Source: Methanosarcinales archaeon Met12 (GTDB lineage Archaea; Halobacteriota; UBA148; JAJOKI01). Taken from it: a stretch of 32,000 bases of DNA. The position numbers and the translations under genes were made by a program. The notes under the pieces were generated by a model that had not been told where the DNA came from, ran no database searches, and saw nothing but the letters and a program-made list of their open reading frames with translations. Numbering within the stretch: position 1 is the stretch's first letter; every line of letters begins with the position of its first letter. The stretch is taken from assembly GCA_002813105.2 (NCBI GenBank), contig CP017966.2, positions 728,312-760,311 on the forward strand, in the 5' to 3' direction. Below, in pieces: positions 1 to 32,000 of the stretch.

Positions 1-125
1 GGAAAGGCGTCGATGTCGTTAGAGTTATAAGAAGCTTTGATCCGTGCGTGGGATGTGCAGTTGCTGTCCATATGGGTAAGCGAATAGTTAAACACGAGTT
101 ACTTCCGTTCGCGGTACCGCTGTAA
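1..125 (+). CDS. [NiFe]-hydrogenase large subunit, C-terminal end (partial; gene continues upstream of the window)
   Basis: Frame 3 translates to KGVDVVRVIRSFDPCVGCAVAVHMGKRIVKHELLPFAVPL-stop (stop at 123-125). RSFDPCxxC is the conserved C-terminal Ni-ligand cysteine pair of [NiFe] large subunits. It is followed by a short tail of the kind removed by the maturation endopeptidase. The ORF is too short to appear in the ORF track. Confidence 0.55.
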   Translation, partial: KGVDVVRVIRSFDPCVGCAVAVHMGKRIVKHELLPFAVPL

Positions 126-590
126 CTCCTTCAAAATGAGTTCAACCGCCCTATGGACAGCGGTCTCAACCTCCTGGCTTAATACTTCACCCAGTGTAAC
201 TTCCACAACTTCGCAGCCAATAACGACAATCGTAGAAGGTAGAGTGCCAATTGCCTTAGCGAAGAGGAGGAGCTCTTCTAACTTGGCTTCATGAATACTG
301 AGGGGAAGTGAACTCCTCGCATCTTCAGGCTTTAGTTTTTCTATCTGTCCGGCCCCAATTTCTATTCGATAAATCGTCCCTGGTTTTCCTCCTTTCTTGA
401 CAGCATCAACAAAGATGACAAACTTATAGTCATCAAGGTCTGGTGCAAGTGTCACGCCACAGAGTCCAACATCTCTAACCTCGACGTCCTCGGGCAGGTC
501 CCTCGTCGTTAGCGCCTCGACGACCCTTGGACCGAAACCATCGTCTCCCATATACTTGTTCCCAATGCCTGCCACGAGGATTTTCTGCAT
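99..590 (-). CDS. hydrogenase maturation endopeptidase (HycI/HybD/FrhD family)
   Basis: 163 aa. KILVAGIGNKYMGDDGFGPRVV at the N-terminus, plus FVDAV and SIHEAK, match the GxGN..GDDG, Asp and His signature of this protease family. It lies next to a hydrogenase large-subunit 3' end. Confidence 0.9.
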   Translation of the reverse strand: MQKILVAGIGNKYMGDDGFGPRVVEALTTRDLPEDVEVRDVGLCGVTLAPDLDDYKFVIFVDAVKKGGKPGTIYRIEIGAGQIEKLKPEDARSSLPLSIHEAKLEELLLFAKAIGTLPSTIVVIGCEVVEVTLGEVLSQEVETAVHRAVELILKELQRYRERK

Positions 591-844
591 CTTTACTCCC
601 CCCTACAGATAAGTCTAAATCCCTACAAATCCCGTTGTTCCAGCAAAAAGTCAAACAACTTCCTATATATTTGTCATCAAGCTCGGGATTTTCATGTTTT
701 ACGTCAAAAAGGGCAAATTATCCGGCTTTTCTATTTCCTTCTTTTACCGGCACTGCGTCGACTCTCTCTCATCAGCTCATCATACCATTTTTCATGGTGA
801 TGTTTTACGTAATCAAGTGATACTTTTGTCGTCAACAGCGCCCT

Positions 845-1447
845 TCAAGTGACAGCAGTTACAGAGTCTATTATGTGAATTATGATAAGCGGTATCAGAA
901 GAACAGTTGCTATGCCGTGAAGCACGCTGGCCATAAAGATCACGTTGTGCGCATAGCCAAGCGGCGTTATGATGGCGAGGAGCTCGACCTTAAATAACTT
1001 TATGAAGCCAGTGACGATGACCATGGCAAATAGTATAACGAATGCGTAGGTCTGGAGTGCTAGGTCATACTCATCTCTCTTTAGGGGATACTTGGCCGAC
1101 ACCATGGCCAGAATATTTTTGATGCTGGGGCCCTCTCCGATGTAGTCTGCCTTCGGCGTAAATATCGAGTCCTGGTCCTTTAGCACACATATCATATGGT
1201 AGACTGCCGCGCCAACGATACCTGCTGCGCCAACATAGTGAAGGATTATCATTGTGGGATCATTCAAATATCCTGCAAATTTACCGGCAAGACCTGGAAT
1301 GAATCCATAGGCTCCCCCGGCAAAAAGTAGAAACAGTCCAGTGATCGTACATAAAAACGTGCCTATCGCGAGTATAAAATGCTGCCATGGAACCGCCATG
1401 CTGAATAATTTATATTGTTTTCCCTCAATACCTATCTTTGACGCCAT
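845..1447 (-). CDS. membrane di-haem cytochrome b (Ni/Fe-hydrogenase / formate dehydrogenase gamma b-type cytochrome family)
   Basis: 200 aa with four predicted TM helices carrying conserved His residues (WQH, ILHY, VYHM, VLHG, IIHI). It is the last gene of a minus-strand operon with two multihaem cytochromes c. Confidence 0.7.
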   Translation of the reverse strand: MASKIGIEGKQYKLFSMAVPWQHFILAIGTFLCTITGLFLLFAGGAYGFIPGLAGKFAGYLNDPTMIILHYVGAAGIVGAAVYHMICVLKDQDSIFTPKADYIGEGPSIKNILAMVSAKYPLKRDEYDLALQTYAFVILFAMVIVTGFIKLFKVELLAIITPLGYAHNVIFMASVLHGIATVLLIPLIIIHIIDSVTAVT

Positions 1448-1473
1448 TTAGTTTGATCACTTATGTAAACTTC

Positions 1474-1779
1474 TTACTTCCACTGCCAAGTATGGCACTC
1501 TGCACACCCTACTACGGTTTCTATGTGCAAGCTCATCCTGGTAGCGGTTACACCATGACAGATGGCACAGTCCTCAGGAGTTTCTTGATGAGCAATTGGG
1601 ATGTGGCATGCGGTGCAGTCGTCACCTACCGTCGCGTGACCGTCTATCATATCAAGATGGCATATGGTACAATCTCCGGTGTCGATTGGCACCACTCCTG
1701 CCATAGCGAATGGCAGATAGACCATAAGAACGGTCAAAAATGCTCCAATAACAATTGTTATGCTCGCTTTTTTTGACAC
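1474..1779 (-). CDS. tetrahaem c-type cytochrome with N-terminal signal/anchor
   Basis: 101 aa with a hydrophobic N-terminus and four CxxCH motifs (CTICH, CTACH, CAICH, CAECH). Confidence 0.85.
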   Translation of the reverse strand: MSKKASITIVIGAFLTVLMVYLPFAMAGVVPIDTGDCTICHLDMIDGHATVGDDCTACHIPIAHQETPEDCAICHGVTATRMSLHIETVVGCAECHTWQWK

Positions 1780-1814
1780 AGTCTTTCTTCCTCTCCCCCC
1801 ACTTTAGGTCATAT

Positions 1815-2639
1815 CTATATCCTCAAGTTATGACCACCAACGTGACATGTCAGGCAGTCCGTGAACACAGTGCCATGAGGTAGACCATGACATGCGGCAT
1901 CATTACAGGATAATGTGTGGTTCGGAGATGGTGGGTGTTCTGGGTGGCATGATACGCACGCAACTCTCGCGTGCCCCGCACCACGTGTCGCTATGATATC
2001 GGCCGGTTCAACATGACAAGATGCACACCACTTATCGGGTATGGGTAACACATATACGACGGGTATTTCATCGTGCCCGTGTGGATGACATCTCAGACAC
2101 TCTATATTTGTCAATCCGGGATAGTGTCCTGAAATAACAGAATGGCAGACCATACAGGCAAGCGTCGCTTCGGCTTCATGCTCCGGATGACAGGCCGAGC
2201 ACGCTACATAGTCGTGTTTAGATGGGTGTTGATATACCACTGCTGCGACATCGTAATGACATGCCGCACATGCCTCATCTGTCATCGCCTCCATGTTAAG
2301 TCGCAGTATGGCATGGGGATCGTAATGGCATAACGTGCAGTTCAAAAGCAGTGGGTCAACTCCATGGAAAACGTCATGACATGCGGCATCATCACAGGAT
2401 ATTGTGTGGTCTAAGGCCGGAGGATGTGCTGGATGACAGGCTGTACACCTCATTCTGCCATGAAAGCCCCCCTCAGCTTGGAGGGCATCATACTCTGCCC
2501 TATGGCAGAAACCACATTGTGCATCTGTGAATCCTACTACTGGCTCTGCTACTGGTGGCTCAAATTCTATGCATCCACTAATGCTTGCAAGAATAACAAT
2601 AATCGCCATCATTGAAATGAGTATGACTTTTGAAACCAT
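1815..2639 (-). CDS. multihaem c-type cytochrome (10 CxxCH + 2 CxxxxCH), probable lipoprotein
   Basis: 274 aa. The signal peptide ends in the lipobox-like LASISGC. Canonical motifs are CGFCH, CTACH, CTLCH, CAACH, CSACH, CMVCH, CLRCH, CASCH, CVSCH and CLTCH, with CDDAACH and CNDAACH in addition. Confidence 0.9.
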   Translation of the reverse strand: MVSKVILISMMAIIVILASISGCIEFEPPVAEPVVGFTDAQCGFCHRAEYDALQAEGGFHGRMRCTACHPAHPPALDHTISCDDAACHDVFHGVDPLLLNCTLCHYDPHAILRLNMEAMTDEACAACHYDVAAVVYQHPSKHDYVACSACHPEHEAEATLACMVCHSVISGHYPGLTNIECLRCHPHGHDEIPVVYVLPIPDKWCASCHVEPADIIATRGAGHARVACVSCHPEHPPSPNHTLSCNDAACHGLPHGTVFTDCLTCHVGGHNLRI

Positions 2640-2741
2640 TTAAATCACTTATATCCCCTTGTCCTTGCTATACATCCTAATTAGTTATATAATTTCACTT
2701 ATAAGTCTTTTTTGGTATGATATCATTATGCTCTTATTTTA

Positions 2742-3803
2742 CTATGGAATCTCAACAGCCTCCGAAACTCCTGCCTCTGCGAACGTAGTCATCTCTTTCA
2801 ATATCTTTGTGCTCGCCTCCACAATGCTTATTCCAAATGCGGCACCCGTCCCCTCCCCTAACCGCATGCGTAGATTGAGAAGGGGGCATAGACTCATTCT
2901 CTCCAACATGACTTTGTGACCGTTTTCTACTGAACAATGAGAGGCAATTATATACTGGTTGGCTAAAGGAGCGAGCTCTGTGGCGATGAGAGCACCAGCA
3001 GTAGAAATAAATCCGTCTATCACCACCGGTATCCTATGGGCTGCTGCACCCAAGACCACGCCAGCCAACCCACCAATCTCAAAACCCCCAACTTTTGCCA
3101 GGACATCTAATGGGTCATTTTTGTCTGGAGAGTTAATTTCAAGCGCCTTTTTAATTGCCCTTATCTTAGCCTCAAGTGCAGTGTCGTCAATTCCTGTGCC
3201 CCTGCCTGTAACTCTTTCAACTTTTTCCCCTGTGATGGCAGCCACGATTGCACTGGACGGAGTCGTGTTTCCAATGCCCATGTCCCCTGTTCCCACGATG
3301 TCCAGACCTCTTTTCAGTTCATCTTCAAAGACCTCTATCCCGGCTTCAATCGACCTCACCGCTTGTTCGCTACTCATAGCCGGACCCTTAGTCATGTTTT
3401 TCGTTCCATAATCTACTTTTTTATTCACTATATTTTGATGCTCCACCTCAGCAGCCACACCCATATCGACAACTACAACTCGAGCACCAACATGCCGGCC
3501 TAAAACGTTTATACCTGCTCCGCCCCTAATGAAATTATAAACCATCTGAGGAGTTACTTCCTGGGGAAACAGACTCACCCCCTCTTCTACAACTCCATGA
3601 TCGCCTGCCATCGTTATGATAACTTTATCGCGTATTTCTGGCATGGGATTTCCCGTAATGCCTGCCACTTTGATCGATAGGTCCTCCAGTATTCCCAGAC
3701 TTTCCTTGGGTTTGGTCAATATATCCTGCCTTTCCTTAGCAAGCTTCATTGCATTTTTATCCAGCAGTTCTATTTGAGCAATTATCTCTCTGATTTTCTG
3801 CAT
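2742..3803 (-). CDS. cobT: nicotinate-nucleotide--dimethylbenzimidazole phosphoribosyltransferase
   Basis: 353 aa. MAGDHGVVEEGVSLFPQEVTPQMVYNFIRGGAGINVL and GDMGIGNTTPSSA are typical CobT blocks. The gene sits in a corrinoid gene neighbourhood. Confidence 0.9.
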   Translation of the reverse strand: MQKIREIIAQIELLDKNAMKLAKERQDILTKPKESLGILEDLSIKVAGITGNPMPEIRDKVIITMAGDHGVVEEGVSLFPQEVTPQMVYNFIRGGAGINVLGRHVGARVVVVDMGVAAEVEHQNIVNKKVDYGTKNMTKGPAMSSEQAVRSIEAGIEVFEDELKRGLDIVGTGDMGIGNTTPSSAIVAAITGEKVERVTGRGTGIDDTALEAKIRAIKKALEINSPDKNDPLDVLAKVGGFEIGGLAGVVLGAAAHRIPVVIDGFISTAGALIATELAPLANQYIIASHCSVENGHKVMLERMSLCPLLNLRMRLGEGTGAAFGISIVEASTKILKEMTTFAEAGVSEAVEIP

Positions 3804-3804
3804 T

Positions 3805-4410
3805 CTACCTACGCTCCAACACAGTATATGCTGCGGCCCATGTTGCTCGCTCTGCCTCTTTTTCCGTCTCGCCAGTTCCGATGATCAGCACATCGCCTTT
3901 TTCCATTTTCATGTCCTCGCAGAGCACTCTCGTTCTTGCCTGCATGCGTCCATCTGCTGTGAACATGGGGATTCTTGGATCATCTTCGTCAAGTAGGATG
4001 GTAGTTGCGCCCATGGTGCCTGCTGATATCGCCGCATCTCTCTGCTCCATCCCAGATTTTATGAGCTTAGCAGCGTCTCTGATGAGAATGGCAGAATTCG
4101 CTTTTCCAATCGTTATGGTACCGGCTGCTATATGTGGCTTGTAAGAGACCTTCTTTTTGATATCCATCAGCATTTTATCTCCTCTTTTGGTCAACTGACA
4201 TCCTTTGGCAGATGCGCTCACCAGCCCCAGACCATACAGCTTCTCGATTAAGGTGCGCACCGTTCCCTCACCCAAGTCAAGCCGTTCCGCCAGCGCCCTT
4301 CTTCCTATCGGGCCATCACCGAGAATAAAGAATGCCATGATGACATGATATGCTGAATAGTTGGGCAATGGGCCCTTTTTTGGCTTATTTATGGCACCAA
4401 TCAACTCCAT
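3805..4410 (-). CDS. predicted winged-helix transcriptional regulator with uncharacterised C-terminal domain (DUF4443-like)
   Basis: 201 aa. The N-terminal GPIGRRALAERLDLGEGTVRTLIEKL is HTH-like. The gene is translationally coupled inside the transporter/cobT operon: it overlaps the ATPase gene by 10 nt and ends 1 nt before cobT. The family name is from memory. Confidence 0.55.
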   Translation of the reverse strand: MELIGAINKPKKGPLPNYSAYHVIMAFFILGDGPIGRRALAERLDLGEGTVRTLIEKLYGLGLVSASAKGCQLTKRGDKMLMDIKKKVSYKPHIAAGTITIGKANSAILIRDAAKLIKSGMEQRDAAISAGTMGATTILLDEDDPRIPMFTADGRMQARTRVLCEDMKMEKGDVLIIGTGETEKEAERATWAAAYTVLERR

Positions 4411-5666
4411 ATCTTTTCACCTTGTTTTTCAATAATCGATAACACCTCGCCCAGATTTCTAACGACTATCGCACCATTGTTTTTCAAGTCGATATAACAC
4501 TTCTCGGCATCCCCATCTGTGAAATCCCTCTGCTCGATTGGACCATCCTCGATGAGCACTAATGGTTTGCCCTTCGAGGCGATGCTTGCCGCCTCCATAT
4601 TTTTCAAGTTCCCATGTCCAAATGGTATGTTCGTTAATATCACTATATCGGCTTGGTCGATTAACTCAATATTGGCTTGGTGCGCTTCCTGCGTAATCGG
4701 GGAAAATGGGGCTTCGCTGATGGTGGGGATATTCAAATATCGAGCCGCTTCGTGGTCGGCATCAAGTACATTAATCACGCCGGCAGTGACCTGGTACCCA
4801 TGTTCAGTGAGGCAATGCATTAGTTGCGCTCCGCTCCCGCCTCCGCATATCAGGTGAATGGCCATTCTTTGTGATGCTGCTGCCGGTTTCTCGTCAGGCA
4901 GCGGAATGATGTAGAGCGAGTTCGTCACCGGATGCCGTTTCACCAGCACGCCGGTATGATATACTTTTTTGATGTTCTCGGCGGTCAGGACCGTCTCCGG
5001 CGGTCCAATGGAGACGACCTTTCCATGGTCAAGCAATGCAAGGATGTCGCAATACCGACTGGCAAGGTTGAGGTCATGAAAAACACTTATGGCAATTAGG
5101 CCTTCTGTTCGGGTCAATCGTTTTATTATATCCATTATCTCAATTTGATGATTGATATCAAGATGGGTGGTGGGCTCATCGAGCAATAGGATTCTCGGCT
5201 CCTGGGCAAGGGCTCTGGCGATTATGACTCGCTGCTTCTCTCCTCCACTTAACTCGGTGATGGGGCGCTCGGAAAGATACCATGTATTGGTCAGCTCCAT
5301 GGCTTTTCTGGCAATGGACATATCCCTTTCTCCTTCAAATTCAAATCTGCCCTGATGTGGTGTGCGTCCCATGAGCACTATCTCCAGTGCTGTAAAGGCA
5401 AAATTAATCACGTTATCCTGAGACACTACGGCAAGCCTTTTTGCTATCTCTTTGCTTGACAGAGCATAAATATCTGTGTGATTTAAAAGAACCGTTCCCA
5501 CTTTTGGCCTGAGGATTCTGCTGACACTTCTGAGCAAGGTCGATTTACCTGAGCCGTTTGGCCCTATCACGCCGATGAAATCGCCGCTGTCCGCTAAAAG
5601 GTCGATACTCTCCAGAACCTTAATGCTTCCATAGTAGCAATCGATATTGTCGATTTTTAATGGCAT
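4401..5666 (-). CDS. ABC transporter ATP-binding protein (FepC/BtuD type) fused to a ~160-aa uncharacterised C-terminal domain
   Basis: 421 aa with Walker A GPNGSGKST, signature LSGGEKQRV and Walker B LLLDEPTTHLD in the first ~255 aa. An extra alpha/beta-looking tail starts at MAIHLICGGGSGAQ. Confidence 0.9.
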   Translation of the reverse strand: MPLKIDNIDCYYGSIKVLESIDLLADSGDFIGVIGPNGSGKSTLLRSVSRILRPKVGTVLLNHTDIYALSSKEIAKRLAVVSQDNVINFAFTALEIVLMGRTPHQGRFEFEGERDMSIARKAMELTNTWYLSERPITELSGGEKQRVIIARALAQEPRILLLDEPTTHLDINHQIEIMDIIKRLTRTEGLIAISVFHDLNLASRYCDILALLDHGKVVSIGPPETVLTAENIKKVYHTGVLVKRHPVTNSLYIIPLPDEKPAAASQRMAIHLICGGGSGAQLMHCLTEHGYQVTAGVINVLDADHEAARYLNIPTISEAPFSPITQEAHQANIELIDQADIVILTNIPFGHGNLKNMEAASIASKGKPLVLIEDGPIEQRDFTDGDAEKCYIDLKNNGAIVVRNLGEVLSIIEKQGEKIWS

Positions 5667-5675
5667 GATTTCACC

Positions 5676-6761
5676 TTAGAACATCGTCCTCTTTCTGGTG
5701 CGCAGCAAGTAAACAAAGAAGGGGGCGCCAAAGAGTGCAGTTATTATTCCAACCGGCAGTTCTGCAGGCGCCATGATTGTGCGTGCTAACGTATCTGCCC
5801 ATGCTAAAAATATGGCGCCAACTAATGCAGATGCCGGAAGAAGAATGCGGTGGTCAGGACCTGTTAAGATTCTGACTATATGTGGGATGATTAAGCCAAC
5901 AAATCCAATAAGCCCGCTGAACGACACTGCTGCTGCAGTGATCAAAGAGGCAAAAATTAGCATGATTTTTTTGAAAGACTCCACACTTATGCCAAGATGC
6001 TGTGCAGGCTCTTCTCCCAGCAGCATCACATTCAAATCCTTTGCAAAAAAGTATACAATCACTATGCCTATGCAGATTAAAGGCGATATCAGTTTAACCT
6101 GCTCCCAATTGGCAGCCCAAAATCCACCCATCATCCAGAATATGATATGGTGTAGATCCTCACCGGCTAAAAATATCATAAATGATGTGATAGCAGATAA
6201 GAACGCACCCACAGCTATTCCAGAAAGCAATAACGTTTCTACCGGCACTTTTCCTCCAACCCTGGCGATATTGTAAACTACAAAGGCTGCGGTAGTGGCT
6301 CCAAGAAATGCCATAATTGGAATTGTATATCCGCCAAATATAACAATTCCGAGCACTATCGTCGCAGATACTGCTGCTGCTGCGCCAGAGGATATCCCGA
6401 TTATAAATGGGTCTGCCATCGGATTTTTAAACAACCCCTGCATCATCGTGCCTGCAGCTGCAAGTGCTGCACCCACAAGCACTGCCAGCAATATCCTTGG
6501 CAGACGAATATGAAGGATTATGCTCTCATGGGTGGGATTGACGAGAATCTGTGGGGGAGCAATCAGGCCGTTTATTAGAGGCATTTTGCCAAGTAGCAGA
6601 TATATTTCATTGAGGAGCGCATTAAGGAGTATATTAAAAACGTCTGGAAGCGGTATCTTTACAGGCCCTATGGAAACGATTATGATAATGGTCAACACTA
6701 AGGCCATCATTAAGGCGAAGATGATTGATTTCCACCTGAGAGTTTTTTTGATATAATCCAT
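5676..6761 (-). CDS. FecCD-family ABC permease (BtuC/FepD type)
   Basis: 361 aa, polytopic. RLPRILLAVLVGAALAAAGTMMQGLFKNPMADPFIIGISSGAA is the FecCD signature region. Confidence 0.9.
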   Translation of the reverse strand: MDYIKKTLRWKSIIFALMMALVLTIIIIVSIGPVKIPLPDVFNILLNALLNEIYLLLGKMPLINGLIAPPQILVNPTHESIILHIRLPRILLAVLVGAALAAAGTMMQGLFKNPMADPFIIGISSGAAAAVSATIVLGIVIFGGYTIPIMAFLGATTAAFVVYNIARVGGKVPVETLLLSGIAVGAFLSAITSFMIFLAGEDLHHIIFWMMGGFWAANWEQVKLISPLICIGIVIVYFFAKDLNVMLLGEEPAQHLGISVESFKKIMLIFASLITAAAVSFSGLIGFVGLIIPHIVRILTGPDHRILLPASALVGAIFLAWADTLARTIMAPAELPVGIITALFGAPFFVYLLRTRKRTMF

Positions 6762-6910
6762 TATATGACCTGTAGTGTAAACAAATAATTGATGATATCA
6801 TATATCTAATCATTCTCAACTGTTGCTATGTTTTTGTTTGAGCACTCTTTGTCTCCCTCCATTCTTCTTGCTAATCTTTTTTCAGTCCATGGTTACACAT
6901 ATACAAAGAT

Positions 6911-6927
6911 GGGGAGAGATTCTCCCC
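6911..6927 (-). terminator. intra-operon hairpin between the binding-protein and permease genes
   Basis: GGGGAGA-GAT-TCTCCCC is a perfect 7-bp stem. On the transcribed (minus) strand it is followed by ATCTTTG. It may act as an attenuator or RNA-stability element giving excess binding-protein mRNA. Confidence 0.3.
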
Positions 6928-6997
6928 CCTATTTGAGTTTTCCTGTTTTCACTCTCCCTTTCGTCTCAGTACAGTTCCAAATCAAAGATTTGAGAAG

Positions 6998-8596
6998 TCA
7001 GATCTTCGATCTGCGACACAGATATGCTACCGCAAGCAGTCCGAGGATTGCGAATATCGCTCCGAAGCCCGGAATCTCATACCATGGTTTAGGTTCGGGC
7101 TCTGGTGTTGGAGTTGGCACTGGTGTAGGCACTGGCGTGGGAGCAGGTGCAACACCACCAGCCAGCAGTCTCTTTACCGTGATTGTCTGCGTTACGCTAT
7201 TCCCGGTAAGATCGGTTGCCACGACCGTGAACGTGTTATATCCAATTGATAATGACACTCCCCTGCTATAAGAGCCATCTACTGCAGGGGTTATTGCCAC
7301 TCCATTTAGTGTAAGCGATTTAGGATCGGCATCCCTTACAGCCCCCGATATTACCGTTGATGTCGCAAATGTGGATGTTCCTGCTGAACTTGCGATAGTT
7401 GTGATTGGCGGTGTAGAACGGAATACGCTATAAAACTCCTCCAGCCCATATACAATTCTAGGCCCAGGCCGCTCGATGATATTTGGATCACCCATGGCAT
7501 GAATCCTGCCATCTCTATATGCAGTGGTCTGCTGGATGATCGTATTATTCATTAAATTGGCTTTGATGATTTCTGACCCCCCGCCCATTCCTGAAGTTAT
7601 TATGACCTCGGGGTCGCCTACGAGTATGTCCTCTAAGCTCATCATTGACCAGCCAGAGATGCCGGATGCGATGTTTACTCCCCCTGCTTGTTGAATTATG
7701 TCGTGGGGAAATGTTCCTGAACCTGCTACCCATATGCCTGGGTACCAAACCACGTGAAGGACGCGCAATCTTTGTGCCTCAGAGTAATGTGTTGTGTTAC
7801 TTGTTATGGTTTCGATTCTCTGCGTCATATTCGTGGTCAATGCGGTGGCGTTAGCCTTTTGTCTCGTTATGTCTCCGACCAGTTCTATGTGACCAAGTAT
7901 GTCAGAGATGTTTTTTGGGTGTAATGCCACCACGGTGAAATTATGCACTATTAACTTGTTAATCACATCTATGCGATTGCCATGAGCAGCCAGAATCAGA
8001 TCAGGCGTAAGATTGATGATTATTTCGGTAGAAGGTACGACGAAGCCACCAACCCTTGTTATGTTTCCTGCACTCACCCTTGCCCCCACCTCAAGGGGAT
8101 AATCACAGAAGTTTGTCACCCCGACAACCCTATTCCCAGCTCCAACCGCAAAAAGAATCTCAGTATTGCTTGGTGCAAGAGAGACTATCTTCAGCGGTTG
8201 TTGTGATATCCTCCAAGTTTTTCCGAGGTCATCCGTAATCACCAGTTCTACGGTGACGTTCCAGGTAACCATCGGTGTTGTTCCGTTTGCGTTGGTGCCA
8301 GAAACATTGACGTTATACATTCCATACGATAGAAATGTGTAATTAAAAGTGCTTGCGTTATTATCCTGATCAACGCTGTTCACTGTCCAATTCCACGTCG
8401 TGATCGTCTCGTTGGCAGTGGCGTTGAACATAACCGTTGTCCCTGTGGAAACTGTTATATTCGTTGAATTATCATTCGTAAAATCGTTACCCCATGATGT
8501 TATCACAGGACTTGCACTTACCAAACCGACACTACATATGAGCAATATACCCGCAATGAGAAGTATCGCAATCTTTCGAGCCATTTTTATAGACAT
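6998..8596 (-). CDS. surface-anchored periplasmic-binding-protein type 2 (BtuF/FepB-like) substrate-binding protein with PKD-like N-domain, Ig-like C-domain, Pro/Thr linker and PGF-CTERM anchor
   Basis: 532 aa with signal peptide MARKIAILLIAGILLICSVGLVSA. KIVSLAPSNTEILFAVGAGNRVVGVTNFCDYP is the BtuF-type core. The C-terminus reads APAPTPVPTPVPTPTPEPEPKPWYEIPGFGAIFAILGLLAVAYLCRRSKI. AAGGAG lies 8 nt upstream of the ATG. Confidence 0.85.
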   Translation of the reverse strand: MSIKMARKIAILLIAGILLICSVGLVSASPVITSWGNDFTNDNSTNITVSTGTTVMFNATANETITTWNWTVNSVDQDNNASTFNYTFLSYGMYNVNVSGTNANGTTPMVTWNVTVELVITDDLGKTWRISQQPLKIVSLAPSNTEILFAVGAGNRVVGVTNFCDYPLEVGARVSAGNITRVGGFVVPSTEIIINLTPDLILAAHGNRIDVINKLIVHNFTVVALHPKNISDILGHIELVGDITRQKANATALTTNMTQRIETITSNTTHYSEAQRLRVLHVVWYPGIWVAGSGTFPHDIIQQAGGVNIASGISGWSMMSLEDILVGDPEVIITSGMGGGSEIIKANLMNNTIIQQTTAYRDGRIHAMGDPNIIERPGPRIVYGLEEFYSVFRSTPPITTIASSAGTSTFATSTVISGAVRDADPKSLTLNGVAITPAVDGSYSRGVSLSIGYNTFTVVATDLTGNSVTQTITVKRLLAGGVAPAPTPVPTPVPTPTPEPEPKPWYEIPGFGAIFAILGLLAVAYLCRRSKI

Positions 8597-8634
8597 TTGA
8601 TGTTCTCCTTATCTAGTTAACATATCCAGCAAGT

Positions 8635-8670
8635 TGGTTATATTAACCATCCCTATGGTTAAGTTAACCA
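8635..8670. promoter_or_regulatory. two 15-bp palindromic operator-like sites in the divergent corrinoid control region
   Basis: TGGTTA-TAT-TAACCA lies at 8635-8649 and TGGTTAA-G-TTAACCA at 8656-8670, 21 nt apart start to start. Site 1 overlaps a TATA-like TTAATATAA on the minus strand. Site 2 abuts the plus-strand TATA ATTTATA (8674-8680). Confidence 0.45.
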
Positions 8671-8691
8671 CCTATTTATAGATTATCATCC

Positions 8692-9582
8692 ATGCTTAAT
8701 ACTACAGCGATGCCGGCGATAGCGATTCATGGAACTACCTCTAATGCAGGAAAAACGATTATAGCGACCGCTCTCTGCAGAATATTTGCTGACAAGGGAT
8801 ACAGCGCGACCCCTTTCAAGGCGCAAAACATGTCGTTGAACTCGTACGTCACCAAAGATGGAGGGGAGATTGCCAGGGCGCAGGCATTGCAGGCGCATGC
8901 TGCCAGGATTGAGCCCACTGTCGACATAAACCCGATATTGTTGAAGCCAAAGGCAGAGCATGTTTCGCAGGTGGTCGTGCATGGCAGACCTTACGCTGAC
9001 ATGAATGTTGGTGAGTATCATGATTTTATCGAAAGACAGGGGCGCCAGATAGTCAAAACCTCTCTTGAATATCTGTTATCGGAGTATGATTTAGTCATCA
9101 TGGAAGGGGCGGGTAGTCCTGCGGAAATTAATATCATGCATCGGGATATCGTGAACATATATCCTGCTCGATTGGCTGAGGCAAAATGCATACTTGTTCA
9201 TAACATTGAGCACGGAGGATCATTCGCTTATCTGTTCGGCACGCTGGGACTCTTGGAAGATGAAAAAGAGCGATATGAAGGAGTCATAATCAATAAATTT
9301 CATGGCGAATCACTTGATACAAGTGATATTGAGAGAGTTATCGGCAAACCGGTTCTGGGCGTAGTTCCATATATCGAAGATTTAAATCTGCCAGAGGAAG
9401 ACTCACTGGGACTGAAAAATCATGATGGCCATTTTGACGCCCCACCTGTACGAAAAGCAATATTACAAGCCATGAAAAGACCCTCTAAAACAATTGAGCG
9501 AGATTTAGATGATGAGATAGATAGGCTGGCAAACATCGTTTCTGCGAGCGTGGATATTGAAAGGACAGAGGCAGCATTATGA
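8692..9582 (+). CDS. cobyric acid synthase (CobQ/CbiP) homologue lacking the glutamine amidotransferase domain
   Basis: 296 aa. AIHGTTSNAGKTIIATALCRIFADKGYSATPFKAQNMSLNSYVTKDGGEIARAQALQAHAARIEPTVDINPILLKP is the CobQ ATPase/substrate domain. After GVVPYIEDLNLPEEDSLGL the ~200-aa GATase domain is absent, and only a CobQ-like C-terminal tail follows. The true start may be Met7 (8710), because a TATA box lies at 8674-8680. Confidence 0.8.
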   Translation: MLNTTAMPAIAIHGTTSNAGKTIIATALCRIFADKGYSATPFKAQNMSLNSYVTKDGGEIARAQALQAHAARIEPTVDINPILLKPKAEHVSQVVVHGRPYADMNVGEYHDFIERQGRQIVKTSLEYLLSEYDLVIMEGAGSPAEINIMHRDIVNIYPARLAEAKCILVHNIEHGGSFAYLFGTLGLLEDEKERYEGVIINKFHGESLDTSDIERVIGKPVLGVVPYIEDLNLPEEDSLGLKNHDGHFDAPPVRKAILQAMKRPSKTIERDLDDEIDRLANIVSASVDIERTEAAL

Positions 9583-10022
9583 ATAATATCCTGTTCTTGG
9601 GGGCGAGTAAGGGATGCGGCAAAACTACAATAGTCAATGCACTTTACAGACTGTTCGGTCACAAAATCGACAAATCGCAGTTAAGATGCGAATGTGACGG
9701 CACCATCATAGAAGGGATTGGAGTTGCAGATGCGGATGCATCGCTCATCCTGATTGGAGATATCGAAAAAGGCGGCGTATTCGCCGGACTGTATGGAACA
9801 TACATATTGCTAAAAGGATTGCATATATCCGGATTTTTGATTAACAAGTTCAGGGGAGATCGTACAATTCTGGAGCCTGGGCTGAAATTCCTTGAGGATG
9901 AGACCGGGGTCCCTGTTCTCGGCGTCATTCCCTATATCAAAAATCCAGACGAATTTGTCAGAGCATTAAAAGAAAACGTTGATTTGGATGCAATATCGAG
10001 AATGCTGGGTGTAAGAATATGA
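9579..10022 (+). CDS. minimal CobQ-like P-loop protein (second truncated CobQ paralogue)
   Basis: 147 aa with an ATGA start/stop overlap with the upstream gene. It has P-loop GASKGCGKTT, and GDIEKGGVFAGLYGTYILL...GFLINKFRGDRTILEPGLKFLEDETGVPVLGVIPY matches the CobQ N-domain. Both the substrate-binding middle section and the GATase domain are missing. Confidence 0.6.
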   Translation: MNNILFLGASKGCGKTTIVNALYRLFGHKIDKSQLRCECDGTIIEGIGVADADASLILIGDIEKGGVFAGLYGTYILLKGLHISGFLINKFRGDRTILEPGLKFLEDETGVPVLGVIPYIKNPDEFVRALKENVDLDAISRMLGVRI

Positions 10023-11350
10023 GGGAACGCATCAGAGAAGAAGCGCTGAATCTAAAACGATGTGTACATGGGGGAAATAGTACAGACGACATAATCGATT
10101 TCAGTGCCAGCATCAACCCACTTGCGCCGCCAGATGCAACGGACATCGTGTTGGCTGCATATAAACGGATTGGGCATTATCCAGATGACCGATATACCGC
10201 ATTCAGGGAGGCTGCCGCGAACTTCGTTGGCGTAAGCGCAAATAATATAATCCCCGGAAACGGCTCCACGGAAATAATCAGGCTGTTTGCCGAAACCGTC
10301 ATCGAACGCGGCGACTGGGTGACCATCCCCTGCCCAACCTTTGGGGAATACGAATTTCAATCCAGATTATTTGGAGCAAGACCGCGATTCATTGAATATG
10401 AGAAGGTCAAAAATGGACAAATAAGTGATAGTGTATTAAAGGGTTCCAAGGCCCTTTGTATATGCAACCCAAACAACCCGACCGGCGACCTGCTTCCAAG
10501 GGATGTATTAACAGACCTGGCAACGAGGTGCTCAAAAAATAAGATATTTCTCTTCGTGGATGAGGCGTTCATCGAGCTATCCGACCCAGAGCAGAGCATC
10601 GCCGATGTCGCTGCGGAAAATGATTTCGTCTTCGTGCTTCGGTCGCTGACAAAGTGCTTTGCAGTGCCTGGAATCAGGATAGGATATGGCATCGGCTCAG
10701 TTAGATTGGTGGAATTGCTTGATAGGGCACGATTGCAATGGAATCTCAATATATTTGCCGATGTAATTGGCGTCCATCTTCTCAAAAATCCTGAATATCT
10801 GGAACGATCGCGTGAATTGATAAAAACCGAGCGAGAGTGGTTGATAAATCGATTGAGCAGTATAATAGGCATACGTCCCTTGCAGAGCAAGGCTAATTTC
10901 ATCTTGCTCGATATAAGTGGCACTGACCTCACATCACGTGAAATTACGCAGCGCATGCTCGAACATGGGATACAGGTCAGGGATTGTAGTTCGTTTAGGT
11001 CCCTTGGTGAAACCCATGTCAGGGTTGCCGTTAAAACAAGGGCTGAAAATGAGGGGCTCGCCACTGCCTTCAATCATGCCTTGGAACATGACCATCTTGG
11101 CTGTGAATATTATCCGTGCCATTTCGAGGGGCAGGACTGTACTTTCTGCTTCTGCCCGTTCTATTCATGCGAGGATGAGCGCCCTGGAAAATTTACGAAG
11201 AAATCATCTGGCGGTGTTGCATGGAGTTGTATTAACTGCAATATTATACACCAGCCAGATGTGGCGCAAGAGGTGCTGGACAGACTTCTCGCTGGTGATG
11301 AATTGAGCAAAGTCTGGAAAATCATAGAGAGGCGATTATGCACTGGATAA
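10019..11350 (+). CDS. cobD: L-threonine-O-3-phosphate decarboxylase (CobD, class I/II aminotransferase fold) with Cys-rich C-terminal domain
   Basis: 443 aa. HGGN...IDFSASINPLAPP, NPNNPTG and SLTKCFAVPGIRIGY (PLP Lys) are CobD/HisC-like. The last ~88 aa (from 11084) carry 8-9 Cys: GCEYYPCHFEGQDCTFCFCPFYSCED...WSCINCN. Confidence 0.85.
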   Translation: MRERIREEALNLKRCVHGGNSTDDIIDFSASINPLAPPDATDIVLAAYKRIGHYPDDRYTAFREAAANFVGVSANNIIPGNGSTEIIRLFAETVIERGDWVTIPCPTFGEYEFQSRLFGARPRFIEYEKVKNGQISDSVLKGSKALCICNPNNPTGDLLPRDVLTDLATRCSKNKIFLFVDEAFIELSDPEQSIADVAAENDFVFVLRSLTKCFAVPGIRIGYGIGSVRLVELLDRARLQWNLNIFADVIGVHLLKNPEYLERSRELIKTEREWLINRLSSIIGIRPLQSKANFILLDISGTDLTSREITQRMLEHGIQVRDCSSFRSLGETHVRVAVKTRAENEGLATAFNHALEHDHLGCEYYPCHFEGQDCTFCFCPFYSCEDERPGKFTKKSSGGVAWSCINCNIIHQPDVAQEVLDRLLAGDELSKVWKIIERRLCTG

Positions 11351-12300
11351 TTCTTGGTCTTGCGGCCATTATGGACTTGCTGTTCGGCGAACCCAATAAA
11401 ACGTTCCATCCGGTAGTCTGGATCGGTAAACTGATAGATGCCATACAAAGTCATCTCAAGAAAATGTTCGCTTACGCTCATATTTACTTGAGCCATACAA
11501 AGTTTCACTTTATATGCCAGGATAAATCAAAAATATCCGGTTGCATATTGGTGTTGATAGTCGTTGGCAGCGCTCTATTGGGAGGATATCTGGTCACCCT
11601 CGTGCATGGCTTCATCGGTTTGCTCGTATCCGCATACGTTCTAAAATCGACATTTTCCATTACATGCCTGACGGATACTGCGACGAAGATATGTGAACAT
11701 CTTGAGAAAGATGACCTCGTCAGTGCCAAAAAGGAGTTGCCTGCGCTGGTTGGGAGAGACCCTGAGGGACTTACAAGAGAGGAGATGTGTTCTGCTGTCA
11801 TAGAATCGACCGCAGAGAACTTCGTAGACGGAATACTGTCTCCAATATTTTACTTCGTGCTCTTTGGGTTACCGGGGGCATTGGGGTACAAGGCAATAAA
11901 CACCCTGGATTCCATGATTGGATACAGGAATCAGGGCGATTTTGGATGGGCTTCCGCAAGACTGGATGATGTAGCAAACTACATACCGGCAAGATTGTCA
12001 GTGCTTTTTATCACTATGGCGTCAGCTGTCCATGGTTCGCCCCTTTCCGCTCTGAGAACATCAAGACGGGACCATGGTCAAACCGCGAGTCCAAATTCTG
12101 GATGGCCAATGGCTGCGATGGCTGGAGCATTGAAGATATCCCTGAAAAAGCCGCTGTACCATACCATAGGGAGCGAGTTTGCATTACCCGAGCCACAACA
12201 AATAAGAGATGCAATTCAAATAACGAGGATATCGTCTATGATGCTCATCGTGTTATCCCTTCTCATCCTCTATTACGCAAAACTACCGCTGGTGATGTAA
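11338..12300 (+). CDS. cbiB: adenosylcobinamide-phosphate synthase
   Basis: 320 aa membrane protein. LLFGEPNKTFHPVVWIGKLI, DSMIGYRN and PNSGWPMAAMAGAL are CbiB/CobD-family blocks. Confidence 0.9.
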   Translation: MHWIILGLAAIMDLLFGEPNKTFHPVVWIGKLIDAIQSHLKKMFAYAHIYLSHTKFHFICQDKSKISGCILVLIVVGSALLGGYLVTLVHGFIGLLVSAYVLKSTFSITCLTDTATKICEHLEKDDLVSAKKELPALVGRDPEGLTREEMCSAVIESTAENFVDGILSPIFYFVLFGLPGALGYKAINTLDSMIGYRNQGDFGWASARLDDVANYIPARLSVLFITMASAVHGSPLSALRTSRRDHGQTASPNSGWPMAAMAGALKISLKKPLYHTIGSEFALPEPQQIRDAIQITRISSMMLIVLSLLILYYAKLPLVM

Positions 12301-13374
12301 ATGATGTTGAAGATTCCGATAGATGGGATTCGTGTGAGGGTAGAAGAGAAAACACTTGTGATAGAATCGGAGAGGCTTCTTTATATTCTAAGCTCTGCGG
12401 CATTAAATGGCGGTTTCAGCAGGGCGACGACGATAATAAACCACCAAGTTGGAAAAAACTTCAGTCTGGAACCCAGGGCAAAACTGGCACAAGTTATTAG
12501 AGGACTAAAATTACCAGAGTCTACAATAGGGCTGATGACTGCTACCAACGTGGATGATCCCGGAATAATTTTTGAAGAGGAGAGGGGTCTGGCTGTCTGT
12601 GCCATGGTTACTGCTGGCCTATCCAGTAATACGGTCAACACGATTCTATTGATAGACAGCGACCTGACGCCGTCGTGTATGGTAAACGCCGTAATCACCG
12701 CTACAGAAGGCAAATGTCTTGCCCTGCAGCTTTTAGGTGTGGAGGCAACTGGAACGTGCACGGACACGGTGACAATCGCCTTCACGGGCAAAGGCGAGAG
12801 AATAGAATATGCCGGAACTGCTACAACGCTTGGCAAGATGATTTACAATACTGTTAGGGAAGCTACGCTGCAGGCGCTCCAAAAACAAGAACAAATTACC
12901 GTAGACAGGCCCATCATGCAGAGGCTGGAAGAACTGGGAATAACACTTTCCAAGATTGTAGAGACTGCTCTGACATTCTTTGTCCCGCACCCAGGAATAG
13001 AGTCAGGTAGGGAGGCGAGGCAAATATTTGTAGATGAATTAAACAATGCGCTGGCAGACCCTAACGTGAGCGCTTTGATTTATGCAGGAATTACTCTCGA
13101 AAGAGATGCAAAAAGGGGCATGATTCCTGACCTCAAAGGATATGAAAATGACCTTGCAGCCCTCATTGCCGATGAAGTGTTGGGGATGAGCATTGCAAAT
13201 TACATAGGCGGATATAAGGGGCTGTTTGAGTATATCAGGTTTGATAAAGCAAAGCCGGGCATACTTACAGAGTTGGGTCCGTTTATGGACGATGTGATTG
13301 CTGGATTGATAGGCGGCGTCTCGGCGAAGATGTATGATGCGGGGATGAGGGCCAAGGAGGATAAAGATGAATGA
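12301..13374 (+). CDS. cbiZ: adenosylcobinamide amidohydrolase CbiZ fused to a PgpA-like (CobZ-type alpha-ribazole-phosphate phosphatase) domain
   Basis: 357 aa. The N-terminal ~200 aa (LSSAALNGGF...MTATNV...VNTILLID...TATEGK) are CbiZ-like. The C-terminal ~155 aa (from ~12901) carry LIADEVLGMSIANYIGG and FMDDVIAGLIGG, typical of the PgpA/CobZ family. Confidence 0.75.
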   Translation: MMLKIPIDGIRVRVEEKTLVIESERLLYILSSAALNGGFSRATTIINHQVGKNFSLEPRAKLAQVIRGLKLPESTIGLMTATNVDDPGIIFEEERGLAVCAMVTAGLSSNTVNTILLIDSDLTPSCMVNAVITATEGKCLALQLLGVEATGTCTDTVTIAFTGKGERIEYAGTATTLGKMIYNTVREATLQALQKQEQITVDRPIMQRLEELGITLSKIVETALTFFVPHPGIESGREARQIFVDELNNALADPNVSALIYAGITLERDAKRGMIPDLKGYENDLAALIADEVLGMSIANYIGGYKGLFEYIRFDKAKPGILTELGPFMDDVIAGLIGGVSAKMYDAGMRAKEDKDE

Positions 13375-14113
13375 CCTTCTTCATGCTATCAAAGCAGGCA
13401 TGGGTTTTCTAACGACTATTCCGGTTGGAATCGATATGGACGGTCTGCAGAAGCTTGGCAAACGCACATACCTGCTCCCCTTCATAGGCGCCCTCATTGG
13501 CCTGATAATCGGCAGCATAGGGCTTGCGCTTCAACACCTGCCGCCGTACCTATCCTTGGCATTACTCATCCTTGCCCTGTACTGCATTACGGGATTAAAC
13601 CATATGGATGGGCTGATGGATTTTGGAGATGCCATTACTGCGCACGGCACCCCGGAAGAAAGAATTAGGATTATGCATGATACGACCACCGGGGTTGGCG
13701 GCACTGTTTTTTGCGTAATGTCGTTGCTGATTCTGTTTTCAGCCATAGCTGCAATAGAGCAGAACCTGTTATTCGCTATCCTGATAGCAGAAATTAGCGC
13801 CAAACAATCCATGCTCACGGCAGCGATGTTCGGAAAGAGCATACACAAGGGACTGGGGTCGATATTCATCGACAATGTCAGACATCGTGATTTCTTGATT
13901 GGGCTGGTTTTTTCTTGTGCTATATGCTGGCTTGCGTTTGATGTGTTTGGCATTATCGCTCTATTATCTGCGCTATTGTCTGCGCTCGTGATAGTGCATA
14001 TCGCCAGCCGCAACTTCGGAGGAGTAAATGGCGACGTTCTCGGAGCAACCAATGAAGTGGGGCGCATAGCAGGACTGATTGCAATCGGAGTGATGACATG
14101 GATGCCCTTGTAA
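13367..14113 (+). CDS. cobS: adenosylcobinamide-GDP ribazoletransferase (cobalamin synthase)
   Basis: 248 aa polytopic membrane protein. FLTTIPVG, the HMDGLMDFGDA motif and GGVNGDVLGA are CobS signatures. Confidence 0.9.
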   Translation: MNDLLHAIKAGMGFLTTIPVGIDMDGLQKLGKRTYLLPFIGALIGLIIGSIGLALQHLPPYLSLALLILALYCITGLNHMDGLMDFGDAITAHGTPEERIRIMHDTTTGVGGTVFCVMSLLILFSAIAAIEQNLLFAILIAEISAKQSMLTAAMFGKSIHKGLGSIFIDNVRHRDFLIGLVFSCAICWLAFDVFGIIALLSALLSALVIVHIASRNFGGVNGDVLGATNEVGRIAGLIAIGVMTWMPL

Positions 14114-14727
14114 TGGCTGGCGGACCTGGAAATAGGCTGGGTGAAGGAGAAAAACCACTGATAAGTCTGTGCGGAAATCCAATGATATCGTACGTCTTGG
14201 ATGCGCTTCGGCAAAGCGATAAAGTCGATGAAATTTTTGTCGTAACCTCGCCGTATACGCCGGAAACAAGAAGGTGCCTGAAAGATAAGTTTCGTGTGAT
14301 TGAAGCAGGTGGCGTCGGATATGTATCTGACTTAGTGGAGGCGACCGAGTCCCTTGAATTAAAATCTCCATTCCTCATCGTAATGGCTGACCTGCCCCTT
14401 CTGAGCGCCAAGCTAATCGATGAAGTTATCGAGATATACTCAAAGATAACCAAGCCAGCGCTCTCCGTCTACGTCCCTCTTAGGGTTTGTAGAGAGGTCG
14501 GTGTACGCCCAGACATCGTGTTAAATAACAATGGTGAATTGACCGTGCCAGTAGGTGTGAACATCCTGGATGGGCGCCTGATAAGAGAGGAACAGGACGA
14601 ACATCGGCTTGTGCTTGCACAAAGGGAGCTGGCGGTCAATGTGAACACGGTCAATGATCTGGTGGTTTGCGAGAGAATTTTGAGTGCCAAAAAAGGTAAG
14701 AGAAGCCTTGGAGATAGCCAGCTTTGA
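14098..14727 (+). CDS. cobY: adenosylcobinamide-phosphate guanylyltransferase, archaeal type
   Basis: 209 aa. MDALVMAGGPGNRLG...EKPL is an NTP-transferase N-terminus. The gene overlaps the cobS stop and is last in the corrinoid operon, as expected for archaeal CobY. Confidence 0.8.
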   Translation: MDALVMAGGPGNRLGEGEKPLISLCGNPMISYVLDALRQSDKVDEIFVVTSPYTPETRRCLKDKFRVIEAGGVGYVSDLVEATESLELKSPFLIVMADLPLLSAKLIDEVIEIYSKITKPALSVYVPLRVCREVGVRPDIVLNNNGELTVPVGVNILDGRLIREEQDEHRLVLAQRELAVNVNTVNDLVVCERILSAKKGKRSLGDSQL

Positions 14728-14828
14728 CGAGGATATCCCTAAAGTTAACACTACAAATGATTAATCGTTAAGTATATAACTTAGCTGAATATATAACAAT
14801 AAATTCTGTTCTATGTGGGGCTTGATAC

Positions 14829-16037
14829 ATGAAGCAGATTACATCCATTGCAAAAATACCTGAAAAAGTGACGATCCCGTTGCAGCAACATGTTGGTGTG
14901 GAAAACAGATCTCTGGTAATTGTTGGCGACGTGGTGAAAGTTGGTCAAAAGATTGGCGAAAGCGAATCGGGCATTTCACCGGTCCACTCCAGCGTCTCTG
15001 GGAAGGTTATTGAAATTTCCAAGCATCCTCACCCTTTTTATGAAAACACCCCGACTATAATTATCGAGCCGAATGGGAAGGACTCCTCTATTGAATTCAA
15101 AGCAAAGGATTATTCTCGGCAGGGAAGGGAACAGATTATAGAAATCATAAAAGAGGCAGGAATCGTTGAGTCTGGCATCCCTGTTCACACCAAGTTGAAC
15201 CTGTCAGATGTGGTCATCTTGAACGGCATGGATGAACCCCCATACGTGGCGATGAACCATGCACTCATGCTGGATTTTCCTGACGAAATAATAGAAGGAT
15301 TAAAAATATTGATGAAAGCTACTGGAGCATCGCGTGGTCTTATCGGAATTGACATTAGGGATTCTGATGTAATCAATCGCATGAACAGGGCAGTGGTTGA
15401 CGACTCAAACATAGGAACGGTTTCGTTAAAAACCACGTATGTGCAGGGCATGGAGGGGCTTTTTGCCAAAGCCGTCGTCAGAAAGGAACTGTCGCATGGA
15501 CAGCAGATATCCAACGCCAGCACGATGACCGTTACCGTTGGAACTGCGAAGGTGGTGTATGATGCGGTGTGCACAGGCAAGCCCATGATCGAGACGGTCA
15601 TTACCGTTTTGGGGACAAAAAAATCACAAAACGTATTGGTGAAGATTGGAACTCCAGTGAGAGATGTAATCAGGCATTGTGGGGGCTATAGTGGTGAGCC
15701 AAAAAAGATCATCATCAACGGGCCGATGACAGGAATGGCCCAGTATACGGATGAGGTGCCAATCGTCAAGGGGACATATGGGGTATTCGTCCAGTATGAA
15801 GGGGACGTTTCAACAGTAGAGCCAGGACCATGCATCAATTGCGCCAAATGTATCGACGTATGCCCGGTGAATTTACTGCCGAACATGCTGGTAGCGTTTG
15901 CGGGTGATGCCAGGTTTGATATGTGCGAGAATTACAATATATCTGCCTGTGTGGAATGCGGCAAGTGTGCATATGTATGCCCGTCCAAGATACCAATAGT
16001 GCAACTGATAAAATACGCAAAGGGGTGGATTAAGTGA
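14829..16037 (+). CDS. rnfC: Rnf complex subunit C (divergent)
   Basis: 402 aa. It has the N-terminal RnfC barrel (IPLQQHVG...VHSSVSGKV) and two ferredoxin motifs, CINCAKCIDVCP and CVECGKCAYVCP. It is first in the gene order rnfCDGEAB. Confidence 0.85.
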   Translation: MKQITSIAKIPEKVTIPLQQHVGVENRSLVIVGDVVKVGQKIGESESGISPVHSSVSGKVIEISKHPHPFYENTPTIIIEPNGKDSSIEFKAKDYSRQGREQIIEIIKEAGIVESGIPVHTKLNLSDVVILNGMDEPPYVAMNHALMLDFPDEIIEGLKILMKATGASRGLIGIDIRDSDVINRMNRAVVDDSNIGTVSLKTTYVQGMEGLFAKAVVRKELSHGQQISNASTMTVTVGTAKVVYDAVCTGKPMIETVITVLGTKKSQNVLVKIGTPVRDVIRHCGGYSGEPKKIIINGPMTGMAQYTDEVPIVKGTYGVFVQYEGDVSTVEPGPCINCAKCIDVCPVNLLPNMLVAFAGDARFDMCENYNISACVECGKCAYVCPSKIPIVQLIKYAKGWIK

Positions 16038-16849
16038 GCGTGGTCGTATCCGCACCGCCACACATCAAAGAAGGTGCATCAGCCAAAAAAATGGTGTGGG
16101 ACGTGATTATTGCGTTGCTTCCTGCAGTAGCAGCGTCGGTGCACTTTTTCGGGCTCCAGGCACTGACCATCATCTCGACAAGCGTATTGGCGGCGGTTTG
16201 TACAGATGGCATTATTCAAAAAATGCGTTTGAAAAAGGTGACCATTACAGATGGCAGCGCCGTGGTCACTGGATTGCTGTTAGCACTGCTTCTCCCATCG
16301 AATGTGCCGTTGTGGGTCCCCATCGTCGGAGCATTCGTCGCCGTGGCAATTGCAAAACACGCCTTCGGGGGTTACGGCTCCAATATATTCAATCCTGCGC
16401 TGGTAGGATGGGCATTTTTGACCATGGCATGGCCCATGCACATGGCAATGGATGTCGCAAGACTGGCGGATATACCGCCAGTTGTGTTGTTGGTCTGTGC
16501 GGTATTTTTATTTTTGTTGAACAGGGGATACATTAAGTGGCAAATCTCCGCAGCCTATCTGATAACCACTGTATCGCTGATGGCACTATTCACCATAGAT
16601 ATTTCCCGCATCTTCATCGGCATCTTCATACTTGGCGTATTCTTCATGGCCACCGACCCTGTGACGACCCCTGTAACTAAAAAAGGCAGGTTTGTTTTCG
16701 GGATCGGATGTGGGATATTGACGGTGATATACGGGTTATATGGCAGTTACGCTGAAGGTGTGGGTTACTCAATATTATTGATGAACTCTGTTACGCCATT
16801 GATAGATAGATTTACAAGGCCAAAGCCACTTCGGGAGGATAAACCATGA
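16034..16849 (+). CDS. rnfD: Rnf complex subunit D (short form)
   Basis: 271 aa. SAPPHIK, GGYGSNIFNPALVGWAF, FFMATDPVTTP and YSILLMNSVTPLID are RnfD/NqrB blocks. Confidence 0.85.
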   Translation: MSVVVSAPPHIKEGASAKKMVWDVIIALLPAVAASVHFFGLQALTIISTSVLAAVCTDGIIQKMRLKKVTITDGSAVVTGLLLALLLPSNVPLWVPIVGAFVAVAIAKHAFGGYGSNIFNPALVGWAFLTMAWPMHMAMDVARLADIPPVVLLVCAVFLFLLNRGYIKWQISAAYLITTVSLMALFTIDISRIFIGIFILGVFFMATDPVTTPVTKKGRFVFGIGCGILTVIYGLYGSYAEGVGYSILLMNSVTPLIDRFTRPKPLREDKP

Positions 16850-17367
16850 GGGAAGCAATGGGAACGATAGTGAGATTGACCCTCATCACAATGATAGCTG
16901 CAGGCGCATTAGGCATAACCCACGAAATAACGGAAATGCATATTGCAGTCAATAACGAACTTGAGATAATATTCTCAGAGCTTATGCCGGGAGCTGTCCA
17001 GTTTAGACCTGTGCTCGATATGGACAATGAAATAATTTATTTTAAGGCATACGACGATGGAGGAATGCTGATTGGATATGCCTTTGTTTCGAGTAGGGAG
17101 GGATATTCTGGTCCTATAAAAGTCGCTGGAGTGATTGATTTGAACTACCGGGTCGTTGCTACGACGATTATAAAACAGACTGAAAATCCAGGGCTTGGAG
17201 ATAGAATAACAGCGCCTCAGTTTCTGAATCAATTCGCCGGCATATCTGCAGAAGAATTGCACTTATCGCCATATGGCGAGATCGATGCCATTACGGGCGC
17301 CACCATATCCTCTCAGGCGGTTGTAGATGCCATAAGGGAAAAAATAATGGAAATCGAGAGGCGATGA
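16846..17367 (+). CDS. rnfG: Rnf complex subunit G (FMN-binding)
   Basis: 173 aa with an N-terminal TM helix. TENPGLG and the flavinylation motif DAITGATISS are present. Confidence 0.85.
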   Translation: MREAMGTIVRLTLITMIAAGALGITHEITEMHIAVNNELEIIFSELMPGAVQFRPVLDMDNEIIYFKAYDDGGMLIGYAFVSSREGYSGPIKVAGVIDLNYRVVATTIIKQTENPGLGDRITAPQFLNQFAGISAEELHLSPYGEIDAITGATISSQAVVDAIREKIMEIERR

Positions 17368-17368
17368 C

Positions 17369-17971
17369 ATGAGCGAAAAAAGCTACGCGCACGAATTCAA
17401 AAAGGGCATACTAAAAGACAATCCAGTTCTTTGTTTATTGCTTGGCTTGTGCCCGTCATTGGCAGTGTCCACCTCCATAGAGCTTGCGCTTGGTATGGGT
17501 GCCGCCGTTATTTTCGTGCTGACGGCGTCCAACCTCATCATCTCCCTATTGCGAAGGCAAATTCCTGTTGTAGTGAGGCTTCCGTCGTTCATCGTGGTCA
17601 TCGCCACCTTCGTCACCATTGTGGATATGACGATGTCGGCATTTCTGCCGCCACTGCACAGAGCACTGGGCATATATCTCCCACTGATCGTGGTGAATTG
17701 TATAGTCCTCGGCAGGGCAGAGGTATTTGCATCGAGGAACCCGCCAGCGCTGTCCACGATAGATGGTTTGGGGATGGGCGTGGGATTCACGCTTGCACTG
17801 ACGTTAATTGGAGGCATCAGAGAGTTGTTCGGCACGGGGGAGATATTTTTTATGGGACACACCCTCCTGCAGGTCAATATTGAGCCTGCCGTGCTCATGA
17901 TACTCGCACCAGGGGCATTCTTCGTGATTGGTTTGCTCCTCTGGTTGATCAATCTATTAAAAGACAGGTGA
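17369..17971 (+). CDS. rnfE: Rnf complex subunit E
   Basis: 200 aa polytopic protein. NPVLCLLLGLCPSLAVS and IYLPLIVVNCIVLGRAE are RnfE/NqrD signatures. Confidence 0.9.
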   Translation: MSEKSYAHEFKKGILKDNPVLCLLLGLCPSLAVSTSIELALGMGAAVIFVLTASNLIISLLRRQIPVVVRLPSFIVVIATFVTIVDMTMSAFLPPLHRALGIYLPLIVVNCIVLGRAEVFASRNPPALSTIDGLGMGVGFTLALTLIGGIRELFGTGEIFFMGHTLLQVNIEPAVLMILAPGAFFVIGLLLWLINLLKDR

Positions 17972-17977
17972 TTAAAA

Positions 17978-18556
17978 ATGGAGAACATACTCGCTATAAT
18001 ACTGGGTGCAATTTTTATTAACAATTTTGTTTTGACCAAATTCCTTGGATTGTGCCCTCTTTTTGGGGTGAGCAAGGATACCAAAAGCGCTGTGGGAATG
18101 TCGCTCGCGGTCATCTTCGTCATGACGCTTGCCACAGCGGCTACATGGCTCATTTATACCTATATGTTGACTCCATTGAACATCAGATTCCTACAAACGA
18201 TATCCTTCATCCTGATAATCGCCACATTGGTTCAGTTGATTGAACTCATCATCAGGAAACACAGTCCACCATTGTACCGGTCGTTGGGGATATATCTACC
18301 CTTAATAACGACCAACTGCGCAGTATTGGGGGCTGTACTGCTAAACATCAGAGGAGGGTATTCCTTCGTTGAAGGTATCGTGTTCGGCACCAGTTCCGGT
18401 GTTGGATTTGGCATGGTACTACTGATTATGTCGGGAATACGGGAGAGGCTGGAGCTATCCGATGTTCCTAAATCTTTAGAAGGCGTGCCCCTCGCGTTTA
18501 TCACCGTCGGGATACTGTCCATCATATTCGTGAGCTTTTTCGGGGGTCTATTATGA
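17978..18556 (+). CDS. rnfA: Rnf complex subunit A
   Basis: 192 aa polytopic protein. NNFVLTKFLGLCPLFGVS and IYLPLITTNCAVLG are RnfA/NqrE signatures. Confidence 0.9.
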   Translation: MENILAIILGAIFINNFVLTKFLGLCPLFGVSKDTKSAVGMSLAVIFVMTLATAATWLIYTYMLTPLNIRFLQTISFILIIATLVQLIELIIRKHSPPLYRSLGIYLPLITTNCAVLGAVLLNIRGGYSFVEGIVFGTSSGVGFGMVLLIMSGIRERLELSDVPKSLEGVPLAFITVGILSIIFVSFFGGLL

Positions 18557-19350
18557 TGAGCGGATTGATAATAAACGCGATAATCGCATTGAGTGTGTTG
18601 GGGATTATATGTAGTGCTGTTTTAGTATGGGCTGCTAAGAAATTCGCGGTTATGACGGACCCACGGGTGGAAAAAGTATTGGAGGTCCTGCCAGGTATAA
18701 ACTGCGGCGCCTGTGGATTCCCATCATGTTATGATTATGCAGAGCAAGCGGTCAGTGGAAAGGCCGCGGTTGGTCTCTGCACCCCTGGTGGGGAAGAGGT
18801 GGCAGAGAAAATGGGAAACATCCTTGGAGTATCCATAGGGGAAATGGGGAGAAGGGTTGCACTTCTTCAATGCGCTGGCGGCATAAGGTCTGACGATAAA
18901 TTTCAGTATGATGGTGTGAAGAGCTGCAGGGCCGCTGCGTTAATAAAAGGGGGCGGAAAAGCCTGTGCATATAATTGTTTAGGATACGGTGACTGTGCAA
19001 ATGTGTGCCCTGTCGATGCGATTACAATCGGCGAGGATGGCCTGCCCATGATAGATGAACAAGTGTGTGTTGGATGTGATTTGTGCGTCGACGTGTGCCC
19101 AAAAGACATTTTGACGGTGATTAGCAGGGATAAACAAACTCATGTACTGTGTTCGTCGCGCGACAAGGGGGAGTACGTAAGGAGTATTTGTGAAGTGGGT
19201 TGTATCGGATGTGGCATTTGCGTAAAGGTATGTCCTTTCAAGGCAATAACGATTAAAGACAATCTGGCCGTAATCGATTCAGAGTTATGCACTGATTGCG
19301 GCATATGTGTTGAGAAATGTCCCCAGAAATGTATCAAATCGAGGGTATAA
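18553..19350 (+). CDS. rnfB: Rnf complex subunit B (polyferredoxin)
   Basis: 265 aa with an N-terminal TM helix. It has LPGINCGACGFPSCYDYA plus several CxxCxxCxxxCP clusters. Confidence 0.9.
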   Translation: MMSGLIINAIIALSVLGIICSAVLVWAAKKFAVMTDPRVEKVLEVLPGINCGACGFPSCYDYAEQAVSGKAAVGLCTPGGEEVAEKMGNILGVSIGEMGRRVALLQCAGGIRSDDKFQYDGVKSCRAAALIKGGGKACAYNCLGYGDCANVCPVDAITIGEDGLPMIDEQVCVGCDLCVDVCPKDILTVISRDKQTHVLCSSRDKGEYVRSICEVGCIGCGICVKVCPFKAITIKDNLAVIDSELCTDCGICVEKCPQKCIKSRV

Positions 19351-19355
19351 TAGCT

Positions 19356-20303
19356 ATGAAATCGATTAGTAGAAGGCAGTTTATAAAGGGAGGTGTTGCC
19401 ATTGCAATGACGTTTTTAATGGGCAGCAAGCTCCGACTGTATGGAATTGGCGAGGAATCGCCGCACGTAATAGAGGGCACGCGCAACATAATGGGTACAT
19501 CTGTGGCGGCAAGCATAATACATCATGATGTGGATGTGGCGAAAGAGGCGATGGCCCTTGCCTTCAACGAAATGTATAAAATCGATGACCTGATGAGCGT
19601 CTACAGGGCAAACAGCGAGGTTAGAAGCCTTAACGAAAGTGGGTTTTATGAGGGTGCGAGCGCTGACACCATACGGGTCATCGAGAGGGCGAATCATTAC
19701 TCCAGGCTGAGTGGCGGCGCATTTGCCATCACTGTTTTGCCCATCATGACAGGTATTCGATTTACCAGAAGCACGTTGGAACTGGCCAATTACGAGAACC
19801 TTCTCATCGGGAATGGTAACATCGGGTTCAAAAAGGCAGGTATGGGCATAACGTTGGGAGGAATTGCGAAAGGATACGCCGTGGATAGGGCGATCGAGGT
19901 TTTAAGGCAGAACGGTATAGAACGCGCCCTGATAAATGCGGGCGGCGACATCAGGACCATCGGCGGCAGGACCGCAGAAGTGCCATGGAGAATTGCCTTA
20001 CGAGACCCAGACAACAGGAAGGAGCGCGTCACCGTCATCGAGCTTTGCGATAAAGCAATTGCGACCAGCGGAAACTATGAGAGATTCCATATCGTGAACG
20101 CCAGGACAGGGTGCGTTGCCCAAGAAATGATGAGCGCAACCGTGATTGCTGAAAATGCGATGGATGCTGATGCGCTGTCCACCACCATATTTTTGCTTGG
20201 AGTGGAAAAGGGCATGGAACTGGTGGAGAGGCTGAGTGGTGTAGAGGCGCTGGTGATAACGAACGATAGAAGAATATTGAGGTCAAGCGGGTTTCAGTAT
20301 TGA
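19356..20303 (+). CDS. apbE: FAD:protein FMN transferase (ApbE family) with twin-arginine signal
   Basis: MKSISRRQFIKGGVAIAM is a Tat-type signal, and GGIAKGYAVDRA is the ApbE block. The start is chosen at Met14 of the ORF (19356), just after the rnfB stop at 19350. Confidence 0.85.
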   Translation: MKSISRRQFIKGGVAIAMTFLMGSKLRLYGIGEESPHVIEGTRNIMGTSVAASIIHHDVDVAKEAMALAFNEMYKIDDLMSVYRANSEVRSLNESGFYEGASADTIRVIERANHYSRLSGGAFAITVLPIMTGIRFTRSTLELANYENLLIGNGNIGFKKAGMGITLGGIAKGYAVDRAIEVLRQNGIERALINAGGDIRTIGGRTAEVPWRIALRDPDNRKERVTVIELCDKAIATSGNYERFHIVNARTGCVAQEMMSATVIAENAMDADALSTTIFLLGVEKGMELVERLSGVEALVITNDRRILRSSGFQY

Positions 20304-20321
20304 TAAACCTGAAAATGACCA

Positions 20322-20462
20322 ATGTCATGGCGGAGACATGCTAGAATGGAAGCCAGAGAAGGAGCGGATTATAGATATGAATACTCTGCAGAGATCGCGA
20401 AGGACATTATAGAGACAGCAGAGAAATTTATAGGAAGGATGAAGGTTTTCAAGATGTCCTGA
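20322..20462 (+). pseudogene. internally deleted HEPN-domain remnant
   Basis: The 46-aa ORF MSWRRHARMEAREGADYRYEYSAEIAKDIIETAEKFIGRMKVFKMS resembles the extreme N-terminus (MSW, as in the intact HEPN gene at 21781) joined to the C-terminal ..RY....Y..eeA......Ae.Fi helix of HEPN proteins. No nucleotidyltransferase partner is present. Confidence 0.3.
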
Positions 20463-20463
20463 T

Positions 20464-20548
20464 AACGTTTAATCGCTGGACGAATAGAATACGATGAAGA
20501 GCGAAACTATCCAATGATGTTTGTGGAAGGATGATGTGAAAAAGGATT
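20464..20548. repeat. junction repeat, diverged copy D
   Basis: AACGTTTAATCGC...GATGAAGAGCGAAAC...AAGGATGATGTGAAAAAGG resembles the AAAACGTTTAAWGCC / GGATGATGGGCAAAAGAGCG parts of copies A-C. Confidence 0.35.
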
Positions 20549-20573
20549 AGAGAGATAAAAAGTTTAAATATTG

Positions 20574-20587
20574 TATACTATAGTATA
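20574..20587. promoter_or_regulatory. perfect 14-bp palindrome (putative RHH antitoxin operator) downstream of a TATA box
   Basis: TATACTATAGTATA starts 4 nt after TTTAAATA (20563-20570) and ends 18 nt upstream of the antitoxin ATG at 20606. Confidence 0.4.
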
Positions 20588-20605
20588 AACTATGAGGAGA
20601 TAATC

Positions 20606-20800
20606 ATGGAAGCAATTCCCGCCAAACTAACGCATAAGTTGATCATAGAATTGGATGAACTGGTCAAGGACGGCTGGTATTCCAATAGAAGTGAAGCCAT
20701 AAGAGATGCCGTTCGCAAGTTAATTGAAAAGAGGAAATTGGAGATCCTGGAAGAGGCTATCGAAGAGGATATTAGATGGGGTTTGTATGGCAAGGACTAA
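20606..20800 (+). CDS. ribbon-helix-helix (CopG-like) antitoxin
   Basis: 64 aa. LDELVKDGWYSNRSEAIRDAVRKLI is a classic RHH motif. The gene overlaps the downstream toxin gene by 14 nt. Confidence 0.75.
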   Translation: MEAIPAKLTHKLIIELDELVKDGWYSNRSEAIRDAVRKLIEKRKLEILEEAIEEDIRWGLYGKD

Positions 20801-21278
20801 GGCGGTTTCTGATACTGGTCCAATCATCCATTTGAATGAGATCGACTGTTTAGATGTCCTAAAGCTTTTCGATGTGGTCATACCTCTGGAAGTGGAAAGT
20901 GAAGTTAAGAATATGGGAATACTCTTCAAAGTAAAAACTCAAAGGCTTACGAAAAAAGAAAAGAACAGGGCAGCCATGTTAGTCAGAAAGTATGGTATAG
21001 ATTTGGGAGAAGCGACAGCTATTGCCTTGGCTGAGCATAGTGGAATAAAACTGTTTTTCACCGATGATTTAGATGCCAGACTTGTAGCCGACCGATTTAA
21101 TTTAGAGCCCCATGGTTCAGTAGGTATCCTTTTGAGAGCGTTCAGAGAGGGAATTTTAACGAAGGAAGAAGTTGAGAAAAAGGTAACAGAATTGGAAACG
21201 GGAAGCTCTCTGTTTATCACCCATGATCTTGTTAGGGAGACTATCAGAGAAATTGAAAGATATGAAAAATTGGAATAA
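20787..21278 (+). CDS. PIN-like nucleic-acid-binding toxin (DUF3368 / COG2405 type)
   Basis: MARTKAVSDTGPIIHLNEIDCLDVL...FFTDDLDARLVADRFNLEPHGSVGILLRA matches the DUF3368 pattern. ATG 20787 is preferred over the longer ORF starting at 20724. Confidence 0.75.
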   Translation: MARTKAVSDTGPIIHLNEIDCLDVLKLFDVVIPLEVESEVKNMGILFKVKTQRLTKKEKNRAAMLVRKYGIDLGEATAIALAEHSGIKLFFTDDLDARLVADRFNLEPHGSVGILLRAFREGILTKEEVEKKVTELETGSSLFITHDLVRETIREIERYEKLE

Positions 21279-21287
21279 ACCAATCAG

Positions 21288-21360
21288 AAAACGTTTAAAG
21301 CCTAAAAACGATAAGGTCATGGTAAGATGATGAGCAAGACGAGCTAAGTTGATCGTTGAG
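21288..21360. repeat. junction repeat, copy A
   Basis: AAAACGTTTAAAGCCTAAAAACGATAAGGTCATGGTAAGATGATGAGCAAGACGAGCTAAGTTGATCGTTGAG begins 10 nt after the toxin stop. Its 3' core overlaps the stop of the minus-strand HEPN gene. Confidence 0.7.
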
Positions 21361-21781
21361 ATAGATTCATACTATTATATCTTGTTCGTAACTGATTGAT
21401 GAGTGAAAAGATCTCAGCTATAAATTCCTTTCCTGTTTTTACATCAAGCGTCTTTCCATAATAATTGATCTTGTTTCTTATCTTCCTGAATTTATCAAAT
21501 TTTTCAGAAAGCGTTTCCATACCCATATAATCCTCGAGGAAATATGTCACGCATTTATGGGAATATACCTTGAATCCCTCTGATGTTATGATGGCCTGAA
21601 CGACCTCTAGTAGTGCCTGATATGCTTCACTTACTAAAATTGCAGAATTTTCTTCTGTCAATCGGATATTCTCGATAAATTTGATCCTGGCGTCTGCCAT
21701 GCCTTGTAGTGATTTCGCTCTTTGCTTGTCCACAAATGAGTGTCTGGCATCACCGGACTCCAAACAATCCTGCCAACTCAC
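21344..21781 (-). CDS. HEPN-domain toxin partner of the upstream nucleotidyltransferase
   Basis: 145 aa, all-helical, with FRKIRNKINYYG (R-x4-like HEPN motif region). It has a 4-nt overlap with the MNT gene. Confidence 0.7.
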   Translation of the reverse strand: MSWQDCLESGDARHSFVDKQRAKSLQGMADARIKFIENIRLTEENSAILVSEAYQALLEVVQAIITSEGFKVYSHKCVTYFLEDYMGMETLSEKFDKFRKIRNKINYYGKTLDVKTGKEFIAEIFSLINQLRTRYNSMNLSQRST

Positions 21782-22314
21782 CTAAACACCTCTAACTGAC
21801 CTGAAATTACGATGCCATTCAATATGTTGTTCACCAATTCTGGGCTTTGCTTTTTTACTCTTTCAAACCCCTCTTTATCCATGACCAATTGCTGTATGCT
21901 TCTATTCATTTTTTTTTCAAAATCAGAAACATCCACTTCTTTTTTCTTTTCCGTTAGCACGAAGATGTCAACATCGCTTTTTTTCATGTCTTTTCCCCTG
22001 GCAGCAGAACCAAAGAGGATTATCGTCGGATATAGAAATTCCTCTTCTAAAAAAGAAATGAATCCCGTATCTTTGAGGCGTTGGATCATGTGAGATATCT
22101 TATAATCCCTGAATTTTTCTGACTCTTGGTCCCCCCGATATAGTAGATAGCCTCTTTCCTTTTTTTCCAATAAGAACTTCTCTGCCACCAATTCAGTTAA
22201 ATATTTCTTTGCAGTCCTAGGAGATATGTCCAATAACCTTGCAATTTCTCTAAGATGGAACCATTGACCTGGATCTTCAATGAATATTTCAAGTATGTTT
22301 AGTTTTTTACACAC
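21778..22314 (-). CDS. winged-helix + minimal nucleotidyltransferase (MNT) antitoxin
   Basis: 178 aa. FHLREIARLLDISPRTAKKYLTELV is an HTH, and LFGSAARGKDMKKSDVDIFV is the GSxxRG..SDxD NTase motif. The start codon is GTG. Confidence 0.85.
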   Translation of the reverse strand: MCKKLNILEIFIEDPGQWFHLREIARLLDISPRTAKKYLTELVAEKFLLEKKERGYLLYRGDQESEKFRDYKISHMIQRLKDTGFISFLEEEFLYPTIILFGSAARGKDMKKSDVDIFVLTEKKKEVDVSDFEKKMNRSIQQLVMDKEGFERVKKQSPELVNNILNGIVISGQLEVFR

Positions 22315-22316
22315 AC

Positions 22317-22332
22317 GTTTACTTTTGTAAAC
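22317..22332. promoter_or_regulatory. palindrome between the TATA box and start of the wHTH-MNT gene (putative auto-operator)
   Basis: GTTTAC-TTTT-GTAAAC lies immediately upstream of the GTG start. On the minus strand it is preceded by AATATTTAAAC. Confidence 0.35.
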
Positions 22333-22550
22333 ACCTGTTTAAATATTTTTCTCTGTATTTTCACATAAGCAACCCATCAGAAGTTTAGGAAAAAAGAGTG
22401 ATAAAATATGGTGAAATGGTGCCTTACACAATAACTTACAATTTACACGTTTCAAAAAGCAAGAAATGGCTAACGCTGAAAATAGATAGCACCATCATGA
22501 ATTTTGTCGATAACTTTAAATAATGCCGCTCTTACTATTAATTGTCGGTG

Positions 22551-22805
22551 ATGACTATGGCAACCACAAAGATCAGAGCGGACTGGAGGGTGACGATCCC
22601 GTCTTCTATCAGAGATAAATTTGGGCTGACGATCGGTAAAGAAGTGATATTTGTGGATGAAGACGACAGGCTCGTTCTGGTTTCAGTCAAGGAATATGAA
22701 AATCCCACAAAGGCACTGGAAGGAAGCGTGAAAGGAGTCATAGATCATCCGAAACAATTCGCTAGGAGCCACATCAGGTCTAAGCTATTGAGGGAGCACG
22801 AATGA
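22551..22805 (+). CDS. vapB: AbrB/SpoVT-family antitoxin
   Basis: TKIRADWRVTIPSSIRDKFGLTIGKEVIF is the AbrB swapped-hairpin motif. It has a 4-nt overlap with the PIN gene. The start is ambiguous (22542, 22551 or 22557). Confidence 0.75.
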   Translation: MTMATTKIRADWRVTIPSSIRDKFGLTIGKEVIFVDEDDRLVLVSVKEYENPTKALEGSVKGVIDHPKQFARSHIRSKLLREHE

Positions 22806-23200
22806 GGTTTGTTGACACCAACGTCTTCATCTATCACATTACTGCTCACAAAAAATTTGGCGGAGTTGCAAAGAAAATACTCCAGAGGATAGAGGACGGC
22901 GAGCAGGCGATAACATCGATGGTGGTCTTGCAAGAAGTCGCATGGGTATTAGAGGCGATGGGTGAGCAAAACAAGATAAAAGAAACCCTAGAAAGAATCT
23001 TCTCTTATAAAACGTTGGGAGTCAAGGGAATTGATGAGAAAAATTTGATCCAAGGCTGCTATTACATGAACAGCTATCGTGTCGATTTCAATGATGGAGT
23101 GAATATCTCAGTGATGAGAGCCCATGACGTTAGCGAGGTATATTCGAACGACCAAAAACATCTCGGAAAAGTTGAATTTCTAGACCTGGTCTTTGAGTAG
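22802..23200 (+). CDS. vapC: PIN-domain ribonuclease toxin
   Basis: 132 aa. MRFVDTNVFIY, LQEV and the C-terminal SND acidic positions fit a VapC PIN domain. Confidence 0.85.
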   Translation: MRFVDTNVFIYHITAHKKFGGVAKKILQRIEDGEQAITSMVVLQEVAWVLEAMGEQNKIKETLERIFSYKTLGVKGIDEKNLIQGCYYMNSYRVDFNDGVNISVMRAHDVSEVYSNDQKHLGKVEFLDLVFE

Positions 23201-23233
23201 CTTGGGGGGCTTACAAAATTGAGCTCTAGAAGA

Positions 23234-23401
23234 ATGGACAAAAGAAGGACTAAGTTGGCCGTTGGATTAGCATTATTCTTGGTGTTAAGTTCACTTTCTT
23301 ATGGAGCCACCTCTACAGAACAAATCACAACAATCCTGAATCCCGAGAAATACCCAAGTCTCAGAGAGATGGACAAGTTTGTCCTTAACTCAACAATTTA
23401 A
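23234..23401 (+). CDS. small signal-peptide ORF (possibly a 5' gene fragment); its first ~33 nt are junction-repeat copy F
   Basis: The product MDKRRTKLAVGLALFLVLSSLSYGATSTEQ... has a basic n-region and a hydrophobic h-region. ATGGACAAAAGAAGGACTAAGTTGGCCGTTGGA aligns to the ATG...AAAAGAGC...CTAAGTTGATYGTTG core of repeats A-C. Confidence 0.3.
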   Translation: MDKRRTKLAVGLALFLVLSSLSYGATSTEQITTILNPEKYPSLREMDKFVLNSTI

Positions 23402-23438
23402 GTAATAAAACACACTTAGAACATAGGAAGGTGGAAAA

Positions 23439-23651
23439 ATGAAGGTTGAGATAGAGGAGATACAAGGATTAAAAACGAAAGTTGAATCCCTAGAGGCAGA
23501 GGTCTTGGTTATGCGGAGGACATTGGGCGTCAAAACAGAAAAAAAAGATGAAAAAGCCTGGAAGGAGCTTGAGAAACTTGGAAAAAGCATTAGTAAAGGT
23601 TGGACGAGTAAAAAGCCGAGTTGGAAACTAATTTCCGAATCAAGGAGATAG
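23439..23651 (+). CDS. putative antitoxin (coiled-coil, VapB-like)
   Basis: 70 aa, Lys/Glu-rich and helical. It ends 1 nt before the PIN gene, and GGAAGGTGG lies upstream of the ATG. Confidence 0.55.
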   Translation: MKVEIEEIQGLKTKVESLEAEVLVMRRTLGVKTEKKDEKAWKELEKLGKSISKGWTSKKPSWKLISESRR

Positions 23652-23652
23652 G

Positions 23653-24075
23653 ATGTATTGCATCGATGCAAGTGTGATGGTGAATTCATTTATCGAAGGG
23701 GAGAAATTCCACGAATTTAGTAAGAGATTGATGGAAAAGATCAGGATGGACGAAAGAATGGTCGTCGTTCCTGAGATTGTTTTACCAGAAGTTGCATCTG
23801 CCGTGTCCAGAGGTACCAATAACCCCAAAATATCTCTGAAATTTGTTACCGAATTGAGAGAAGTACCCAACTTCATATTCATTCCCATCGACGCTGAGCT
23901 CTCTAATCTATCATGTAAATTTGCTGCTGAAAACAAGCTAAGAGGCTGTGATGCCATCTATGTGGCGGTTAGCTGCATGTTCAAATCTAAACTAATAACC
24001 TTGGATGAGGAGCAGAAGGAAAGAGCTTCTAATGTCATTGAAGCTTTAACACCTAGGGAAGAATTAGAGTTATAA
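23653..24075 (+). CDS. vapC: PIN-domain ribonuclease toxin
   Basis: 140 aa. MYCIDASV, VVPEIVLPEV, GCDAIYVA and LITLDE are PIN acidic-residue blocks. Confidence 0.85.
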   Translation: MYCIDASVMVNSFIEGEKFHEFSKRLMEKIRMDERMVVVPEIVLPEVASAVSRGTNNPKISLKFVTELREVPNFIFIPIDAELSNLSCKFAAENKLRGCDAIYVAVSCMFKSKLITLDEEQKERASNVIEALTPREELEL

Positions 24076-24177
24076 AAACTTTAACCACTCTATAGTCATA
24101 AAAGACAGGGAGAGAAAAAAATGGTTTGGGTGAAAGATGACTAAAAGAGCAAATGGAAGGGTTAAGTTGATCGTTGG
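24073..24177. repeat. junction repeat, copy B (with internal insertion)
   Basis: TAAAAACTTTAACC...TAGTCATAAAAG...GATGACTAAAAGAGCAAATGGAAGGGTTAAGTTGATCGTTGGG starts at the toxin stop codon. Confidence 0.65.
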
Positions 24178-24230
24178 GCAGTACCGAAAGTTTTAATATT
24201 CTACAAGTAGAGAATTCTACCAGTGGTAAA

Positions 24231-24497
24231 ATGCAAGAATTGAAAAGCGTTAAAATGAAGTCGGCTGAGCTGAGTGAAATAAAAAAGATCCATGCTCATC
24301 TAAAGTCTGAGGGAGTGAACATCCCGCTATATGAGCTGATCTCTAAGTCGGTGAAATACATGATCGCCAACTTTCCTGAGTTCGAGGAGATGATGTTATC
24401 GAAAAAGAGCGTCTGGGACATAGTAACTCCGGTTAAAGGCATGGGTAAGGTCAAGTCAACGAAAGTTGATGAAGAACTCTACGGTAGATCGGCATGA
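24231..24497 (+). CDS. putative antitoxin of unknown family
   Basis: About 88 aa from ATG 24231 (the ORF is open from 24174). It has an ATGA overlap with the PIN gene. No family was recognised by eye. Confidence 0.5.
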   Translation: MQELKSVKMKSAELSEIKKIHAHLKSEGVNIPLYELISKSVKYMIANFPEFEEMMLSKKSVWDIVTPVKGMGKVKSTKVDEELYGRSA

Positions 24498-24895
24498 TTT
24501 TCATCGATACCACCTTTTGGTTTGCCCATATCGTAGAGACCGATGACATGCACCAAAATGCATTGGATGAAGAGGATAACATCAAGAGCGGGAGATACGG
24601 CAGACCGGTCACAAGCGATTACGTGTTGGATGAGTTAGCTACTTTGCTTAGAAGGGAGATAGAGACAAAAAGAGTGCATGAAAAAATCCTGGGGATCTTG
24701 GCAGCTCCAGACATAGATGTCATTTTCATAGGGCCTGCCCTTTTTAGCGAAGGGCTGAAAATCCTCAGAGAAGACGATAGACGAAAGTTTAGCATGACCG
24801 ATGCGACTTCTGTCGCGCTCATGTTGAGCAAGAAGATTGATACGATTGCCAGTTTTGATGACCATTTCACCAGATATGTAAACGTGATTCCATAA
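24494..24895 (+). CDS. vapC: PIN-domain ribonuclease toxin
   Basis: 133 aa. MIFIDTTFW, TSDYVLDEL, SMTDATSVA and ASFDDHF are PIN blocks. Confidence 0.85.
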   Translation: MIFIDTTFWFAHIVETDDMHQNALDEEDNIKSGRYGRPVTSDYVLDELATLLRREIETKRVHEKILGILAAPDIDVIFIGPALFSEGLKILREDDRRKFSMTDATSVALMLSKKIDTIASFDDHFTRYVNVIP

Positions 24896-24978
24896 AAACG
24901 TTTAATGCCTTAAAACGACAATGTCATAAAGGATGATGGGCAAAAGAGCGGAAAAACGGGCTAAGTTGATTGTTGAAC
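24895..24978. repeat. junction repeat, copy C (longest)
   Basis: AAAACGTTTAATGCCTTAAAACGACAATGTCATAAAGGATGATGGGCAAAAGAGCGGAAAAACGGGCTAAGTTGATTGTTGAAC starts at the toxin stop and ends where MinD homology begins. Confidence 0.7.
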
Positions 24979-25290
24979 AACACGCTAAAAATGATAAAAA
25001 TGGCAGAGAAAAATGGCATCCCTGTCAAAGGAATCATATTAAACAGGGTGATGGGCAGAGGATATGAACCATCTATTGCTGAAGTTGATTCTGTTTGCGA
25101 TGCACCCGTGGTCGCTGTCATCCCTGAAGATGTTGATGTCAGAAGGAGCATATCTGATATGAATCCTGTCGTGTTGAACGCTCCATATTCCCCTGCTGCC
25201 GTCGAATTCAAGAAACTGGCCGCCCGCTTGATTGGAAAAGAATACAAGGTTGAATTGTGGGACAGGGTAAGGCAATTCCTTAGGTTCTAG
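24970..25290 (+). pseudogene. 3' fragment of an archaeal MinD/ParA-family ATPase gene (no P-loop half)
   Basis: LKMIKMAEKNGIPVKGIILNRV...VVAVIPEDVDVRRSISDMNPVVLNAPYSPAAVEFKKLAARLIG matches only the C-terminal ~100 aa of MinD. A TGA sits immediately upstream in frame, and no GKGGxGKT-coding sequence is nearby. Confidence 0.6.
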
Positions 25291-25346
25291 GCACCATACG
25301 CCATTGCTTACAAGATTTATCCCTTTTGAATGATGAAACAATAGTG

Positions 25347-25850
25347 ATGAACAGAATTGCCATAACAGGTCCGCCAAGAATTGGAAAGACCACGATATGT
25401 AGGAGAGTCATAGATTCTCTGGGCTGCAGAGTCGGAGGAATGAGCACTTCAGAAATCAGAGACGGCGATAGAATTGGATTTCAGATTATGGATTTGATGA
25501 CTGGCATGGTTGGCACGCTTGCACATGTTCATGGAGCAGGTCCAAGGATTGGAAAATATCATGTCAACCTGGCAGATTTAGACAACATCGGCGCAAAGGC
25601 CATCGAATGCTCAATAGACGCAGAGCGGATTGTCATCGATGAGATAGGACCGATGGAATTGAAGTCCGAGAGATTTGTCAGAGCTGTGGAGATGGCGCTG
25701 AACTCAAACAAACCCATGCTGGTTACATTGCATCAGCGGTCAAGACATTCCCTTGCGGAGCGCATTAGGTCCGAGTTTGAGGTGAGGGAGATAACCAAGG
25801 AGAATAGGGACAGGATCGTCTACGAGATTACCGAAAAACTAAAAACATAA
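25347..25850 (+). CDS. nucleoside-triphosphatase, THEP1/NTPCR family
   Basis: MNRIAITGPPRIGKTT (P-loop) and VIDEIGPMEL (Walker B), with a size of ~167 aa. ATG 25347 is preferred over TTG 25326. Confidence 0.85.
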   Translation: MNRIAITGPPRIGKTTICRRVIDSLGCRVGGMSTSEIRDGDRIGFQIMDLMTGMVGTLAHVHGAGPRIGKYHVNLADLDNIGAKAIECSIDAERIVIDEIGPMELKSERFVRAVEMALNSNKPMLVTLHQRSRHSLAERIRSEFEVREITKENRDRIVYEITEKLKT

Positions 25851-25894
25851 GTTTAAATATCACCCCTTCCTAATACATCTACGGTGTATGTTTT

Positions 25895-26092
25895 ATGGTG
25901 AAAACTACTGTGATTCTAAAGGATGAAATACACGAGATATTGGTTGAGAGATTCGGAAGAAGAAAGATATCCGAAACCATCAACAAGATTCTCGAAAAGA
26001 ACCTGTTCAGGACGAAAAAAAGCATGTTCGGCATCGACCCCTGGCTCACCACCGAAGGACTTAGAGATGAGGAGGAGCATGAAGGTCTTTGA
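25895..26092 (+). CDS. vapB: VapB-type antitoxin
   Basis: 65 aa. KTTVILKDEIHEILVERFGRRKISETINKIL is RHH-like. It overlaps the PIN gene by 14 nt. Confidence 0.7.
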   Translation: MVKTTVILKDEIHEILVERFGRRKISETINKILEKNLFRTKKSMFGIDPWLTTEGLRDEEEHEGL

Positions 26093-26441
26093 CTCCTTTG
26101 CATGGATAGAGTACTTTGCCGGCACTGAATGTGGAATGAAAGTAAAGAAAGTCATCGACGATGTGGAGATAATTTATACGCCTTCTGTCTGTCTTACTGA
26201 GTTCAAGGCGAAGTATCTAAGGGAGGGAAGAGATCCTAGTAAGAGGGTTAATTTTATGGAAAATAGAAGTGTCATCACACCGATCGACAAGGAGATTGCG
26301 TTAAAGGCTGCAGATATGAAGATTGAGTATAAATTGCATACTATCGATGCCTTGATATACGCAACGGCATCGGTCAAGAGAGGCAAGCTTATAACTGGAG
26401 ATGCACACTTTAAGGATTTACCAAACACAATGATGATTTGA
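26079..26441 (+). CDS. vapC: PIN-domain ribonuclease toxin
   Basis: MKVFDSFAWIEYF..., TIDALIYATA and ITGDAHF are PIN blocks. GAGGAGGAG lies just upstream of ATG 26079. Confidence 0.85.
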   Translation: MKVFDSFAWIEYFAGTECGMKVKKVIDDVEIIYTPSVCLTEFKAKYLREGRDPSKRVNFMENRSVITPIDKEIALKAADMKIEYKLHTIDALIYATASVKRGKLITGDAHFKDLPNTMMI

Positions 26442-26445
26442 GTCC

Positions 26446-27570
26446 ATGCAAACCGAGATAATTCAGGAAGGCAGCACAAAAATCATGGTCCCTATATTGG
26501 ATAAAGAGGTGAACTATCCTCCATCCAGCGCATCAGTATTCTACAATCCAAAGATGGAATTGAACAGGGATATCAGCGTTGCATGTGTTGGGGCATTTGC
26601 CAGAAAGCAGGATACATATATAGACGTGCTCGGAGCTACGGGTATTATGGGCACGAGGATGGCGAATGAAGTCGGTTTTAAAAAAGTAGTAATAAACGAC
26701 TGGAACCCCAGGGCATATGAATTGATCAAGAGAAATATCGAACAGAATCAGTTGAATGCCATGGCGCAGAATAAAAATGCGAACGTACTTCTATCTGAGT
26801 CTCATTTTGATATAGTAGACGTAGACCCGTTTGGCACTCCGATACCATTTTTAGATTCTGCCTGCCGTTCGGTGAAAAAAATGCTCTGCATAACTGCTAC
26901 GGACACGGCACCTTTGTGTGGCGCCCACAAGGCATCAGGCATCCGAAAATATGGTGCCATCCCCCTCAAGACGGAATATCATCCAGAGATGGGCGTACGC
27001 ATCCTTCTGAGTGCAATTGCCAGAAATCTGGCGAGATATGACAAATCGATGTCGCCTTTATTATCCTATGCCATGGAGCACTATGTTAGAGTTTATTTGG
27101 CTGTGGAAAAGGGCGCCGCAAAGTCAAATGAAATGATGAAGCAAGTGGGTTTTATATGCCATTGTTTTGGCTGCGGCTTTAGAAGTTGGAAGTATGGCTT
27201 AACGGTTTCCATGCCAGAAAAGTGTCCTTCTTGCGCTGAGCACATACCACTGGCAGGCCCTCTCTGGCTGGGGAACTTACACGACAAAAAATTTTGTGAC
27301 ATGGTTCTACGTGAACTTGAGCATAGGAAATTGGGCACACGACAAACAGCGATAAAACTCGTGCGATTGTGCGCTGAAGAACAGGAGATTCCCACTTTTT
27401 ATGACCAACACGTGATGTGCAAAAAACTGAAAATCAATCCACCGCCGATAGGGTCGACGATATCTGCATTATGCGATGCTGGTTTTAAGGCATCGAGGAC
27501 TCATTTTTCAGGCACGTCATTCAAGACGAATGCCCCGCTGGAGGAGATCGAAAGAATCCTTTGCAGATGA
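26446..27570 (+). CDS. trm1: tRNA (guanine26-N2)-dimethyltransferase
   Basis: 374 aa. VFYNPKMELNRDISV, VDVDPFGTP and the C-terminal Cys4 finger CHCFGCG...CPSC are Trm1 hallmarks. Confidence 0.9.
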   Translation: MQTEIIQEGSTKIMVPILDKEVNYPPSSASVFYNPKMELNRDISVACVGAFARKQDTYIDVLGATGIMGTRMANEVGFKKVVINDWNPRAYELIKRNIEQNQLNAMAQNKNANVLLSESHFDIVDVDPFGTPIPFLDSACRSVKKMLCITATDTAPLCGAHKASGIRKYGAIPLKTEYHPEMGVRILLSAIARNLARYDKSMSPLLSYAMEHYVRVYLAVEKGAAKSNEMMKQVGFICHCFGCGFRSWKYGLTVSMPEKCPSCAEHIPLAGPLWLGNLHDKKFCDMVLRELEHRKLGTRQTAIKLVRLCAEEQEIPTFYDQHVMCKKLKINPPPIGSTISALCDAGFKASRTHFSGTSFKTNAPLEEIERILCR

Positions 27571-28129
27571 TATATATCTCAGCACTCTCCTTCCTGGATG
27601 CCAGCGGGGTATATGGTTTTACAAAGCCGAAATATTTCCTGACATCATTAAAGAAGTCCGAGAACATGTCGCCTTGAAATACCTTCACCACAAAATTTCC
27701 ACCAGGTTTGAGTATCTCTACGGCAATATTCAACGCAGAATTGGATAAGTCGATAGAGCGTGCATGGTCCAGACTCCAGTTGCCTGAGAGGTTTGGCGCC
27801 ATATCAGAGATGACCACATCTGCGCCGCCTGTCTTCTCGATAATCCCCTTGATTTTTTCAATCATGGCAGGGTTGGTCACGTCTCCCCCGAGAGTTTCCA
27901 CTCCTTCGAGGGGGGCGATTTTTTGGATATCGATGCCCAGGACAAAACCGCCAGATACCTCCTTTGCAACCTGGAGCCATCCCCCTGGAGCGGCACCAAG
28001 ATCGACCACTGTAGCGCCCCTCTTGATTAGCTTGAACTTATCATTGATCTGCTGGAGTTTGTACGAAGCCCTGGATCGATATCCATCTCTTCTCGCTTTA
28101 TGGTAAAAATGGTCTTTACGGCGCGGCAT
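27521..28129 (-). CDS. rlmE: 23S rRNA (uridine-2'-O)-methyltransferase RlmE/FtsJ
   Basis: 202 aa. YRSRASYKL, VVDLGAAPGGW, VISDMAPN and the VVKVFQG motifs are present. Confidence 0.9.
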   Translation of the reverse strand: MPRRKDHFYHKARRDGYRSRASYKLQQINDKFKLIKRGATVVDLGAAPGGWLQVAKEVSGGFVLGIDIQKIAPLEGVETLGGDVTNPAMIEKIKGIIEKTGGADVVISDMAPNLSGNWSLDHARSIDLSNSALNIAVEILKPGGNFVVKVFQGDMFSDFFNDVRKYFGFVKPYTPLASRKESAEIYIICKGFFRSPPAGHSS

Positions 28130-28178
28130 AGATTAAATAAGTGTAACTATGGTGATTTTAAGTTTATGGAGTTCATCA

Positions 28179-28299
28179 TGCTCCGGTCGGGATTTGAACC
28201 CGAGTCTTCGGCTTTCTTCGCCCTTTTTGGTCAAGCTTTTTGCTTGCAAAAAGGTTGCTCGAAAGGCCGGAATGATTGGCCGGACTACACTACCGGAGC
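28179..28299 (-). tRNA. tRNA-Glu(UUC) with a 46-nt canonical (37/38) intron
   Basis: The minus strand reads GCTCCGG-TA-GTGTAGTCCGGCCAATCAT-T-CCGGC-CTTTCG / intron / A-GCCGA-AGAC-TCGGG-TTCAAAT-CCCGA-CCGGAGC-A. A bulge-helix-bulge can be drawn (CUUU pairs with GAAG, with 3-nt bulges at both junctions). There is one C-A mismatch at 27:43. Confidence 0.85.
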
Positions 28300-28331
28300 A
28301 AAGGTTTTGATATATTTTATCGGTGAACCTA

Positions 28332-28696
28332 TGGGCCCGATGCGATTTGAACGCATGACCGCTCGGTGTCTCCCACCAACCTGCAAACAGGTTGATCATT
28401 TGACCCGTTTTCGCTCCGCTTCAACGAGTCGCGCCGTTCCAACCTGCAAACAGGTTGATCATTTGACCCGTTTTCGCTCTGCTTCAACGAGTCGCGCCGT
28501 TCCAACCTGCAAACAGGAGTCTCTACTTCGTAGAGACCCTCTCACTGCAGAGCGGTGAGCAGGTTGATCATATCTCTTTATGTTTGGTCCTACTGAGCGA
28601 GCATATGTGAGCGAATGTAGGACGTTTTTGTTCAAACTTTTTATTAAAAAGTTTGGTTATGAGCCGAGCGCTCTAACCAGACTAAGCTACGGGCCC
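28332..28696 (-). tRNA. tRNA with CAU anticodon (Met or Ile2) interrupted by a ~290-nt intron at 37/38
   Basis: Exon 1 (28696-28658) is GGGCCCG-TA-GCTT-AGTCTGGTTA-GAGC-G-CTCGG-CTCATA. Exon 2 (28367-28332) is A-CCGAG-CGGTC-ATGCG-TTCAAAT-CGCAT-CGGGCCC-A. All four stems pair perfectly once 28368-28657 is removed. A TATA-like AATATAT lies 10-20 nt upstream, with the same spacing as for tRNA-Glu. Confidence 0.75.
28376..28517. repeat. 63-nt tandem direct repeat, 2 full copies + 16-nt partial third copy, inside the tRNA intron
   Basis: The units start at 28376, 28439 and 28502. The two full units differ at one position (ctccgcttc vs ctctgcttc). A further 12-nt echo (caggttgatcat) lies at 28560-28571. 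Confidence 0.9.
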
Positions 28697-28741
28697 GTGA
28701 GACCAAAATATATTCTTCCATCACTTAAACCTAAGCCAGTT

Positions 28742-29323
28742 CTATGTCGATTTTTCTAAACGAGCAAACATTCGCCTTATATATCTGGCTTTGGCGCTTT
28801 TGCCTGTTTTCCTGAGCAGCGCGCCATCTCGCACTTTGATCGTCATTATTTTGAAGTAATTTTTGTTGAAATGCTCGACGTTTCCGACCACAAACTCTCG
28901 CTCTCCTGGAACAGGCAGGTCGATTGGTTCGGTACGCTTACCGGATTGCAGAGATATTTTCACCACCACTTCGTCGACAACCTTTGCCCAAATCGTTTTG
29001 ATCGACTCTGCATTAGCGCATCTGACTCTTTTATTCCCTGGCAACTCAATGGACGTGACCTGTACCACGCTTGGTTTATCGTCTTCATCGATTATGAACT
29101 CGTCACCGATCGTCACCTCGTTCTGACCTAATAGCTCTATCTTTTGTACTGCGGACGTATCGTGTTTTGATATGACAACCTTTATCGATATATTTTGAGG
29201 CGCTGATGGGGAGGCCATATGGGTGGTTTCACAAGCATCGCACTTAACCAAATCCTTCTTTAATATATGGTGGCTCACAGGATGTTCGGGCGAGCATGTT
29301 GGGCATATTACCTCTATCTGCAT
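28742..29323 (-). CDS. conserved archaeal zinc-finger protein (COG1326 / HVO_0476-like)
   Basis: MQIEVICPTCSPEHPVSHHILKKDLVKCDACETTH carries two CxxC pairs at the N-terminus. The start is taken at Met21 of the ORF. The family name is from memory. Confidence 0.65.
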   Translation of the reverse strand: MQIEVICPTCSPEHPVSHHILKKDLVKCDACETTHMASPSAPQNISIKVVISKHDTSAVQKIELLGQNEVTIGDEFIIDEDDKPSVVQVTSIELPGNKRVRCANAESIKTIWAKVVDEVVVKISLQSGKRTEPIDLPVPGEREFVVGNVEHFNKNYFKIMTIKVRDGALLRKTGKSAKARYIRRMFARLEKST

Positions 29324-29366
29324 GAAATCACAATACATAAGGACAATTAGATACAAATAATTAGTT

Positions 29367-29801
29367 GTGGTCAAAGAGATCATTCATGCGTTAGGGCATC
29401 CGAGCATTACGGCTAGACATCGGACCACGTTTGAGATAACGAAGGATGTACATATTATGGGGGCGGGAGATTGTATCGTGGCGGTATCAGCGGACAAAGG
29501 CGCGAACGACCTTTCCATACGATTTAAACAGGCGGCAAGTCAACCAGATACTCGAATTGTAGTAGACTTTTTCGCGGGCGAGTTGCACGAACGAATAATC
29601 GGGCACGGACATCCAGACTTAACGTTCGAACATTCAGAAGACCTGGTCGGGCGAGTGAGCTCGTATACGTGTCCCAGAACGCTGATGGTCAATGCTGACA
29701 AATCAGCACTTCGGTTCGACCGAAATTTTGTAAGAGCGATTCAATTGAAAGACGTGGAGATAAGAATAGAACTAATCGCGATCAGACCGGGGCGACACTG
29801 A
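29367..29801 (+). CDS. DUF371-domain protein (conserved archaeal)
   Basis: 144 aa with a GTG start. HPSITARHRTTFEITKD...GDCIVAVSADKGA is typical of DUF371 as I recall it. Confidence 0.65.
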   Translation: MVKEIIHALGHPSITARHRTTFEITKDVHIMGAGDCIVAVSADKGANDLSIRFKQAASQPDTRIVVDFFAGELHERIIGHGHPDLTFEHSEDLVGRVSSYTCPRTLMVNADKSALRFDRNFVRAIQLKDVEIRIELIAIRPGRH

Positions 29802-29826
29802 CAGCTGATTCAATATAAATGCTATA

Positions 29827-30192
29827 TCAGATTGGCCTTCGACGTGAATGCCGGGACTGGGGCGGCAATATGAATTTCAGGATGATCACGCTCGCTATCA
29901 TGCAAACCGCTAACATGGAAACCAGCGTTTCCCACTCCCACCCCTGGAGCCTGCCATCGAGACCGTACCGAATTCCGCCAAATACAGCCGTAATTACAAA
30001 TGTCGATGAAACTGCGATGACTCCCCCTCCAACCAGTGAAAGAGCCTGACCTGCCCCTCTTGTATCAAAGAATGCCGAGCCGAGTATGAAGGAGATGGCG
30101 CCAATCATCAACATGATGGCGGGATGAATTGGACTCTCAAACTCAACTATATATATGACTCCAAATACAATTCCAAGCATTACCAGTGCCAC
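29827..30192 (-). CDS. small integral membrane protein, unknown function
   Basis: 121 aa with four hydrophobic segments and a basic C-terminus (SRHSRRRPI). No family was recognised. Confidence 0.5.
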   Translation of the reverse strand: MALVMLGIVFGVIYIVEFESPIHPAIMLMIGAISFILGSAFFDTRGAGQALSLVGGGVIAVSSTFVITAVFGGIRYGLDGRLQGWEWETLVSMLAVCMIASVIILKFILPPQSRHSRRRPI

Positions 30193-30369
30193 TACGACAG
30201 AAGCTATTAACGCCTCGATAAAGTAATTGACTTGAATTGGTATACCTCCTATAAATATACTAAATAACTATCATGATTTATAAGTGTCGCAGTCTACACA
30301 ACAAATAAGCCTATATCCATTAGGATACAATCACTGTTACAACTAAATAGTTACTGTGGAGAAAGTGGA

Positions 30370-30699
30370 ATGGCCAAGAGAAGGAAGATAAACGAGGTAA
30401 CTAAGGATATAATGGGGCAGGTGATAAGGCACCGCTCTTCGAAGTGTCCCTATAAAGTAGTATGTGTGGCGTCAGGTGAGACCTGCATAGAAGACGTTCC
30501 CACTGCCATCTCGGCATTTAAACCGCCAGTTTGTTTCATAAGAAGGCAGAAAAAATGGTATGAGGAAGAGTGGGTAGATTTAAAAACGACATCCTGGGTG
30601 GAGGTTTTATCGCTTCAAAAGCCATTGCTGTTCGTTCTGTTCATAATATCTACTGTTGTGGCGTTCTTCCTCGCTACAGTCTTAATAGCATTTGGATGA
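30370..30699 (+). CDS. hypothetical tail-anchored membrane protein
   Basis: 109 aa with a basic N-terminus, four scattered Cys and a single C-terminal TM helix ([23 protein letters not shown]). Its 3' end overlaps the convergent aldolase gene by 85 nt. Confidence 0.4.
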
Positions 30700-31883
30700 T
30701 GCATTAGTTTTGACAACGCCTCTTCTAAATTCTTTCCGATTGATAGTATGCCATGTTTTTCCATCGCTATGAGATTGCCATTTTGGAGGGCGATCAGAGC
30801 GTTCTGAGCCAGCTCCAGGGTGCCATATGGCGCATATGCAGCCAGCGGAAGACCCAATTCTTTCCGACGCGCCAACAGTGAATCGTCATGTACGTGTATG
30901 ATGGCGCTGCATCCGAACTGTCGATAAATCAGATAGTGCAATGGCGTCTCTGAGCTCGGCTCCTTAGAACCGATGACATTGGCGATGTTCCTTTCAGAAT
31001 CGTATGCCTTGAGTAGGACTATGTCCTCTTCTTTTAGGTCGCCCAAGGACGCTTCCCCGGCGGTTATCAAAATACCATCATCGACCTTCACGCTCAGGTT
31101 ACCAGAGGAACTCTCTGTCAGATGCATTGACTTTAGTTTTCTGCCAACCTCAATGATATTACGTTTTTCCCGATGCGACACGCTCTTTCCAACGAAAACG
31201 GTCTCGAATTTGCGCCCCACATAGTTCTCACCAGAGACGATTGCAACTCCTGTGCTCGTCCCAATCCTTGTGGCCCCTGCCTTGACAAGTGCGACCGCAT
31301 CTTCATATGTGCGGATCCCGCCCGATGCCTTTATTCCCATATCCTCACCTACGACCCTTCGCATTAATTTAACATCGCGAACGGTTGCCCCCCTAAAACC
31401 AAAGCCTGTGGAGGTCTTCACGAAATCAGCACCAGATTCTCTGGCAAGCTGGCAGGCCTTTATTTTCTCCTCGTCCGTCAAAAGTCCTGTTTCGATGATG
31501 ACTTTTACTATCGCATCTCCTGCGGCATCCACAACCGTATTTATATCTTGTTTCACTGCTTCATAATCACCAGATTTCAATGCGCCGATGTTCATCACCA
31601 TGTCCATCTCTTCTGCCCCATTCACAATCGCGTTTTTCGTCTCAAACGCCTTGACACTTGGGGCGGTTGCGCCCAGCGGGAAGCCTATCACTGTGCATAC
31701 CTTGATACCAGTTCCTTTTAGCATGTCCGCCGCCAACTTAACATAGGCTGGATTGACGCAGACGGATGCGAAATGATATTTTTTCGCCTCGGCGCAAAGT
31801 CTTTTGATATCTTCAACTGTTGCATCAGGCTTTAAAAGGGTATGATCGATCATCCCTGCTAGTTTCTCTTTTGAGATGCTCAT
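30615..31883 (-). CDS. deoC: fusion protein: deoxyribose-phosphate aldolase (DeoC, class I) + class II aldolase/adducin-domain (FucA-like)
   Basis: 422 aa. The N-terminal ~225 aa carry [21 protein letters not shown] (Schiff-base Lys) and IKASGGIR. The C-terminal ~190 aa carry [21 protein letters not shown] and EKHGILSIG, which supply the Glu and three His metal ligands of class II aldolases. Confidence 0.85.
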
Positions 31884-31906
31884 TTTATCCTCATATACAA
31901 CCCAAG

Positions 31907-32000
31907 TGCGGGGGGCCGGATTTGAACCGACGAACTCCTGCGAGAATAGATCTTGAGTCTATCGCCGTTGGTCTTCAAGACAAGGTTATATCTCGGATTT
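31907..32000 (-). tRNA. tRNA-Leu(CAA), 3' two-thirds (5' part not recognisable inside the window)
   Basis: The minus strand reads ..AACGGCG-ATAGA-CTCAAGA-TCTAT-TCTCGCAGGAGTTC-GTCGG-TTCAAAT-CCGGC-CCCCCGC-A. This gives an anticodon arm with CAA, a long Leu-type variable arm, a T arm and the acceptor 3' strand. Confidence 0.6.

What the first reader, a model, noticed from the sequence alone, without database searches (positions are those of the whole stretch)
8692..10022. Tandem pair of CobQ paralogues that both lack the glutamine amidotransferase domain, heading a corrinoid salvage operon
Seen: ORF 1 (296 aa) has a complete CobQ ATPase/substrate N-domain up to GVVPYIEDLNLPEEDSLGL. It then jumps to a CobQ-like C-terminal tail (DDEIDRLANIVSASVDIE), and the ~200-aa class I GATase domain is missing in frame. 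ORF 2 (147 aa, ATGA-coupled) keeps only the P-loop (GASKGCGKTT) and the distal half of the N-domain (GDIEKGGVFA...INKFRGD...GVPVLGVIPY) plus a similar tail. Established: CobQ/CbiP amidates four corrin side chains using ammonia produced by its fused glutaminase domain. The CbiZ-CbiB salvage route encoded downstream starts from adenosylcobyric acid and does not obviously need CobQ. Inference: the pair may be (i) an ammonia-dependent or heteromeric amidating enzyme that repairs de-amidated salvaged corrinoids, (ii) a repurposed SIMIBI-type ATPase pair acting in corrinoid handling or delivery, or (iii) decaying remnants. Conserved motifs and translational coupling argue against simple decay.
Basis: partly seen in the sequence, partly recalled or inferred. 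Interest (0 to 1): 0.6.

Follow-up and report, generated by a model that had tools for sequence, protein, structure and literature searches.

The report
Glutaminase-less CobQ with mini-CobQ partner
A vitamin-B12-scavenging archaeon keeps only the ATP-using half of the enzyme that normally finishes the B12 ring, next to a tiny paralogue that retains exactly the motifs the first one has lost; the same glutaminase-less enzyme recurs unnoticed in bacteria, so it is probably a working ammonia-dependent variant and not a wreck.

Summary
ORF1 (8692-9582, 296 aa) is a CobQ/CbiP synthetase domain plus the family's C-terminal helix, with the class-I glutaminase excised in frame. ORF2 (9579-10022, 147 aa, ATGA-coupled) is a mini-CobQ. 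The closed 1.07-Mb genome has no other CobQ, no CobQ-type glutaminase, and no CbiA or CbiC.

It is not decay. The pair is conserved across the archaeal order, with dN/dS 0.17-0.22 for truncated N-domains against 0.15-0.24 for full-length orthologues. One genus keeps a 475-aa CobQ. The others carry four different deletion junctions.

ORF1 keeps every family invariant in its first 170 residues. It has lost the DIxRGGxFA and INKFRGD motifs, and ORF2 keeps exactly those. This complementary degeneration suggests a heterodimer with one composite active site, as in dethiobiotin synthetase.

The same glutaminase-less architecture occurs in bacterial salvage operons, including a complete Bacillus genome without CbiA or CbiC. 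It is also the only CobQ in one complete anaerobic de novo B12 cluster.

Best reading (about 0.45): an ammonia-dependent corrinoid amidoligase that finishes or repairs imported corrinoids. It is a new variant of a known kind. An earlier scan note (e1-924108) saw the same pair in another genome.

The parts
8692..9582 (+). cobQ-dGAT (ORF1, 296 aa): CobQ synthetase domain plus C-terminal helix, with the glutaminase domain deleted in frame
   Evidence: The NF001989 match covers profile 2-240/480 at 325 bits, and no GATase_3 is found. The alignment with 475-aa orthologues shows the excision. The AF2 model has pLDDT 87.9. The closest solved fold is dethiobiotin synthetase.
8731..8757 (+). ORF1 P-loop GTTSNAGKT (res 14-22)
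   Evidence: G14, T15, S17, G20 and K21 are invariant in 94 full-length CobQ and are kept here.
8812..9132 (+). ORF1 catalytic and substrate lobe: PFKAQNMSLNS (41-51), NPILLKP (80-86), EGAGSPAEIN (138-147)
   Evidence: All family-invariant residues of this part are retained in both truncated and full-length orthologues. dN/dS here is 0.10-0.17.
9199..9309 (+). ORF1 degenerate 'second-half' motifs: HNIEHGGSFA (170-179, canonical DIDRGGVFA) and INKFHGE (200-206, canonical INKFRGD)
   Evidence: The changes D185N, R188H/Y and R219H, and the loss of invariant L225 and G228, are seen in every CobQ1 of the order. This stretch is also a recombination tract: 91-94% nt identity to genus g3 against 68-77% to the same-genus G001.
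9430..9447 (+). Deletion junction HFDA|PP (res 247-252)
   Evidence: In the full-length orthologues a TTTGAY (FD) codon pair flanks the glutaminase on both sides (HFD|VGV... and ...GIFD|NPP). Deletion between these repeats gives the junction seen here.
9508..9579 (+). ORF1 C-terminal helix DDEIDRLANIVSASVDIERTEAAL (273-296), the retained tail of full-length CobQ
   Evidence: It aligns with the C-terminus of the full-length orthologues. It is a confident helix (pLDDT 96-98) packed on the core. The bacterial glutaminase-less forms keep the same tail.
9579..10022 (+). ORF2 (147 aa): mini-CobQ paralogue with P-loop, Walker-B EG, canonical GDIEKGGVFA and INKFRGD, GVPVLGVIPY and tail helix; the substrate lobe is absent
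   Evidence: It matches CobQ profile 153-227 only. It is conserved downstream of cobQ in all 11 loci examined, with a 4- or 8-nt overlap in 10 of them and a frameshift in G001. dN/dS is 0.17-0.37. The family is confined to this lineage. The AF2 model has pLDDT 69 and is good for res 55-140.
9756..9860 (+). ORF2 canonical motifs GDIEKGGVFA (60-69) and INKFRGD (88-94)
   Evidence: ORF2 keeps every family invariant of alignment columns 173-245, which are the ones ORF1 has lost.
10019..11350 (+). cobD (L-threonine-phosphate decarboxylase) with C-terminal Cys-rich zf-like domain
   Evidence: TIGR01140 at 288 bits; PF00155 plus PF04071.
11338..12300 (+). cbiB (adenosylcobinamide-phosphate synthase)
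   Evidence: PF03186 at 297 bits; TIGR00380 at 259 bits.
12301..13374 (+). cbiS (CbiZ amidohydrolase fused to CobZ alpha-ribazole phosphatase)
   Evidence: NF038002 at 222 bits; PF01955 plus TIGR03161.
13367..14727 (+). cobS and cobY (13367-14113 and 14098-14727)
   Evidence: TIGR00317; TIGR00454 and NF045495.
2742..8596 (-). Divergent operon: btuF (PGF-CTERM anchored), btuC, btuD (with an extra C-terminal domain), DUF4443 regulator-like gene, cobT
   Evidence: Pfam matches. The gene order is conserved in relatives.

Best explanation
ORF1 is a functional cobyric-acid-synthase-type amidoligase that has lost its own glutaminase. It most likely uses free ammonia to amidate corrinoid side-chain carboxylates through an ATP-dependent acyl-phosphate. 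In this lineage it works as a heterodimer with ORF2.

The proposed division of labour is:
- ORF1 supplies the P-loop, the catalytic lysine and the corrinoid-binding lobe.
- ORF2 is a stripped paralogue. It supplies in trans the DIxRGGxFA and INKFRGD loops that ORF1 has degenerated. This would give one composite active site at the subunit interface, as in homodimeric dethiobiotin synthetase.

The organism cannot make corrinoids. It lacks CbiA and CbiC but has BtuFCD, CbiS, CbiB, CobD, CobY, CobS and CobT, and a corrinoid-dependent acetyl-CoA decarbonylase/synthase. The enzyme's job would then be to complete or repair imported, incompletely amidated or de-amidated corrinoids to cobyric acid before CbiB acts.

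Shown:
- the architecture, its conservation and purifying selection;
- the complementary motif loss;
- recurrence of the glutaminase-less form in bacteria.

Inferred:
- ammonia as the nitrogen donor;
- the heterodimer;
- the substrate.
For: - Architecture and absence of any second CobQ or CobQ-type glutaminase.
- Salvage-only status: none of the 14 genomes of the order has CbiA/CobB/CfbB or CbiC. The own genome lacks McrA but has CdhD/E and one B12-binding protein.
- Conservation: the cobQ-ORF2 pair is present in all 11 loci examined across 4 genera.
- Selection: N-domain dN/dS is 0.17-0.22 between truncated orthologues and 0.15-0.235 between full-length ones. ORF2 is at 0.17-0.37.
- Catalytic residues: ORF1 keeps all invariants of the first ~170 residues, judged against 94 full-length CobQ. 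It has lost D185, R188, R219, L225 and G228. ORF2 keeps precisely those and lacks the first-half motifs.
- Bacterial glutaminase-less CobQs have no ORF2 partner and keep the canonical loops.
- The ORF2 family is confined to this lineage. Scores drop from 306-205 bits to 153, and from 311 to 148 in the exhaustive search.
- The glutaminase was removed with at least four different junctions, while one genus keeps it.
- The same N-domain-plus-tail architecture occurs in at least 42 of 99 short CobQ clusters sampled, with at least 7 state changes on the N-domain tree.
- It sits in salvage operons. One is in a complete Bacillus genome where it is the only CobQ and CbiA and CbiC are absent.
- It is the only CobQ in a full anaerobic de novo cluster, cbiMQO to cbiJ. 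This argues that it still performs the amidations.
- The fold is dethiobiotin-synthetase-like. DTBS binds its substrate in the cavity between two subunits of a homodimer (PMC8659263).
- Corrinoid-auxotrophic Dehalococcoides are reported to retain cbiP (PMC11321594).
Against: - No biochemical data exist for any glutaminase-less CobQ.
- The canonical archaeal CbiZ-CbiB route does not need CobQ. From my own recollection of Woodson et al. 2003 (J Bacteriol 185:7193; not held in the library), a Halobacterium cbiP mutant still salvaged cobinamide.
- Whether incompletely amidated corrinoids are available to this organism is unknown.
- The heterodimer rests on motif complementarity and on analogy with DTBS. 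No complex prediction could be run, and the mapping of the DIxRGG loop onto the trans substrate loop of DTBS comes from memory.
- In the same genus, ORF2 is frameshifted in G001 and has small in-frame deletions in G000. Its P-loop half therefore seems less constrained.
- The de novo example rests on one 64-kb contig. A second, full-length cobQ elsewhere in that genome cannot be excluded.
Confidence: 0.45

Rival explanations
1. ORF1, with ORF2, is the ATP-dependent carboxylate-activating partner of the membrane protein CbiB. It would phosphorylate the f-propionate of cobyric acid so that aminopropanol phosphate, not ammonia, attacks. The glutaminase would then be useless in salvagers.
For: - Glutaminase-less cobQ is adjacent to, or within two genes of, cbiB and cobD in every context seen.
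- It persists in organisms whose only corrinoid route runs through CbiB.
- Its catalytic residues are intact.
- From my own knowledge: CbiB has no recognised nucleotide-binding domain, although its reaction consumes ATP.
Against: - Full-length cobQ is also usually next to cbiB, so adjacency does not discriminate.
- From my recollection of Woodson 2003, a Halobacterium cbiP mutant still converted cobinamide through CbiZ and CbiB.
- The glutaminase-less form is the only CobQ in a de novo cluster, where four ammonia-type amidations are still needed.
Confidence: 0.13
2. The enzyme is still glutamine-dependent but receives ammonia from a separately encoded glutaminase subunit (a split enzyme, as in MurT/GatD or PdxS/PdxT).
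For: Split cobQ genes, with an N-domain ORF followed by a GATase_3 ORF, exist in some bacteria. CobQ-type glutaminases can work as separate subunits, as GatD does.
Against: The own closed genome has no free GATase_3 protein other than PdxT, which is encoded beside PdxS. The other weak hits are unrelated. Nothing of the kind lies in the operon in any of the 11 archaeal loci or in the bacterial salvage operons.
Confidence: 0.08
3. The pair no longer catalyses amidation. It is a corrinoid-binding or ATP-gated chaperone or hand-over factor between importer, CbiS and CbiB, or a slowly decaying remnant.
For: - The pathway as understood does not need CobQ.
- In one same-genus MAG (G002) cobQ is broken and cbiB and cbiS are also damaged.
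- ORF2 is frameshifted in G001.
- ORF1 has lost several family invariants.
Against: - dN/dS equals that of full-length orthologues.
- The P-loop, the catalytic lobe and Walker B are all intact.
- The motifs lost in ORF1 are preserved in ORF2.
- The architecture has arisen repeatedly and is maintained in bacteria, including within a de novo cluster.
- G002 looks like decay of the whole operon, which says nothing specific about CobQ.
Confidence: 0.14
4. Assembly or sequencing artefact: the real gene is full length.
For: None. Reads could not be inspected.
Against: - The reading frame is intact.
- The contig is a closed genome.
- Near-identical truncated proteins come from other sources (P0001 at 98% and P0002 at 90% identity).
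- Related truncated alleles occur in 5 other genomes, including a second complete chromosome.
Confidence: 0.01

Closest known systems
CobQ/CbiP cobyric acid synthase (Salmonella CbiP, Pseudomonas denitrificans CobQ; TIGR00313, NF001989)
   Same: The N-terminal ATP-dependent synthetase domain has all invariants of its first 170 residues, and the C-terminal helix is present. The gene lies beside cbiB and cobD. Orthology to the 475-aa CobQ of the sister genus is clear (75% identity over the N-domain).
   Different: The class-I glutaminase (Cys-His) domain is absent. Several second-half invariants are lost. The protein is obligatorily accompanied by a mini-paralogue. The host has no de novo corrin pathway.
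Glutaminase-less CobQ of bacterial B12 operons (Bacillaceae, Tissierellales/Clostridia; databases call them 'cobyric acid synthase'; my literature searches found no description of them)
   Same: The architecture is identical: N-domain through the EDS linker, a short spacer, then the C-terminal helix. The location is beside cbiB, cobD, btuFCD and cbiZ. Some lie next to a BtuD that carries the same extra C-terminal domain as here.
   Different: The bacterial forms keep the canonical DI[DE]RGGVFA and INKFRGD motifs and have no ORF2-like partner. Some have altered the QNMxLNS motif. One sits in a complete de novo cluster.
Dethiobiotin synthetase (BioD)
   Same: It is the closest solved fold (Foldseek E 3e-9, TM 0.68 on the target). 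The chemistry is the same: ATP-dependent activation followed by C-N bond formation. It is a homodimer with the substrate site between subunits, which is the model for the proposed ORF1:ORF2 composite site.
   Different: The substrate is different and small. There is no corrinoid lobe and no C-terminal helix. It is a homodimer of two complete subunits.
Ammonia-dependent versus glutamine-dependent NAD+ synthetase (NadE)
   Same: It is a precedent for one amidoligase family that exists with and without a fused glutaminase, where the short form uses free ammonia.
   Different: The fold is unrelated (PP-loop) and the glutaminase is of another type (nitrilase-like). This is an analogy only.
CbiA/CobB and CfbB a,c-diamide synthases
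   Same: They share the two-domain layout (DTBS-like synthetase plus GATase_3) and are weakly hit by the ORF1 P-loop region.
   Different: They form a different subfamily. ORF1 scores only 28 bits against a cut-off of 254. No member is present in any genome of the order.

Membership tests
CobQ/CbiP cobyric acid synthase | N-terminal DTBS-like synthetase domain with P-loop and the family's invariant substrate and catalytic motifs | tested here: met
   ORF1 matches NF001989 positions 2-240 at 325 bits (cut-off 273). All invariants of the first ~170 residues are kept.
CobQ/CbiP cobyric acid synthase | C-terminal class-I glutamine amidotransferase domain (GATase_3, Cys-His) | tested here: not met
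   ORF1 has no PF07685 match. The alignment shows in-frame excision of the region that carries the conserved GICGG Cys and the HG His.
CobQ/CbiP cobyric acid synthase | Invariant second-half motifs DIxRGGxFA and INKFRGD in the same polypeptide | tested here: not met
   ORF1 has HNIEHGGSFA and INKFHGE. D185, R188, R219, L225 and G228 are lost. ORF2 supplies them.
CobQ/CbiP cobyric acid synthase | Orthology to bona fide full-length CobQ | tested here: met
   ORF1 is 71-76% identical over the N-domain and 65-69% over the tail to the 474-477-aa CobQ at the syntenic position in genus g2.
CobQ/CbiP cobyric acid synthase | ATP- and glutamine-dependent amidation of the b, d, e, g carboxylates of adenosylcobyrinic acid a,c-diamide | not testable with these tools
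   This needs enzymology. The function is as described in PMC7242693.
CobQ/CbiP (for ORF2) | Full-length match above the curated cut-off | tested here: not met
   ORF2 scores 95.9 bits against 273, and only over profile 153-227. It lacks the whole substrate lobe.
DTBS-like ATP-dependent amidoligase fold (Galperin & Grishin class) | P-loop alpha/beta fold whose closest solved relative is dethiobiotin synthetase | tested here: met
   AF2 model with pLDDT 87.9. The Foldseek top hits are 1dbs and 1dts at E 3e-9.
DTBS-like amidoligase | Dimer with the active site completed by the partner subunit | not testable with these tools
   No multimer prediction was available. Only motif complementarity and the DTBS precedent bear on it.
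ParA/MinD-type 'CobQ' (Aeromonas AhCobQ lysine deacetylase) | AAA_31 ParA-like ATPase plus a C-terminal deacetylase region | tested here: not met
   Pfam finds CbiA and AAA_26 with true CobQ equivalog matches in ORF1, and no AAA_31. The paper describes AhCobQ as a Soj/ParA homologue. No sequence comparison with AhCobQ itself was run.

The most novel reading that the evidence does not exclude
The glutaminase-less CobQ, here as an ORF1:ORF2 heterodimer with a single composite active site, is the missing ATP-using catalytic partner of CbiB. It would activate the f-carboxylate of cobyric acid for attack by aminopropanol phosphate. This would explain why the glutaminase is repeatedly discarded in organisms that only salvage. 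It would also give a mechanism for the least understood step of late B12 assembly.
Probability: 0.12. Interest if true: 0.85.

Novelty: new variant of a known kind. Interest (0 to 1): 0.55.

Why it matters
CobQ/CbiP is treated in textbooks as a fused glutamine amidotransferase that belongs to de novo B12 synthesis.

Three points here change that picture:
- A glutaminase-less form is common and maintained by selection in both Bacteria and Archaea. Databases label it 'cobyric acid synthase', and my literature searches found no description of it.
- Corrinoid auxotrophs keep it. This implies an unrecognised need for side-chain amidation, or for ATP-dependent carboxylate activation, during salvage. 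It bears on which corrinoid precursors microbes actually exchange.
- In one archaeal order the enzyme has split its essential motifs between two paralogues. This is a clean natural case of complementary degeneration into a presumptive asymmetric heterodimer.

Pathway predictors that score 'cobQ present' would misjudge these genomes. The variant also offers a minimal, ammonia-driven amidoligase for biochemical and structural work on a family that has no solved synthetase-domain structure.

Tried and rejected
1. A free glutaminase partner elsewhere in the genome. The only real GATase_3 hit is PdxT beside PdxS.
2. A second, full-length cobQ in the genome. None was found.
3. A solved CobQ synthetase structure to map the motifs. 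None exists in the PDB by sequence or profile. Only GatD (glutaminase part) and weak DTBS hits came back.
4. A gene tree to count independent glutaminase losses within the order. It is unresolved (support 0.24 for the truncated group) and is confounded by a recombination tract. I therefore rely on the junctions and on G002, which still carries the glutaminase. I do not claim more than 'several alleles; at least two to three events likely; nested trimming plus lateral exchange not excluded'.
5. Identity of the lineage as Hikarchaeia/Marine Group IV. This was rejected. Those are now placed within Halobacteriales, whereas this order stands alone in its class. It has Rnf, a multihaem cytochrome and CdhDE, and its members are labelled 'Methanocellales archaeon', UBA148 and Met33H.
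6. The Aeromonas 'CobQ' deacetylase as a functional lead. It is a ParA/Soj-like protein and has no sign of CobQ orthology.
7. A strict link between loss of the glutaminase and presence of CbiZ. There is none. G009 and G004 are truncated and lack CbiZ.
8. The 134-aa ORF upstream of the glutaminase-less cobQ in the de novo cluster as a possible partner. It matches no family.
9. Read support for the junction.
10. Woodson et al. 2003 could not be read. Its result is cited from memory only.
Full report
**1. What is in the window**

ORF1 (8692-9582, 296 aa) and ORF2 (9579-10022, 147 aa) are real. They are co-directional, and ATGA overlaps join them to each other and to cobD.

ORF1 matches the curated cobyric acid synthase model NF001989 only over positions 2-240 of 480, at 325 bits against a cut-off of 273. 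It has no GATase_3 domain. ORF2 matches only positions 153-227 of that model.

Downstream lie cobD (with a Cys-rich zf-like tail), cbiB, a CbiZ-CobZ fusion (CbiS), cobS and cobY. On the other strand, divergently transcribed, lie:
- a PGF-CTERM-anchored btuF;
- btuC;
- a 421-aa btuD;
- a DUF4443 regulator-like gene;
- cobT.

**2. The organism**

The genome is a single 1,067,436-bp contig rated 97% complete. It has no second CobQ and no CobQ-type glutaminase; the only real GATase_3 hit is PdxT beside PdxS.

Pathway content:
- None of the 14 genomes of its order has CbiA/CobB/CfbB or CbiC.
- The two TP_methylase genes of the own genome are a probable uroporphyrinogen methyltransferase and Dph5.
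- There is no McrA. There is a CdhD/E corrinoid protein, one B12-binding protein, an Rnf cluster and a multihaem cytochrome.

It is therefore an anaerobic, non-methanogenic corrinoid auxotroph with a complete import and late-assembly set. Public relatives are labelled 'Methanocellales archaeon', 'Methanocellaceae archaeon UBA148' and 'Methanosarcinales archaeon Met33H'.

**3. Not an artefact and not decay**

Orthologous loci were recovered from 11 genomes of the order.
- Genus g2 (5 genomes aligned) has a 474-477-aa CobQ. It is 71-76% identical to ORF1 over the N-domain and 65-69% over the last 50 residues, and it has an intact glutaminase (GICGG Cys, HG His).
- Genera g1 (G000, G001), g3 (G004, G006, G008) and g4 (G009) have 269-309-aa proteins that lack the glutaminase core.

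An ORF2 homologue (166-178 aa) follows cobQ in every locus, including those with full-length CobQ. It overlaps the cobQ stop by 4 or 8 nt in 10 of the 11 loci; in G001 it is frameshifted. ORF2 therefore predates the domain loss.

Nei-Gojobori dN/dS values:

| Region | Pairs compared | dN/dS |
|---|---|---|
| CobQ N-domain | truncated vs truncated | 0.17-0.22 |
| CobQ N-domain | full-length vs full-length | 0.15-0.235 |
| ORF2 | all pairs | 0.17-0.37 |

Reads could not be examined.

**4. How the domain was lost**

Four junction types exist:
- G001 keeps 13 residues of the glutaminase C-terminus (GRIFGTCVHG-FDS).
- G000 reads HFDA|PPVRK.
- g3 reads DVDDV|ADRISARVVI..., with G008 trimmed further.
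- G009 reads ESID|ESDDEID.

In the full-length genes the same TTTGAY (Phe-Asp) codons flank the glutaminase on both sides. Deletion between these short repeats gives the G000 junction.

A third species of the own genus (G002) still carries most of the glutaminase, with a genus-typical tail. Its gene is broken by a different deletion, and its cbiB and cbiS are damaged too.

The gene tree cannot resolve the number of events (support 0.24). ORF1 is also mosaic. Codons 166-225 are 91-94% identical in DNA to genus g3 but only 68-77% identical to the same-genus G001, whereas codons 106-165 show the opposite pattern.

I conclude that there are several deletion alleles and most likely two to three or more primary events. 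Nested trimming and lateral exchange cannot be excluded.

**5. Complementary degeneration**

I compared the order's proteins with 94 full-length CobQ sequences.

ORF1 and all its orthologues, truncated or not:
- They keep every residue that is at least 90% conserved in the first ~170 positions. These include the P-loop G-T-x-S-x-x-G-K, PFK-QNM-LNS, E..Q..QA, NP-LLKP, Y109, EGAGSPAEIN, D152 and N155.
- They have lost invariants of the next block: D185N, R188H/Y, R219H, L225 and G228. In g2 they have also lost G190S, F192 and A193.

ORF2 does the reverse:
- It lacks the whole substrate lobe.
- It keeps the P-loop, the Walker-B E-G and every invariant of columns 173-245 (DIExGGVFA, GT, LL, INKFRGD, L, G, E, GVxP), plus a tail helix.

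Bacterial glutaminase-less CobQs have no such partner and keep the canonical loops themselves.

The ORF2 family is essentially confined to this lineage:
- In the word-indexed search, scores run 306-205 bits and then drop to 153.
- In the exhaustive search of 1.84 billion representatives, scores drop from 311 to 148 bits.
- One unrelated 199-aa look-alike exists (P0295).

The AF2 model of ORF1 has pLDDT 87.9. It shows a P-loop alpha/beta core, a disordered linker at residues 239-265, and confident C-terminal helices packed on the core. This explains why every independent deletion spares the tail. The nearest solved fold is dethiobiotin synthetase, a homodimer whose substrate lies in the cavity between the subunits (PMC8659263).

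By analogy I infer an ORF1:ORF2 heterodimer with one composite active site. The assignment of the DIxRGG loop to the trans-acting substrate loop of DTBS is from my own memory and was not tested. The ORF2 model is only moderate (pLDDT 69) and is good for residues 55-140.

**6. The architecture is widespread**

Among 99 short CobQ-like clusters returned with the ORF2 profile, at least 42 have the layout N-domain, 45-65-residue spacer, tail helix. On an N-domain tree that also includes full-length proteins, they require at least 7 state changes.

Contexts examined:

| Source | Context |
|---|---|
| Bacillus CP135435 and a related contig | btuF-btuC-btuD::cbiZ-cbiB-cobD-cobU-cobQdGAT-cobS-cobC...pduO |
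| Tissierellales | cobQdGAT-cbiB-cobD-btuF-btuC-cobU-cobS |
| Two further clusters | salvage-type |
| Two cases | split genes: N-domain ORF followed by a GATase_3 ORF |
| One 64-kb contig | complete anaerobic de novo cluster, cbiMQO-x-cobQdGAT-cbiB-...-cbiK-cbiA-cbiC-D-E-T-F-G-H-J, with the glutaminase-less gene as the only cobQ in the cluster |

In the complete Bacillus genome the glutaminase-less gene is the only CobQ, and CbiA and CbiC are absent.

A review states that all corrinoid-auxotrophic Dehalococcoides mccartyi retain cbiP (PMC11321594). None of the literature searches aimed at this found a description of a glutaminase-less CobQ.

**7. Interpretation**

Three facts point to a working amidoligase that takes ammonia directly:
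- The catalytic half is retained.
- Selection is as strong as on full-length orthologues.
- The form appears as the sole cluster-encoded CobQ of a de novo pathway.

NAD+ synthetase offers an analogy, since it exists with and without a fused glutaminase.

Its persistence in organisms that cannot make the corrin ring implies that imported corrinoids often need side-chain amidation. These could be incompletely amidated cobyrinic acids released by producers, or de-amidated cobamides.

The rivals are set out in the Rival explanations section. In brief:
- A CbiB partner is attractive and would be important. It is contradicted by the de novo context and, from memory, by Halobacterium genetics.
- A trans glutaminase has no candidate gene.
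- A non-catalytic role is disfavoured by conservation of the catalytic residues.

Loss of the glutaminase does not track CbiZ. All seven f2 genomes and G004 lack CbiZ and carry CobZ alone. In its place they carry other accessory genes (section 8).

**8. Other observations**

- The extra C-terminal ~160 residues of BtuD are shared end to end (42% identity) with a bacterial BtuD encoded immediately upstream of a glutaminase-less cobQ. That domain is precomputed as PF27219 (MJ0874).
- Genomes without CbiZ carry other genes in the btu operon:
  - G004 has a radical SAM protein and a DUF71/Dph6-like protein, which is the 'DUF71-B12' group of PMC3541065.
  - Family f2 has an orphan CbiE-like methylase.
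  - Genus g2 has a nitrilase-type hydrolase.
- The own genome has no PduO- or CobA-type adenosyltransferase.

**9. Verdict**

Decay and artefact are rejected. The function is inferred, not shown.

The finding is a new variant of a known enzyme, with a lineage-specific partner that is new as far as the databases and searches used here show. Another note (e1-3572663) recorded a truncated CobQ in a salvage region elsewhere.

Noticed in passing
window 4401-5666 (-), especially 4401-4885: BtuD is 421 aa, with an extra ~160-aa C-terminal domain. The whole protein is 42% identical to a 421-aa bacterial BtuD encoded directly upstream of a glutaminase-less cobQ (L121). Precomputed Pfam calls that domain PF27219 (MJ0874). 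In Bacillaceae the same position of BtuD is fused to CbiZ, which suggests a corrinoid-processing role.
   Followed up: partly
window 9190-9370 (ORF1 codons ~166-225): This is a recombination tract. The stretch is 91-94% identical in DNA to genus g3 (G006) but only 68-77% identical to the same-genus G001. Codons 106-165 show the reverse pattern. cobQ alleles are therefore exchanged between families of the order.
   Followed up: partly
L118 (G004) 4075-6412; L110 (G006) 16085-16735; L111 (G009) 10621-12004; L109 (G003) 12291-14935: CbiZ is patchy in the order. It is absent from all 7 f2 genomes and from G004. The btu operons there carry instead a radical SAM protein plus a DUF71/Dph6-like protein (G004), an orphan CbiE-like methylase (f2), or a nitrilase-type CN hydrolase (g2). 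A second DUF71 copy is present in most genomes of the order but not in the own genome.
   Followed up: partly
whole genome G000: No PduO-type or CobA-type corrinoid adenosyltransferase was detected in the closed genome, although CbiZ, CbiB and CobQ are described as acting on adenosylated corrinoids.
   Followed up: no
L027 (G002:C51): In a same-genus MAG the whole salvage operon looks eroded. cobQ is split by a deletion and frameshift, cbiB is truncated to 259 aa, and a 506-aa ORF joins a CbiZ part to CobS. This may be a lineage losing corrinoid salvage, or it may be MAG error.
   Followed up: partly
window 10019-11350 (+), residues 358-423: CobD carries a C-terminal Cys-rich 'zf-like' domain (PF04071, 86 bits). 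The domain is conserved in the orthologues of the order.
   Followed up: no
window 1815-2639 (-) and 14829-20303 (+): A multihaem cytochrome c and an Rnf cluster (rnfC, D, G ... B, apbE) flank the corrinoid locus. The genome has CdhD/E but no McrA and no CfbB. The 'Methanocellales' label on its relatives hides a non-methanogenic, small-genome lineage.
   Followed up: partly
P0295 (protein from the representative library): A 199-aa protein from an unrelated source has the same layout as ORF2: P-loop, Walker B, canonical DSDRGGVFA and INKFQGD, and tail helix, with the substrate lobe and glutaminase deleted. The mini-CobQ layout has therefore arisen at least twice. Its context is unknown.
   Followed up: no
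window 3805-4410 (-): A DUF4443/PH0730-like putative DNA-binding protein sits between btuD and cobT. It is conserved at that position in at least four genomes of the order (G003, G004, G006 and G009), which makes it a candidate corrinoid-responsive regulator.
   Followed up: no

Follow-up and report, generated by a model that had tools for sequence, protein, structure and literature searches.

The genome of the Methanocellales archaeon Met12 is very small (1.07 Mb), and between its apbE and trm1 genes it carries six toxin–antitoxin (TA) pairs, a locus which is a variable array of type II TA cassettes. The window, by which we mean the whole 32,000-nucleotide stretch of DNA analysed, holds this islet together with both housekeeping flanks, and the features below are given by its positions. 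L numbers denote loci of related MAGs and metagenome contigs.

19317–20303, + strand: apbE, the left housekeeping flank, which ends the Rnf cluster (Pfam ApbE, E 5.5e-65)
20309–20331, + strand: partial repeat directly after the apbE stop, middle part AAAATGACCAATGTCATGG
20322–20462, + strand: chimeric gene stub, with the beginning of a DUF4258 toxin gene at 20327–20363
20484–20540, + strand: remnant joining the 3' end of a DHNA-family (PF04038) gene to a THEP1 start (ATGATG)
20606–20800 and 20787–21278, + strand: cassette 1, RHH antitoxin and DUF3368/PIN-like toxin (Pfam RHH_8/RHH_1, DUF3368, PIN)
21286–21359, + strand: repeat copy A, promoter-bearing class, short frameshifted form (nhmmer score 74)
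21344–21781 and 21778–22314, − strand: cassette 2, reversed, HEPN and wHTH-MNT (Pfam Polbeta/NTP_transf_2 plus HTH for wHTH-MNT)
22316–22382, + strand: upstream extension of the promoter-bearing repeat, from comparison with L189 9375–9600, L189 12681–12836, L185 and L196
22551–22805 and 22802–23200, + strand: cassette 3, AbrB/MazE antitoxin and PIN toxin (PIN3) (Pfam)
23215–23229, + strand: 15-nt stub between PIN3 and the smORF, AAAATTGAGCTCTAG, likely the 3' end of a HEPN gene
23234–23401, + strand: smORF of 55 aa (MDKRRTKLAVGLALFLVLSSLSYGA...), whose first 32 nt are repeat copy E
23439–24075, + strand: cassette 4, 70-aa antitoxin candidate and PIN toxin (PIN4, 23653–24075) (Pfam PIN)
24073–24177, + strand: repeat copy B, left part the PIN4 3' flank, then ATGACTAAAAGAGC... 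and the core GTTAAGTTGATCGTTGG
24231–24895, + strand: cassette 5, 88-aa antitoxin candidate and PIN toxin (PIN5, 24494–24895) (Pfam PIN)
24894–24976, + strand: repeat copy C, promoter-bearing class, long in-frame form (nhmmer score 61)
24970–25290, + strand: 3' fragment of a MinD-type ATPase, MinD domain residues ~143–233 (Pfam CbiA/AAA_26)
25347–25850, + strand: THEP1 NTPase (Pfam NTPase_1, E 5e-51)
25895–26441, + strand: cassette 6, 65-aa antitoxin candidate and PIN toxin (26079–26441) (Pfam PIN)
26446–27570, + strand: trm1, the right housekeeping flank (Pfam TRM, E 3.5e-112)

Pfam domains supported the six TA modules which a preliminary description of this DNA had read between apbE and trm1. 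The match of the HEPN protein of cassette 2, which is arCOG02123 in the gene table of the Met12 paper, was weak (E 0.039), and the small ORFs ahead of the PIN genes at 23653–24075, 24494–24895 and 26079–26441 matched no Pfam family. The antitoxin/toxin overlaps, described earlier as 4–14 nt, measured either 4 or 14 nt, and the single 1-nt gap was confirmed, as was the impression that the islet is richer in A+T than its flanks (GC 0.40 against 0.467 for the rest of the window). In what had been taken for a HEPN remnant next to apbE, the first 40 nt come instead from the start of a DUF4258 toxin gene (92% identity over 37 nt with that of L137/L185, and 9 of 9 amino acids, WRRHARMEA, matching), and the rest of this stub gave no Pfam match.

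One repeat recurs at the cassette borders. Its core, GYTAAGTTGATYGTTGR, occurs in the 32 kb as three exact copies and one with 3 mismatches, all of them in the islet, and as a count of 4 was reached by 0 of 100 shuffles (shuffle mean 0.51), copies A, B and C, known from the earlier reading, are real. Self-BLAST of the window returned only two internal repeats, among them copy A against copy C (74% over 82 columns with 10 gap columns, E 4e-7). Copy A is composed of a BRE/TATA element AAAACGTTTAAAGCC, ATGATG and the core GCTAAGTTGATCGTTGA, and copy C of AAAACGTTTAATGCC ... ATGATGGGCAAAAGAGCGGAAAAACGG and the core GCTAAGTTGATTGTTGA; the left part of copy B also follows PIN4 in L189 and L196. Two partial copies add to the earlier list, namely 20309–20331, where, as we read the sequence, about 20 of the 23 nt agree with the central part of the promoter-bearing copies, and 22316–22382, which comprises a palindrome (GTTTAC-TTTT-GTAAAC), a TTTAAATA box and then TTTTCACATAAGCAACCCATCAG, lies in the region of a TRF row (22295–22341), and has lost the remainder of its repeat copy by deletion between two GTTTA motifs. 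Of the two weaker copies on that list, 20464–20548 retains about 17 repeat-like nt (TAACGTTTAAT...) and is otherwise mostly the DHNA-family 3' end and THEP1 start region, and 23234–23266 is not a weak copy at all, being the true 5' end of the smORF, a small membrane-protein ORF. Allowing up to 4 mismatches, we found 17 cores across 7 loci (~80 kb), every one in an array and on the array strand, with none on the other strand and none outside the arrays. When a strict pattern was run against 596 Gb of species-representative genomes, a single true locus emerged, an 8-kb part of a related MAG with 4 copies, and a metagenome scan gave two further array contigs; other archaeal pattern matches that we examined were ORFs encoding KLIVE by chance and not the repeat.

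The repeat is the first 12–18 codons of the smORF (ATG..CAAAAGA..GCTAAGTTGATCGTTGG, about 33–45 nt), and the smORF, which heads the cassette-4 operon and encodes a membrane-anchored peptide of 52–60 aa, is likely its source gene. Some copies also carry the putative BRE/TATA promoter of the smORF (~30 nt upstream of the ATG) and the upstream palindrome. In L196 a full promoter-bearing repeat runs into an intact 56-codon smORF and then cassette 4, the smORF being linked to this cassette in the window as well (90.9% nt across window 23234–24146), and other repeat copies are frameshifted or truncated 0–30 nt past the core. Homologues of the smORF were found only in these arrays. The core is conserved even in copies with a broken reading frame, which hints at a function at the DNA level.

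Relatives did not carry one invariant islet, and about six other array configurations were noticed among the metagenome contigs and related MAGs, where most cassette junctions have the repeat. Their common cassettes (88–92% nt identity) differ in order, number and chromosomal place: the order is 3-4-5 in the window against 5-3-4' in L189, with others interspersed, the array follows apbE also in L188, where cassette 3 comes next, and in L196, which holds apbE, cassette 2, smORF-cassette 4 and trm1 only, and the arrays of L189 and L191 adjoin ftsZ and tRNA-Asp, not apbE. Orthologues of cassette 2 occur in L196 (89.6% nt), of cassette 3 in L188, L189, L191 and L199 (88–92% nt, neighbours differing), and of cassette 5 in L137/L189, L174 and L191 (90–91.5% nt, with other neighbours). 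L189 and L191 are 96–97% identical, and L189 has ~1.1 kb more, consisting of a reversed RHH-DUF3368 cassette and a second repeat, at the place of which a single chimeric repeat stands in L191, L174 and L192–L194. Since the same pairs are found among relatives in other orders and combinations, the repeat copies mark sites of cassette exchange. Left of the repeat the sequence tracks the upstream cassette and right of it the downstream cassette; on the left, the flank of PIN4 recurred in 3 of 3 arrays and the HEPN-type stub behind PIN3 in 4 of 4, on the right, the flank went with cassette 5 in 3 of 3 and with reversed cassette 2 in 2 of 2, and three different left contexts occur in front of the smORF body. 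All informative crossovers fell within one interval of about 40 nt, which holds the best-conserved 17-nt core.

We consider it probable, by a modest measure, that the repeats act as portable homology and that recombination inside them, together with illegitimate replacement, shuffles the cassettes. The partial smORF 5' copies, in direct orientation at most cassette borders, would provide this homology, and crossovers within them would delete, duplicate, insert and reorder cassettes, either by unequal exchange between repeat copies or by excision of a circle with one cassette and one repeat, followed by its Campbell-type re-insertion at another copy. General RadA-type homologous recombination would presumably be at work rather than a dedicated recombinase, and the gene table of Met12 lists RadA, RadB and only one XerC/D-family gene (205 aa); the homology, only about 35–80 nt at 75–90% identity, is short for RadA-dependent exchange. 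New kinds of cassette may enter existing ones by illegitimate recombination, leaving gene stubs behind. Illegitimate events are evident from the GTTTA microhomology deletion, from the DHNA, MinD, DUF4258 and HEPN stubs and from the junctions in L185 and L199, which have no repeat. The DHNA-THEP1 stub is 84% identical over 58 nt to L161 9454–9511, where a DHNA-family gene abuts THEP1, and the MinD fragment, joined to copy C at TGAAC in the DNA alignment, shows 63% aa identity to an 811-aa protein of L159. The string of the likely HEPN stub, short as it is, ends the intact L189 HEPN gene (14929) just ahead of a repeat and also follows PIN3 in L188, L189 and L191. Such stubs at cassette borders indicate that new modules landed inside old ones. 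The overall interpretation offered in the preliminary description is thereby supported in part: its cassette array and its shuffling hotspot stand, as relatives reorder their cassettes and have the repeat at most junctions, and the module replacement in its hypothesis of segmental duplication was right. Its hypothesis of repeated integration rightly named a target gene's promoter and 5' end, as the intact smORF of L196 illustrates, but its site-specific part found no such support.

Such a site-specific system, integron-like and served by an unlinked recombinase (the single Xer-family integrase of the genome, or one acting in trans), would recognise the ATG-to-core segment of about 35 nt and excise and re-insert circles, each junction becoming a hybrid site. 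We regard it as unlikely. The confinement of the crossovers to one interval around a conserved core is also what such a system would give, and the direct orientation of all copies, their restriction to arrays, the retention of the core in frameshifted copies and the right end, which appears to read GTTRRRY in several copies, are in its favour. The stop codons, too, are placed as in integron cassettes, those of PIN4 and PIN5 overlapping the repeat start and that of toxin 1 standing 9 nt before it, and Archaea are known to have cassette arrays that lack a linked integrase (CALINs; PMC9668308). Yet the hallmarks of integrons were not found with this layout: the repeat has no attC-like hairpin (DNA fold z-scores −0.3 to −2.0), its alignment folds at −5.6 kcal/mol with no covariation, the core has no dyad symmetry, and no recombinase, as had been stated before, and no transposase is present in the 32-kb window, and no recombinase in 15 kb around the L189 array. 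The repeat matched no Rfam family, and the site turned up in no virus, plasmid or phage. Moreover, the ends of the smORF fragments and the left edges of the promoter parts vary, several junctions lack the repeat, and the cassettes are two-gene operons in both orientations, several with their own TATA-like boxes.

Less credence still is due to a passive relic, in which an ancient tandem amplification of the smORF 5' end with a TA operon, followed by module replacement and lineage-specific loss, left the repeats as scars with no part in moving cassettes today. Both the L189/L191 indel and the L196 array allow a reading by deletion alone, and many differences can be taken in this way (the left part of copy B fused to VapB6 in L196, the GTTTA deletion in the window, L191 against L189). 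Each of the four cores of Met12 carries private substitutions, as decay predicts, gene stubs are everywhere, and the cassettes of the window and L196 are about 90–91% identical, near the 92% of the apbE flank, which fits vertical descent. However, deletion alone is insufficient for the permuted order and the two chromosomal places, and the joining of one smORF body to three left contexts also argues against a relic. In L189, 5 of 8 cores are identical, which suggests recent exchange or conversion, and PIN3 to PIN6 appear mutually very divergent whereas the repeats are 75–90% alike, so that the repeats are younger than the cassettes or homogenised relative to them.

Largely refuted, and very improbable, is a generic promoter or leader family ahead of many unrelated genes, of which the islet merely holds several: the left block AAAACGTTTAAW resembles BRE/TATA boxes read in this genome, this 15-mer matches 7 times in the window with ≤3 mismatches where 1.6 would be expected, in part at other genes, and promoter reuse before unrelated genes is documented (PMC3575422), but neither the core nor the ATG-to-core segment occurs in the remaining 26 kb of the window or in about 50 kb of flanking housekeeping DNA in relatives, all 4 strict matches of the related MAG lie in a single array, and part of the repeat is coding sequence belonging to one particular small ORF.

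Cassette 6 is an older resident whose borders have no repeat; it is conserved in L159 (87% nt across THEP1 to PIN6) and decayed in L196, and THEP1 is the ancestral neighbour of trm1, the two being adjacent in L159 and L161. The promoter-bearing copies of the repeat are presumably active. Inspection of the letters also revealed TTTAAATA-like boxes of their own in cassettes 1 (at about 20563), 3, 5 and 6, and the putative repeat promoter would therefore be unneeded for the expression of these cassettes. Transcripts of the islet genes are present in situ, at mRNA/DNA ratios of 0.6–2.3 against 0.77 for apbE and 1.12 for trm1.

The islet between apbE and trm1 in Met12 is a repeat-scaffolded array of toxin-antitoxin (TA) cassettes, and as such it overlaps both with promoter reuse (PMC3575422) and with TA-rich islands. 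Met12, whose Trm1 protein is identical to the one encoded in the window, is a circular 1,067,436-bp MAG from The Cedars serpentinising springs and has been classed as a non-methanogenic member of the Methanocellales (PMC11176372). An 18.7-kb Logan contig was found to be identical to window 16446-28404, which argues that the islet is no assembly artefact of a single project. ORF calls and Pfam searches bore out the gene content attributed to the islet in the preliminary description, with ApbE and Trm1 encoded on its flanks: an RHH gene with a DUF3368/PIN-like gene (cassette 1), a reversed HEPN gene with a wHTH-MNT gene (cassette 2), an AbrB gene with a PIN gene (cassette 3), a 55-aa ORF (smORF) whose N-terminus resembles a signal anchor, and three more PIN toxin genes, each with a small ORF without family match ahead of it (cassettes 4 to 6), besides a MinD-type C-terminal fragment and THEP1. 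The A+T richness of the islet, judged earlier by eye, was confirmed by computation (GC 40% against 46.7% in the remaining window). In each of the six pairs two small genes adjoin or overlap and one of them has a known toxin domain, which is the layout expected of type II TA modules. Four toxins matched PIN (Pfam E 6e-16 to 2e-12), the fifth is DUF3368 plus PIN, and HEPN was weak in Pfam (E 0.039) and is annotated as arCOG02123 in the Met12 gene table. Antitoxin-type domains (RHH, AbrB/MazE, and MNT with wHTH) were present in pairs 1-3 by Pfam, and the antitoxin candidates of pairs 4-6 (70, 88 and 65 aa) had no Pfam family match. The gene table (Supplementary Data 5, PMC11176372) mentions 'PIN domain' 36 times and 'toxin' 41 times, and toxins, integrases and mobile elements find no mention in the main text of that paper. 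The TA load is high for the smallest genome among methanogen orders (1.07 Mb).

The supposed HEPN remnant near apbE opens with DUF4258 sequence, from the 5' end of a toxin gene of that family, and its remainder has no family match. The stretch 20464-20548, which had been read as a weak copy of the repeat, is made up largely of the final 60 nt of a DHNA-family (PF04038) gene, fused to the THEP1 start codon; in a relative (L161) a DHNA-family gene, THEP1 and trm1 follow one another, and there the DHNA-family gene abuts THEP1. The start region of THEP1 is locally duplicated (window 25318-25360, TGATGAAACAATAG / TGATGAACAGAAT), and a third THEP1 ATGATG start lies 4.8 kb upstream, fused to the DHNA remnant (20527-20540). 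Three independent draft contigs (BBPE01000903.1, Logan DRR093102 and Logan SRR21423783) end within the MinD fragment (25020, 25231), away from the repeats. No paralogue that would account for these ends was found inside the window; a heterogeneous population, or a further copy at another place in the genome, may lie behind them. Apparent strain variation in a second Cedars draft (L197) turned out to be scaffolding N gaps.

The repeat itself proved real and, within the window, confined to the islet, where it occurs as follows.

Copies of the repeat in the window
21286-21359, copy A
23234-23401, smORF, whose first 32 nt are copy E
24073-24177, copy B
24894-24976, copy C

The 17-nt core GYTAAGTTGATYGTTGR has three exact copies and one with three mismatches in the window, all four within the islet, and none of 100 shuffles reached four core copies. 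A self-BLAST of the whole window turned up just two internal repeats, one of them A against C (E 4e-7). The in-frame translation of copies B, C and E is M-x-K-R-...-K-L-I/A-V-G/E, and E runs on as a hydrophobic helix. On L196, a 2.7-kb contig from a close relative (apbE piece 92% identical), a full promoter-bearing repeat comprises, in order, the palindrome GTTTAC-TTTT-GTAAAC, AAAACATTTAAAGCC and, ~30 nt later, ATGATG and the core, and passes unbroken into a small ORF that is intact (MMYKRRAKLIVGIALFLILGLLTYGVLSTEQSITILNPKEYP...); the antitoxin and PIN toxin genes of cassette 4 come next. From this continuity we infer that the repeat is a candidate promoter plus the 5' end of the smORF. What all copies have in common is no more than ATG..CAAAAGA..(0-12 nt)..GCTAAGTTGATCGTTGG, which amounts to the first 12-18 codons, and the core GCTAAGTTGATCGTTGG has no dyad symmetry and holds, as read by eye, a direct GTTGAT/GTTGGA repeat. 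Outside these arrays no homologue of the smORF was found in 5.8 billion clustered proteins or 1.84 billion representatives; matches to giant repetitive proteins were spurious, and the idea of a full-length 'target gene' was dropped for want of such homologues. The MinD fragment was ruled out as the source of the core (ILIVT vs KLIV), since DNA alignment gave TGAAC microhomology only. The palindrome also recurs ahead of the promoter-bearing repeats in L189 and L185 (array contigs of relatives), as in L196, which makes it a possible operator; in the window, a tandem 20-nt unit with this palindrome lies at 22295-22341, just upstream of the reversed MNT gene.

A BRE/TATA-like AAAACGTTTAAW lies ~30 nt upstream of the repeat ATG. 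The known spacing of archaeal promoters makes a promoter role of the repeat plausible, and the TATA-to-ATG distance would fit a (nearly) leaderless archaeal transcript. Near-identical upstream sequence stands before non-homologous genes, as copies A and C and the promoter-bearing copies of L189 and L185 all precede unrelated cassettes, and cassettes 1, 3, 5 and 6 have TTTAAATA-like boxes of their own (read by eye). In published gene-level data the in situ mRNA/DNA ratio is 0.6-2.3 for islet genes (1.44 for the MinD fragment downstream of copy C), against 0.77 for apbE and 1.12 for trm1, which shows that the array is transcribed without telling which promoters fire. This bears on why a streamlined 1.07-Mb genome keeps ~6 kb of TA cassettes, transcribed in situ.

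A strict pattern scan of one genome per species (596 Gb) gave 32 matches. Of three archaeal matches examined only L137, from the related MAG Yes46-07, was genuine, with four copies in 8 kb; in L125 and L127 the match sits in ORFs that encode KLIVE by chance, and the remaining matches are single ones in unrelated, mostly bacterial genomes. A metagenome scan added the short array contigs L174 and L185, while exact-protein look-ups added L188, L189 (a longer version of L137), L190-L194, L196 and L199. Seven loci (~80 kb) together contain 17 core copies at up to four mismatches, every one of them on the array strand; the opposite strand and the housekeeping flanks have none. Within these loci the repeat is thus array-confined and, as far as these scans reach, gives no sign of belonging to a generic family of promoters, a possibility that the preliminary description had raised. 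No viral donor emerged from a 16-nt core scan of IMG/VR, with only single-copy matches among the matches listed, and three strict-pattern IMG/VR matches all fell within ORFs encoding AKLIVE/G. BLAST of the islet against plasmids and phages found no donor, and Rfam gave no known RNA family at E up to 1 in window 20000-26600.

Array maps of Met12 and its relatives (R, full repeat; r, partial or degenerate repeat; ', gene remnant; rev, reversed; numerals, cassettes)
Met12: apbE / stubs / 1 / R / rev 2 / r / 3 / R-smORF-4 / R / 5 / R / MinD'-THEP1-6 / trm1
L196: apbE / R / rev 2 / R-smORF-4 / r / 6' / trm1
L188: apbE / 3 / R ...
L189: ftsZ, tRNA-Asp ... rev x / 5 / R / rev RHH-DUF3368 / R / 3 / r / rev ATPase / R / 7 / R / DUF4258 pair / PIN4' / R-smORF'-MNT-HEPN / R ...
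L191, L174, L192-194: like L189, minus the reversed RHH-DUF3368 cassette and one repeat

Further cassette adjacencies were seen in L185 and L199. Although shared cassettes are 88-92% identical in DNA between window and relatives, their content and order differ among the window, L196, L188, L189, L191, L185 and L199, so that no fixed islet is shared and the variability suspected earlier is borne out. In more distant relatives (Trm1 75-81% identical) no array stands beside trm1; L161, with its DHNA-family gene, is one of these, and L159 (Trm1 77%) retains cassette 6. A Trm1 match of 86%, considered for setting cassette identity against core-genome identity between Met12 and the L189 lineage, belongs to another MAG. 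On L195 (32-1300, GCA_021129915.1) cassette 6 is missing, and ~35 codons from the start of THEP1 continue in frame into trm1 (422-aa product); across the clade, the stretch ahead of trm1 is prone to deletion. On L159 (4274-4501) an ORF of 75 aa immediately ahead of THEP1 is a MinD pseudogene fragment (…NPELPAITNSLKMIKVAK…), and this contig also encodes a complete MinD-domain protein of 811 aa, extended at its C-terminus by a long repetitive stretch. Adjoining the reversed ATPase_2 gene on L192 (3330-3877; also L191 10900-10975) is, by eye, a frameshifted IS5-like transposase remnant.

We could locate the exchange by comparing L189 with L191, whose identity across 10 kb of flank and cassettes is 96-97%. 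An extra ~1.1 kb, bounded by two direct repeats, is present in L189, and the single repeat of L191 resembles the first L189 copy in its left part and the second in its right flank. Sequence left of the ATG tracks the upstream cassette, as with the 3' flank of PIN4 in the window, L189 and L196 and a 15-nt HEPN-type stub after PIN3 in the window, L188, L189 and L191. Sequence right of the core tracks the downstream cassette, as with the cassette-5 leader in three arrays and the end of reversed cassette 2 in the window and L196, and the smORF body is joined to three distinct left contexts. Judged from these alignments, the crossovers therefore lie in the ~40-nt segment from ATG to core. The outer edges of the repeat are ragged: smORF fragments stop 0-30 nt past the core, the longest copies reach ~90 nt or more into the smORF, and the promoter-bearing part begins at several different points among copies. 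Several junctions have no repeat at all, and illegitimate events have left their marks in a window deletion between two GTTTA motifs with loss of one repeat, in the TGAAC microhomology where repeat C meets MinD, in L196 repeat B fused inside a gene to VapB6, and in stubs of DHNA, DUF4258, HEPN and PIN4 genes.

The element resembles no known kind of recombinase site. Folded as DNA on either strand, copies A, B and C gave z of -0.3 to -2.0, an alignment of eight copies folded at -5.6 kcal/mol with no compensatory pairs and no end-to-end helix, and no inverted repeat was present inside the copies. As reported from reading the sequence, the window holds no integrase (no recombinase or transposase domain in Pfam-scanned ORFs of at least 110 aa over 32 kb); nor did the genes called in the surroundings of L189 and L191 include a recombinase. 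In the Met12 gene table RadA and RadB are listed, together with only one XerC/D-family gene (205 aa, gene 1273), ~360 genes from the islet. Since there is no site of known type, the edges are ragged, some junctions lack repeats and illegitimate events occur, we favour cassette shuffling by general homologous recombination between direct repeats, with occasional illegitimate replacement. The direct repeats would recombine by unequal exchange, or by excision of a circle followed by Campbell-type re-insertion, and new modules would arrive by occasional illegitimate replacement. Two hypotheses of the preliminary description are thereby joined, the first contributing shuffling at a recombination hotspot and the other module replacement after duplication.

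That a dedicated site-specific system moves the cassettes appears unlikely on this evidence, even though crossovers cluster round the best-conserved 17 nt and the core persists in frameshifted copies. Also unlikely is the proposal of a previously unrecognised archaeal cassette-exchange system analogous to integrons, in which an unlinked recombinase, or an unusually short-homology pathway, would act on a non-palindromic ~35-nt site in the start of a small ORF and mobilise TA/defence cassettes in Met12-clade Methanocellales of serpentinising/subsurface waters. A purely passive relic is less likely still, given that cassette order is permuted, arrays stand at two chromosomal places and five of eight L189 cores are identical.

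The layout works like that of an integron array or of dif modules, yet it fails the defining tests of both. Vibrio superintegrons are rich in TA cassettes. Clusters of attC sites without an integrase (CALINs) occur in Bacteria and Archaea (Ghaly et al. 2022, PMC9668308). As in integrons and CALINs, small cassettes, many of them TA pairs, stand in tandem with one recurring direct-orientation boundary element each, and their content and order vary among relatives; a linked integrase is absent, as in CALINs. The attC site, however, has R''/L''-L'/R' inverted repeats and a hairpin, and the boundary element here has neither, being the 5' end of a protein-coding gene with a candidate promoter in some copies. 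Integron cassettes are mostly single promoterless ORFs in one orientation, whereas here they are two-gene operons, at least one per array reversed, several with TATA-like boxes of their own (by eye), and the repeat ends are ragged. The attC/integron reading was rejected on fold structure and on the absence of IntI from the scanned ORFs and the Met12 gene table. The pdif modules of Acinetobacter plasmids, moved by XerC/XerD (PMC6449649, PMC13141974), are likewise discrete, often of TA type, bounded by short recurring sites and shuffled between replicons by a housekeeping recombinase encoded elsewhere. Their sites are of 28 bp, with two partly symmetric 11-bp arms and a 6-bp spacer, and alternate in orientation round the modules, while the repeat is asymmetric, 35-150 nt long, and lies on one strand in 17 of 17 copies.

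Promoter reuse, with putative mobile promoters, is known from prokaryotes (PMC3575422) and similarly places highly similar upstream sequence, promoter included, ahead of non-homologous genes in one genome. The present copies differ in being gathered into a single array and in taking in the opening codons of one particular ORF; most of them are truncated or frameshifted, and their positions match those of the recombination breakpoints that separate cassettes. Islands made by tyrosine integrases at tRNA or protein gene ends resemble the array in that direct repeats copying the target-gene end flank each unit and serial events build arrays; but the units here are 0.7-1.3 kb, there is no integrase, the repeat edges vary and the target is a small ORF at its 5' end rather than a tRNA at its 3' end, so the likeness to att duplication is one of form only. 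A tRNA target was rejected, as no tRNA lies in or beside the islet and the sole tRNA of the window is at 28179-28299 (minus strand); the L189/L191 arrays lie near tRNA-Asp, yet on its 5' side. Surveys by Makarova, Wolf and Koonin reportedly describe TA-rich 'defence/mobilome islands' in archaeal genomes. The resemblance is that HEPN-MNT and PIN-AbrB/RHH pairs cluster in AT-rich variable islands beside conserved genes, and we know of no description of such islands punctuated by one conserved junction element that exchanges its neighbours.

Outside integrons and plasmid dif modules, little is understood of how TA and defence modules travel and come to accumulate in islands. The arrays form a natural series in closely related, very small archaeal genomes, with cassettes gained, lost and reordered at a short repeat of neither attC nor dif type, so that existing data allow cassette exchange to be tested directly. 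Should general recombination be enough, a gene start, once duplicated, can make a locus a cassette platform that organises itself; should a dedicated enzyme take part, this would be a new archaeal mobile-cassette system.

The 121-nt tRNA at 28179-28299 (minus strand) was found by Rfam (44 bits) and missed by ARAGORN, presumably owing to an intron. It lies ~80 nt from a 63-nt tandem repeat (28376-28517; 2.3 copies, 98% identical) between ftsJ and a CPxCG zinc-finger gene, at which an NCBI draft contig (L001) is ~154 nt longer, so that copy number differs between assemblies. Elsewhere in the window, a 64-nt direct repeat (1886-1949 / 2375-2438, 78% identical) inside a cytochrome-c3-like gene (1815-2639, minus strand) probably represents duplicated haem-binding modules.

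Follow-up and report, generated by a model that had tools for sequence, protein, structure and literature searches.

A tRNA(CAU) gene in a Methanocellales-like archaeon split by a hairpin-rich intron of at least 290 nucleotides

The introns of Haloferax volcanii tRNA-Met(CAU) (75 nt) and tRNA-Trp (103 nt) lie at the canonical position and are handled by EndA, the endonuclease specific for bulge-helix-bulge (BHB) motifs. Across the archaea, a 2014 review gives tRNA introns of 11-129 nt, with medians of 12-25 nt (PMC4090602), and a limited literature search, which is no proof of absence, returned no report of a tRNA intron longer than 129 nt. The locus discussed here belongs to an uncultured Methanocellales-like methanogen of a euryarchaeal lineage and lies in a 32-kb stretch of DNA (32,000 nt) that was analysed as a whole and is called the window below. 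It holds a tRNA(CAU) gene interrupted by at least 290 nt, a length that more than doubles the documented range and that the preliminary description of the sequence had rightly singled out as exceptional. Is such a gene still a tRNA gene, how would the insert be removed, and does the additional RNA have a role of its own?

When the minus-strand segments 28696-28658 and 28367-28332 are joined by hand, ARAGORN folds them into a perfect 75-nt tRNA(CAU) cloverleaf. With introns allowed, the program reports the gene directly as tRNA(cat) c[28332,28696], i(40,290), the intron following position 37; the sequence thus reads as first described, a tRNA(CAU) split at the canonical position by an intron of about 290 nt. 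Over the entire 32-kb window this mode yields two tRNAs in total, both judged real. In its default mode ARAGORN leaves the tRNA(CAU) locus undetected, and the Rfam tRNA model misses the gene as well. All the arms listed in the preliminary description agree with the ARAGORN drawing: acceptor GGGCCCG/CGGGCCC, D stem GCUU/GAGC with one G.U pair, anticodon stem CUCGG/CCGAG with loop CUCAUAA, and T arm AUGCG-UUCAAAU-CGCAU. The 5' exon (28658-28696, minus strand, 39 nt) provides positions 1-37 and is identical at 39 of 39 nucleotides in eight related lineages; the 3' exon (28332-28367, minus strand, 36 nt) provides positions 38-73, does not encode CCA and shows at most two differences among seven lineages. 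Between them lies the intron (28368-28657, minus strand), 290 nt as assembled. Insertion points from 38/39 to 40/41 give the same mature tRNA and are formally equivalent to 37/38 because ACC is present at both intron borders; in a geometric scan, BHB-like geometry was obtained with 37/38 only.

This tRNA is probably the agmatidine-dependent, AUA-decoding tRNA-Ile2. Its cloverleaf carries CAU, A37, A38 and A73, and the GGGCCCG acceptor, C4-G69, U12-A23 and C29-G41 fit what we take to be tRNA-Ile identity elements; the Ile-like body is consistent with the assignment. Searching the literature text for the tRNA sequence and for TiaS determinants returned nothing usable on Ile2 versus Met.

The preliminary description had proposed a comparison with the orthologous locus, and this comparison recovered an intron-bearing tRNA(CAU) with a conserved exon 1 at the same site. 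The same tRNA occupies the same locus in related Methanocellales-like genomes, seven further lineages carry an intron at the equivalent site, and four of the orthologous tRNAs (L001, L003, L008 and L009) score 50-58 bits with the Rfam tRNA model. Exons are identical or nearly so across the eight lineages, while the introns differ strongly. Upstream of the gene, GGTTTAAGT (28723-28731, minus strand) forms a conserved TATA-like box whose 3' end lies 27 nt from the tRNA 5' end; its TTTAAGT is invariant in eight of eight upstream regions with variable flanks, and the box is a putative promoter by its position and conservation. Judged from these alignments, purifying selection on the tRNA(CAU) gene appears obvious, given exon identity and an unchanged TTTAAGT box next to flanking genes whose 4-fold codon positions are just 81-87% identical. 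The window tRNA(CAU) is a real gene, not a pseudogene and most probably not the scar of a mobile element either.

The intron itself is built from an ancestral core to which further perfect hairpins and a tandem array of a 63-nt unit have been added (2.3 copies over 28376-28517 according to TRF); all its features are given here on the minus strand, in the direction of transcription. Hairpin H1 (28633-28655), CAAACUUUUU-AAU-AAAAAGUUUG, belongs to the core. It is present in L001 and other relatives with its length changed on both arms, which alter jointly (U5/A5 versus U4/A4), and it is probably a paralogue of the hairpin X introduced below. H1 includes a T5 tract (run at 28645-28651, inside the intron); archaeal RNA polymerase is able to terminate at oligo-T tracts, and some premature termination could occur here. 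Next comes hairpin A (28587-28623), GUCCUAC...GUAGGAC, an added module found with the same stem and another loop in the SRR27899010 relative and absent from L001, L003, L008 and L009. It is followed by X' (28502-28570), the first copy of hairpin X, whose loop holds M2 (28517-28559), a 43-45-nt insert that includes GUCUCUAC-GAA-GUAGAGAC and is shared with SRR27899010. Two 63-nt units (28376-28501), each made of a 40-nt module Y and a 23-nt X and 98% identical to one another, complete the array, which no relative possesses; this degree of identity implies that the units are recent. The last X copy (28376-28398), UGAUCAACCUG-UUUG-CAGGUUGG, is the ancestral stem-loop adjoining the 3' splice site, already present in the 28-nt intron of L003 and conserved thereafter, two of its pairs having changed in a compensatory way. 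In all, the intron has three X hairpins, with UGAUCAAC ahead of each.

Several hairpins had been listed beforehand in DNA letters, and CAAACTTTTT-AAT-AAAAAGTTTG, GTCCTAC...GTAGGAC and GTCTCTAC-GAA-GTAGAGAC are indeed present. The repeated hairpin exists too, but its RNA strand reads UCAACCUG-UUUG-CAGGUUGG, with seven Watson-Crick pairs and a U.G, and not CCAACCUG; likewise, the pairing of GACUCGUU with AACGGGUC is found but includes one U.G. Folding of the 365-nt precursor gave z = -7.4 against shuffled sequences, and, of the window's 11 perfect hairpins with 7 bp or more, five fall within its two tRNA introns. Open reading frames do not account for the insert: the longest in the intron has 65 codons and is unconserved, and a 152-aa plus-strand ORF (28100-28558) was rejected as a gene, overlapping as it does tRNA-Glu and an exon.

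Set beside its orthologues, with introns of 28 (L003), 56, 62 (L001), 101, 152 and 206 nt, the window intron is the extreme of a series. Where measured, silent-site divergence from the window is 13-19% for relatives with introns of 62 nt and more. The intron of L001, the closest relative by FtsJ (94%), corresponds to the window core minus every extra module. Along the series, modules are partly shared and partly lineage-specific, and the SRR9822619 intron is without hairpin X. Where hairpin X is kept, it retains 7 bp through U-A/U.G/C-G and U-A/G-C changes, and a GAUCAAC motif at its base is preserved in four lineages. The stems of shared modules show no change in about 40 stem nucleotides (counted by reading one alignment), whereas about 16 differences in about 105 aligned loop and linker nucleotides, plus several indels, lie outside them. 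Hairpins of the GCGAAGC type occur independently in the L009 intron and in the tRNA-Glu intron of L003. Read from their sequences, the close relatives show an intron that grew from a 30-60-nt ancestor through the gain of small hairpins and a tandem repeat.

The figure of 290 nt is a lower bound, the number of 63-nt units being in doubt, because every short-read assembly inspected breaks or has an N-gap in the repeat; the caution about assembly error voiced in the preliminary description was apt in this respect. In an NCBI scaffold of the same organism, 175 Ns replace 21 nt of the window's array, a gap that could imply about 154 nt beyond the window length and a true intron of about 420-480 nt. 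Five independent contigs of the same organism stop within the intron, four from Logan starting at window position 28404 and one from NCBI ending inside hairpin A. Doubt is limited to repeat copy number, and the existence of the intron is firm: an independent NCBI scaffold agrees exactly with its first 177 nt and its last 92 nt, and the four Logan contigs match its last 37 nt.

How such an intron could be recognized presumably depends on its borders. At the 3' border, the intron tail UGGGAGAC makes the 3' half of a BHB (28367-28375, minus strand), as seen in both the minimum free energy (MFE) fold of the precursor and the geometric scan: GAG (28370-28372) pairs with exon C32-U33-C34 (28661-28663). 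The unconstrained MFE fold places the 3' cleavage site in a 3-nt ACA bulge (28369-28367), between its C and its final A, flanked by 7-bp and 3-bp helices. Suggested at the outset as a check, the thermodynamic model thus yields a BHB-compatible 3' half. At the other border the 5' splice site falls in an internal loop or multiloop of the MFE fold. Measured against the motif, the outer helix and the 3' bulge are perfect, the central helix has three of four pairs (A35 lies opposite G) and the inner helix has 1 bp in register. The strict hBHBh' form, with a 3-nt bulge on either side of a 4-bp helix and further helices flanking the bulges, is absent from the window intron, which has a relaxed, HBh'-like form. 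The relaxed BHB drawn in the preliminary description therefore holds for its relaxed character and its ACA 3' bulge but not for its UAA 5' bulge, which is unclean, A35 facing G with two or three nucleotides of the opposite strand (U, G, G) left over. Among the orthologues, L008 and L009 have the strict motif (4/4 central pairs, h 6, h' 2), and the inner helix is wholly absent in the SRR9822619 relative. The alpha4 and alpha2 endonucleases typical of Euryarchaeota are reported to require the strict motif (PMC3239211); a phmmer search for EndA with an approximate M. jannaschii query found no match in the 32-kb window or the related loci. Nested introns were also considered and rejected: a geometric BHB scan of the full precursor detected no such motif flanking an inserted module, and its best internal candidates scored 12, within the range seen for spurious matches in other sequences.

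Taken together, we consider it likely that the locus encodes a functional archaeal tRNA(CAU), probably tRNA-Ile2, with an intron of the EndA/BHB type that was enlarged from a short ancestor and whose extra RNA is mostly a tolerated passenger. Gene integrity, intron position, orthology, the growth series, stem conservation and covariation are its direct basis. For splicing and circularisation, which we infer, the tRNA splicing endonuclease would cut within the ACA bulge on the 3' side and directly after A37 on the 5' side, after which the exons would be joined and the intron circularised by an RtcB-type ligase. EndA cuts BHB motifs whatever their separation, for instance in rRNA precursors of 1.6-3 kb, and the excised RNAs are circular (PMC7714728). 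The ancestral intron may have been little more than stem-loop X and a tail pairing with the anticodon loop. Growth, presumably fast and recent, would have proceeded by duplication of the intron's own hairpins, by gain of new hairpins with perfect self-complementarity inside loops and linkers, and by tandem amplification of the 63-nt unit with X copies at its bounds. At the DNA level, slippage, unequal exchange between X copies and template switching are candidate causes; perfect hairpins can arise and be preserved through template switching (PMC8794818). Neutrality of the additions would follow from two suppositions. EndA would read the structure of the exon-intron junction alone, and the added pieces, folding on themselves, would therefore not compete with that junction; the extra RNA would then be mostly a constrained passenger and not a device.

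The greater conservation of stems than of loops could, contrary to the passenger reading, mean that the hairpins are functional. The intron might accordingly be selected for itself, as a large stable circular RNA whose hairpin array binds a protein or acts as decoy, sponge or scaffold, the tRNA gene serving as its expression vehicle much as the tRNA-Trp intron does for a C/D box RNA. The very strong predicted structure (z = -7.4), unchanged stems amid diverging loops and linkers, covariation in hairpin X, GAUCAAC conservation at its base in four lineages and the precedent of circular excised archaeal introns (PMC7714728) all speak for this idea, which we nevertheless hold to be unlikely. Module content is unconserved, L001 lacking the extra modules and SRR9822619 lacking X; the covariation of X would be explained equally well by a role beside the splice site; the 98% identity of the array units points to recent amplification and not to long-term maintenance; and no Rfam family, C/D boxes or K-turn consensus were found in the intron. 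By eye, tandem G.A pairs are possible in the Y hairpin and the 3-nt bulge of a K-turn is absent. Decidedly doubtful is a more specific version, a rapidly diversifying selected circRNA, 290 nt or more in length and possibly near 450 nt, that would present protein- or RNA-binding hairpins and derive from the precursor of the only AUA-decoding tRNA, its module turnover reflecting an arms race or regulatory tuning. If true, such tuning might consist in titrating the splicing or modification machinery or in shielding the tRNA gene from integrating elements, and, C/D box RNAs aside, a methanogen would for the first time be seen to have a large functional circRNA derived from an intron.

The additional length could alternatively have arrived from outside, as MITE-like or other mobile DNA landing in a pre-existing short intron, a suggestion of the preliminary description that was not supported. 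Against L001 the modules do look like discrete insertions, M2 lies within the X loop, where three nucleotides may have been duplicated (CUG/CCU), and the GCGAAGC-type hairpins of the L009 intron and the L003 tRNA-Glu intron are similar and independent. No terminal inverted repeats span a module, however, the modules share no sequence family, and tandem duplication accounts for the largest block, ancestral hairpin X included. The intron's own parts can explain most of the extra length: the 63-nt unit carries an X copy, and H1 is a probable paralogue of X. The window, 36 kb from the same organism, about 600 kb from relatives (80 related loci), IMG/VR, PLSDB and the phage collections contain no second copy of any module. 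When the 3' exon, the GAA hairpin, hairpin X and module Y were used to scan IMG/VR, either no match or chance matches alone appeared, blastn of the intron against plasmids and phages gave no match, and the 17-mer GCGCGACTCGTTGAAGC of module Y, too short a pattern, hit at least 120 metagenome loci, all those listed being chance matches of 17-27 nt. We regard a mobile origin as very improbable. Even less credible, and already largely refuted, is a disrupted pseudogene whose halves have ceased to be expressed as a tRNA, or a chimeric insert produced by assembly: the repeat does break every short-read assembly, one scaffold has the 175-N gap and the BHB is imperfect, but independent contigs reproduce both ends of the intron exactly (177 and 92 nt in an NCBI scaffold, 37 nt in four from Logan), the exons are under apparent purifying selection in eight lineages that all bear an intron at this site, and the promoter-like box is conserved. 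Group I introns occur in the anticodon loops of bacterial tRNA-Ile(CAU), tRNA-fMet and tRNA-Leu (PMC8450103), and the insert, with its some 290 nt, resembles them in size and location. A self-splicing intron is nonetheless refuted for practical purposes and its probability close to nil: Rfam cmscan over 27900-29000 with E up to 10 returned tRNA-Glu and spurious mir-208 matches only, with no Intron_gpI or other intron match, orthologous introns of 28-101 nt are too short for a ribozyme, simple hairpins and tandem repeats make up the sequence, and in the archaeal host the neighbouring tRNA has a BHB intron.

The preferred reading, an enlarged EndA/BHB-type intron, also situates the window among known systems. 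As in canonical EndA introns, the insert lies between positions 37 and 38, its 3' end pairs with the anticodon loop, its 3' cleavage site is in a 3-nt bulge that the C32 pair closes, and the orthologues have short introns at the same site; a regular BHB intron is also present in the adjacent tRNA-Glu. Unlike them, it measures at least 290 nt as against 11-129 nt (PMC4090602), its 5' BHB half is degenerate (A.G in the central helix, an inner helix of 1 bp or none), perfect hairpins and a 63-nt tandem array make up its mosaic interior, and its length varies 10-fold among relatives, with a spread of 62 to at least 290 nt among those whose flanking genes differ by just 13-19% at silent sites. With the C/D box tRNA-Trp intron of Haloferax, Pyrococcus and other Euryarchaeota it shares the character of a long euryarchaeal tRNA intron that could deliver a separate RNA, but its content is unconserved among relatives and a C/D box RNA was rejected: the C box RUGAUGA and the D box CUGA are both absent from the window intron and six orthologous introns, UGAUCA being a one-mismatch look-alike. 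The preliminary description had already reported no C/D box pair, and in the window intron ATGATCA indeed occurs three times and CTGA not at all. The relaxed junction and rapid turnover within a clade recall the transposed or duplicated introns of Thermoproteales and the HBh'/hBH introns of archaea with (alpha-beta)2 or epsilon2 enzymes; here, however, the position is fixed and canonical while the interior changes, no intron copies were seen at other sites, and the host belongs to a Methanocellales-like euryarchaeal lineage in which strict motifs are expected (PMC3239211). As with template-switch hairpins and rRNA expansion segments, perfect stems would appear in one step, the H1 arms change together, and younger helices lie within the loops of existing ones. 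These are general mutational and evolutionary models that have not been described for tRNA introns, and the likeness is by analogy.

Relatives spanning 28 to at least 290 nt form a rare stepwise series, a natural record of structured-RNA growth, and the protein-splicing pathway is apparently expected to handle several hundred nucleotides of inserted structure within a tRNA. The degenerate junction, found where strict motifs are expected, leads to a testable prediction on the specificity of this lineage's splicing endonuclease. Since the gene is invisible to the Rfam tRNA model and to default ARAGORN and its intron breaks the short-read assemblies inspected, genomes of this group will seem to lack a CAU tRNA and will fragment at this point; the missed tRNA is probably the sole AUA decoder.

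The second tRNA of the window, tRNA-Glu(UUC) (28179-28299, minus strand; Rfam tRNA 44.4 bits), has exons at 28260-28299 and 28179-28213 and, by the BHB scan, a canonical 46-nt BHB intron at 28214-28259. It is probably co-transcribed with tRNA(CAU) or part of one tRNA cluster.

The minus-strand tRNA(CAU) gene at 28332-28696 is split into a 39-nt exon 1 (28696-28658; GGGCCCGUAGCUUAGUCUGGUUAGAGCGCUCGGCUCAUA) and a 36-nt exon 2 (28367-28332; ACCGAGCGGUCAUGCGUUCAAAUCGCAUCGGGCCCA) by a hairpin-rich intron of at least 290 nt (28368-28657). The two-exon cloverleaf proposed in the preliminary description is borne out by ARAGORN, which called tRNA(cat) c[28332,28696] i(40,290) when introns were allowed and recovered a perfect 75-nt cloverleaf once the exons had been joined by hand. 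The same program in default mode returned zero tRNAs anywhere in the window, and the Rfam tRNA model missed the gene both at the gathering threshold and at E up to 10. We attribute these failures, and the fragmentation of the locus in assemblies, to the unusual intron. Spurious ORFs also cross the tRNA genes and the intron (152 aa, window 28100-28558, plus strand; 79 aa, called at 3-239, minus strand, in the Logan contig L215), and gene callers may annotate such ORFs as hypothetical proteins. The tRNA carries anticodon CAU, A37, A38 and A73. Its GGGCCCG acceptor, C4-G69, U12-A23, C29-G41 and CUCGG/CCGAG anticodon stem are features that we take to fit tRNA-Ile bodies and to be unlike elongator or initiator tRNA-Met. 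It is probably tRNA-Ile2, an assignment calling for some caution since the intron-bearing CAU tRNA of Haloferax is annotated as tRNA-Met (PMC7714728).

Archaeal tRNA introns have been reviewed as spanning 11-129 nt with medians of 12-25 nt, and eukaryotic ones 6-133 nt (PMC4090602); we found no report of an archaeal tRNA intron longer than 129 nt in the literature searched, and the exceptional length noticed initially holds at 290 nt or more. Comparison of the orthologous locus revealed tRNA(CAU) genes with an intron at exactly the same site in all the following relatives: 28 nt in L003, 56 nt in L008, 62 nt in L001 (the closest by FtsJ), 101 nt in L009, 152 nt in SRR9822619 and 206 nt in SRR27899010 (the last two read from adjacent Logan unitigs overlapping by 27 and 30 nt, respectively), and at least 103 nt in ERZ3623437/SRR6347718, where only both ends are seen. 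The short-intron genes score 50-58 bits with Rfam, and the score falls as the intron lengthens. Exon 1 is identical at 39 of 39 positions across all eight lineages, exon 2 shows at most two differences, all at unpaired positions, and all have an unchanged TTTAAGT box ending 27 nt before the tRNA starts. In the flanking genes, by contrast, only 81-87% of 4-fold codon positions match between window and relatives. This conservation points to purifying selection on an expressed tRNA, and a disrupted pseudogene is rejected.

Assemblies break systematically within this intron. In the NCBI scaffold BBPE01000903.1 (L081/L084), from the same organism, the opening 177 nt and the closing 92 nt of the intron agree exactly with the window, and 175 Ns (L081 positions 2496-2670) take the place of 21 nt of the window's array. 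Each of four read sets yields a Logan contig (L082, L083, L214 and L215) that begins at window 28404, where k-mers first become unique to the final 63-nt unit of the tandem array; another NCBI contig (L217) ends within hairpin A, and nearly every short-read contig recovered from relatives ends inside this intron. The exact scaffold matches and the contig breaks across data sets imply that the repeat is real in several of them, and the gap and breaks make the 2.3 copies in the window a lower bound; the initial caution about assembly error was thus apt for the array. Trusting the stated length of the gap would put the intron at about 440 nt.

Folding of the 365-nt precursor gives -146.9 kcal/mol (z = -7.4 relative to dinucleotide shuffles). 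With a minimum of 7 bp and loops of 3-8 nt, the 32-kb window holds 11 distinct perfect hairpins, 4 of them in this intron and one in the tRNA-Glu intron. All hairpins listed in the preliminary description are present, with two amendments: the repeated hairpin has UCAACCUG rather than CCAACCUG as its 5' arm, and two of the stems held to be perfect contain a G.U pair. The L001 intron (ACCAAACUUUUACAUAAAAGUUUGAUCAAAAUGAUCAACCUUUUUGAAGGUUGGUGGGAGAC) consists of H1 and hairpin X, joined by a linker, and the tail UGGGAGAC, which corresponds to the window intron stripped of all extras; hairpin X in turn makes up nearly all of the minimal L003 intron. Added in the window are hairpin A (28587-28623) with a linker, the 43-45 nt insert M2 (28517-28559), itself two hairpins and lodged within the loop of the first copy of X, and two 63-nt units (28376-28501; 98% identical), each comprising a 40-nt hairpin module Y and a fresh X copy. 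SRR27899010 possesses A and M2 with stems identical to those of the window and different loops, but no Y-X array; two additional modules are nested within its H1. These nested modules are common to SRR9822619, which is devoid of A, M2 and X and carries three tandem H1-like units sharing a CAAAC...GUUUG base, their differing upper stems each being perfectly complementary. A 45-nt block made up of two perfect hairpins distinguishes the L009 intron from that of L008.

Several observations indicate that pairing is maintained: seven pairs of hairpin X are kept despite U-A, U.G or C-G at one position and U-A or G-C at another, and the H1 arms change length together (U5/A5 versus U4/A4). By our own count from the alignment, the modules shared by the window and SRR27899010 show no change in about 40 stem nt versus about 16 substitutions in about 105 aligned loop and linker nt, plus several indels. 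Module distribution and maintained pairing together indicate that the intron has grown by serial duplication of its own hairpin, by the insertion of new pieces able to pair with themselves and by amplification in tandem. The pairing would be kept by selection or else by mutation itself, for instance through template switching (PMC8794818). The introns of the relatives constitute a clean natural series for the growth of a structured RNA. C-GAA-G triloop hairpins resembling the very stable GCGAAGC mini-hairpin recur in independent inserts (CUACGAAGUAG, CUGCGAAGCAG, twice, and GAUCGAAGAUC), at window 28519-28537, in the L009 intron and in the L003 tRNA-Glu intron.

The early suggestion of a mobile, MITE-like element parked in the intron found no support: no part of the intron reappears in the window or in the organism's own 36-kb scaffold, in some 600 kb of related loci, in IMG/VR, or in plasmid or phage collections. 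A metagenome scan with one pattern, too short to discriminate, gave only chance matches among the matches listed, and formal room is left for dispersed copies elsewhere in the genome. A ribozyme was rejected, the intron matching no Rfam family at E up to 10. As stated initially, ATGATCA occurs three times and there is no C/D box pair; CTGA and RUGAUGA are both absent from the intron, which dismisses a C/D guide RNA. The intron contains no conserved ORF, arguing against a protein-coding gene, and a scan of module borders detected no nested bulge-helix-bulge (BHB) motif.

The unconstrained minimum-free-energy fold of the whole precursor extends the anticodon stem by pairing C32-U33-C34 with intron GAG and places the 3' border in a 3-nt bulge A-C|A, matching canonical BHB introns. 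The 5' half is poor: A35 lies opposite G and the in-register inner helix amounts to one C-G pair, an alternative ACCAA/UUGGU helix leading to a 3x2 internal loop. The BHB is indeed relaxed, as drawn previously, with a clean 3' bulge and a degenerate 5' half in place of the clean UAA bulge drawn there. The strict motif, with 4/4 central pairs, occurs in L008 and L009 and is missing from L001, the window and SRR9822619, the last of which has no inner helix at all. A strict 3-4-3 motif is reportedly needed by euryarchaeal endonucleases of the alpha4 and alpha2 types (PMC3239211, PMC7714728), so that the degenerate junction calls for an explanation: either the splicing endonuclease EndA is more tolerant here than expected, or the junction is aided by non-canonical pairs or the tRNA body. 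A phmmer search recognised no EndA gene in the window or the related loci. The intron predicts relaxed endonuclease specificity in a euryarchaeon. Judged from sequence, we file it as one that would work like an ordinary canonical-position archaeal tRNA intron, from which it departs in length, in its fast-turnover interior of modular hairpins and tandem repeats and in its degenerate 5' BHB half; it is an outlier stretching a known mechanism, not a new mechanism.

The neighbouring tRNA-Glu(UUC) (28179-28299, minus strand), matched by the Rfam tRNA model and misnamed tRNA-Arg(tcg) by ARAGORN, has its own 46-nt intron (28214-28259) with a canonical BHB. This intron is absent from L001, L212 and SRR27899010. 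Its length is about 35 nt in L008 and L009, about 60 nt in L216 and 95 nt in L003, the L003 version being extended by two perfect hairpins relative to the window; it is thus polymorphic in presence and length among close relatives. T5 tracts occur in both tRNA introns (28645-28651 and 28248-28252, minus strand), with T6 in L003. Oligo-T tracts are archaeal termination signals, and some premature termination inside both introns is conceivable.

The closest relatives show synteny around FtsJ, with the same tRNA(CAU) just 5' of tRNA-Glu. Other Methanocellales MAGs (L002, L004-L007, L010) have tRNA-Val(GAC) instead upstream of an intron-bearing tRNA-Glu, and the tRNA(CAU)-tRNA-Glu pairing is subclade-specific. 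The spacer between the two genes is 2-3 nt in L001, L003, L008 and L009, 32 nt in the window (28300-28331), about 70 nt in L216 (1-443) and about 160 nt in L212 (1-430); that of L212 holds nested perfect hairpins including GAUC-GAA-GAUC, so that hairpin accretion is not limited to the introns of this tRNA cluster. At the protein level FtsJ shares 94% identity with its counterpart in 'Methanocellales archaeon MAG-838' and 70-76% with those of other Methanocellales MAGs. Genes for Trm1, RlmE/FtsJ and a CPxCG zinc-finger protein flank the tRNAs, and a PIN-domain gene lies near the cluster (25923-26441, plus strand). The genome has Methanocellales MAGs as its nearest named relatives, and the window also encodes a complete rnfCDGEAB-apbE operon (14829-20303, plus strand), preceded by a cobamide salvage cluster (cobT, cbiB, cbiZ, cobS) and a PGF-CTERM surface protein of the periplasmic-binding type. 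A Polbeta/MNT-like nucleotidyltransferase gene followed by a small unannotated ORF (21344-22314, minus strand) is possibly a toxin-antitoxin pair, and a 20-nt tandem repeat of 2.3 copies (22295-22341) overlaps the beginning of the nucleotidyltransferase ORF as well as sequence upstream of it.
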